Program-made: the position numbers and the translations under genes
Notes under the pieces: model-generated
Databases searched by the model: none
What the model was told of the DNA's origin: nothing
The model's input: only the letters and a program-made list of their open reading frames with translations
Part shown: positions 1 to 64,000 of the stretch, in pieces
Position numbering within the stretch: the first letter of the stretch is position 1
Layout of the letters: every line of letters starts with the position of its first letter
From: Raillietiella orientalis
Taxonomy: Eukaryota
Reading direction: 5' to 3'
Assembly (NCBI GenBank): GCA_036172245.1
Contig: JAYWIR010000019.1
Location: forward strand, 558,001-622,000
DNA length: 64,000 nucleotides

Positions 1-200
1 GCGTCCTCCGTTTCGGAATTGTCTTCAGATACCCAGGACACACTCGAAAAACAATTCCGATCTTGGGAATTCCCTCCTTGTGGGAATCCGCAAGGGAGCC
101 GCTCCTGTTCACTTCTCTGAAGAGAACCCCGAAGGGACGCTAGAGGCACAGCGGGCCGGAGAATGGACTGAGATGGAGAACTCTACTTCCATGTGGGATC
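1..200 (+). mobile_element. Copy of the hairpin-array interspersed repeat (probably truncated by the window edge)
   Basis: Reverse complement of 83-140 (gcgtcccttcggggttctcttcagagaagtgaacaggagcggctcccttgcggattcc) matches 63641-63700 at about 90% by eye, and 60460-60517 more weakly. The 3' boundary is approximate. Confidence 0.75.
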
Positions 201-399
201 AAACTTCGGATTCCCTTTAAGTTCACTGTTTCCTGCTGCCAGAGGAGTCATCACTCGAAACGCAGCAGAAAAAGCAACGAGACGAATGACCTTTCTAGAG
301 CTAGTGGCGAAGGACAGGAGTCCCACGGCAAGAGAGGAGTCCGTCGTGACGATGCGGCGACCACCTGTGTCGTCCGAATAAGCGTGAGCACGCCGGGTG

Positions 400-1790
400 A
401 TTCCGTGAAAGAAATGGAAGCCCTCCTCCTCGATGGACAGCACTGACCTTCCACAGTCTAACGCCCAGGACGAATCCTACATTCCATTCGTGTACCTTTC
501 TTCTGTTCCCGCGACTACGCTAGTCTCAAAGGAGGGCGCATGCGTTTGGACGCCAAACGGGAGAATTTTCTGTAAGTTGGAACTAGCCGCACTTCTTTCT
601 GTTTCCTTCCTGACGCGCACGAGTTCGGCGCCATTGACGCGGCGGGCTCGTATTGTACGCAGGATGTAGATAGCGTAGTCAAGCAGTTCATGTACAGTAA
701 GCAAGCCCTGCACTGTAAAGCACCAGTAGTCCCGCTTACACCCAGCCAGCGAGCTTTTCCGCCTAGCTCAACTCCCTGTCAACAGAAGATGCGTCCGCCC
801 AACAGAATATTGCAACAGCGCTAGGCAAAGAATGTCGACAAGACTGACGAGTGATGCGGCGGGTCTCCGGCATCAATGCTGAAGGAAAGCTTCAAATCTG
901 GCGGTGACACCGGGAAGACGAAAGATGGCGTTCCACCGGCAGCAGCAAGACCGCCAGGGAAGACGTGGGAACAGCTAAGATGGGAAACAGGACGGGAGGA
1001 GGAAGAACGGCAGTCACGAGAGGTTCGCGTCGTCCCCTTTCCAAAGCCGTGTGCTGCGATCGTGCGGTGAGTAGATGCTGGCAAGCCGACGACGACGACG
1101 ACGACGAAGGATGGAGAGAGACCAGAGCGGCAAAGGATGGCGGGATACAGCACGATCGTCGAGGCAGAGTTCCGTGGGAACAGTGACGTACACTGACGGC
1201 AGGACCAGAAGAAATTCCCGATTCAAAACTGGGGAAGCAGGTTTACGGGAGAACTGGGTTTGGGAGAACGATCTTAAGAAGACGACCTTCCGCTCGCCAT
1301 CACGTCCAGAGGATTGGATTCCGGGAATCCCTTCCTCGCGCTCCATCAGATAATGAAAAGGTATCCTGTCTTAAGAGGGACTTCACGCGCGAGTCCGGAA
1401 AACGACTTGTGATGAGCCGATTGGAAGTGCTTCGAGTTTCATTCGAAGCCTTTTCTTTTCCCTCTCTCTCCATACACCTCTGAAAAGTGGATAGGAGCCA
1501 GGAACGGGATGTAGAAACACCAGGATTGAGGCTGTTTTCCGACAACCGCAGCCTGGGCATAATCATCTGGAAAAAACGCAAATCACAAAATGAAATCATT
1601 TGTCATGCATTCAGGGTCACACCAGTAAGGACTCTTTCGAGAGACCCACCACCTAAAACGGACTGGGCTCATGTCATCCATGCCCCATGTGTGAATTTCG
1701 GAAACTCGAAGAAACGTATCCCTTGGATACCCTGGCAAAACTTAGCCACCTTCCCGGAGCAAAATTGAACTCACCTTTCAGGCAAGACGG
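400..1790 (+). mobile_element. Possible highly decayed non-LTR retrotransposon (RT) remnant
   Basis: Only eroded motif traces in RT order across frames (TTLVSKEG..VWTP..RIFCKL; DGVPPAAARPP; EDDLPL; RSLGII; KKRIPWIPWQNL). No intact ORF. Confidence 0.3.
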
Positions 1791-4700
1791 CAACTGCGTG
1801 CGCAAGTGATGGGGAAGGTTCGTGGCAGGCCCATTGAAAGAACAGCACTCTGCACCGGCTATTTAAAAATCACGAGTCACTTTAAATGATACATTTTTCA
1901 TGTTGATTTCCCATTTGAGTTTCTCCCCATCTCTTTTTGAATGGCTACGACCGTCTGCAAGTAAATCATGTGAAAATCCAACTGTTTACTTTTCTCGAAA
2001 ATGGTTAAAATCCTGAGCTTATTAGAATAAAGCTATCTTCATTTTTTTTTTTTTTTTTGAAACACTTTGTATGAGATGAAATCAGTATTCATAGGAAAAT
2101 TGCATGAAACGCAGCTAAAGCTGTCATTCAATTCCAAATCAATGCCTCTGGAGCTCCCGATACTCCATAAATCGATACATTTCTTGAAAAGGGGGGGCAG
2201 GCTCCCCCCATCCCTCTCTCCGACTCCCCTCCCCTTCAAACAATTTTCCGCTGCCTCCGGTGAACTTGATTTCTACAAATTTTCAATGCTGCCTCTGCAT
2301 AAATTCTCGATTCGCTGTTCACCGTTAATGGTGAGTTGGGGTTTAAAAAAAAGCCACAAAGAAAAGAAAGAAAGAAAGAAACGATCTGAAATTCAGCTAC
2401 CTTTCCAGATTCACGGACGAGTAAATCGAAAACCCTGGAGATACCTTCGCACACAACCACATCATAAAATCTTGCTGGCTTCGAAAATCTTCTGCCTAGC
2501 AGACTCGCCGTACAGGCCAATTCCATAAAAAACACTCGGACTGTTTGCACTCGATTAGATGACCCTTCCATAATCATTAAACAAGATGATGTCGTGACGA
2601 TACCCAGAGAAGATCGCCATCCTGGGATTCAAAAAACAGAAAATGGCTGCTCGCCGGAGATAGGCTGTCCATCGGTAACTTCCGATGATCATCATTGTTG
2701 ACCCGCGCGAACTTGACGACTGCTGCGCTCCCGAAAATTACCTATTGCTCTCATCGCGTATTCCCCAGAAGCATTTATTATTATTTGGCAAATATGCAAA
2801 AAATCACAAATGTACCGTAAACGGAGCAGATATCCATCATATCAGAAAAGCAGTCTCTCTTGCCCCTTCCCCCTCTCCTCCCGTTCATCCCGCTTGCAAA
2901 AGTTTCACAGAGTTTTTTTTTTTTTTTCCTTTTTTTTGGCCATAAAATTCCGACACGCAGACGAAACGTTTTGACTTCCCCATTGCTGACTGCATTAGTT
3001 AAAAGATCGTAATTTACTTGCGGTGACGAATGCATGACTTTTTGGTATTAGCACTGATATACGTTCTTAGGTTCTAAATATTCTCGGAGAATTTTCCAGG
3101 AGACAACTAGTTCTGCCCATTCATTACATGCAAATGACCGAAACGTGTGAACACGAAACAAGGATTTTCCTTTTATTCTTGCGAAATGAAGTAATTGAAT
3201 CGATTGGGGAAAAAAGTTCTTTTTTTTTGTCCCCTTAAGTTTTAAACTCCGGGAAAAAAAGAAAAGAAGGACAATGAAAACGATTTATTACAAACTGATT
3301 CAAAATTTCATGCGAAAAGCCATTGAACACGTGTTTACAAGACAATTACGGGTTATTAATTCACGAGTGCTAAACTGTCCCAAGTCATTAAAAACATTTA
3401 ATGATTCCTGATTTCATTGAGCCTGAAAATAATTTCAGAAAAAGTATAGTGCTGAAACTGTTACAATTAGGGGTTCTCAGTCAAGAGAATAGCTCTGCTG
3501 GAAATCCAACATATTATAACCTCCCGAGGAATTTCACTTAGGATGCATGCCATTTCACCTCACCCAATTGAGATGTCAGACTCATCAGTCAGCTTTGAAA
3601 AACGAGACACGAAGGATGAGGAAGTAAAAGAATCCAGAATTGTACTGCACGGATTGGGTGCATTTTTTTTCTTCTTTTGTTGTGCAGACTCTGTTGCAAC
3701 GTTTCTTACAAGGATTTTTCTAGAAACCAGTCTCGCATTTCCCAGATGCAACAGTGGAATCGTCTCAGCATGCACAGAATAGACTCATTTAAAAAAAAAA
3801 AAGAAAACTTAGAGGCTGAGGATGGCATCCTAGGCCATCATTTCCCCGTGAGGAGTTTTGTGCTAAATTCCATAGCTTGTTATGCTGAACGTGATTGCAT
3901 TGAACTTTCGTAGGGAGACAGTAGCAGATCTCAAGGAAACTTCCAAAGGAAATAAATACGGCCGAGACATCAGCACAAAGACCTCGAATCCATGGCTTTC
4001 AGATAAGATGACCCCCACCACTTTTGTTAAGGACCTCTGGCTGCTATTGCCTCATGGTGCACTGCCAGAGATGAAGGACGTGGGTGAATCAGCGCAATGA
4101 TGATCATGACGAGATATATCACTAAGTTCCTTTGGTTTCTGGATGCTTGGTTTTGGCACCGTTTTAAAATAGACCATCTGTGATCCTTTTGATGATCTCT
4201 AGATTTTCTGAGATATCTAGAAATTCTCATTGCAATTTTACTTGGTTTGTTTTTTCTCCAATGAAAAACTGCACACTTCTGAGCAAACTTTCATTAAAAA
4301 ACTTTTCAGGTTTTTTAAGTACTTGAAGTAATCCCTTGATAAAATACTCTATCTTTAATTCAGTACTTTCTTATTAAATCAAGTTTCCATTAATACAAAC
4401 ACACTTATTCGAATCGTTTAATAAAGAATTATCCATAATCACATTATGAATAATTTGTATTTAATGGAAGCATCATTTATATCTAGACAGAAAATCCCTT
4501 CAAACAAAACAAGACAGAACTATAATTGGAAAAAAAAAGAAAAATAGAAGAGTATCATAAAGTAAACCACGAACTGTCCTTTTTCTTGATAAATACACCA
4601 ACTTTTATCAAAATATTTTCTTTATTTTTTCCATAATTCTAATTGCTGCTGTTCGTTCTCAAATTTCAAGGTTTCACTGAACCTTCATCGAACATTTATT

Positions 4701-4798
4701 CTTAAAGCAAGAAAGTGATAAGCACTACATTAATTTCAATAGACCACCATCAGTTATTACCTATCTTCATATGCTTCCATAGGAAAGGAGGATGAAAA

Positions 4799-4819
4799 AT
4801 GCAAGTGAGGATAAATCAG
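4799..4819 (+). repeat. 21-bp direct repeat, copy 1 (atgcaagtgaggataaatcag)
   Basis: Exact match to 7075-7095; the two copies bracket PSMB5. Confidence 0.9.
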
Positions 4820-5472
4820 CGCTTCTCTCTTTTATGTTGTATCTCTTCTTCATCAAGGATAGTTCCATTCCTTCATTATTGTGACTTTCCAAAACCGAAA
4901 AGCATTTAGGATGCAAGTTCCTTTTACTAAACAGCAAGATCCTGCTAATCCTACGAAATTGTAATTTGCTCCTCAGAATCTGAATGTCTTCAGAAACTTG
5001 GCAAAGCATTCATGTTATCTAAGAACATAAGTTAATGGTGATTTTTTTGTTTTCAGAAACACATTATTAAATAGCAGTAAAAATATCAAAGGGACAAAAG
5101 ATGAAATTTAAAACTGAGTATTTACATTAAAGTATTTCAAAGAAGAATTTTAGATGTAGTGAAACTATATGCCTTTATATCCATAAGATATACATATATA
5201 TATACTAATTAAGTGTAACATAATATATTACATTTACATAATAACGAGGTTAAAAGTTATCCTGTACACTCATAACACCACTTGTCTTTAAACACATAAT
5301 AATTTCATCCACATCATAACTCGAATTTACGATTTCCTAATTTCTATGTCGCTCTATCTCTGTCACTATTTGTATACCTCTTAAATAAGTACAGAGTTGT
5401 TTTTCGAAAATCACTTGGTAACTAAGGAAAGCTGCTCTCGAAAACTTTGGAAACTGATTGTGGAGCACAGCA

Positions 5473-6754
5473 ATGGCCTTTGCTAGCATTTGTGAAAAAT
5501 ACGGTGAAATCAATTATCTCAAGCACCAGAAAAATAAGGAAAATGAAAAATGTATTTCACCTGATAATCTCATTTTAAATACCCAATTGTTTATACCGCG
5601 CTTGGAAAAACCTTTAAGTGTAAGTGCCAAAAATGTACTCCCTTGATTGAACCTTTTGCAATAAGCAAGGAACAGATTTTTTATTCATTTTTTGAAGTAA
5701 ACTTATATCAGTATTTTTTTCTTTGGCGAGTTTGTATTTATTATTGCAGGTAAATTTTGAACGAGATGAATTTGGGAAGGAAGTGAAGATTCATTTAGAT
5801 CATGGTACTACAACTCTTGGTTTCAAATATCAAGGAGGTATAGTTTTAACTGTAGATTCAAGAGCTACTGGAGGGACGTTTATTGGTATGATAATTTTTC
5901 TCTAGTAAAAGGTTACCTGTAATCAAAATAATGAGTGTTCCCACAGCTACTTAAAATTAACATTTATTTTTGTCAGGGTCCCAGACTGTAAAGAAAGTAA
6001 TTGAAATAAATGATTATCTCTTGGGAACTTTGGCTGGTGGTGCAGCAGACTGTGCTTATTGGGAGCGTGTGTTGGCAAAGCAATGCCGTATATATGAACT
6101 TAAAAACAAGAAACGTATTTCTGTTGTTGCAGCATCAAAAATCTTGTCAAATATTTTGTATAGCTACAAAGGAATGGGTATTGTGATGGGAGTTATGTTA
6201 GCTGGTTATGATAAAAAAGTGAGTTTTGTTTAAGTATTAGCAAGTTATCAGCAGTAGTTCTCATTTGAAAATAATTTTTGTGTCAGTGTAAAATTAGGTC
6301 AATTACCATGTCAGCAGTTTTTTTTTTTCTCTCTCTCTCTCTCTCGTTTTAATTTGAAATCCTCTTGTAAGCTCTGACGTAAATCTGACCCATGCCAATA
6401 ATTTCTGTGTTTGAAGGGTGCTCAATTATATTATATCGACAGTGATGGAGGTCGTGCTTCAGGAACCCTGTTTTCAGTAGGATCAGGCTCCATCTATGCT
6501 TATGGTGTATTAGATGATGGATATAAATGGGAGCTAACAGATGAAGAAGCATATGAATTAGGTAGGCGCTCTGTTTACCATGCTACCCATAGAGATGCAG
6601 CAAGTGGTGGAATTATAAGAGGTAACTATGCTAGTTATGGTATATAGATTTTTATTCTTTTGTAGTATATCATATCACAGAAGCTGGCTGGAAAAAGATT
6701 TCTGAAGAAGATTGCAAGGATTTACATTATAATTATGCTAAAATGCAAAAATGA
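5473..6754 (+). CDS. PSMB5: Proteasome 20S subunit beta type-5 (chymotrypsin-like), 5 exons, 272 aa
   Basis: Exons 5473-5619, 5750-5885, 5977-6218, 6417-6621, 6666-6754 join in phase via GT-AG introns. Propeptide followed by [10 protein letters not shown] (catalytic Thr1), [41 protein letters not shown] at 6769-6774. Confidence 0.97.
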
Positions 6755-7074
6755 GGTTATTAAAAACAAATAAATTAATGGGACACGGATAATTTATTTC
6801 AACATCATATTATCACATTAATGTTAATCATTTGTTTGCAATTCATGCAAATCCCTAATGATGATTGCTTTAATGCAAGGAGAAAGCATCTCAGGTCCCA
6901 ATTTTCAAATGCTAAAATATTCAACCTAAATGAAAAGGCTAAGCTGTGGTTAAAATAAGTTTCTAAGATTTGGTAAATGCAAATCTGAATATGTTCAAAC
7001 TACATAATCATAATGCAGATTTGAAGAATTAAATCAGTTTGTTTGCTAAAGGGACAATTTACTTAGTCTGGAAT

Positions 7075-7095
7075 ATGCAAGTGAGGATAAATCAG
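7075..7095 (+). repeat. 21-bp direct repeat, copy 2
   Basis: Exact match to 4799-4819. Confidence 0.9.
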
Positions 7096-10000
7096 AAAAG
7101 ACTTGAATTTCCAAGCCTACTCTCCTTGGGAATTTTTTGTTTAGCCATGTACAAAAGAAATTTCGATACAAACTTTTATTCATTTCATTTAGTTCTTGTG
7201 GGAATGCTTTTGTGATAACAAATGCAAATGTTTGCCACGAATCTCCTGTGCTAATTAAATTTGCAGTGTTTTTGCCCTATGCTTAGGAAATATCAGTGCG
7301 AGTAACAGTATCTTGAAACAGTACAGTTGCTAACTAAAGTGACCTATGTGACCATCAAAATACAAGTGATGCGACTGACAGGACCTTGATGGAGAATGAC
7401 TATTTTTATCCCCCTATCTCTCCGATAATTAAATAGTAGGCATGTAGGGACCTTACAGGAATGTAAAACAATGGTGAAAACCAGCCAATTCAAAAGATGT
7501 CAGTGGTGCCTCAGCAGTAGGACATCAGTCATGAGCGAGTACTGCACAATTACGTTTATGAGGTCTATTATTTTGTGTTTGCACGAACATCACTTTTTTT
7601 CTTCCTCGTGTGAAAGGTGCGCAGCAATTGTGCGTTACACTTAAAAGTTGCTCATAGTTTGCCCACTGCATTTGATAAGAGAGACGAGATTTTAATTGCA
7701 TCGTTTTTATACGCTTTATAACTTCTGAAACTGCTCCACATATATTTTGGGGCTCTTAAGTTCGAATTAAGAAGTTCAGCAGAACATGAGCCTATAAATG
7801 ATCATTTGACCCTCATTCACACAAAGTTGATTGGGCGACAATTGGCAAGAATACACTCCACTGTCTTGTGCAAAAATTCATGATCTTGATGCTTCATGAG
7901 TTTAGTGCACTTGCATAAGTGAAAGGGGAAACCATGAAGTGGTTCACTTGATAATGTTTAGAAAACAGGTCACGGCAGCATTGCATGGGTTGTCGTTTTA
8001 GTCCCACGATTTCGAAAGAAACCATGCTTTCTTTCTCGAAGAAACCGAATAGCAGTCGAATGCGTCAGATGACTGAGAGTTCTACAAATTTAGCTTTGGC
8101 ACATTCTTTGCTATAGGTCCTTTATTCTGTACTCTTCAAGTATTACAGAATGCAAATGCAAGATGTATAAACTATTGAGTCACGAAGTAATGTTGGAAAT
8201 GTACTGAACAAGAAGAATGTTTGCTTGTTTTTCATTTCTTCATTCAACTCCTGGTGGTTGTTGGTATTGCATGCAAAACGTCTCGGTCGTCGATCAAGGT
8301 CTGTTGAAGATGACTTCGGTGATTTTAGCTTTTATCCTTCATGTCTGTGTAATAGTAATGTGAATACTTAATCACCAGATTTGGGAGCTTGGAGATGTAA
8401 GATAAAGAATGTTCACACCTGCAATGGTCTTCGAAACTCAATCGTTAGAGGAAAAAGCTCAAAAACTGCAGTTAGCAACCAAAAAGGAAAAAAAACACGA
8501 TTTTCAAGAAGAGCTCAAATCAAAGCGACATTTGAATTAATCCAAGAAAGCATAAGGAATCATTTGCAAATTCCACTTGCCTCGTTTCCTAATACTTAAT
8601 AATTACATAAATGCATAAGATATTATACATTTATTTTGATACAAAAATCTAAGTACATTTCCTTAATTTAGGAGACTGAATACATTAAAAAGTGACCATC
8701 ATTTGCATTAGTATATAAAATAAAATGATTTCACACACAAAGAAGCTAAAAACTCTATACTCATACTTGTGGAAGAAGGGTCCTTTTTAGAGAAAATGGA
8801 TAATATTTCGTGTGCATTGTGTACGAAAAATCTTCATACAATGATGAAATCACCTTGTCTCGTCAAAAATGTGCTGGAAATGACTGAAGCTTTTCGATGG
8901 TAGAGATCTTGGAAGTGGAAACCCATGTTATTGGAAGTCAGATTTTTCAAGTTGTTTATAACAGTTCAAAATTTCTTTACTGCGAAAGCTTTCATTACGG
9001 CAGATACACACCCTTTAATGTCAAATTTTTTGTACATATTCAGACAATTATGAATCACTTCTGTCTTCTATCCAGGATCACGCTCCTCTTTCCTTGTTTT
9101 ACTGCCTATAGAGCTAGTTAGCATATTTTTATTCTTAACTTTTTTTATGCATTCCGTACTGCATAAAGTTGTTAAAAGTTTATCATTTCAATTATTGTTT
9201 CGGCTTAAATAACACCGCAAAAAGCTCGGGTTTCAGCTCACATCTCCAATAATTCTGGATTCGTCTCTGTCATTTATTTGTTCTAGCATCAAATCTCTTT
9301 TCTCCAGTGTTTCCAAATCTTCTTGAAATTGTTTACTTCACTATGGACGATCGTCTTTTCACCTCAGAAGTTATAAAGTGTATGAAGCGGGTTTTATTAT
9401 GGGGATTTTCTGGAATCATTTAAATCAGTCGATTAGTACCAAATTATTTTTGAGGCTGAATTTCTGAACACATTTTGACAGATACAGTGGATAATAGTCG
9501 AGAAACAAAATATGCGTCTATCTTACTTCAATTGAGTAAGTGTCTAGTTCTAAAGAAACTAACCATAAGAGGTTCTTTTCACTGACTATTCCAGACTGTC
9601 ATTCCACATCGGGCAGACCGTTTTGCATAGAAATTATTATCAGCGATTTTTATGAAACGCCTTCAAAAGTTGATAGTTTGCATACCTTTTGAAGCATGAG
9701 CGGCCTGCATGCTCATATCAAATTCGAAATGCAGTCTGTAAACGTTTCTTGTTCCTCTTTTGAGAAATGGTCTCCAGATCTCATTGTATTTATTGCTAGT
9801 CTTTCCGTTAAATTTTGAAAGTTGATCCTCAAAATCACTGAGTGCACATGTCATTTTGTTAGAAGTATAGCAAGTCTATAAGTATCTAGAGCTGATAAGA
9901 TAGATTCTAAGCACTACTTTTCAAGCACGGACAAATCCTACACTGACTTGTGGCCAAATCAGTGTAGAATATAAATGCAAGCATATTAAGATGAAAATCT

Positions 10001-10807
10001 CTGCACCATCTCTTAGAACCCGATGCACCACAGTGAAGCTGATCTCATTCCCATTAATTCTTTCCGTCATTGGAACCAACTGTAGAGATCTGTTTTGATC
10101 AGTTCTCGACCCTGTATCACCGTAATATTCATACTACACAAAAACTTAAATTCGATGTATTTAATTTAAATCCTGTTGACTGAACCTCTTGGAGCTGCTA
10201 AAAGTTTTCCTGGGTTTTATTCGCGTTTCTCTACTGAACTTTCATTTTAAAACAAGATTCTGTGAATCGGATTTCCTTGATTTAAATTGTAATTAAAGCA
10301 TGGAAGTATGTGATACTTAATATATCTTCTTTAGTCATTTTCCTGTTTGCTAAATAGAAATAAGTAGTATTCTTTTAGTATAAGATTATTCCTAGATACA
10401 TCTGCAGCATTGAGATGATGGCTTTAATGAGTCCGCATTCAGCAGTTGCTAAAAGCACAGTCTTATTTTCAAAGCATATGTTTAATGTGTCAACAGAGAA
10501 TAAAGATTTCATTTTTTAAAATGAGCCTCGAAATGAGGGGAGAAAATTAGAGAGTAGAAGAATAGAAAATTTAGTACTTATAAATTTGTTAAAAATGCCG
10601 ATTTTCCCTGCCTAGCGTATACCTGGAAGTTGGTGACCCAGTAAACTCTGGATGTAATCAGTTTTAATATTGAGGTTCGATCAGCTTTCAATGTACCAGT
10701 ATAGAAGAGGACGATGTAACAAAAATTCTGATTAAATTATCTGAATTTTGATCAAAGATATAACATGAAATCGAAAGCTGCTACAATATTTTTGTGTTTA
10801 AGTAGTA

Positions 10808-13800
10808 ATGAAGGAAGTTGAAGAGATTGCAAGTAAGCTACTGTTAGTAAAGCAGCATTGCATTATTGTGTCGATATTATTGAATTCCAACTCTGATCAA
10901 GTAGTTTATCCTAGTTACTGCTAAAGGAATTCTTAAATCGTTTTCTTGTTAGAAGTTTTCTGTTAAAAAACGTAGATTGTGATACAAGTATTAGCTAAGT
11001 GTATCGTGAATGCCATCATAAATTACTTGTCCTTTTGGTTGTTTGGCGTATTTCACTTTGTTCCATTTCAGAATTGATGGTAGAAAAAGAACATGCATTA
11101 TCAAAAGGTAATTTGAATTATGTGGCATGCACTTGCAATCTTTTGGGATCTTTACTGGTGAAAACGGAGCAGTATGATGAAGCGCTTGCTGAATACACAG
11201 AAGAAATGAAAATTTATGAGCAATTAAAAGACACAATGGCTCTTGCAATCTGTAACAGGAACATTGGAGAAGTATACTGTGCAATGAATCGGTTTCCAGA
11301 GGCTTTGAACCATCAAAAAATACATTTAGGTATGTTGTATAACATTAAAGTTTATGCATTACATTTGAAAAATGTGATAATGGACTTCTTTAAACTCAGA
11401 TCAAGTTATATTGAATGTAAAACAAAAATAACTGTAAAAAATAGAAATTGAATAAGAAAACATTAATGTTTGCTTACAAGGGAGATCTGCAAAAAACAAT
11501 TGATCATCATTTGAGTCTTTTTGAACAGTTGTGCAGGTATAATTTACTTCCAATGTACCTAATAGTTCATAAAGATAGAATGACATAGAATTATAAATGA
11601 AATGCATATGACATTGAGTCATAAAGTACATGCACATTTTGTACATTAAATAGGCATGGATTTTGTATTTTAGATTTGTTGGTAATGATTTTCTGTTGAT
11701 TTCCCTTCGTATATAACATTTCTTACTAAGAGATTGCATTGCATCTTAATTTTAACTTTTACAAATCTTTGAAAGTCAATTTAACAGTAGCCCATTAACT
11801 TGGTTGATCATTTTTATGGCATAGCTTCCTTTTAAGATAACTATATATTCTTTTGAAATATTGAACTTGAAATTCCAGAATCTTCAACCCACTTGAATCC
11901 AACTAAATTATTGCTTTGGTTGCTACTCAGCTAACTGTATTCTGTTAATCTTCTAGAATTTTAATTTTTTTAAAGTTAAGATGTTTAGCTGATGCTCACT
12001 AATATTCATCAATTTGAAATAGATTTTTTTTTTTCTTTTTTGCAGTAAGTTTAGGATAAGAGAATCATCATTGCTATTTAACCTTCTCCAGAATGTTCAT
12101 ATGTTCTGTGTTCTTTCTGTTGCAAGATCAAATTGAGAAGTTTAATTCTGTTTCGAAATCTAGAACCATGCTTTATTCTCCATTCATTCTAGTAGTTTAA
12201 GAACTGGAAGCAACAAATTAGAAGTGATAGGGTTTTTAATTATGAAATTCTAAAAAAATTTCTTCAACTACTTTTCTCCATTTTAATGTAGTGCAACTTA
12301 TGATCAAAGCTCACATTAAGTTCTAGTTAATGTCTGATTAAAACTTTATGTAAATGGAAACTATATTCATGTTTTTGTTGATAGAGAAAATTATTAAAGT
12401 GTCATACATGATGAAAATACTATGGCTGCTTAAATGAGTTTATGTCAAGGAACTTGTAAATTAAGCAATTGAAATACTACTTCAATGTGAACTCAGAGTA
12501 TTCCATTATTCCTGTTTGTAATTTGTTCATTGAAAAAACACAGATGCAAATTCTCATGACAGAAATTAATTTTGAAATAACAAATAATTTTTTATTCACC
12601 AGAAACTGCCAAAGAATGTGATAACATTTTGGAGGAACAAAGAGCTTTAGCTACCATTGGAAGAACCTATTTGTGTATGTCTGAAGAATCTGGTTTTAAA
12701 AGTGGAAAAAGTTCTGATAGTTTAAAGAAAGCAAAACAAGTCTTTTCTGCTAGTCTCAATTTAATAAACAAGTAATCAGTGCAGTATTTATTGTGCATGA
12801 TTTCATACTAATATAGCTAGATTATGTGTGATGTTATAAGATTTTAAAGTGCCTTTGAAATCAAAGTGCGTATTTGGTAAATTGTGATTTGTTAGAAAGA
12901 GCATGACTTTAGGAGACGAAATACGTATTTTTAAAGATTTTTTTTTGAAGAGAATATCAGGATAGATGCAGAATTTATAAAATTCTTGCAGACTTCAATC
13001 ATGATACATCCTTACCGAAAGTTCGATTTATCAATAATAGTTATATAGTCAGTGCTGCTAGAAGTAGATAAAATCTGATAAATAAGTAAGGGTTTTAAAA
13101 GATGACTACATATGCATCAATTAGATTTTTATACATTCGTGTAAATGACGAATTCCTTTTCCTGTGTGATATGCCAAAAGTATGAGTGATTCTTTTGTGC
13201 GATGCATACCTTAATCAAGTGTGATTTTGCATCTGATACCACCTAAAATTCGTTTACTATATTGCTTGCAACCAACAAATGCAATTTTCAAACCAGAAAT
13301 TCACACTTGAATGTTTTTCTTTAAAGTATTTTAAAAAAGCAATCTTTATATAAGGTTGTTAAAACTGTTAATTCTTATTGTATCTAGGTTAGAGAAATCT
13401 GTGACAGTTAAAGAGCTGAATACCATGAAGGCAAGGTTATTTCTTAATCTTGCAATAGTCAGCATGCATAGTCAAGAATGCCAAAAGGCAGAGCAATATT
13501 TATTGAAGGTAAAGGAATGAAGTATGAGACATGAATGCTTGTGACATTGTACAAAAGGCATTTTTTTTTTTTTTTTTGCTGCGTACAAAGCTATTTGAAT
13601 GTGTGTAAATGACCTTAATGCTATGTTTTTTAGAGTATAAATATAACACTTGAGCATCATCTTTTGGAAGACAGCTGTCGTTGTTATTTGGTCATTAGTG
13701 AATTTTACTTCAGTCGAAAACTGTATACAAAAGCTCGAGAAAACATCGAAAAAGCTGTAATATCAGCTGAAAGTATTAAGGATTTCACATTACTTTATGA

Positions 13801-16800
13801 TTGCCAAAAATTACAGTGCAAGGTTTGTTTTTGAACTTTAACAATTTATATTTTATTGTTATATGTTATTTGTAAGAAATTACAAGTCAGGTGGAGGTTT
13901 GATGTTAATTGTGTGTTCTTTGTATTGTTACATCCGGATGCCTGTGATCAGATGTTAAATTCAAAGAATTGGATAGTTACAACGAAATATTTAAATTCTT
14001 ATGTTGAATCTATTTAAGTGAAAAAACAAATCAAAAGGTCTGCCAAGAGTGAATGTCATGTAAGATTTTTAGAAAAAGCTACCGAGTTTTTCAAGAAATG
14101 TCCAATGTAAGTGGTACCATGAATTCCTATATTAGTGCATACATATAAGAATTTATGAATGAGTTAGAAACGATGCTATCAGCCATAGGAGCAAATTCTG
14201 AAAAGCTAAGGTACTTTTTGAAACAATGAAACTGCTGAAAAATTATCTTTTTTTGCTTTTACTTGATTTGATGATGACAGCTACGACTTTTGCCTCATAA
14301 TAGGGTGATTACAGATATAAAACAGTCCTATTTTCAGAAATCACAACAAAAAAATTAACTTCTTTTTTCTGCACTCCTTAATCAGGCTGAAGTATATGAA
14401 ATATAGCTAGCTGGTATGAGTCACAATTACAACAGTTTAGCATATTTGCAGGCTAATACACGCAAAAAAAATAGGAATCAGCTTAAAATTGAGTGACATG
14501 AAAATTACTTTTGAGTGGCCCAACGAGTTTATGGGAAAGTCTTGAACTTTTCTCGTAAAAAATAAAGTAGGGAAAATCGTGCACAGTATTGGGAGGAGTC
14601 TGATACCTTTTTTTGACATTGTGATTGTTTAATGTAGCCAAGCACTTTTAATGAAACTATAAGTCTGTTTGTACCTTTTATTAAAATAAAACTTTAAGAG
14701 AAAATAAGAAAATGTCTGTGATAAACATCCTTGAAATGATTGACAAATGGTAGAAGTACCAATTGGCAATGGTGAAATTACAGATTGAAAATTCAAAGTT
14801 GGAATCAAATCAAAAAATATATGTACTGAGAAACAGAACTATGGAATTGAAGCAAACAATTTCATCAAAAGTTGCCAGAGTAGCAAATTATAAATCAAAA
14901 TGATGCAAAGATGAAAAAAGAATTGTAATTGTTTTCAAGCTGTGGAAGGCATGAAAATAAAGATGGTCGTTATTTCTTTTAATGCCGCAATCTAAAACGA
15001 TACTATATTCATCCGTTGGAGCAGTGGTTTAAATAATATCGTACAGAAATAAATCCAAAACAAGTTGTTGCATAACATGATCCAAAATTATGTCGAATAA
15101 ATGAAATAAGCTGCCTTTGATTTAAGTGAGCCTTAAATTAAGCTGCATTTTGATTCACACAGAGTTGATTATGTGAAGTCATATCTGGAAGTGAATTGTA
15201 CAAGTGTAAATAAAACGAGAAAAACCACAATATTTAATTCCAGGTGTAAAATTCAGGTATATTGATAAGTCACAGAAAAGAAACAAGAAAACTTTTCATC
15301 AGGAAACTATTAAATACCATCATTGAAAGCTATTTTAAAATGCACAAGACGCACATTGTATTTTGTGTATGTAAATTGATTTTGTATTTAGAAGAATTGC
15401 CATGTTATGAACAAGAATTACGTAATCGGAAAGATACGTGTTGCTCTTGTTAGAAAAACAAACGGAAGACATATGGCAAAAAAAAAAATAGCCACTTTCA
15501 GTCCCAAATGACACAGGACTAAATGATATTAGCATTATTACCAAGTAGACTCTGAAAAAGATTTGAAGCATTGCTTGAAATAGAATCCAGAAAATTTATT
15601 AAAGATTAACTGAGTAATGAACCTGATTAACACACACTATCAAGTCCTGGATAGAATTTAAGCAAAAAGATGTCCAAAGTTGAAAATTGAGAAATCTAAT
15701 CGAATTGAAAATTAAGAAAGTTCAAGAGAATGTGAGCAAAGAGGAATGTTTGAAATACGTGATGACAAATAATGTACATCATGATGAGTATGATGTAAAG
15801 TGATTGCAGGAGAGTATTTGGTGCTACAAAAGCAAAAACGGCAGGATGGGAGTATCTGTGAGAGAATATAGAGAAAGCTATTGCAATAGACTGGTTTTGA
15901 GTTAGGACTTATAGAATGTGATTCAAAATTTGTTTTGCGTCATTCTTATTGCGTGGCTCAGGTGTGTGTTCTTTGATTCATGTTATTAATACTTCATTAT
16001 AAGGAATATCAAGTCATTTAGTACATTTCATTGTAAGGAAATCTGTAGTTTTAAGGTAAAGACTCTGGATTCTACAGTGGTACATTAGCAATGTAAATAG
16101 TACAAAGGAAAGTTAAAAGCATTCATTAAAGTGCAGTTATGCACTACAATGAAAAATAAATATCATAAGATGAAAATTAAATTAAATAATACGAATGTTG
16201 TACGACTTGAAATACCTACAATTTTTGGCAAGAGGGTGTTACAACCAAGTACCTTTTCAAGTTATTAAGTTCATCAAGTTGATTTTCAACTTGAGTAAGT
16301 AATAAACAATCACATAAATTACCTTTAGCTGTTCAAGTTTATGATAGGTATTAAGTTAAAATACTTTTTTCCCAAACTTTTAAATAAAAAACTATTAAAC
16401 TGTTGTTTATATGCTTTAATTAATAATGTCGTATAAAGACAACTTTAGAACTCATAAGTTTCACTTTGTCATCATCAGCTTTTCTACTTTACTGTGACGT
16501 CTTAACTTTTTCTAAGCCCCCCTTTTCTCGTAATTTTTTAAATGATGGGATTTCTATGCTAGAAAATTCTTCAACTAAATGGTGCTGTATCCCAAATGGA
16601 GCATTTATGGATCTTTATTCCCAGATCTGACATTCCATCTAAGCAATCACTCCATTTTATCTGCAATAAAATCTGCTTTTCTTGCAGGGATACACATTGT
16701 GCACTAGGTTTGCCAGTTTGTCTGACCAGAAGGCCATTGAAATAATAGGTGCGAATTATCATCCAAGGCGATATTTGTGCATGTTAAGAAATTCTTTTTT

Positions 16801-19800
16801 CATGATCCATATTAACATACTTTCTGTTGTTTGGTTCTTGTTCAAGATGTTTGATGCTTTTTTAGATACTACTGAGGGATAAAAATTTTACCGCGAGCAA
16901 GCAGTTGTTACATAAGATGTGGAGGCAGAAACATTTTCCTAGTTCTTTAAAAGATGAAATCAAGAAATGGCTTAAAGCAGGTATATCCCATGTGACTCCA
17001 TTTTTAATGAAATGCTTCTTTATATGCATTTTATTGCTTGTAACTTCAGAAGATCACTAATATTCATTTCATGTAATTAAATGAAAAGTTTGGCCTCATG
17101 TAGGTTCCTGGCAGTTTCTTGCCAACTTCATTTGTCTGCATTTAATTCATTTGCAGAATTCCATCCAAAACTTTTCCCTTTTTGTCCATATGGGTAATTA
17201 GATGTTTCGATGTTGAAGAATTGGAGATTAGTAGCTTTTCAATCAAGAAAACTGTTTGCAGATATGTGGAGAAATCATGCTGTTTTCCAGATTTAGCCAA
17301 TGTTTCAATTTAAGCCTTTTGGTTCTTGCTTGTGCTCTCGTATTGGTTTCTTCTTCCTCTTCTTATTATGGAACTTTACAGCATTAAATCAGCCATTTAT
17401 CTGTTGACTGTTTAGCTGCATTCCTTGGTGAATGAGCTATTTTAAAATTCGATGAAATGGCCTTTGTACTCCTTTTCTACATTCTTTTTGCTTGTGCCAT
17501 CGAGCTTGACTTTTTCTGTGCTCATGTACTATTCAAATTGCAAAATTTTCAATTGTAAAATTTCTCGGTTAGAAATTTTTGTTCATTCAATAATTTTGAA
17601 AATATGCAATCTTTAAATTACATTCGGTTGTTTGAAATCTGCTTCAGAATTAACTTTGTAAGGTAGGTTGCCCTCCAAAAGTTTCTGTGCCCCAAAGATT
17701 AGCATATTCACGATATTTTGTTCTATTAAAGTTAAAATTTATTGTGCTGTTTATTAAAGTGCTTACGTATCTTTGAATTATCATACCTCAAATGTTTGGA
17801 TGAATTAAGTTGCAAACAAGTAGACTGAGTCTGCTTGATTTCTGTCTCACTGATTTAATAGTTTCTTTCTGCACTGTAGTGAGTATGATCGTGAAATGCG
17901 AAGAAGAGCTGCAAACCACGAGTTCATCAGATTTTCTGAAGAAGGAAAAAATGTATGAGAAAATTGGTGACAATTTAGCCAAACTGGAGGCTTATGAAAT
18001 TTCCGTGGAATATTATCTCAAGATGCTAGCTGTGAGAATGCTCATGCTTATGTATCTAGAATGGAAACCACTCTGTTCTTCGTAAACTATCCGTCTATTT
18101 ACCTACATCTTGCTTTTCACATCTAAAGAAATTCAAATCAGGAATCTAAGGCTTCATGAGATTACCTTTCCGCTTCCTTTTGTTAAATTAGATGCTAGAC
18201 AGTTTTACATCAGTAAGGGAGTAACAAATGTATGAGATTTTAAGTTTTGATTTGGCACAGTCATGGGTCTTTACTTCAGTCTAATAGCCCTAACTTTCTA
18301 GTGTGTGGTGAGTGCTGGAAAGTCGGGGACTGATCTGGTTCCTGCTCATTTGTCTCTTGCATACACATACATGGATGATTCCCAATTCCAGGAAGCTAGC
18401 AAACATTTCAGAAGTGCTCTCTCTCTGCAGGAAGGTAATCCAAAAGAAGTAAGTGTGTTTATATTTCGTACTTAGTCGTGAGATTGCATCGACTTTTATT
18501 TTTTCATTTATTCGAAGTGCAGTATATCAAAAAAGGAGTGATTCTGTAGAATGTCATGAGCACATTTGGAAAGCATTGTAAATGTGTGAATTTTCATCTT
18601 ACAAGATTATGTGATTGTATAACCAATCCCAAATTTCTTATTCAGCTTTTGTGATTTCTGAATTAGCCTTCTGTGATATGTACCACTCATCTTTTGTTCT
18701 TTTATCTGCTTCTCAATTGCATCAACCAAAACTATGTTGAAAATGATGCCACTTTTCGTTCCAAAATGAAATTGTACAACACTTCTCCTTCCAAAAAAAA
18801 GTTTCTAGTGAGTTCCTCTACATCATAAGAATGGTTTCTAAAGTCTGAGCACTGGTCATTCACATTTGAAGTCTTTATGCCTTCTTGTGGACTAGATTCA
18901 GGATGACTTGCTTACTGTGTTGCATATTCATTTCAATCTGCTCCATTGCATGCGAAAAGTATACATTGGCCTTTTTCGGTGCAAAAGGAATTTGAGAGTT
19001 TGCTCCATTGTTTTTCGTTTTTTTTCTTCAAACTTCAATTTGAAGCCTTTTTATTTCAAACCTTATGGCTTTGCTTTTCACCAAGTGCCATGAATGCTAT
19101 ATGAAATAGTTTTCTGGATGCCTGCTTTATTGTCTTTCAAAGAAAATGGGTGCACACTGCATTAAGTGAAGGACATTTCTGTTATCGGGGTAGAAGTAAG
19201 GAACAGTACAGTAACTTTAACAAAAATATTTGTTTTATGTTTCCCATTAGTGTTGCAAAATAACTCTCGGTTTGGCTGAAGCAGAGGAGAATCAATCAGT
19301 GGGCTATGACTCTCTGGAGGAGTTGTATAAATCTGCACAGGGATATGCTCAACAAGCACACAGTCTGAAATTAGAAATCAGAACGTTAAGTAGTCTAGAG
19401 GAAGTTCAGAGAAGCATGGGACTTGTTGAACAAGCTGGTAGGTGTTTGAAACCAAGCATGCTGAACTTTTCCCATAGATAATACACATGAGGAAAGAGTT
19501 TTGTTGGATGCAGACATGACTTCTCAGTCCTCTACAAATGAGGAATCCGAGGAAGCAGATAGTTGTTTGCTTACTGATTTATCCCAGATATCGTCTCATT
19601 CAGGTATCATTTCAGTAGTCTAACAGAATTCAAAGGGAATGCTTGTTAAGAATCTGAAGATCCAGCCAATGTCCCTGAAGAAGAATTAAGTGGAATGTCT
19701 GAACAGCCTCATTCTACACGATTGCACAAGCGAACTGCAATGAAGTTTCGTCGCAACGAAAAAGGAGAAACGCCCTTGCATCAAGCCTGCATTCAAGGTG

Positions 19801-22517
19801 ACTTGAAGAAAGCTAAGAAACTTTTGGAACATGTACGTTGTGTGTGTATAGCCCAAGATTTCTTTTTATTTGTTTTGGCATATGACAGGGACATCCAGTG
19901 AATGTGCGTGATTATTCTGGTTGGACGCCTTTGCATGAGGCAGCAAATTTAGATTACCCGTCAATAATCGAGCTCCTACTAAGCTTTGGAGCTGACATAA
20001 ATGATGCGGGGGGAGATTTGTGTGAGGGTCTGACACCTCTGCACGACGCTGCGAGTTGTGGCAATGTAAGAGTAATTAATTTGTTGCTTGATCACAGAGC
20101 AGATGTTGGATTGATCAACAAGAAGGTACAGAATTGCAGTAAATATTTATTTTTAAATGTAGATCAGGGCGAAACAGCTCTGGAATGTTTGCTAGACTGG
20201 AAAGCCCGGTGCAAACAAGAAGTGGGGAAAATGGATGCTGTATTGTCTAAGGAAGTAAGTGAGGTGGAGGCACGCTTGCGGAGAGCTTTGGAAGCAAGTG
20301 TGTTCTTGCTCTATTGTTGGATTTTTTAGTTAATCACTTGTTATAGATGGCGTGAGCCTTTCTAAAAGGGGGTACCTTGAGAAGTTAGAAAATCCCAGTA
20401 AGCATTCAAGTGTGAAATCAGATGCTGATAAGGAGCTCTCAAAATCAAGGGCATCATCTAGGAAGCACTATGCAGCCTTGCCAATCTCTCCATTCTCGTA
20501 CGCAGGTTCAAGCGAGCTTTTGGGTAATCACGAAAATGCAACCGCGGAATATAAAACGGCAATTTCTTCCCTGGGAAGTCGTTCCAAAAGAGCAATAGCG
20601 GCACCATGTGAGGTACGGTATTATTTCTTCTCTGGGTTTGTCGAATCTGTTGCCAACAGTCTTCAACAAAGAGGAAACGGGTACGAGAGTGCCCCGCTTT
20701 GATCGGGGAAGATGAAGTTGTTGATGATTGGCTCGTTGATGACTTGAATGGTGACCCCCAGACCCCCAGTGAAACGTCATGTTGCATGAAGCCGATTTCT
20801 AAGGTTAATGCTAGTAGTGGTTCTGCAAATTCATCACTTCGCGGTTCTCGTAACGAAAAGAAAAGAAGAAAGAACAACATTCAAGAAAACAACTTAGATG
20901 CAGAGCGCATCATGAGATACAGTCAGGTGCCTAAACCCAGCCAACTCAGCATCCCCAGCCACGCCGATGGCCAAGAAACAGCAAACAAGCAAGCTGCAAA
21001 TCAGCCTCTCCAGCAAACAGTTGGATCTTCGGAGCAGCCTGGTGTATTCCGAGTACGCATTCATATAGAAAACCACATGATTCTGGTGCCTGTACCCGAA
21101 TCTCACCGTGACTATACAATTCAGTGGCTTGCCAAGGAAGCTGCTCTGCGCTACGATGCGTAAGTCATTTTGATCTTTTCCACCAAGCTGAAAATGGAAG
21201 TAGAATGTTTTCGAAGTTCCCAGTACTTCAGCTCACCACAAGGGATGGTGCTATTTTAATTCCCACGGATCTCATAACACATGTCCTCATGCCCGAGGAG
21301 GAACTTTTTGGTCGTGCTATAAGCTGGAAGCAGCATTCTCTTTGGGAACGCTATGAGAATTCCTGTCAGCAGTTCAACACGCAGCCTTTGCAGGCTCTGC
21401 ACAAATCATTTTCTTCGTGCGAATTTGTGGAGTCTGTCAGACTATCCGGTTCTGCTGTGAAGCCATGCCATTGGGATCCCCTGTTCCGTTGTCTGTCCAG
21501 TGAACGAACCATCACCAAATTGGTATTTCAGGGAAACTTGTTGCCCGTCGTAGCATGCCAGGTAAAATACCAATTCAGTAGGAGGGGAGTAACAGGAGAA
21601 ACTGTGACACCAACTCAGCAACTGGGTGCTTTGCTTCGTCAACTGCCTGCCCTGCTGGAACTGAATCTCAGCTGCTGCGGAATCACGTCGGAACATCTGG
21701 ATGGCATCGTCGCCGGCGCCAAGCTGGAATCCCTTGAACCCCTTCCAACTCTAGCATGTGTCTATCTGAGTTACAATTCCCTGATGGATCATTCCCTGTC
21801 CAGTCTGATCGAACTCCTGGAACTCTTCCCTAGCCTGACAGGTTTGCACTTGCTCAGCTGCGGCTTCACGAAGAATGGAGCTCAGCGTCTTGCTCACATT
21901 TTTCAAGGTCAGTGCGCCTTTCATTCACCGAAAGCTATCTAAGATTGGTTACAAAGAGCTTAGCCGAATAAATGAGGCAGATGTGAGTTGTAATGTGTGG
22001 AATGATGGAGGTATTTCCGCCCTTCTCAGGAGCCTTTCCGATAAGTCCCTGCAAACTTTTCGCATCAGCCAGGCCTGCAACGATCGGGCAGACTATTTGT
22101 CCTTGGCGGAGAGCTTGAACGAATATTGCAGCAGAGTGGATTGTCGTTTGACTTTTCTGGATCTCGCGGCAAATGGACTGCCGGCCGAGTTCTTCACCCT
22201 TATTAAGCCGTAAGTCGTTGCCTTTGCTCCCTTTCGTGATTTCTTGTCGTCTGCTTAGGCTGCCCACCGTTGAAACGTTGATCCTGAAGAACAACCCTCT
22301 GCTTACATCAGAAGGCTTAGATTCGCTTCTCAGGCGTTCTCCCGTTAAGCAGCTGGATGTATCCGGGTGTCATTTAATAAAGCTGAAGGACCTGAAAATT
22401 TTAGAATATGCCTGCTTGCGGTGCCTGACGATAAACGACAGCGATCTTGGAGAAAACGAAAATCACTTCAGAGTAGAATCGGCTGGAACGATTACACACA
22501 ATATTTATCGAATATAG
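10808..22517 (+). CDS. TONSL: Tonsoku-like protein (TPR - acidic - ankyrin - UBL - LRR), 19 exons, about 1320 aa
   Basis: Exons 10808-10832, 11072-11329, 12603-12771, 13388-13508, 13634-13822, 16866-16980, 17880-18031, 18302-18448, 19251-19437, 19478-19603, 19651-19832, 19889-20125, 20168-20297, 20347-20612, 20660-21159, 21204-21561, 21619-21907, 21957-22209, 22259-22517 total 3963 nt with consistent phases. N-terminal TPRs (EEQRALATIGRTY), ankyrins (NEKGETPLHQACI, DYSGWTPLHEAAN, CEGLTPLHDAASCG), DDWLVDD motif, UBL (RVRIHIENHMILVPV..IQWLAKEAALRY), C-terminal LRRs. Confidence 0.93.
15150..15800 (+). mobile_element. Possible decayed non-LTR RT remnant in TONSL intron 5
   Basis: Eroded traces such as VDYVKSY (cf. 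IDYKKAYD) and a later KY motif in an A-rich stretch of the 3-kb intron; many stops. Confidence 0.25.
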
Positions 22518-22568
22518 TACTTTTATTTTTTTAAAAAAGGAAGGGTTTTTTGCGTCTGTTACTATGCG

Positions 22569-24123
22569 TCACCAGGTTTCATCGTTGTCTTGCCAGGCGT
22601 CTTGCAGGAGGGACTCTTCCGCAACCGCGGCATTCTAGGAAAAAGAGAGACTTCACACTGTTGGAAAAATGGACACGCCCTTTACTTGAAAATGGATGTA
22701 TTCCCTAACGACGTCCGTCGTATTCGAGAACGCTTCCATGAATTCAGTTTCGTCCATTCCTTCGGACGTGTACCAATGCAGGAAGGCCTTGCGTCTGAAC
22801 ATGCAGTCGAACTGGTCGAGGAGCCGCTGGAGCAGCTCGTGGATCGCCGTGTTGTTCCCGATAAATATTGCGGCCAACTGCAACCCCGCCGGGGGGATGT
22901 CACATGCGGCTGCCTTCACGTTGTGCGGGATCCATTCGACGAAGTTGCTGCTCTTCTTATTTTGAATGTAGAGTATGTTTTCTTCCACTTCCTTCATCGA
23001 TATTTGCCCCCGAAAAATGGTGGCAGCGGTGAGGTAGCGACCGTGGAAGGGATCGCAGGCGGTCATCATGTTCTTGGCGTCGAACAGCTGTTGGAAAAGC
23101 TCGGAAACGGTCACTTTGGTGTACTGTTCCTCCTTCATGGAAGACAGAGGGGCAAATCCTGGCATGAACAAATGCAGGCGTGGAAACGGAACCATGTTGG
23201 TCGCCAGTTTCCTCAGGTCGGCGTTGAGTTGCCCTGGGAATCTCAAGCACGTGGTGATTCCCGACATGGCGTACGCTATAAGGCGGTTAAGATCCGCGTT
23301 CTTTGGGGCAGACAGCTTCAGTGTTTTGAAACATATATTGTACAAAGCTTCGTTGTCGATGCAGAAGGTCAAGTCCCCGCTGCTCGAAAGGACGTTGTGT
23401 CCCAGGATTGCATTGTACGGCTCGACGACGATGTCTGACACCTCGAAATGAAAGATTGGCAGAAGGGCCCGCCGAGCGACCGTCGCGGCACTACATCAGT
23501 CTGTGATGCACGTGTCCCCCTCCCCTCCCCCCCCCCTTCCCTCGTGCCTCGGCTGCGCCCTGCTTTGCGTGCTCAAGCCCCAAATGCTTGCCTGGCAACC
23601 GTTCTCTCAGGGGGCTCCCTCGCAGAGAACAGCCGGACCGGGCGTGATGTTGCACAAAACCGTGCGCGGTAGGCGAAAGCACACAATTGGGCTGGTTATT
23701 CGCAGCTTCAAAGGATCAAATCACAACATGATCTGAAAACGTCGCGGGAAGTTTCTCGTTTGTTTGTTTTCAGCGACGATCCAGTAAGATAAATGGAGTG
23801 GGGGATGCGGCAGGGCGAACCGAAACAGTGTCCCTGCGTCAGCTGCAGCCAGGCGCTGAAGTACGCTGCTTGTACAGGCGAATAAACGGTTTCGGGTCTT
23901 GCAGAGCCATGTCGTGGGAAAGAAGGCAAGCAAAAGCGGCAGCAAGCACGAGCTACCGACAGCGAAGACTTCGCGGTGTGCCCCGCGAAGCAGTCTGAGC
24001 ACCCATGTCATCGGTGGAACCCGCGGACGCGGACGCCCCTGACATCCCGACGGAGGACGGCAGCGTCCGTCGTCGCATTCACATCGGTTGAAGAAGAAAC
24101 GCATTGGAGACGATTGCGAACTT

Positions 24124-24175
<52 letters not shown>

Positions 24176-27100
24176 CCCGTTTTTTTTTTTTTTTTTTTTT
24201 GGCTGCGGAAATTCCATGAGGTGTTGAAGAATCTTCACTGCTGGCTAATGAGCGCGCGAAATCGTCGCATTACAGCATTTGGGAATTCAGAGAAGATAAT
24301 GCAGACCGCGATGGCTGAAATTTTTCTACCGGCTGCTTGCTAACAAAGACATCGCGGCACCTGAACCATCAAATGCACGCAGCTCATTTGGTGGTCGGGC
24401 AAATTAGAAACAAGTCAAGGACGGTAGAAGTAGGGACGGTGAAAGCGTCGAGAAGATTCGACTAGGTGAGTTCTTCCCCACCTCTTCGTGACCAATACTG
24501 CAAGGAAGTTTCGGGTCCCATGGAAAAAGATGCGCTTTGCAAACTTCCTCCAATGAGGTTTGATTTGATGCAGTCATCCCTCGTGATACCATCTCTGTAT
24601 TCGCTTTTTGCTTCCCTTTTTTTTTATATGTATATATTTCGTTGCCATTAGTTGTTTACTCAAACATCTCGGTAGGCATTTCGAAGTACGTTTTACGCAA
24701 ACTACAACGATGGCTACAAATTGGAAAAAGAAAACGCGAGCACCATGAATTAATTTCAATTTCATGTACCGGTTCGCTTTCCTGATGAAAAAATTCTTCT
24801 CCTGCGTTTTCAAGGAAGTCAGTCAAACCTCCCATCCTCCTACAACGGATTCCACCATCACGAAAAAGAAGAAGCCTTGTGCAAGCGAAAACTTTCTTGC
24901 TTACAATTGAAAATCGTAGGAGTATTGCATCATTCGCTTCCCGAATTTCTCAGCGGATTGCGTGAGGAGTTCCTCTCCTGGTCAGGACGAAACTCGAGCG
25001 CACTCCCGTCGGCGAGGGTGGTGTGTCGGTTGTTGTTGTTTCCCCAACGAATTCGCGTGTGCTGGGTGCAAATCAAGGGATTCCTGCGCCGAAGGCACGT
25101 CGCTTGCCATTCATCGTTGCGAATCTTCGCCTCCCTGCAGGAAGAAGGACTCCGGGTCAGCGCGCGCCTCAGGCCGCTCAATCGGAAGGGACGTGTCCGC
25201 ATTCGGCGAAGGTGGAGGGGTAAAACGAGGCGAAGCGACGACTGGCAACCCTGCACCACTTCCCGCGCCAGGAGGCGGCGACGGGCGACGCACCTTCCTG
25301 TGCGCGAGCCTCTGGACCGAGGTATAAATAGAATAATATCCGCCGAGCGTCTCTCGGAGATCCGTCGCTCCGCATCGCCAAGCGGGTTCCCACGTGAAGG
25401 TAAAACAAATGCGGCGTGGTGGGTCATGTCTGGGAAAAGGGAGGCATCCGCTGCCCCGGGAGCGCCCCGATAGTAACGGGCACCGGTCCCCACTCGGTTT
25501 CGACTCTTGCTGCACGGGGCTCCCGGATGGGGATCGCGTTTCCAGGCAACCAGCGCCGCGTCGGTCGCGACGTTTCCGCGAATCCGCCGTCGTAGGTGCG
25601 CGCGCGTCACGTGCTGCAGCGCGGAAATCTGCCCTCCACCCCGTGTTCCAGGGTTCCCAACAAATTGCAGCGGTGGTGTTTACCCGTGCATCGCAATGCA
25701 CGGCGCTCTCGTCGGAAACGGGAAAAAAGCAGAGAGGGGGGGGGGGGGGGGAAACAGTCGCCGTGGTCGATTTTTGTTTTTGTTTTTTTCGAAAGCGCTC
25801 CCGCACTTTCGGCCAGTGACCTAGCAAAGCGGCTGCCAAGACGCAAAGCCTGAAACGAACAAGGAGAAAGCGTTCGTCCCTGGAAGAGGCGCCTCCAACT
25901 TCCAGGGTTGGCTGCTCCGCGCGCCAGCGTGAGTTGCTGCTGTTACCTTCGGAGAGGGGAAAACGCTGAAGGTGCTGATGATGCGGTCCGGGTATTCCTC
26001 TTTCAGCTTCGCCGAAAGGAGGGTTCCCATCCCGGAACCCGTTCCTCCCCCGAGGGAATGGGAGAACTGGAACCCTTGCAGAAGATCGCAGTCCTCGCAC
26101 TCCTTCCGGATCACGTCGAGCAGTGGGTCCAGGAGTTCTGTCCCCTCGGTGTAATGACCCTTGGCCCAGTTATTGCCGGCTCCGCAGCAGGCATGCACGA
26201 AGTTATCAGGTCGGAAAAGATGACCAACAGAGCTCATTTTCACGGCATCCATCGTTCCAGATTCCAAGTCCGTCAGGACGCACCGTGGTACGAATTTTCC
26301 ATCTGTTTCGGAAGAAGGGAGGAGAGGAGAGGAGAGGTTTCCTGCGGAAGGCGCGGTGGGCGCATACCGGGCGTCTCGTGGAAGAACACGTTCAGGCGTT
26401 CCTTCTGCATGTCAGTGTGCCCCGTACACAAGCCGTCCGCGCCGATCCCATGCTCCCGAGATATCGTCCTCCAAAACTGGAAAAGCAACGCAGAGGTCAC
26501 GGTGCTTTCCGAACGAACAAACAAACAAACAACCAGTGGGAGAGAAAAGCGGTTTCCCGGGGCGACAGCGGGACTCGGCGCCCGGGAGAAAAAAAAAAAA
26601 CACTCGCACTTTCTTCTGACAGCTTCGCTCCGGAGCAGCAACTTCCGTTCTCCCGCAAAGGGAGAGCAAACAGTGCAAGCCGTGTGCCTCCGGTCAGCTT
26701 CACGCCCGCGGCTTGCTCCCGCGCGTGGGCGGTCGGGCAGTCCGTTCCGAGTGCCCCACGTTGCACTGCAGCGCTGAAGATCGCAACGCGAGGGGAAGAA
26801 GCTCTTGCGGACGTTCGAATGCACAGAAACACGAGTGACGAGGAAATCCGGTGACGTGGACCGCTCACAAGAAGAGGACGTGCGACCAGGCAGCACTCAT
26901 TCATCGTCTTCGATGGGGGTTAACCAGAGGAGAGGTTAATCGCTTCCAACCCAGCAGCAGATGGCAGCAGCGCAAGGGAACTCCCAAGTGCGGCAATCCA
27001 AGACCCGGAAGACTTTACACCTTCTTCGGGGGAGGGGGGGAGGGGCGATCCCAGCAATGGCGAGGGATTCCCCTTCGACCCGCGCAACGTTCGTTCACTT

Positions 27101-30100
27101 CTCTTGGATAGGACCACGGGAGCGGGTGCCTCCCCTCCTTTCTCTCTTTCTGGTTCCCGGCCAAGGAGGAATCTTTCGCTTCTTCGGCGGTTCCATCCTG
27201 CGCGGGTTTGGACTCCGAGGAAGGGGTGGCCGAAAGTTTAATCGACGGTCGGCACCGCAGTTGGGGAAGGAAGGAGCCACCCCGTTCGTTCGGCCAGCGA
27301 GCGCCGGAAGTGGCGGAAACGCACGTCGCCCGATGGCTGCAACGGACGTACCACGAGGGTCAGCGGAGCGAACCGGGCGCACGGAGCGCAAAAGGCGAGC
27401 GTGCGACGACCACGAGGCTCCTCCTGCGACCAGCTGACATCACGTCTCCCGAGGCGTCCCTGGAAGTGCGCCGAAACGAGAGGCAACCACGGACGACGGC
27501 GGCTCCACACAAGCTTCGACCGCCTCGCTCGCTCGGGGTCGAACGAACCGGCGGCACCGTCGATGCCAGCGGACTGCTCCGCTTCCGGTGCGTCCCGACT
27601 GGGGAGAAACCCTTGGCTTCGCGATGTTCCACGTCCCTTCTGTCCCCCAGTTTTTGCTGGCTCCCAGCTCCTGCTGATGCCAAGTTTTCCTCCCGCGGGA
27701 CCGCACCGAACGGCGCACGAGGGCAGCTTTGCGCGTGCCCGTTTTCCTCCTCCTTCCCCGATTCCTCTCCCGGTCGCCGCCGGTGCACGCAAGTTGAGCG
27801 CGACTGCCGAGACACCGCGACCGCCCTCCGCCTCTCTCTCTCTCGAGAGAGAGAGAGAGGCTCGTTTTCCGGATCTTGACAGAACGGGGGAACTTTCGAG
27901 AACATTGGCTCGTGTGCACGTCACCGGTAGGCTTCCCGATTTCCTGTCGTCGTCGGATCTCGAGCCTCAAAGAAGGAAAACGGAAGGGGAACACCACGCG
28001 CTGGTAGGGGAAGTTTGCAAGGCAGGGAGTGGGAGGGATGGGGGAGGAGAGAAAAAAACAAAATAAAAAAAGGTGCGCTCTGGATCGAAGGATCTGTTTG
28101 TGTGGAAACCGATGACCGGCGATGGTGAAGAACTTTCCGGGGGAACAGCGAACGATACACTTTTCGCTCTCCACGCAGAGCTCAACGCTCCTCCTCGAAC
28201 CCGGGTGGGCGTGGCCCGAAGCGACAGCTCTCTCTGCTGGCAAGAGTGATATCGCCGACCTGGGAAACGAAAACTTCTTGTGCTCGCCGCTGGCTCGGAA
28301 TCGCCTCGGCGCCTGCGCGCGCTCCTCCTCGCGAACGGTGCCGAAGGTGTCGTCGGTCGGATGCGAGGGGGGTCGCGCCGGTTCCGCGTCGGCCTCGCTT
28401 CCCGCCAGTTTCGATCCATCTGGTCCGGGGATGCTTGCCGGAAACCCCGCAGGTCCCGTTCAGCCTGTCCGCAGAAGACTTCTTTCCCTCCCTCGTGATC
28501 CTTGTGCGGATTCGGGGAGCGAGCGGAATGTTTGCGCCACTGGTTATGGGAAGCAGACGGCGGTGCTTGCAGTTGAGGGGAAAAGCACACGGGGGGGGGG
28601 GGGGGACACGCACGCACGCACGCACTCCCAAAAAGAAAGGAGCTCTCGGAATGTCTTTCCCCGTTTTCCCTCCTCCCCTTTGCGGGATGGCTAGGGAAGC
28701 ACTTGGGAACGGGGTCTGTGCATTAAACGATTGGAGACAGTTCCTCCGCGGACTGTGCTACATCTACCGCGAATTCCACGCGCAGTCCGCCTCCCGCCTT
28801 TCTGTGCCCCCCCTCCCCCTTTTCCGTCTGCAAGCACAGATTGATCGATAACTTCGATGGCGGCTGGCTGAAAAGCGGGCAAACTCGAGAAAACTCGAGC
28901 TCCCCTTCTGGCGACAGACGAAAGTGCCACTTCTTCCGAGCCCGCGGTTCACACAAACAGCGGCAGCCAATAAAATGGAAACAACAACAACAACAAAAAA
29001 AAAAGCATGCGTTATTCGGGATGAGGAAAGTTGCCCCGTGCACTCGTTATCCTGCTTCCGAACAGGCTGTGGTTTCCTCTTCCCTTGAGGAGCGAGCATC
29101 CCACGGCCGCTCGATCACTTTAAAATTCGCTGTTGAGCGGATCTCCAGATTTGAAAAAAACGAGCGAACAAACTCGCAACATGGTAACCCGGGTCTCCCA
29201 CGACACTTCTGGAAGCGCTGGCAGTTTGCTGGTGTTCTTGCATGCCCTTGGTGCTGCTGCGAAGAGCCACCGCCACCACCTCTTCGTGCTGCTCCTGAGT
29301 TTTGCCCGGACGAGGAGCTTCGTGAAATCACGAGCTGCAACACTCAGCAAGAATTTGGACCGCCGCCTGGTCATTGCTCCGTTCCAAACTGGTTCAGAAC
29401 AAGAAATCAGGGATCCTGCTGTTGCGTAGATAAACGGCAGGAAGTCTTCGAGAGAATGTGACCATCCAGATATGGGGCAGCGTGCAAAAAGGAATGGTGC
29501 ACGTGCAGTTTTCAAACAGATAACCACCAAGATACCATCCACCGAATGAGGACTGAAGTCTCACAATGGAGCAACAATTCTGGCAGCCATTCCCGTATCA
29601 CCAATGAGGCTTCATGTACATTCTTTTGACTTTACATTTATGAAACAATTTCATAGTTTTAAGAACCCACATGTTCTCTTCTTCCATGTTTCAGAGGAGA
29701 AAGAGAAATGGAATTCTAAAATTGAGAGCGTCTTGCGAAAAAGCTCCAGAAACTTTCCTTCCAGTTTAATGCAGTTACAGTTATTCTCATCACATTTAAT
29801 GTCCAAGATTGTTTGGCAGCACGTGCCTCCAGCCCTTATGCAATAGAAGGGATTGAAATTCTGGAGAAGAAATTCTCCCCTCAATGCAATGACCGCTGAA
29901 TGTCTGATCAATGTGAAAGAAAAACAGTGCCCATAAATACGGTACTTCATCGTACTATCAATGATTCCTCTTCCTACTGAGCTCTTCACAAACGATTTTC
30001 GCAAAAAACCTCACATATGCTTACTCTGAAAGTCCGTCTATTATAGATATACGAGTACGATATTGAATTATATCAGGAGCTTGAACAGCTGTATTTTGTT

Positions 30101-30781
30101 CTTTAGTGAGCTTTTTAATATGCAATTGCTCTCTCGACAAATGAAGACTTTCAAGCTCTGAGATGTAATTCAATGTCTTACTCGTACTGTATTTTGGTTT
30201 GCAGCCCTGTTTAATGGCAGTGATATTTCATTAGTATCTGGAACATGCTCTACATGACGAATAATTTATTGATGAGTGTTTTTCTAATGCACTGCAATGA
30301 TTATTCAAATGCAGTAAATGGCATTTTTTTCTGTAGGGGATTTTTGATGTTTTGTCGGAGAAGCTTTCTATAGCAACACGATACTGAAACATCTTTGAAA
30401 CAGTTACAACTGATTTTCAAGTTTGAAGCAAATTTTAATTTACTTTTTTTGTTTTTTTTCGTGAACACAATGTAATTACTACTTATGGAAATATGCAGCG
30501 TTCAAGCAATAATAACCACTGCATTCAAGTATTGGCAGTAACGAGGGCGAACCGCTAGCTTTTACTCAATGATTCATACGAAAAATTCTGATAATCATTC
30601 AAATCATGACATTATGATCCCTTTTCTTTTAATAACCATCCCTTGATAAAGATGCACACGGTGATTTCCAGCGCAAATACACAACTGACAAAGAAAACGA
30701 CTGGTAACTCTGTGGGGAACTTACTCCTTCGCCAATATGGTTGCCGCACTGACCGACTTGAATGTGAACTATTTCCCTCAT
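22569..30781 (-). CDS. Divergent beta-tubulin, 5 exons, 447 aa
   Basis: Exons 30725-30781 ([19 protein letters not shown]), 26368-26476, 25947-26302, 22686-23441, 22569-22634 ([21 protein letters not shown]) total 1344 nt, in phase, with no indels versus canonical beta-tubulin up to residue 426. Keeps [23 protein letters not shown] (beta-type Lys) and MREI. Minus-strand AATAAA at 22522-22527. Confidence 0.93.
24125..24200 (+). repeat. (CT)n microsatellite followed by a C run and a T run
   Basis: About 24 CT units at 24125-24172, then cccccc-g-T21, inside tubulin intron 3. Confidence 0.95.
27832..27857. repeat. Perfect 26-bp (CT)n/(GA)n palindrome
   Basis: ctctctctctctc immediately followed by gagagagagagag. 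Confidence 0.9.
29480..30400 (-). mobile_element. Possible decayed CR1/L2-like LINE remnant in tubulin intron 1
   Basis: AT-rich island in a GC-rich intron with eroded post-RT traces ([20 protein letters not shown]). Multiple stops and frameshifts. Confidence 0.25.
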
Positions 30782-31660
30782 GATGGAAACACTTAAAACT
30801 TAACGTGAATTTCAAAATGGCGAAACACAAATTTGGAGACGAAACGAAACAAATGATAATCCGGAAACGGAAAACAAAAAAAAAATGAGGGTGAAGGCAT
30901 GGGGCTTGCGAAGAGTCCGTGAAGAATTCGAATTTGTGATGCAATAATCGAACTTTGGAATGCTCTGTTGTGTTTGGAAGGGGGGCAGCCCCTTTTTTTT
31001 TTTCCTTTTTCCGTGTTTCGGAGGCGCGGGTGGCACTCGGACGAGGGGTGGGGGGGACCCAGCAGCTTGCGGCTCCCTCTCCCCCCCGCCCCCCCTGTCG
31101 CGGACTTTGCGAGTTTCGCGTTCCGGAAGTGACCCCTCCTGTTGGGGAGTTTCCCGTGGGTCGTGCGGCGGCGTGGCGTACCAAAAGTTCCGACCCCCGA
31201 AACGGGAATCGCGATGGCTGCGGGGAAATAAAAAAAATAAAAAAAAAAAAAAAAAAAAGCCTCTCCTCGACCTGCACAGTGGGGAAAAAAGCTGACGCGA
31301 GCCCTCGCGCCGAATTTGCTCCAAACTTCTTTTTTTCCCTCTCCTGCGATTTTCCTTTTTATTTATTTTCCTTCTTTATTTCCGGACGCGTTCGCGTTCC
31401 CGGCCGAAAGCGCTGCTCCTGCGAGTCCCCCGGAATGGCGCCTCCCACGGCAAGCTTGATTTCCCGCTATAAGCTTTTGTGCGTGCTGCCACCTAGCTGC
31501 TACGTCGGCGGACCCGTTTGAAGGGAGGCGCGTCCAATGAGCGGGCCGCTCGCGATTGATTTGCGCTCACGTGACTCGGCGGTTAAATACGTTGCACCAC
31601 GCCTAACGTCCTTATTTCAGTTGTTTGTGTTGTTGTGGCTTGTGCTGTACTTTTGCCAAA
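30782..31660. promoter_or_regulatory. Putative bidirectional promoter between head-to-head beta-tubulin genes
   Basis: 879 bp between the two ATGs, CpG-rich. YY1/Pho-like caaaatggcg 30813-30822, ETS-like ccggaagt 31123-31130, CCAAT 31534-31538, E-box tcacgtga 31567-31574, TATA-like ttaaata 31583-31589, arthropod Inr TCAGTT 31617-31622. Confidence 0.7.
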
Positions 31661-33286
<1,626 letters not shown>

Positions 33287-36200
33287 GCAGAGTAACGTTG
33301 AAACAGTTATTTTGGAAATACACATTCCTTTCTAGCGTCTCGGTATTAATTTATGCTGCATTCATTATGAGTTGGCTTATCTAATCACTGCTTTTAAATA
33401 AAAGGATTTTGAAAAGGAAAAAAAAAGCGATGATGGAGATTGCAATGATATCTGAATAAAATAGTAAGCTTACGGTGATTTTTCCTTCATTTCTAGAGTG
33501 CCCTGACTACGACCCTCCCCCCCTTCCCCCCAGGGAGCGAAATCCAAGGTGGTGCTCAAAAAAGTGCCACCTGCGGTTTTTCTTTTCTTCCCCCCCCCCC
33601 CCCCCTTTTGTGCGTGCGGCAGCTGTGAGGACGCCTCGACTCGGCGCGAGTGGTGCTCAGTTCGCCCGAGGGCTGTTGCCGCGAGGTGGTCGGAACCTTC
33701 CCGCGTGTGTGAAGGCGCGCCTGTCCTCGGGGGTTTCTGCCGGCGGTGCCCACGACGGACTCTTTCGCGTGGGTGCAGCAAGAGCTGAGGCGGCCCACTT
33801 TTCTTTGCAGCGCCCGCGCGCTCTCGGCCGTGGTGGGTGACTCATGCCGCGCGCGCGCGCCAAGCGACCCAAGGTCCTCCCCCCCTCCTCCCCCGCGCAG
33901 GCGAGCCCTTCGCGAAATTCGGACAAGCGCCGTATTTGGGTGGTGGCCTTTGTTTCTTCCTCCTCTGTGCATCCAACCCACCAGTTTATTGAGGACGGTT
34001 GTTTCGGCACGCGGCTCTGGCGCACATGCGCCGTGGCAGGTTTCGGCAGCCTCTTCCGGGTCGGATTCCCCGCTGGAGCGTCCTGCCGTGCCACGGAGAA
34101 CGAAGGTGCCAATCCGGAGACGCTTTCTTTGGGTGGCGCCATGCCGTCCTCTTCTCAGGCGAGAGTCCCTCGCAAGGTGGTTCTCGCGTTTGCTTGACAC
34201 AGCCTCCTGCGCTTCAGGCCGGGCGGGACCTCGGGTGAGAGAGAGCCTCCGGAACTTGGATGGTTCCTCCGCAGGTCACCTGGCGGAAATCGATTAAACG
34301 GCGGAATCAGGAGGCTACCGGGAGGAATTCCCGTCTGGAACACGGTTCATTGGGCCCCAAGGAGGCTGAAGTGAATGCGAGTCGCCGCAGATCGAAAGGA
34401 CCGTTCTCATTGGTTGGCTGCTGCCGAAACCGAAACGGAGAGCGACGTCTTCCTGGAGTACCAGCGAAGACTCCGGATCGGCGGGTCGCTATCTCCCCCT
34501 CCCCATTTGGGATCCGAGGAGTCCCGGCTTCCTGGCCGGTGGTGGAGCACGCCGCGTGCACCCAACGTGTGGTGGTGGTTGGATTTTTCGATCCGAAGAT
34601 TCCTCGTTGCCGCCGAAGTGGGTCTCCAAAGTAGAATGTTTTCTTTGCCGACGGAGGCGACCTGCCCGGCCCTACAACCTCGGGAGCAGGACCGTGGTGC
34701 GGGCAAGCCGTTCCTTCCGCCCTTCACGGCGCGCGCAACCCGAGAAGGGCACGCGTGCACAGCCCGTTCCGAGACGAGGCGCGCGGTCTCAGGTACGCGT
34801 GGAATGCCGAGGCTGGGAGGACCAGCGCCCGAGAACCCGGCCTCGAGGAGCGATCTTCCGGAGTGGACTCTGGCCCCTTTGGCTCGTGGTGGCGCAGAGA
34901 CCCGGCGGCAGAGCGGAGGTTTTTCAGCTGGGGCCATTTTTTGGGGTGCGCTTCCTCCTTCCTCCCGTCTCCCCTGGTGCGCTCTGACGCACGAGTCAAC
35001 CGATCTCGAGTGGAGTGCCCTGTGGCCACGCTTGCCGTTTTGCGTGCGCGTGCGCTCCAGGGAGCCTCGTCTCGGCCAGCGCAAAAGCGCGACATGGAAA
35101 AACCAGCCTCTTGTTTTGCTTCACTAGCGCGGGGGGGAGGGGGAGGCCGGGTTCGAGAAAGTTCTTTCACGGAGGCTGGCTGGCGGTCGCTCGGAAAAGG
35201 GAAACCCTGCGACGGGGAGGAGGAGGAGCCTCTCGTGCTGCCCGGGGCGCGAGCGCCACCAAGCAGGACGAGGGGTGGCCGTGCTTGGGAAGGAGGTCTT
35301 CGGGGCGGCGGCGAAAGAGGGAGCTGCAGTCGTTCCGCCGTCGCGGGAGGGCTTGCCGCACCCCCGCCCTGCAGCAAGCGACACGGGCGGCTGCGGGGCG
35401 CCGGCGGGCGAGCTCCGAAGAGAGGGAGGAGGAGGTTGGTGGCGAGGCAGGGATGGTCGTGTGGTTTCGTTACCGTTGCGCCGGTTGTAGAGGACTCTCG
35501 GTGGCTCCCTCCTGCGGGAAAGAAGGAAAGAAAGACGAAAAGCTGGAGAGGCTCTCCGTGGCCTTCTCACAGTTGGCGGCAGCCGCTCAAAGGTTCCGCG
35601 ACCTCGCCGTTCACTCTTCGCGATGGAGTGTTTGGAAACGGCCACCTCTTCTGCTGTCACTCGGTGCAGTACCTGCAGAGGGCAAGACGAGAACGCGGCA
35701 GCTCGATACGGCCCGGCTACATCCTTGGAGGCGTGTGTCGAGGCGGGCACCTACGCAACCATGGTAACCGGACGTCGTGCGGGAAGGCAACGCAGCAGTC
35801 CTCCACCTCACTGGCCACCTTCGACGGCCTGCCTTCCGTGGAGCCGAGATATCGGACCCATCGGAAATTCGGTGAGGGCGCTTCCGCGCCAACGTTCGCG
35901 CCAGTTGCAGTTGCGTGGTCGGAATCGCAGGCGCTCCGTCTTCGAACGTCCGCGTTCGAAGGTTCCCGGGAGGGAGTGGGGGGGGGGGGGGAGGGAGGCG
36001 ACGGCCCTCCTGCTCGCGCGCGTCTAGGGTCCGTTGGTCTATCCGCCCCGGCGCCATGCTGGTGCGGGCTCCAGCGCGCGCAGGTCTTTTCCTCTCACTC
36101 CCTCCGCCACCCCGAGGAGCCGAGCGGGGGCGTTCGCTCCGCGCCACGTTTCCGCAGAGGCGCCCCCGGCCGGCGGATGTCATTTCACGTGCCGCTTGCG

Positions 36201-39200
36201 CACCCCGCAAAGTGTGACGACCGGCAGGTTAACTCGCCACGCCCTCACCTCCACGTGCTGTTCTCGGCAAGAGCTGTTGGCAGGCGGGGCAGCAGCAGAA
36301 GGAAGAGGCGGCGCCTACATTATCTGTTTGTTTGTTTATTTATTCTTCTGCCTGCCTTGCTGCCCCGTCCGGATCGATCGATATCCGTAGGGTGTTCGCC
36401 GCAGGACACGTTCGCGCGTTTGACCTTGGGGCATACCGTACTCACTGGAGCTGAAAATCTTCGACGGCTGTGCTGCTGCCTTCCATCCCAGCAGACGTTT
36501 CGTTCGTTTGGCCGCGTCCCCCCCCCCCCCCCCTCTTCCGCGTGCAGCGGCGGTGTGACAGGCGCGTCTGCTGCGCGGCGGATAAACGCGCGCACGCACG
36601 CCTCTCTCGGGAGAGGGGGAGCGCGCGAATTCCTCCGCGATGGGGTGCCTTTTCGGCGCCGGGAAGCGGAAAGTAACGTCGCGATCCCGCGCTCGTCGAG
36701 CGTTTCGATCCCCCCGACTTGGCGGCGAGCGCGTGGGAAGAGGGGGTGCTCGGACTCGCGGGCTGCGCGGGGGGAACAGCAACGGGGACGAGAGCCTCGT
36801 TCGCATCCATGACCAGGTCGGAGGGTGCGTGCTCCCGTGGGGGGGGGGTTGCGTGCGGGCCCGTCCTGTCGCCCTCTGCAAGCGATGCGCAGCAGCAGCC
36901 TGCTTGGACTTTCCCGCAGCCACGGCGGCGGCCACCTTCCACGGAGAAGGGGGTGGGGGAAAGGGGCACTGTCCCGGGGGAAGCACAGGTGACCCGGCGA
37001 CCCGTCGCAGGGAAAAAGGAACGCCGCGACGCGTCCCCGGGCGTGCGCGAGAAACGCCCGGCTTCCATTTTCCTGGCGCCGGAAGACGGAAAGAAGAACT
37101 TCGCGCGTGCGTGCCCGACCGTTCCGCGCATGCGTCGTGCGCGCTTTTCGCGCTCCGCCGAGGGTATCTTCCCGGCCTTCCTGCTCCCTCCTTCCTGTGA
37201 TCCTGCCGAGGTTCCGCCGCCGCCGCCGCCGCGGGCAACGACCTGCCCTGGAGGTGCCGTAGGCGTCCGAGCACGCCGTTCCTCCCGCTTCTCCCGGTTT
37301 CTTCGGTTCTCCCAGCACTTCGCCGCGCCATTGCGGAGGCGGCAGGCGCTCCTGTTGGACCCTCTTTCCGTCTTGCGTCCTCAGGCGCTGCTGCTGATGA
37401 GTCGGCCGTTGAGGACGAGCGACCTGCAGGAGACACTTTCCCTTCGCCTCAAGGCAAAGGATCCGGAGGTGGTCTGGCTCTGGCGCTCGCTCCCACTCCC
37501 TCAGGGTGCGGTTCCACACCTCCTGCATGGAAGAGTTGTTGCCGTTGCCAACTGGGGATGCCCGCGAGTGGGGCGGCCGCCCCCAAGCTGAGGATGCTGA
37601 AGCCCGAGCAGGACGACTTGCCCGTGAATCTGGCCGGGCGCTTCTCAACAAGCGAGGTCCTCTGGGAAGGACGCGGCGCCGCCGCCCTACTGCGGTGCCG
37701 CAACCCGGCACCCGCGGAGTTGCGTTCTGCACCAAACTCCCGCCCCGAGTCGGGGGCGGCGGTTCCTGGAGCGAACGCTCTTCCCGTGTGCTCTTCCCGC
37801 GACGGAAGGGCACGCGATTGCGCCAGGGCTTCTAAAAATAGGAGTTTATTTGCACTCGGGAGACGTCCGCTGCTCCCCACGGAAGCGAGCGCAAAATGGA
37901 AGCTGCCTCTCTTCCCGCAGCGGCGACACCGCTTCGGGTCATCGCCGGTATCGCGTGGGCCACGGAACTCGGAGCGGGCGGAGGGGGGGCTGCCGATGTG
38001 GCGACCACCAGCGGATGCGAGGCTGCCCCGTGGCCGCGTTTCGATCCCCCTGCAGCCTCCAGGGAGCGCGTTCCAGGCGATCCAGCAAAGTCTCTGAGAG
38101 AATCCGTGGGGTGCGCGGGACGCGCATCCTTTCGACCCCGGGCGTCAGGTTTTTGTGATGGAACGTTTCCAAAAGGCCGTCGATGCTCTGTGTGAAGGCG
38201 GTGGCAATCAACGGAGATGCAAATCACCGTGGAGACCGAAAGCGTTCTGTTTTTTCCCTCCTTCCGTGCCCTAATAGCAATTGCAGAAGTGCTGCTACTG
38301 CAGGGGGCGAAGCTTTCGGCGACTTTCCGTGGTGCGTCCCGGAAGGGGGAGGGAAGGAGGCGCGGGAATCGTTTCCAAGCCAACGCGAGGGAAAACGTTT
38401 CGTGCCGTTGCCGGGGGATGACGCATCTCGGTCCGAAGCGGAGCGCTCAAACGGGCGCTGCGGCGCCACCGGCCAGCACGGCGCTTCCCCCCCCCCCCCC
38501 CCCCGGCTTTTCGTTTGATCGATCGCTGAATCGATGGCACAGCAACCTTTCAGCCTGCAACCTCCCGAAGACTTCCCTGGCTACCCGTGGATTTCGATCG
38601 TGACACGGGCGGCTTCCGGCGGGGAAGAACCGTCTCCATGACGCCTCCACCAGCGGTGGCAACCGCACCTCAGCCCGTTAACAGGGGGTGTGAAAAAGGG
38701 GGGGGGGGGAAATGACGGCAACAGCTGTTGCCTGCCCATCTCACACGGTACAGTAATCAGCGGGACCGGTCTTAGGAGGCCGACTGCAATCAGCCCTGAA
38801 GAATGCATCTCTCGCACGTAAACGCCCGAAGCGAACTTTTCCGGAAGGTATAAAGTAATCGATGGCGTGCATGTCGCTGGCCGAAGAGGATGCGGTGGGG
38901 GCCTTCGAACGGAAAGCGGACTGCCCGGCCTGCCCTGCGCGCGCGTGGCTTCACGCTCCGGGCGTTCGTGTACACAAGTGTGTGTACATTCGTCACCGAT
39001 GGGTGGCGGCCCCTTGCTCGTGCTCTCATTGTGAGTCAGACCGTCCGGGCGCCTAAGGAGCGAGCTGGATCTCGACGCCCGACCCGGGCCTCGGCGGCAT
39101 GGAAACCGAGTGACCTTGAAAGACATCGGAACGTCGTCCTCCCTAGCGCTCCGCGCACTCGGCTTCCCTGCAGGAGAGGAGGAGGACGAGCTTTGCTCTC

Positions 39201-40609
39201 CTGCAGGAGAGAGGCTGTCAAATTGGTGCGCGATGCAGCACGGCCTACTTTTTCGTCACCGAAAGATAGCGATATTCACGGAAGTCATTAAGCTCCCGGT
39301 CATCCCTTTCCTCCTTCACGCGTGCTTTCCTGCTCCTGAGGAGCGATGCATCCCGGAACGGTTCGTGCGACCGGGAATTCCCGGCTCTTCCTTGCGGGAA
39401 GGGAACCGCGCCGGCTGTGCAACTGAAAGCGTTCAAACGTGCGCAGCAGCGGTGGAGTTCCTGAAGGACTGGGGTGTCCGACAAGACCACCCCCTCGCAG
39501 GTGTGTGCCAGCGAAACTCCCGTCCGTTTGCTACTACGACGCGAATTCGGGAAGAGTTTCGGGGGTTTCCATAGTTACGCGGACTTACGAGACTACCGGC
39601 AAGATGGCACTCGCCACCCTCAAAGGTGTAGCCAACAAAATGAAGGCTTACGCGTGTGCACGCGCTTACCCCGCCCCCCCCCCCCCTTTCTTCTTCTTTT
39701 CGCGACTTCAAACACATGACGATTTCAGCATGAAGGTCCTGGAAGCACTTACCAGAGAGGCCGGGCTTCTGCGGCTGCAGCAGCGAACCGAACGAACCCC
39801 TCGACCGTTCCCTAATCCCGATTCGCTTTCCGGAAAAGAGCGGGCTGCTTTCATCCCAACTGTATCAATTTCCATTTTATTTTTCATTTCACTTCATTTG
39901 CTTTGCTCAAAGGCACAAGTAGTGCGCCACTGTGCCCTTCTCTCGCCCGGAAGACGGTTCGAGCTTCGAGGGTCCTTAACCCCCCGAAAGGAAGATGTGC
40001 AGCAATGTTGACAGTCAAGATTCGCGTCCGCTCCCTGCTCTGGCAGCTCTCCAGGCACGCCGTCTTGCACGAATTCGATTTTCAACATTTTAACGACCGC
40101 CTTGGAGCCTCTTCGTGGTTCCGGCGTGGCGCTACTCACCCGCGAACCACTCCGAGGTATCGACCGACGGTAACCGAATTTCTGCAAGGAAAACAATCTG
40201 TGGAAGACGTCGAATTGGGCCGGGCGGCGTATATTTTGCGCATCGCGTTCTTTTTTTCTTTTTTTTTTTCCGGGCTGCTCATAATAAGAGGAAGGTTCTC
40301 TTGCCGGAATGCACCATGGCGCCGGGATGCTGCTTGCATACGCAATCGAGCAGGGGACTCGCGGAGCGGTGCAGCCGTTCGAATTGGTTCGCAGCGCCAC
40401 TGATAGATGGCGCGCCGAAACCGTCCGAAGATTCCACGTGGGATCTTTGCACCCTGCGGCAGAGCACTGGAAATCGCGTGATCCTAAGAGTAAGAGTTTG
40501 GGGGGAAACACCCCTTCGGTGGTACGAATGCGTCCAGCTGAGCGCCCCCCTCCCCCCACGATAGCCCCCTCAAGTCGCAGGTCATCCTTTCCTCGGTCAC
40601 CCCTACAAG

Positions 40610-40876
40610 CGCTCTACAGGATCTAGAGGACCAATCCACGCGCAGTGTGATCCCATCACCCCCCCACTCCCAGAACTTGGTGCCCTCCCTACATTTCACC
40701 TTTTGTTTGTTTTTTTGTTTTTTATTCCTACCCCCGCGCGTTGGATGGACCTCGCCGGTTTTTGCACCGGCAACTAGCTTACTGTTGAGGAGTGGTGAGC
40801 CCTTGGGTTCACCACAAGAAAGTAGAATGTGTTTTTATTTGTTTCAAATAAATGCCCCGGCACATCCGGGTGACCA
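40610..40876 (+). mobile_element. 5'-truncated LINE 3'-end copy with 11-bp target-site duplication
   Basis: Flanked by acccctacaag at 40599-40609 and 40877-40887. T-rich tract, hairpins and terminal aataaatgccccgg-N5-ccgggt are homologous to 59160-59399 (+) and 62195-62407 (-). Confidence 0.85.
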
Positions 40877-41499
40877 ACCCCTACAAGTAGAGAGAGTGTC
40901 GACGCATGGAAGAGTGGAGGAGTTCGCACGCGTGCACACACTCCTTAGGTACGCGCCCATTCAGTTGAGCACCTTCTGTTTACGAGATTCCGGATGCACG
41001 AGCCATGCATCCCTTCTCCCGGAAGTTTACGATAATCTGATCCCGGGTTCACCACCGGAAGGGTCGCGCGATCCCATCGGCGCTCAAAACGAAACCCTTC
41101 CACTGCCCGAAACTTTCGCCTTTTGTTTTGCCGTCGAACTTCAAGGCATCGGGGGCTCGATCTACACATTCCCCCCCCCTTCTTCTCGGCCCTCGTCCCA
41201 TACGATCCCCCAGCACGTGGACACTTTGGAGAGTTTCACGTTTCTGCTTTTTCCTTCTTCCCCCTCGGCGGGACCGCTGCTCACAGCTTTGGTTCTCCGC
41301 GTCTCCCTCCCTACCCTCACAAATTCTTGGACAAAACGGCTTTCTGGTTTGGGGAAGGCCGCTGCAGTTCCACTCTGTCGACGGCAGCAGTACCCGACGA
41401 GGAACAAATAGCTCGAGTTAATGGGTGCATGACTTTCAGATGGAGTGATTACGCTGAATTATCTGCAGCCGGGGAGAAGACCCTGGGTGCCTTGAATTC

Positions 41500-42200
41500 G
41501 AACATGGTCCGCAGCTGATGCTCGCCTCCGCCAGTTTCCGATTACCTCGGCTGCCTCCGCAGCGTTTCCCATTACGGATGGTCGTTACGAATTACGAGTG
41601 CCTTTATCGAAAGAGAGATGGGCGGCGCCCACTCCAGCTTGCTGAAGCAGCGCACGACGGCAACACCGTGCACATCCGTTCCTCATGGGACAGCTCAACT
41701 GCGAGCGGGCGCACTACTTTTTTAACCGGCTGAGAGAGGGAGGAGAACACCAAACACCGGATACGGAGAGAGTTCCATCAAGAACAACAACAAAAAGATA
41801 ATGCAAAGGGGACACTTGGAAATCCTTTGGAAAATTTTGGAAGCCCATAGATTGTATGATTGCACCCTACAATCCACGGGATCCCCATGTATCTGCTATG
41901 GATAATCCATTTAGGTGCATCCGCCGGAGGAGGGCGAACCTGCCGCACGCGCCAAGTGCGGAGCGGCCACGTGTGCCATCTATGAAGGAGGAAGGGAACC
42001 GCGCTCACTTTGGAGACTTGGGGACAGAGGGATCTCGTCGGCAACGAGTCGCGGGGTACTAGGAAGGGAGCGACCACCAAATTGGCACCGTAGGGGAACT
42101 TCGAATGCAGCAGCGGCACTCTGACGGGGCATCGGAGGCCGCCGGCCGCCCGCGCCACCTATTGGTGGCCTCGCACTGAGGTGTCCTTCCAGGAGTGCGG
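41500..42200 (-). mobile_element. Possible decayed L1-like RT fragment
   Basis: Traces PYGANLVV (cf. YADDL), SRYMGIP (cf. KYLGIP) and a later WNSL in the expected order; otherwise unrecognisable. Confidence 0.3.
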
Positions 42201-42918
42201 CGAGAACTTCGAGGAACGCCAGTCCCTTCGTCTCTCCTCATTCCGTACGCACCCTTTTGACCAAGGGTGAATCTGCCGTCCTGCAGGAGGGGGGAGGGAG
42301 GGAGGGTAATGAACCCATTTGAGATGACCTAGGTGTGACCTGGAAGGAAGACGGGGACTGGTAGTCACAGCTCACGCGGGTGACCTCATCCGAGACCGCG
42401 TCGGCATCCCCTCCGGTCCTGCTTCGTTGCCCCGGAAACGCCCCCGAAATACTCGCGTCGGCAACCGCGGTCCTTGTCGCCTGGCTTTCTTCTCCCTCCC
42501 GAACTGCAGTCGTGATGTCTTCCCCCCGCTACCGCCCTCGCCATTCGGCCCAGCAGCTTCCTCGAACCGCTGCCGCACGACGAGAGCGTTTGCAGGAAAC
42601 GTGTGACCTCGGGAGCTGACCAAGGCGATGCGATCCCTCCCGGGAGGGCAATCACCTTCCTTCCTCCTTCTTCCTCCTCCTCCCTTTTATTGCACCTCCC
42701 GCAGCGACGTCTGCCGCTCCCGGAATGCGAAGGAGGGGAGGAGACGCGACCGGGAACTTCGCGCCATCTTCTTCCCTGCCCCCCCTCGCCGGTGGCGCGC
42801 GCTCCTGGCACGCAGGGACGGGCAGGGTGCGGCAAGGGACGTGGGCAGGCCACGGGGGCGCTGAGGATCCGCGAGGAGGGAGGAAGCTGGCCTGGACGTT
42901 TCCGGGAAGGGGGCGAGG

Positions 42919-45900
42919 TCAGGTTAGGGAGTCTGAACGCAGCCACTGGGCCGGCACCCACTGAGGCTCGCGCTCCAGAAGGTTGACCTCGTGGACCAGC
43001 TGCTGGTACACTTTCTCCACGTCCATGTTGACCAGCGTCAGGTCGAAGTAGTGGCCGTAGCGTTCCTCGATCTCGCGGGCCTTCTCGATCACGTGCTTCA
43101 GTTCGTCGTCCTGGAAACGGAAAAGGACAGGTGGCTGAGTCCCTTCTTCCCTCAGCACCTGCGCCCCGCTCCATCCATCCCCAGTCCTCTTCCCTGCCCT
43201 GTGACAACACCCCCTTCGGCCCTCCTCGAACCCTACCCCATCCCGCTTGTGGCGCGCGCGCACCTTGACGTGGGCACCCATGCGGGCGCGATTGCGCCGC
43301 ATGACCTCGAGGTTGGGCGGGCAGACGAAGACGACGAACGGCTTGAGGTCGGACGTGCGTAGAGAACGCAGCGACTGGGGGTGGAGGTTGAGGACGCAGA
43401 CGCGTCCGGAGGCGACGACGGCGCGGATGGCGTCCAGGCTGGTGCCGTAGTGGGCGCGCTCGTACTCGCCGTGCTCGACGAAGCGCCGGGCGCGGATGTC
43501 AGCCTCGAACTGCGCCCTGCTGGAGAAGTGGTAGTCCTGCCCATCGGTCTCGCCCTCGCGGCGAGGGCGGCTGGTGTGGGGCACGGCGGCGGCGAAGCGG
43601 GCCGGGTCGCGCTCCATCAGCTTCTGCCGGAGCTCGTGCCGGCCGACGTTGGGCGGGCCGATGAGCACCACCGGGCGCCGGTGGTGCGTGCGCGGGTAAT
43701 ACAGCGCCACCTCCTCGTAGGCGGGCGCCTCCTCCTCCGCCGCCCCGGCGCCGCCACCGCCGCCGTCGTCTTGGGCGACCTTGCGGCCCTTCTTCCTACG
43801 GCGCCGTCGGCGGCGACACACACACAGCAGACGGCCTGAACGCTGTCGGTCGTGGCGCTCCTTGCCGCCGCCGCTACCGCCACCGCCGCCTGCGGCGGCG
43901 TCCTCGAAGACGGCCTGCTTCGCGGCCTCCCTCCTGGAGAGAGGCGCCGTTGTAGGGAGGGGGAAGCGAGCGCCCGACTCCCACCCCTGCCCGTCCCCCT
44001 CCTCACTGGAGCTGGAAGCTCATGCTGGGGATGAGCCCCGCGAGCGACTGGTCCTCCTCGCCTTCCCGGTACGCCTGCCACCAGTTGGGATCGTCCTGGT
44101 TGATCACGTGCAGGATGTCCCCCTTCTGGAAGCTGATGCCCAGCTCGCGGCAAGGGATGAACAGGTCCTCCTCGGGGTCGTAGTCGAAGTGGGCCTTCAC
44201 GTGCATCTGGGAAAGGGGGTCGCCGTCCGTCGCCGCCGCCTGTCCCCGCTCACCACGCCGTCGCGCTGGTTGGGCCGCACGTGCGCGCTGGGGACCACCA
44301 GGAAGACGAGCGTCCCGCTCATCCTGGACAGGATATCACAGATCTCGTTGACGTTCTTCCCGCGCAGCTCCGTCCCGTTGACCTCCAGCAGCTCGTCACC
44401 CTCGTGCAGCAGCCCGCTCTTCTCGGCTATGCCGCCGCGGATGACGCGCCCGATGATCACTGCCTTGCCCTCGTTCAGGATGGTAGCGCCCTGGCGGAAG
44501 TCGGCGTGAGGGGGAAAAGGAGGAGGAGGAGGGGCGTCGACCCCCTCCCGCGCACCGGACGCGGCGCGACCTTCTCACCAAGGGATCGTTGGTCTTCTCC
44601 ACCTTCACCACCTTGATCTTGTCTTCGGCGTACTGGTGCACCCTGGACAGCACCTCCTCATCCGTCTTCGGGATCCCCAGGTGCAGCGCCAGCCGGTCGT
44701 GGACCTGCAGCAGCTCCTGCACGTCGTACGAGTTCAGGATGTCGATCAGCTCGATGGCGTCGGGCACGGTACTCTGCTGAAGCACCCCCAGGCACTGCAA
44801 CGGCAATACGACGCGCGTGTCAATCAACCACTATGAGCGGCGGCAGTGCGGAGTAGGAGGAAGATGAGAGGAAGAAAGGAAGAGGAAGTAAGAGCAAGAT
44901 GGGCGGAAGAGGATGAGGAAGGGAAAAGTGAGGAGGAAGGGGAAGACGATGAGGCGGAGGTGGAGGGAGTGAGTGGATGGCAGGCAGGCAGGCGCTTCTG
45001 ACCCCGGAAGAGGCTGCGGGTCTTCCGGGCGGGCACGCAGAAGCAGGACAAAGGTCTTCCTGCTTCCGGTCGCAGCGGGAGCGCTGCCGGGGCAGGCGCT
45101 ACAGCCAGCCGCAGTAGAAGGAAAAGAAAGGACGCCCTGCCTCCGAGAAGACGACTACCTCATGACGGGAAAAAGAACAGGGAAAGTGGACGGAGAGGGG
45201 AAAGTCCTCTCTTGGCCGAGTACACGCGGCGGGACCCGCGCCGGGTCATCCCACCTCTTGCGCCGTATCCTGGCACGCCGTGGACACCGGTACCATGCTC
45301 TTCGCCTGCCAGCACTCCTGGATCTTGTTGTAGACGCCCACTACCCTAGCGAACTCGGGTCTCCTCAGCAACGCCTCGACCGGAGCTAACTTGCAGCACC
45401 CCTTCAGGGAGGGTGTGCTGGCGACCCTGGCCAGCAGATCTCCGAGCTGGCTCACGTCTGGAATAGAGCGTGAAAGGGTGGAGAGGAGCCTCTGCGGACG
45501 AGGCGGGACACCGGGCTTACCAACCACCTGCCGCAGGGTCACTGAGGGCACCTCCTCTTCTTCCAGGGAGAATCCTGTGTTTTCCACTCCGGCCTTGGAC
45601 TCTTCCAGCGCCTTGAGCCTCTGGGACTCGCGGATGGATTCACGGAGCATCATCTCTTCCTTGTGCCTCGCGGCGCGCTGCAGCTCTTCCTTATGGATGT
45701 CCTCCTGGAAAGCCCACAGGCGGTGAGCGACGGGTGCGCGCGGTGAAGGTACCGAAGGGCAAAAGCAGAAGCAGCAGCGGTGGCGACAACCACGAAGATG
45801 CTCCCGCGCAAGGGAACGCCCACCTCGAAGACGAACCGGACGAGACGCAACGTCCGGTGACCCGGACGCGACACGCCGACCCCGGAAACCCTGGGAAGGA

Positions 45901-48900
45901 CGCAAGGACCACCCTCTGATGTGGTCCCGCGCTCGCGCAGAGGGGCGCGACCGAAGGGCGCGGCGTCCCGTCCCGTCCGCAAGCTCGTGCTCGTCCTTCC
46001 TGGCCTGTGTCGGAGACTGGCAACCCTGACAACCAGGAGTCCCTGCTTGCTGCTCCCCTTCCGACAAGATCGCCGCCCACCACCCACGAAAACGGTGACG
46101 CAACCGCAGTGCAGGACGCCGGAGGCTCTGCGAGATAATCAGCACCGCAGCATCACGAAGATAAAAGCGTTCTATCCTCGCGCCTCCTGGTGACCCTCCA
46201 CCGTGCTGCAGGGGGGGAGCAAGGCGCGGGAGGAGAAGGGGAACGTCCACAGCCCTCGGAGAGTCCAGGGAACGAAGGTGCCACGCCTGGGACTGCAGCC
46301 GGCGGGCTGAGGGACCGGCACGCACCCTCAGGGAGAACCCTCAAAGCCAGGCGCTCCCCAGGGGCGCGAGCGGTCCGTCGACGCGGCCAAGCGGCGGCCG
46401 CCTCCCAAGCAAGCAGCTGACGCAGCAGCAGCGACCTCAGCCACAGCCACAGCAGCAGCGCGGGGGTAGAGCTGCGAGAGGGGACGACGTTGGCACTCGC
46501 TAGCTGTCCCCCCAGGGTAGCGCCAGGGTTTTTTCCCCTTCCTGACGCGACCCCGAAGCGTTCCCGCAAGCGGTTCCGCAGGACAGCAAATTGTCTACCG
46601 AGGGGGCGTGTCCTTGGAGCTCTTCCACGGGGAAGGGGAGGGAGCCTGATGGGAACTGGGAAACCTGCCGGGGAAGGGAGGAGGGAAGAGGAAGTGGATC
46701 TCGCCAACCCGGAAGGTTTCGTTGGCTGCGTCGCACGATTGAGCGACGAGAAAGAAAGGTGGACTCGAGGGTGGAGGGAGGGGCAGGGCGACTGTGGCCC
46801 GGCAGCCACTGTAGCCTCGCCGCTCCGGTCGGGGGTAGCACGTACTTCTCGTTCCTCACAAGTCGGTCTGGTCCGCCTGGACCTAGGGTCGCTGGGGCGG
46901 GAGGGCAAGGGCGGAGGGGGCCCACCTCGATCTTGCACTGTCGCACGCACAGCCGCACGGTCCTGCTTCTCGCTTCCACGTGGCTCGCACGCCTCCGTGA
47001 CGCGACCACACAGCCTCCAAGCGCCCCCATTCGCCGCCGAGCTTATTAGCGGCGCGCGAGCACCCTCGGGGCGTTGCCTTTGACAGCGCGCCAGGCCGCC
47101 GCCGCCGCAATCGCCCGCGGCGACCCTCCCTCTTTCCCGGTGGGTCCTCCTGGGCCCGCTTCTTCGAGTGAAGGGCGTGGGTGGGTGGACTACGCGAGGC
47201 AGCGTCCCCCGCAGCGCGCGATTCCCCTCTGCCGTCGCACCGGAGCAGCCTTCGGTTCGTCTTCCCGCCGCCCTGGGGCACTGCTCGGATTCTGGCCCAC
47301 AGACGCCCGACCGGACTCAAGAACGGCACCTGGGACCCGGGACGGCGACGTGGCGCTCGGGTGACCGCTGCACGACCTCCGCTCCCCTGCCTCCTCTCCT
47401 CAGGAGGACTCCGGATCCTCAGATCATTTCGCCCGCCGCCCGCGCCCGAGCGCCAGTCGGCTTCTTCTATCCCGCCGCTCGGGTAGCCACATTTCCGCAC
47501 CAGGGCGCGACCCGAAATGGGCCGCCGGCGGATTCTTCCTGCCACGACTCCCAAAGGGTCACGCGCGCACGCGAGTGAGGAAAGGCCGTGAATGTTGTAA
47601 GCAGGAGGAGGAAGTCGCCGGAACCACCTTATCCGGTCCAAAAAAGCTTCCCTCCACTACCCTCCGTCCTGAAATTCGGCTCCCCGCAAACACACGTGGC
47701 TCGCCGCGGGATTCTTCCTTCGCTCTTCGCGACGGCTTTCCGATAAGGAAGAGGCAGGAGGGGGAGAGGAAAGCAGGAGGAGGAGAGGATGGATTCATCA
47801 CCATAAGGAGGATCGTGCGGTTGCTGAGGCAGCTTGGCGATCCAGAGCCAGATTTGTTTCAACATCAACAGCGGTCGGAGGGGAAAAAGATGTGGCATCC
47901 CTGGACAGAAACTGAGAGCGCGGGAAAGCTCGCAGCTCGAGCTTTCTGACTGTTGAAGAGGGCTGACGTTTCTTCAATAATGGAGAGATAGCTCCGCAAC
48001 AATGAAGATCGTCGAGCCTCGTAACAATGAAGACTTTGCGAGTTCCCCCCCCCCCTCCCCTCTTCTCTCCAGAGCTGATGGGATGGAGGGAAATCTGGGG
48101 CTGCAAGGGAGGTAATCAGTGGCAACCGGTCGCGCGCTGTCGAGGTGGGGGGAAGGGGGGACGGCAAAGTGGCTGGAGAGGGCACCGTCGCCGTTCGCTT
48201 CGCCTTTCCTTCTTTACCACTCCTCCGCAAATACGAGAAAAGGGGCGTCCGTTCTTCCTGGGCTCCCACTGACGGAAAGGGGCAGCGCGTTCCACGGCAC
48301 GCGATGAGAGCTCGCTAAGGAAGCCGCCGCTGTGCTTCCCGTGTGCCGCAGCGCCGCGCAGAGGGCGGCGGGGGGCCCTTTCCCGCGGCAGCTTCCGCGC
48401 ACCGTTCCAGTGGTGCACCCGCCGCCGCTCACTCTGGTAAGTTCACCACAAGAGAGGGAGAGGGGCGGGAGTCACCCCCGCGCGCCAAACATCCGCCGAT
48501 GACAGTCGCCCCTGAGACGTTCGCTTGGATCGTTGGTAGCTAATGGGGGGGGGGGGGGACCTTCGTCACGACCGGAGAAAGGTGGTGACGAGGTACGGGA
48601 AGGTGGAGGGGGCGAAATGATCCAAAGTTCTCCCTATCCTACGGGAGACGAACTCCGCGAGGGTGTCAAACGGAGGCGGACCTCTTCCTCCCGGTTGCCC
48701 GGGGGGAAGGGTTATATCTGCCCCTATCGATTGCCAGCAGTCGAGATGAAACATCCGCAAAAAAATAAATAAACAAAAAAGGAAAAATAAATAAATAAAA
48801 AAAAGGCAAGAGCAGCCAGCGTGGGCAACAAAAAAATCCCTGAGTGTCCCAAACTGTTCAGACACCCACCCACCCACCCCATGTAGGGAAGAGAGATTTT

Positions 48901-51900
48901 TTTTTTTTTTTTCGTTCTCTGACCGCAGTTTCCGGAGGTCCGTGGGGGAGACGCCACCCGCTCCTTGATGTTCCCCCCTCCCCATCCGCGCCGCGTACGA
49001 AATCAAAGGGAAGCGGACGCAGAGCGCGGGTTGCAGTGGTCGCCGCCCTCGATCCGTATCGCGCGCGTCCGTCCGTACGGCGCGAGACGTCCGTAGGATG
49101 CACCCGGAGGGAGTTCGCGCGCACCCTCGTGCGCCCGAGGGCCCTCAAGGGACCGAAAGCCGCCGCAGTCTTCCTGTCCGCGGGGAAAGTTCAGATCGGA
49201 TGATAGCGCGAGAGGGGGGGAGGGGAAGAAGGCGGTACGGTGGCTGCGAACGACCCCTCCCGCAAGCTCTCGGTGGAACCGGCGGGCGGCGCCAGCGGCG
49301 TTCCGGGTGGGTGGTACTGCGAGGCCGGAGAGAACATGCGCGCGGGAGAGAGAGGTCGCTCGCTTGTTCGCTGAGAGTCGACACGAGCGATGACGTCACC
49401 CGCGTTCCGTCCACCCGCCCTCCCGACCCGCACGGGCCGTCGGCGCCGCGGAGTCTTCGTCGGTCACGTGACCGGCGGCGAGCCCGACTTTCGCGCGCGC
49501 ACGTACCGCCGTGGTCGCGGCCGATTTGACCTCGCGCAAAGGCAAGCGTGGAGGAGGGAGAGGGGAAAGGCAGAGAGCACCTCCGAAACAGAAAAGGCAA
49601 AAACAAAAACAAACAGGGAAAGAAAAAAAAACAACGCTTGCCACCTGTCCTTCGAAACGACGGGCGCTTGCTGATGCAGCGGTGCGGTGCCAGAGGACAT
49701 GCCCGACTCAGGAAGCGAGGCGGCTGCACGCGCATTCCCCACCGCCTCGTGGGGTGGGGACGCACCCGGGACGAACGATGCTCGACTTGGGGTGGCGGAC
49801 GGGAGACGCTGCTTAGCAACAGAGCAAAATGCTGCAGCAAGAGGTCTGCCGGCGCCTCTCCCCCCCCCCCTCCCGAGAAGGGATGCGCCCCCTTCCCCTT
49901 GGAGTTCCGGGTCCGGGAGCATCCTGCGCGCCTGTCCTCCCGGTCCACCGTAGCATCTAGGAAAGGGGGAGAGGGGAAAGAAAAAACACAGCGAGAGAGG
50001 GGGCGCGTGGCAATTCTGCTTTCATCACGCCGTCTTCCGGGAGAAGCGGGGCGGTTACCTGGGATTCGAAGAGGGAAAATGGGAAGCGGAGGAAGCGCTT
50101 TCTCGCTGTCTTCTCCCCTCCTCCCCCCCCCCCCGCAGACGAGCACGAGGGACCGGAAGTGACGAAGCGCTCCGCGTGGCGGCGGCGGACGCAACGACCG
50201 CTTCCGCTCGCCCAAGAGAGCGCGCGGAGACGCTGCGCGCACCGGCCGGCCGGCGGGCCTCCTCCTCCCCTTCGCCCCCCTTCCCCGCGCGAGCGCAAGG
50301 AAGTCAGGTGGCTAAATGTGTCGGCTCCCTCGTCCGCTCCGGTGCGCGGCCGGAACGGTTGCCAAGGCTGCGGGTACCCCGTCCCTCTCGCCCGTCCTTT
50401 CGCTTACCTGGTACCGGCGGATGACCTCCGGATCGACGTCGTTGTCCACCTCTCGGACGGTCGGGAGGACCTTGACGCCTCCGGCGTTCGCCAGCTTCTT
50501 TTCCATGTCCTTCCTCTTGGGGAGGTCCGCATCCTCGCGGGCACCGGCCGCCTTGCCACTTTCGTTCGCTCTCGCCACCACCACGACACCGTTCTGGGCG
50601 GTTTTCTGCTCGGCGGCGGCAGCAGGGGCGGGCGGGGGCGCGCCCTGGGGCAACTTGGGAGGAGGGTAGCGCGGGGGAGTCTTGGTCCGCGCGACGAACG
50701 AGTCCGGCACGTCCACGGCCATCTCCCGGTGCGGCGGCGGCGGCTTGCCGCCATCCGGGAAAAGAGCCCCGCGGGCGTGTTCCTCGAAGGGGTCAAACGC
50801 GCGGTTCTCCTCGCACTTCATCATGCGCATCCTGAGCAGCTGCTCCGACTTGGAGGAGACCTCCGCGGACGGATGATCCCGGTGCCTGAAACGAGGCTAT
50901 CAAATGTGCTGGTCCAGGACAACGATGACAATCAGAAAAAGATTCTTCCTCTCCCTCTCTTTCTCTCTTTTCTTTTTAAATTTCACACTTTGAATTTTTT
51001 TTTTTTTTTTTTTAAAAAAAGGAAAAAAGAACACCCACACACATCGCCTGCACCAAAAAATCTGATAGAATGCAACAGGTGGGTCTGACCTGCAACAGCA
51101 AACTAAAAACATCTTCGTCGGAAATGATTGGAAGATGACAATTCGGATGTCACCGTCAGCATACACAATTTTTTTTTTTTTTTTGTGTGTGTGTGTTTTC
51201 TGGCAGCTCGCAGCTCACCCGAACCACACGATCTCTCTCTATTTTTTTTTTTTTTTTTTTTTGTGGCCAAACCCCGGCGGACCTGCGACCCCGTTATGTA
51301 CCTGGCTGGGACAGCGCTCGAGTTTATCTCCCTTTCTGGAGATTTTAAACAAATTTCGGGCAATTGGGTCTTGGCCGGGTTTTCTTTGCTTTCGCCACGG
51401 GACTCATTCTGGCCGTCCCTACTGGGGAGGTAACAGTCCAAGGGTCCGTTCGCGAAGGACGGGAGAGGCTGCTGCTGCTGTTCACTGGAGGCAGCGGGCT
51501 GCTGCTGGTGTTCCTTTGCGGGCGCAGGGACCACCACACTTTGACTCCCGCAGAGTTCCGGGACGGATATGTTGTACACAGGATTCGACTCCAAGAGACC
51601 GCTCAATTCAGGATCATCGCTACCTAAAAACTAAAATGTTTATTCGGTGCGATTGCACCCTATCTCTAAAAAAATGCCAAACAAACAAAAAAAAAAAAAC
51701 GATCAAATAATGCGCTCTCCTACGACTACATTTGCAAAAGAATGCCTTTTGAAGTCATTCTGCGTTAAGTCTAAACAAGAAACTGAAGTGTAAGCTTCCC
51801 GTAAACAAACGAAAACGCGAATGGAGATAATAAACATGGGAACACTGAAGCAACATGGAATCAAGCCCCTCCCTCCCCTCCCTCAAAAAACAAAAAAAAA

Positions 51901-54900
51901 TTCATCATGATGCAAGAAGAAGAAGAAGAAGAAAAAAAAAAAAAAAGAAGGAAAAAAAAAAAAAAAAGGAATGAGCATATACTTGTTGGGATAACTTGGT
52001 CATGTCCACCGGCTTTATTTTTTTCAGGGCGGACAGTTTCTCCAACCGATCTTTCGCTTGCTGTTCCACTGCGATGACGAAAGCATCCTGCACGTTATTT
52101 TCCTGTGCTAAATCAAGGGCTGAAAAATGCAAAGACAGGGCAGAAGTTAACACTCGTGTTGCTGCTCCTGCGAACACGCCTGGCCGAACACCGCCGCCAC
52201 CCGCTCGCTCCCCCGCGGCACGGAAACACCTCGGCGGCCCCGAAAGACGGGATAACAGGTCGGTCCGAGCAAATCGCGGGATATGCGGAGGGATTTTTCT
52301 ATTCTGCCCCGGCTAGCCCGTCAGAGATGCACTCGGGAACGCTCTCGGAATTTCAAGCGAACTCAAAAAATCTAGTTACGAATACCTTGGTGACTTGCCG
52401 CATGCTTAGAGGCGCCGGTAGCTACGAAATGCTGCAAAACAAAGCTCCATTCTGCACACTTTGCGGCAGTGCGAACGATTTGAGTACACTGCTACTGATA
52501 ACCTACGGAAATTGTAACCAGTGCACCCAAAAAAAAATTTACATCCATCATTCACAACTCACTACCTGGCAACACTTGCACCGCTTGTTCATGATACTCA
52601 CAAAACGAATGCATTCCTGAGTGGACGAATCCATTACACCTATAGTAGGGTAGCTTTCTATTGACTTTTATGGCATTATCATAAAGATAATCGGCGAACG
52701 CACAAAAACACGCTTGATCTAAAAAAAAAAGTTCGAGAAAACGTTACGAAATGTTTTCAAAAGCTTCTCTGCTGCAAACGGAAAAAACTTGAAAAACTGA
52801 AGAAGAATTTTTAATAGGAGGAGGTGCAAACATTTCCGAGTTTAGCACTGGCACACACTGTTTCTAAAGCGGCAGCATTCCATTATGGAGGACGGAACGA
52901 ATTGCGAAATAACGTGAGTAACAGGTGAAAAAATCGAATGTGTGTTTTCTTTTTCTTTTTTTCCTTCTCCTTCCTTCCTTTCTTCTTCCTCACTTTTTAG
53001 AACGTAGCCGTGAACTTAAGTGGAGTATTTATGGAAACACACACACACACACACGCACACTTTGCGAGTGGTGAAGCTCTGAGAGAGCACGTTAGTTTCC
53101 ATGACTTCCAGGCACAGTTTCACACTGTGTAAACACTTTTCGGAGCGATTAAAAGCTGCAAGCCCTAAAAAGGTACTCACTCGCGTAGCGTTCGGGGAGG
53201 CTGCGTGAAGTGCCGTCTTGTGGTCCCGCAAAGGAACAAAAAGACGAACGCAACGAGCGGTTGGCAGCTGATGCTCCTCCCGGTGATTTCGGGCAGATTA
53301 TCCGAATTTTTGCAGCAAGGAAATGTTTTTTTTTTTTTTTTCGATTTTCGAGGGCAAAAATTGCATCCGCATGTGCGTTCACGCGCTCCTTCTCGCTGCG
53401 TCCTACATTGCACAGTCACCCGTGGTTGCTCCATCTATTCTTAAGCGCCGCACTGTTGTGATGCTCGTTGTCTCCCCCCCCACCCTTTCCCTTCACCCCC
53501 CAACCCTTCCCCCGCCATTTTTTCTTGCTATCGGCAAGCGAAAACGCTGGGTGAGAACCCAGTGCTTTTTCAACTCTTCCGGAGGGGGGGAGGGGAGCAG
53601 GAAAAAACGACGCCTCTCCGAGGTGAAAGAGCGAGCAGACGCATCGCAGGGAGACGGGGGAGGGGAAGGGGGGGGGGAGAATACTCTGGCCGTTCCGCAA
53701 CGAGGGAAACCTCGACCCTGTGCAAAGAGGTCGCCGGTTCCACCCGCGGCACGGACGGGAGCGCGCGACGGCGTGGGTGGGGGTGCGCGTGAGTGAGTGG
53801 AGGGAAGGAAACCCTTGCCCCCCTTCTCTCGCTCGCTCGCTTCCCCCACCGGAGCGAGCAGGCCGCGATATCCGGCGGCGGATCGGGCAGACTGGCTGGC
53901 GGGTCTCCGTCGCCCCTGCGGCGCAGCAGACGAAGAGGGCGAGGGAGGGCGAGCATCTCCGGGGTTGACGTCGGCGCCGCCTGAGGAGGGCGCGCGTGCT
54001 CACCCGGAGGAGGAAGGGCCGAAGGGGAGGGAGGGAGGGAGGGAGGGAGGAACTTCCCACCTGACTTCTTCCCGCTCTTTCTTTTCACCCGCAGGCAGAT
54101 GGTCCTGGACTTGATGCACTGCAAAAGGAGAACCCTCGTGGGGAGAGGAGAACCGCGCGAGTCGGCGCGTACCTGATGGATGTGGGACAGCACCTCGGTG
54201 TGCGTGGAGTCCTCGAGGCACCTGCCGTTGATCTCTAGGATCTCGTCGCCGACCTCCAGGTCGGCTCGGTCTGCAGGCGAGCCTGGAAGACGCACACGGA
54301 GAAGGAGGGTCACGGCCAAGGCACGGGGAAGGTTGCGGGTAGCCCGCGGTGATGGGTGCGAGCAGAGGGGCGAAGACAGGTCATGCCGCATCAGGTGGCT
54401 GCGTCCCTACCCACCCCCGTTCCCTCTTGAGGTGGATTCACTGCCAAGGCGGGTGTGCCGCTGGAGGGGCGCTGCGAGGTTCGCATGGATCACCCCCGCC
54501 CTCGACTCCTGCCTCCGCACGGACGCCTCCTTTCAGGGACACGCTGCCCGCGAAAGGAGTGGGTCGGAATGTGGGGCGGAAGGGTTCCCTCGGGGAACTT
54601 CTCTCTGCGAACCCCCGAAATCCTCTCCTTCCCCTTCCCTACCGTTCCCTGAGAGGCAACACTCCCTTCGAAAGGGGGTTGTCCTCCGGCCTCCCTCCCT
54701 CTGGCCAAGAGGTCCTCTGGCAGGCAGTGTGTGGCCGTCGCTGGATGTTTTCCGGGTCTTTCGGGGTTTCAGCGACGTCGCTACGCTTCCTAACCGTTCC
54801 CCTCCCCGACCTCCTCCCATCGCGCCGCGTTCGCTCGCGAGGTAGGTCTCCCTGGAGACGAAGCGAGTGGCTGGAAGTCCTTGTTGGGGACGAAGAGGAA

Positions 54901-56839
54901 GGGAAAGCCGAACAAGCAGCGCCACGAGGGTTGCTGGGCCGCGCCCCTCCCCCCTTCGCCGTCTCCATCTCCACGGCATACCGCCAGGTGGCAGAGCGAC
55001 CGCTCTGCGCGGCCCTCTCCTGTCAGGCCGGAAGGGCTGAATGAATGGCCCCTTTCCTGGATGTCCCGCTCTATCCCGGGAAAATCCGTTTCCGGGATCG
55101 CCTTCCCCTTCCCGACGGGAGGGCGCACCGGGAGATGGCCCAGGCGTCCCGAACGGAAAGGGAGGGAGAAGGAGCGGACGCTTCCGGCCACATCTAACCT
55201 CGCACGCGCAAGGTCGGGAACCCGAGGTGCCCGGGAAATTTCGAGGGCGCCGCCTCCGGGAAGGGACCAGACGATCCGGAACCCCCGAGGACCACCCCGC
55301 TCCTGAGTCCCCGTCCATCCTCCCCGAAGGCATCCCACTGCCCTCCGTTCCTCTTTCCCTCCCCCTTCCCGAGCGGAATCCAAAAGGTAAGTTCTCGGGA
55401 CTCAGGCAGGCGCCGCGGTCCGGGATTTCTCTCTCCCCGATCGATAACGGGGGAGAACCGGGAATCGGGGCGCCCAGCTTCGATGGCGGTCCTTGAGGGG
55501 TTCGTCAACTCCCCGCTCTCGCGCGCCGCGGATCGGGAGGCCGCTGCCTCCGATTCGGGCGTCCCTGAGGGAGCGCAAAACTTTTCCGGAGGGGACAGCA
55601 GCGCACATCGTCCGACCGACCACGCGCGCTGCTGCTGTGGAGCGCGCGCGCCACACGTGCGGCTGTGCTTGAGCTCCCCTCCCCTCCCCCAAAGGGAGGA
55701 ACCTCCTGCCACCGCCTTTCAGCAAAAAAAAAAGGGGGGGAGAGGGGAGAAAAGAAAAGAAAAGAAGTGGAAACGCGCGGACGAGAAAGGTAGGGTCGCT
55801 AGGATACGAGCGGGAGCTTCTGAGTGAAGGGCGAAGAGGCAGCCACCCTCAGTGCCTGATCCTCTCCGGAGAAAGCCACGCGGAAGTCGCCCCCTCACGG
55901 TTGCCGTGCGCAGGGTACGAAAGGAGACGTTCGCGAGCGCCAAGCGAGGAAAGCGCCGCGGCGAGAAGCCGTAGAGCTGCGCCCCCCACGGAGGGAGGGA
56001 GGATTCATTCCCGAGAGCATCCTCGGGCCGGCCAGCAGACTTCCCGAATGCGAACGCCAGCACTGGGCCGTTTGCTTCGGGAACCCGCGGCTCGAGCCAG
56101 TCAATGTCGACGGGTTCCATGGGTTACGCGGTGCACTGAAGACTCTCGCGTGGTACGGTTGCCATGACGTCGGCAGATGCAATTATCACAAGCTGCCGGC
56201 CGCACGCATCGAGGGAGCTCCCCGCTTCCTGGTAATAACGTCATGAGCGTACTAAAGAGCAATCTGCAGATGCACATTTATCGGCTGACACAAGCTGAGT
56301 GCACTTTCTGCTTTAAATGGCTCTCCTCGCAACACTGGGAAGGGCGCATCCGAGGTCGATCGTCGCGGAGAAAGCGCAGGCTTTGGATGGAAAGCATCCC
56401 CAAAGCTTCTCTCAAAACGCGCTTTGTAGGCAACTTTGCACAAGGCAAGGCGTGCCCCCCTTCCCTCCCCCGGAACACAGGGGAAGATCCATGTTCTTGC
56501 TTCCGAACCCCGCCATCAGCCCGGTAGTTCACCGTGAAGTGACTTCACGAGAGTTCACAAACTGCGGCACAGGGGGAAGAGACGGGGAAAGGCAATGCCG
56601 TCGACAGCTTCCAGCGGTCTGCTCTGGGATGTTACCCACTCCCAACCGCTCCCTCCTCCTTTTCTCCACGATCTCGTTTCCGGCTCCCGGAAGCGCTCCG
56701 GGGATCAGGTGGTAAGGAGGAGAGAGCGGAAGTCCGTTACTGGACTGGAACACAGCCGGACGGCAAGCTTACCATACAGCTTGATCTTCTTGTCGGTGGT
56801 CTCCACCAGAATGATGACGTATCCTCCCAGATCGATCAT
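42919..56839 (-). CDS. sdt: Stardust / PALS1 / MPP5 MAGUK (PDZ-like - ECR1 - L27 x2 - PDZ - SH3 - HOOK - GUK), about 13 exons, about 1026 aa
   Basis: Exons 56773-56839 ([13 protein letters not shown]), 54173-54282, 54061-54118, 51983-52119 ([13 protein letters not shown]), 51302-51630, 50408-50885 (ECR1 [12 protein letters not shown]), 45521-45704, 45255-45457, 44579-44794, 44254-44490 (PDZ), 44007-44206 (SH3 AHFDYDP..PNWWQA), 43264-43933 ([15 protein letters not shown]), 42919-43110 (EPQWVPAQW). The frame is open upstream to an acceptor at 56886, so the true start may lie further 5'; the 51630 acceptor choice is inferred from phase. Confidence 0.93.
54560..54720 (+). repeat. Possible degenerate copy of the hairpin-array repeat in a stardust intron
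   Basis: ttccctgagaggcaacactcccttcgaaagggggttgtcctcc resembles the unit ctctccggagggacaccccctgggaggggggtggtcctctcc of the 60230-60859 element; also gaacccccgaa. Confidence 0.35.
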
Positions 56840-57683
56840 TCCTGGTCTCTGGTCAAGCTCGTCGTTGGAGAAGGGAATGTGTAGGTCTGCAATGCTTCGA
56901 TATTGAGGTCATCGGCGGAGGTGGGGGCGTCCGCGTGTCCGGGCGCCTCACGCTCCGAGGGTGCAGCCTTCTCCACGTACCGGCTGCACGGCTCCCTTCC
57001 TCTGTGGTGGCACACGCGCGCGACTCACTCGCCTGTCGGGTGCGTCCATCCGAGCGCGCGCGCGTGGTCAGCGCGCGCGCAAGGGATAAGGGAAGACGAG
57101 GGAAGGATTAGGGAAAGAGGAGGAAGAGGGTTAGCGCGGGGAGAGGTAGCAGGAGGTGGACGAGTTTTCCGCGGACTCTCTGGGCCCAGTTTCTCGACTC
57201 GGAAGAAACCGCGGTCGGCTCTCGCCGACGGGGAGCGAGAAGGGAGGAGGCGCTTGGTTGGCAGGAATTTCGGGGACTGCCTAGGCTTCGATCCCTTCAT
57301 CCAGCGAGGGAGGAATGCGCGGGGACTCCTGGCGCAGAGCCTCAAGGTCCTGCGCAGAACGCACTCCCCGTCCTTTTCCACTTCCTCCTCTTTCCTCTTC
57401 TCTTAGTTTCCGCAGAGGAGATTCCTGCCGAGTGAGCGCGCGCCGCTCCTTCCATCCAGGAACATCCGGAGGATCGGAAAGCCTCTTTCGAGGTTTTCCC
57501 TTTTCCTTTCTCCCGGCATTTTCTCTGCAGGAGAAAGGAAAGAGCAATGAGAGAGAGGCCTGCCTACCCGCAAGGGACAGTTCCCGGCGAGCCCTTCCAC
57601 GCAGACGCCTCCACCTCGGGAGGCCGCGGCACGGTGCCTAGGTGAACCCATCATCCGACGGTGACTGGCACGCAGGGAAAGCT

Positions 57684-57785
57684 CGCTATAAATAGACCCC
57701 TGGCAACAGTGGGTAGGTCGCGTCCGGAGGCAATCGGCGGCACTCCGCCAACGCGCGCTATAAATAGACCCTTGGCAACAATGGG
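57684..57785 (+). repeat. Two 30-bp direct repeats (cgctataaatagacccYtggcaacaRtggg), period 72
   Basis: 57684-57713 and 57756-57785, 28/30 identical. Confidence 0.9.
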
Positions 57786-58239
57786 AAGTCCTTTCAGATG
57801 GGTGAACTCCTTCGCGCCCCACTCGACCGACGGGGGAAACTGGACACGAAGAGGAGGAAAAGAAAGGAAAGAGGAAGGGGCAATGGAAAGGAAGGGAGGG
57901 GGAGAGCAGAGAAGCGGAACGTCCTCCCGTTCCCTACTCTTCCTGACTTCCCTACTCACAGAGAAGCCGATCGAGGGGGGTGGAGGCCGCTTGCTACTGC
58001 CTCACCCGTCGCTCGGGACCTCCTACGGAGTGCGCGCGCAAGCGCTCGCCGATCGGATCGATGCCGACTCATCCCCGCTGGAGATTGCAGGGGAGCGGGA
58101 GGTAAGGTCCACAGTGCCCCACCCCCTCCACATGCACCACCTATCTTCCCCTCCTCTCCCATCGACCTCCCCGCAATCCAGGCGGTCCTTTCTTTTCGTT
58201 CTTCTCTCGCCTTTTCTTCCTCCTTCCAGTCCCCGCCCA

Positions 58240-59399
58240 CCTCAAGATTAGAGGATGTGGTCTTCTCCTCGGACGCATGGCTACACTGTCCAAGGAGAAC
58301 GGCTGCATGGTATGCAACCCCGCCAACTCCACCGCATGGCTGGAGGAGATAGTTGGCACATGGGGGAAGATCAACGAGCCTAGAAGCGAGAGATGGAACT
58401 GCCAGCGTAACAGCAACTATGCCCGCTGCTCTCTGCGGGCCATACTGGAGTGTACTGCTAGGAGCACGTGGACAGAGACGACCTCTCTAGCTACGGCGCT
58501 GCCCTTCCTGAGGAGGGCGCTTCTCAGCAGCCGGACACCGAAGTGGCAAGTCTCCTGCCGTATCGCAGGCAGAGAGAAGCTGATGAGCCTATGGGAGAGC
58601 TGGCGGATGCCACGACCCCGAGTGTCCTTCCGCGTGGTATAATGAGAAGGGACGAGCTGCTCAGCATCCCGAGGGATGACCTGAAGTGGCACCAGTGTTA
58701 AGTGAATCCAGGATTTCCCTTCTAAAGTGGCAGGAGTCGGCGCTTCTGCTGTTGCATTGGAGTCTACCCTGCGACGCACGCCGCTTCCACTGGACGCGGG
58801 AGAGAGTAAATCCTGAGTGTGCCAGGTGCGGGGAATGGGACTCTCTCCCCCAATGATTGTTAACTGTGCTGCCCTCCGATCCTTTTAGGAACGTTTCGGG
58901 ACGACCCTTGAGATCCCGGTGGGCAGCTCTCCCTCCCAGAGACGTTTTTCGGCTTCTCTTCAAGCGGGACGCCCTGCAGCCAGCCGCAGACCTGGAAGCA
59001 CTTTGCTGCACCCGTGGTAGTGTGGCGGCCTGGAGTGAAGTCGACGATGAAGATAAGAACGAGAGGGACATTATCCCGTATGCTGTTCGCCTCCTGCTGA
59101 AAGCAACTGGATGGCTCCAGCTGGAACGAATGAAGAAGGACCTCGAGGGCATCCTGCAAAGGATGGACCCTCATCCAGTGGGCAGTGATCCCTTCCTGGC
59201 CCTCCAAAGTCTTTTTTTTTTCTTTGTGTTTTATTTTTCTTTTTGTTTTTTTTCCCGCATCCCCTTCCACTGCCAAGAAGAGTCAAGCCGGTCTGCGTCC
59301 CGGCGTCCCGGCAGGTCCAGCGTTGTGTTGGCCGTAGTAAAGCCTTATATCACGTTGTATAGAGAATTTTAATAAATGCCCCGGCGTTCCCGGGTGGTA
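58240..59399 (+). mobile_element. 5'-truncated L1/Tx1-like LINE copy A (ORF2 C-terminus and 3' UTR), decayed
   Basis: Peptides ATLSKENGC..PANSTAWLEEIV, LLLHWSLPCDARR..VNPECARCGEWDSLP and LLFKRDAL..CCTRGSVAAWS align with the minus-strand copy at 59808-61550. Ends in a T-rich UTR and aataaatgccccggcgttcccgggt. Confidence 0.8.
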
Positions 59400-60229
59400 A
59401 CCCCGTCTGCATCCAGTCCGATCGCTGTCCCCGCGCTGCGGGCTGTTCTGGAGACGTTGCCATCTCCCAGTGCGCCCCCTTCCGAGGTCCTCGCCTTACT
59501 GAAAGACGGGAGGAAGAGGAAGAAGGAAGGATGCACGCGTGCGTGAAGAGGAGCGATCAATCTCCACGACCTCCACTAGACAAGGCTAGTCCTGTGAGGC
59601 TGCCGATGACCCGCGGCATGCGTCCCTCGCCGTCTCGGCTTTAGCCACTCGAGGTCGCCTCTTTCCAGGGTATGACAAGCCCTTGAAGGCAGCTTCCGAA
59701 GAAGCAGGGAGCGCACCTTTGCCCGAGATGTTCAGCCAGGCGAAGACCGGGTCTTCGTTGCGGTCACCCAGGGCGCGCGCGCGTCCCACGCTCCTCCGTA
59801 GGGAGGATCAGAGAGATCCCTCCTGCGGCTCCGATCCGCGGAGCCCGGGCTCTTCTCTGGAATGCTCGCCAGGGAGGCACCGGGACACCTCCTTCTCTCG
59901 TTGGCGATGATGGGACCATCTTGACGCTATCCTTATGAAGAGGACAGCAAAATAGATGGCATCTCTATCGTTCTGGACTCTGGCGTTGCTCCATGCAGCC
60001 ACGGTCCCGCCGCATGGGCAGCAAAGTGCTACTGGGGATGTTGCCGACGTGAGGGCGTCGCGCAGGAAGAGGAGCTTTAAAACTTCTCTGGCGTTGCCAC
60101 CGGGGATTCCAAGGGTCGCGGCGAAGCGTCCCCAAAGGGACCGGAGGGCAACACACTCCACTAGAAGGTGCGGGAGTGATTCCCTCTCCTTGTATCTTGC
60201 ACAGTTTGGGTTCACACACACGTGTGTCC

Positions 60230-60859
60230 GTGGGGAGTTCCCCCTCCTGTCGTGCAGCGGAGGGCGGACCCCCCTAACCGGGGACCCCTCCGGTTTCAAG
60301 ATGGAGCAGGAGTCCTCACGGGCACCTCTCCAGTTGTTCAAAGAAGCGGACCCCCCTTTGCGGGGGTCCCTCCGAGTCGTCGCCTCTTCACATAGTGCAA
60401 GGAAGCAAGCGAGAGCGATTTCCTGCGGGAAGCTGCAGCGCCCTTTCTGAGTTTCGGAAGCGTCCCTTAGGGGTTCTCTTCATAGGAGTGAATAGGAGCT
60501 GTTCCCTTGCGGGTTCCCTCCGGAGAAGATGAAATGGAGAGGACCACCCCCCTCCCAGGGGGTGTCCCTCCGGAGAGTATGAGGAAGGAGATTCCCTTCG
60601 GGGTTCCCCTTCGGAGACAACCAGGGTGGAAGGTGCGATCCCCCCCTGATGGAGGGGATCCCTTCCCAAGCGTGAGAGGAACGGACTCCGAGCCCTTCCT
60701 GGATTCATAGGGCGGACTCCCATCCCGAGGTGCCCCCTATCCTGAAGAATTACACGCCCTCCTGCGGATTGCCGCAGGCGGAGAGACGTGGAAACAAAAC
60801 AGTGTGCTTAAAAGAGCCACGTGCGCCTCGAGGCACGCGACCGGCTCTGAGGTACTTAG
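60230..60859 (-). mobile_element. 630-bp non-coding hairpin-array insertion nested in LINE B
   Basis: Flanked by a 13-bp imperfect TSD (60217-60229 cacacgtgtgtcc / 60860-60872 cacacccgtgtcc). Removing it restores W-T-R-V-C-V-N-P-N-C, collinear with WTRERVNPEC in copy A. Confidence 0.8.
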
Positions 60860-62194
60860 CACACCCGTGTCCACAGATGTCAGCGGGCGTTGCAGGGGAG
60901 GCCCCAGTGCAGCAGCATGAAAGCCAACTCCTGTCACTTTAAGGGGAGGATTCGGTAGTTCCCGAGCACTAGGGGACACTACAGGTCTTCCTCTAGAATA
61001 CCCAGAAGCGTGCCCCAGCGCAAAAGTCCATGAGGTCGAGCACTGGGGTCGCAGCGTCGATGAGCTGGCCCGTCGTGCACTCGTCCAGTCCATTTCTCCT
61101 TCCGGAAATTTCCACAGTAACTTCCTATCTGGCCGAAAGGCTGCTGTCCAGATGCTCCCTAAGGGAGGGCAGCGCAGCGGTGAGGGAGGTTCTGTTTGCC
61201 CATGGACTCTTCGCGGGATCTTCCAGGATCTCCCGGAGCGTGCAGTTGTTGTTGCGCGCGTACAGGGAACGTCGCCCCTGTTACGCGCTTGGCTCCTGGA
61301 TCGTCGCCCACGTGAGAACGGTTTCCTTCAACCAGGCACTTCCGTTCGCGGGGTGGCGCGAGATCCATCCGTTTTTCCTCGGCAGCGTGGCCACCTGCCG
61401 CAGGTGCAGTCCTCCGTGGATGAGGCTTCATGGACGGCGCTCAAGGAAGGACGTGAGTCCCATGCTGCAGGTGGCTTGCTGGACGAGATGTGCAGATTGG
61501 CACCAAGTGGTGCTAATCTGGTGCCACGAGGGCAAGGGTTCGAAACTGTAGCTGTAGCAATATTTGCTCCAGCGTCAGAAGGCCTAGGCCTCCGTCCTTT
61601 AAGGCGACTCAGGGTCTCGCTTTGCCCCAGAGGGCGATTCAGAGGAGGTGCTTTGTTCGCTTCCTAATGATACATGGCGGTGAGCAAACAAAAAGCAAGA
61701 AGCGGAGGAGGGGGGGGTTCACAAACGTGTTCCACACCACGGCCCGCTCCGCAGGGAGAACCTGCCTCGTTGGAACGGGCCGAGCGCTTACAGTGCTTTC
61801 TGAAGACGCGGACCAAGCCTCTGAGGGGCAAAAGTCCCCCAACGGAACGCCCAGGTACTTTAAGTATCGGCCCGTGGGGATCCCCAGGCGAATCTAGTGC
61901 GGCCGTCTTGCCCACGACACGCCAACGGGAACCACGGACGACTTTACCTTGTTCACCACCAGGTCCGTTCCATGACTGAGCAGCTCGAAGAAACCGACCG
62001 TCAAGTGTACATGGTGACCAGCAACAGCAGAAGATCGTCCGCGCATGCTGAGGTGGCAGGCTTGCCGGGACATACGCGCGGGTGGAGAGCCAGAGTCTCC
62101 CTGTATGCCCTCAGCACCAATTCGAAATAGGTGCTAAAGAGCAGGGGGTTCAGGCTGTCGCCCTGCAGTATGCCGCGTTGCACTGGCACGCCGT

Positions 62195-62407
62195 TCAAAC
62201 CCGGATGTTCCGGGGCATTTATTTCAAGGAAATAAGATTACATTAAAGTGTCGCGTGGCGAACCCGAAGGTTCACCACTCCAAAACAGCTTGCTGGTTGC
62301 CGGCTCTATGCCGGAGAGGTCCTTTTGATGCGCGGGGATGGGAAATAAAAAACAAAAAGAAACAAAAAGTTCAAATGTGTGGGGGGAAACAAACATTTGT
62401 TTCCCCC
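62195..62407 (-). mobile_element. 5'-truncated LINE 3'-UTR copy nested in the RT of LINE B, 14-bp TSD
   Basis: Exact cactggcacgccgt at 62181-62194 and 62408-62421. The insert is homologous to 40610-40876 and ends (minus strand) aataaatgccccggaacatccgggt. Confidence 0.9.
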
Positions 62408-63489
62408 CACTGGCACGCCGTACATCGTCTGTCCGCTGAAAAAGATATTGATCAGCGCGTCGCTCCAGCAGGAGCGCAGGTAGGCCATCACAGAGGTCGG
62501 GAACAGCATACGACTGCTCCGGGCTAATGAAGCTTTCTGTTATCCTCCCCAGCCGTTCGGCTCACAGTTTCTGTAGCAACTTGGTGTCCGCGTTTACGAC
62601 GGTAATCGGCCTCCAGTTACTTATGCTCCGTAGGTCTCCTCCTTTGGGAAGGAGCCGTACCCTTGCCGAAACGAGGCGGGAACGTCGCCTGTTTCGCGTA
62701 TCAGCAGGGTCAATTGTTGTATCAGGGAGGTCAGTCCCGCCGCGAAGCACTGGAAAAACTCCGCAGGCAGGCCGTCCTCCCCAGGAGTCTTGCGCCTCTT
62801 GAGCTATCCGATGGCGGTGATGATCTCGCCATCGTGAAAGGCTCGTCGAGGCTTCTCCTGCGCTCTCCCCGATAGCTGGAGCATCTTCCGGTCTCAGGAA
62901 TCTTGCGAAATCCCAGTCGGGAGGTGCTCTCGCGTACAGGGAGGGGAAGAACTTACGTATGATGCCTCTTACCTGAACGGGAGCCGAGTGTTCCCGGCCC
63001 TCGTCGTCCAGCAAGCTGGTCGACCCGGATTGCCAGGCTTGCCTCTCGGCTCCCGCTTTGAATTCTGCCAGCTTCCGGATATTGGGTGTTCCGCCGTAGC
63101 GACGGGCGCATAGGTACGCCCGCTCGTTACCAACACCGTCTCCGAAGCCTGCAGGTTGGCGATGCAGGGTAAATTGCTCGCAGAACTCTTGGAACGAGCG
63201 CTTGAAGCGGTCTGCAAAGTGAAACCCTGTAGGAACTCGCGGAAGTGTTCCGTGGCTCGTGGGAGGTTCACCCAGTCCCCTGGGAGACGCCACGCATCCG
63301 AGGGGGGAATCGGGAGCGCAGATGGATCTCGAGTACGATGGGGGAATGGTCCGACAGCTCCAGCTCCATCTTGCCTCGTCTGCCCACACGTGAGCAGAGG
63401 TGCTGGTAGAGGAAGACATGGTCGATGCTGGTCTCCATACCCGGCAGGGAGGATGCGGCACTGGTGAAGAATGGATGCTCCCTGTTGAT

Positions 63490-63960
63490 TGGCCAGGATT
63501 GGACGTCGACCTTCGGGGTTCCTCTCCGGTTGTGGGCATGGAGCTGTCCTTTCCTCTCCTCCCCGGGAGGATCCTCCATCGCGTACCATGGAGCTGGTCG
63601 ATACCCCCCTCGGGAGTTGCCTGTTAAGAGTGTAAAAATTGCGTCCCTTCGGGGTTCGTCTTCAGAGAAGTAAATAAGGAGCGGCTCCCTTACGGGTTCC
63701 CTCTGGAGAAGAAGTAAGATGTCCCCTCCGGGGAGAACAAGGAAGAGGTTCCCTTCGGGGTTCCCTCTCAAGAGTAAGGGAGGAACGGACTCCTTCACCC
63801 GGAACCTTCCCGGATTCATGGGGTGGTCATCACGCGGGGTACTCCTAACTTGAAGAGCTTCGCGTCCCGCCCCCCTTAGGAAGGCGAACGGTTCTTCAGC
63901 ACCGTTTGCAAACCAAAAAAAAAGAGGAAATCCGAGAAAAAAAAAAAAAACTGAAAGGGA
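63490..63960 (-). mobile_element. Copy of the hairpin-array repeat abutting or inserted in the EN domain of LINE B
   Basis: Homologous to 60230-60780 over several hundred bp (e.g. gcgtcccttcggggttc.., gaggaacggactcc..cttccYggattcat). Preceded in sense orientation by a T-rich tract; may continue beyond the window. Confidence 0.75.
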
Positions 63961-64000
63961 AACAGCGAAACAGAAGAATCCCGAAGGAACCCTATCATCC

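Follow-up and report, generated by a model that had tools for sequence, protein, structure and literature searches.

A hairpin-rich, non-coding insertion in a decayed LINE as a candidate non-autonomous retroposon

Comparison of a decayed LINE with its paralogue in the same 64-kb window (by which we mean the whole stretch of DNA that was analysed) indicates that a 630-bp hairpin-rich segment at 60230-60859, referred to here as element A, is a real insertion inside that LINE. A is non-coding. Whether it is also a non-autonomous retroposon, built as a variable array of GC-rich hairpin units and moved in trans by LINE machinery, we regard as an even call. If that reading holds, A would be an unclassified non-autonomous retroposon with a hairpin-array body and without a recognisable Pol III head or poly(A), and it would be relevant to repeat annotation and to the choice of templates by LINEs.

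The LINE that hosts A (M) occupies 59811-63528 on the minus strand, where an endonuclease C-terminus, a reverse transcriptase (RT) and a CCHC knuckle follow one another on a single strand in the order of a non-LTR retrotransposon. The endonuclease C-terminus (63325-63528) aligned to residues 181-244 of the relative P0010 (E 0.012) and closes with the motif ..SDHSPIVLEI of an AP-type endonuclease (63325-63354). The RT motifs LLPKGGDLRSISNWRPITVVNADTKLL (62574-62654), QGDSLNPLLF (62136-62165), ACADDLLLL (62022-62048) and YLGVPLG (61837-61857) come next, followed by a GGLG box (61567-61596), the CCHC knuckle HVCVNPNCARYKERESLPHLLVEC (60153-60224) and the stop codon (59808-59810), all on the minus strand. 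Pfam at E <= 0.001 gave no match for any ORF of at least 110 aa in the last 8 kb of the window, and the 353-aa minus-strand ORF at 62565-63623 had no match among longer proteins. A read-through translation of 62004-63623, with two in-frame stops set to X, matched RVT_1 at E 3.3e-6 (27.4 bits, just below the gathering score of 29.6), and the knuckle matched zf-RVT at E 0.047. An exhaustive HMMER search with the read-through translation recovered 488 proteins at E <= 0.001, the best of them with 52% identity (E 1.9e-54). Among six top relatives, Pfam found RVT_1 in all six, and endonuclease (Exo_endo_phos), RVT_1 and zf-RVT together in three proteins of 1212-1299 aa. To judge from these protein similarities, M is a decayed non-LTR retrotransposon (LINE).

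A lies inside ORF2 of M, with the RT/thumb region on one side and the CCHC knuckle on the other. The paralogue is a LINE fragment (P; 58204-59205, plus strand) placed tail-to-tail with M, and because it is collinear with M on both flanks of A and carries there an uninterrupted site (58792-58804), A is best explained as a genuine insertion with a target-site duplication. Ahead of the insert, tblastn paired M 61412-61290 with P 58259-58381 (E 5.8e-10) and M 61274-61140 with P 58406-58531 (E 1.05e-07); on the side of M beyond the insert, M 60215-59826 paired with P 58806-59192 (E 6.0e-14). At the nucleotide level, the last block ahead of the insert joins M 60941-60881 to P 58723-58783 (47/61), the first block past it joins M 60203-60169 to P 58818-58852 (25/35), and a third collinear block agrees at 53 of 75 positions. 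Between the two flanking blocks there are 34 nt in P versus approximately 677 nt in M, P being shorter by approximately 640 nt.

The duplicated 13-mers, CACACGTGTGTCC on the left (60217-60229) and CACACCCGTGTCC on the right (60860-60872), agree at 11 of 13 positions and differ at the other two. This agreement by itself is not significant: when 71-nt segments 630 nt apart were drawn at random, 35 of 300 pairs scored as well. Both 13-mers align to the one P site at 58792-58804 (10/13 and 8/13), the pattern that marks a duplicated target. We also considered a deletion in P instead of an insertion in M, but the spacing of the protein domains argues otherwise: between the RT end (61837) and the zf-RVT end (60132), M spans 568 aa with A and 354 aa when A and one 13-mer are removed, and the corresponding distance in three full-length relatives is 354, 391 and 401 aa. 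The original prediction, made from the DNA alone, had proposed a 13-bp target-site duplication and a mobile element spread by retroposition; the alignment of both 13-mers to the empty site confirmed the duplication, and the empty-site paralogue and the restored domain spacing support the retroposition reading.

Identity among the copies of the hairpin family is 86-90%, compared to about 68-77% for M and P. Because the hairpin copies are more alike than M and P, and because the two 13-mers differ at 2 of 13 positions, A is younger than its host LINE. On its plus strand the insert begins with GT (60230-60231) and ends with AG (60858-60859), exactly at the boundaries of the target-site duplication, as in introner-type elements. 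This may be due to chance (about 1 in 128, counting either strand); the splice contexts are weak and no plus-strand gene is evident.

As the original prediction had it, the insert does not code for protein: stop codons occur in all six frames of A, the ORFs inside it had no Pfam match, and a 139-aa ORF lying across it had no match in the protein databases. Its predicted richness in hairpins was also upheld. The minimum free energy was -288.0 kcal/mol on the plus strand (z -3.57) and -288.4 kcal/mol on the minus strand (z -4.51); none of 20 shuffles did as well on either strand. Of the stretches of approximately 0.60 GC in the window, the kilobase that holds A has the lowest mean folding energy over 44 nt. 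When the pair span was limited to at most 60 nt, 16 local hairpins formed on each strand of A, several of them with 10-16 pairs, and the plus strand ends in a strong 14-pair hairpin (60813-60848) located 11 nt from the right end of the element.

Four degenerate hairpin units of approximately 30 nt are arranged in tandem at 60463-60623 (starts at 60463, 60503, 60553 and 60594; spacing of 40, 50 and 41; 63-77% identity to the reference copy), and further related units were seen at 60264, 60346 and 60709. The unit pattern consists of a CCC(C)-loop-GGG(G) stem and then TCCCTCCGGAG, each unit being roughly 30-50 nt long, and 17 of the 25 (overlapping) matches of the unit motif in the window fall within A or the two related copies described below. 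The tandem hairpin units that had been claimed are therefore present, but TRF called no array within 60230-60859, so that the array is degenerate. No poly(A) was found at either end of A. The ends of the element (GTGGGGAGTT... and ...GAGGTACTTAG) are not complementary, and terminal inverted repeats were absent both in the sequence and in a repeat search.

Sequence related to A occurs at two other places, and the three copies within the 64-kb window are all near its ends. Copy B (63529-64000) has the orientation of A; its left limit is given by the endonuclease alignment, as it adjoins the truncated endonuclease domain of M, and it probably continues past the end of the window. Copy C (1-220, with hairpin-type sequence to approximately 215) is inverted relative to A and is cut by the start of the window, and no LINE M/P homology was found next to it. 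Common to the three loci is a two-hairpin core, which lies at 60460-60518 in A (nhmmer envelope 60452-60535, E 2e-26; blastn 86-88%), at 63641-63701 in B (nhmmer E 1.5e-25) and at 141-82 in C (nhmmer E 1.4e-24). Only this core of 59-80 bp is shared by all three, with 86-90% identity. In pairwise blastn, 60460-60529 matched 63641-63712 (86%), 60459-60518 matched 141-82 in inverted orientation (88%), and 60566-60608 matched 63724-63765 (86%). Homologues had been proposed at 63490-63960 and 1-200 and, as a possible third, at 54560-54720. The first two do share the core with A, but the homology is much shorter than 630 bp and the left 229 nt of A remain unmatched; the third was discarded, the best nhmmer match there having an E value of 8.8.

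A gapped alignment showed A and B to be collinear over approximately 350 bp (about 60460-60816 with 63641-63926), with a score of 274 against a maximum of 124.5 for 50 shuffles. The two differ by indels the size of hairpins: additional hairpins are present in A at about 60535-60565 and 60609-60675, and B has one hairpin that A lacks, together with plus-strand A-rich runs at about 63884-63950. The earlier claim that poly(A) is lacking holds for A, but B carries A-rich plus-strand runs at about 63906-63950. Leftward, the homology of A, B and C ends at one common base (60459, 63641 and 141, respectively). The left 229 nt of A have no match in B or C and are made of unrelated hairpin units up to the target-site duplication; given this unmatched part, A may be composite or may carry transduced sequence. 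Pattern scans with two core motifs returned 0 loci in public metagenome contigs and 0 in genome contigs, and a literal search of a paper library for a 14-nt core string returned no match.

The M/P homology stops exactly at the ORF2 stop, and the 600-bp spacer between M and P opens with a T-rich tract (59212-59253). We considered that copy B might be the 3' UTR of P, detached when M inserted, and dropped the idea: no target-site duplication was found at the putative ends of M, where 286 of 500 random segments scored as well. Nor is the spacer (59206-59805) related to A or C on either strand, or to B on the plus strand. Its best score, 29 against the minus strand of B, was marginally over the shuffle maximum of 25. 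Other traces of this LINE include a third RT-region fragment at 40677-40871 (plus strand), 75% identical to 62199-62392. The RT region of M itself contains a 32-nt near-perfect palindrome, TGGGGGGAAACAAACATTTGTTTCCCCCCA (62379-62410), with a (AAACAAAAAG)x2 repeat just ahead; at this palindrome the M reading frame has about 60 residues without a counterpart in the relative P0003, possibly another small insertion.

To classify A, we compared it with the known kinds of mobile element. ARAGORN found 0 tRNA genes in the 64 kb, Rfam gave no tRNA, 7SL or 5S match, and a B-box pattern with 1 mismatch was matched 23 times in the window versus 35.8 expected, with only one match within A. B-box matches are not enriched, and A has no tRNA-like head. 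Against the 3' ends of M and P, A scored 21-23 versus shuffle maxima of 26-34, which amounts to no likeness; since A is unlike these 3' regions, M and P are not demonstrably its partners. Of the features by which a SINE is recognised, A has the LINE-type target-site duplication, and neither a Pol III head nor a tail (as compared with LINEs M and P) was found. Transposase families had no match among the 213 ORFs of at least 110 aa scanned in the window. A duplication of 13 bp is within the range of endonuclease-dependent LINE/SINE insertion and longer than is usual for cut-and-paste superfamilies. Taken with the lack of terminal inverted repeats, the lack of coding capacity and the occurrence of copies in both orientations, the 13-bp duplication fits target-primed reverse transcription, with LINE machinery acting on a non-coding RNA.

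If A is such a retroposon, its insertion into ORF2 of an older LINE, by then already diverged, would have proceeded by target-primed reverse transcription, with 13 bp of the target duplicated. The process would have passed through an RNA intermediate, and the RNA would have been mobilised in trans by a LINE RT. The hairpins could, for example, imitate the 3' stem-loop that the enzyme recognises, and the 14-pair hairpin at the end of the plus strand would suit an RT with this requirement. Unit number and identity would vary from copy to copy, as they do in a variable tandem-repeat region, with the two-hairpin core as the conserved module. Points in favour of the retroposon are the empty site, the restored spacing, the inverted copy C located apart from M and P, the relative age of insert and host, and the gain and loss of units between A and B. 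Points against it are that no promoter, 3' tail or tRNA-like head was found, that the B-box is not enriched, that A is unlike the 3' ends of M and P, that the left 229 nt are unmatched and that two of the three copies are cut by the window. A further proposal, which we offer as a long shot, is that A belongs to a nuclear family of retroposed hairpin arrays in which the double-hairpin core serves as a module for a LINE RT or an ORF1-type protein, and the flanking units are gained, lost and shuffled like BIME modules. If true, this would be a class of non-autonomous retroposons without head or tail, defined by structure and not by a Pol III gene ancestor.

The main rival to the retroposon reading, which we find tenable though somewhat unlikely, is that A is a severely 5'-truncated copy of another autonomous LINE family with a hairpin-array 3' UTR, B and C being 3' UTRs that belong to longer copies with ORFs beyond the window. 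LINE copies usually end up truncated at the 5' end and flanked by a target-site duplication, and B and C leave the window just where an upstream ORF2 would be expected, provided that A and B have the minus strand as their sense strand. The common base at which homology is lost fits a defined terminus, and the strong 14-pair hairpin terminates the plus strand of A; however, the 229 nt of A past the shared boundary are unexpected for a common 3' terminus unless there was transduction. Also at odds with a truncated LINE are the absence of any coding remnant in A, the lack of a relation between A, B or C and the 3' regions of M and P, and the absence of a LINE-like ORF beside copy C on its visible side. 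The original prediction had offered a LINE 3' UTR as one identity for the element. As far as M and P are concerned this was not sustained, since the insert lies within ORF2 and is unlike their 3' ends; the idea survives as the truncated UTR of a different LINE family.

Two other accounts are less likely than a truncated LINE 3' UTR. The hairpins could act as DNA, either in a palindrome-rich element (MITE-like, or modular like REP/BIME or mitochondrial GC-cluster/double-hairpin elements) or as filler from double-strand-break repair, which we hold to be unlikely. Folding energies and G-U pairs are symmetric between the strands, as DNA palindromes would give (-256.7 and -261.8 kcal/mol with 12 and 13 G-U pairs in A; -157.4 and -155.0 kcal/mol in B; -71.8 and -71.2 kcal/mol in C); moreover, the copies differ by entire hairpin modules, and what is conserved is a compact double hairpin. 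A palindromic DNA element of this type is opposed by the missing terminal inverted repeats, by a duplication over the usual cut-and-paste length and by the lack of a transposase among the 213 scanned ORFs.

Least probable, and in our view very improbable, is a functional structured RNA carried on a retroelement, whether ribozyme-bearing and retrozyme-like or a scaffold that binds proteins, its GNRA/UUCG tetraloops being under selection. The GNRA-type loops that had been quoted are indeed at their places on the minus strand, cccGCAAggg at 60504-60513 in A, cccGTAAggg at 63687-63696 in B and tccGCAAggg at 87-96 in C, so that one loop is of the GNRA type in all three copies (GCAA, GUAA, GCAA). 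In addition, the stem of this loop in copy C contains a U-G pair, which fits the minus strand only and would be mismatched as C-A on the plus strand; also, in a single local hairpin, both partners of one pair differ between A and B (U-A to C-G, columns 70/79). The loops themselves speak against a functional RNA, since the UUCG type is on the plus strand and the GNRA type on the minus strand and one UUCG position is UUAG in A; the strands are symmetric, and the helix joining the two core hairpins is broken in A. Covariation on three and on two sequences has no statistical power, and RNAalifold on the same sets, under this same limit, proposed mostly invariant or arbitrary long-range pairs. Rfam at gathering thresholds gave 0 matches across the 64 kb, ribozymes included; permissive scans of 58500-64000 and 1-1500 gave sub-threshold matches at chance level only, the single one within A having 19.4 bits versus a gathering score of 38.2 (E 2.8). 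With the strands equal in folding and G-U pairs, the two loop types on opposite strands, UUAG in A and no Rfam match, the proposed GNRA/UUCG scaffold was not borne out, and nothing so far supports a structured-RNA role for A.

Several known systems share features with A, the nearest being the VNTR-bearing SVA and LAVA and the LINE/SINE pairs that depend on a stem-loop. In the 'stringent' LINE/SINE pairs, such as eel UnaL2/UnaSINE1 with their CR1/L2-type tails, the RT recognises a 3' stem-loop. Like A, these pairs have no poly(A) and a hairpin near an end (60813-60848 in A); unlike A, they share a tail between SINE and LINE, which was not found in A versus the two visible LINEs, and A has no terminal short repeat. 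REP/BIME arrays and the mitochondrial GC-cluster/double-hairpin elements consist, like A and its copies, of short GC-rich hairpins in scattered clusters; modules are gained and lost, and a double hairpin forms the conserved core. They are, however, bacterial or organellar, with other mechanisms of movement or origin, whereas A lies in nuclear DNA, with tubulin and MAGUK genes as neighbours, and is flanked by a 13-bp duplication. SVA and LAVA are the VNTR composite retrotransposons of hominoids (PMC3287187, PMC4432496, PMC7353768). As outlined in these reports, they are non-autonomous and non-coding like A, have LINE-type target-site duplications and contain a central array of GC-rich units, each tens of bp in length, that vary in number. 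They differ, on the same accounts, by a poly(A) tail, by Alu-like and SINE-R or L1 modules and by their restriction to apes; A has neither such modules nor poly(A), and its units are hairpins. Retrozymes and Penelope-like elements with hammerhead ribozymes (PMC4918200), as sketched in that source, offer a proposed likeness in being non-autonomous with a highly structured RNA. A differs from what is described there, as it has no hammerhead or other ribozyme match and no long direct repeats flanking it within one element.

A sits in a nest of decayed retroelements and not beside a gene for it to regulate. The GC content of the window is uneven, with 29-40% over 2-20 kb and 60-67% over 33-50 kb, and the AT-rich 18-kb block at 2000-20000 has no ORF of at least 200 aa, containing isolated TPR (10999-11448, plus strand) and ankyrin (19886-20326, plus strand) pieces. 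Two beta-tubulin genes are placed head-to-head about 880 bp apart, with starts at 30781 (minus strand) and 31661 (plus strand) and a GT..AG intron after codon 19 in each. The plus-strand gene is otherwise one long exon (31748-33286); the minus-strand gene is spread over approximately 8 kb, with exons at about 25824-26411 and 22656-23495, and the two copies are about 73-74% identical at the DNA level. A compact GC-rich gene of the MAGUK type (L27, PDZ, SH3 and guanylate kinase) with few or short introns occupies 42922-44830 on the minus strand, and a further PDZ-coding ORF is found at 53573-54406 on the same strand. The domain set of the MAGUK-type gene would suit an animal or one of the close unicellular relatives of animals. 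A 50-nt tandem duplication (57667-57716 and 57739-57788, within 57667-57788) has a spacing of 72 nt and 82% identity between its halves.
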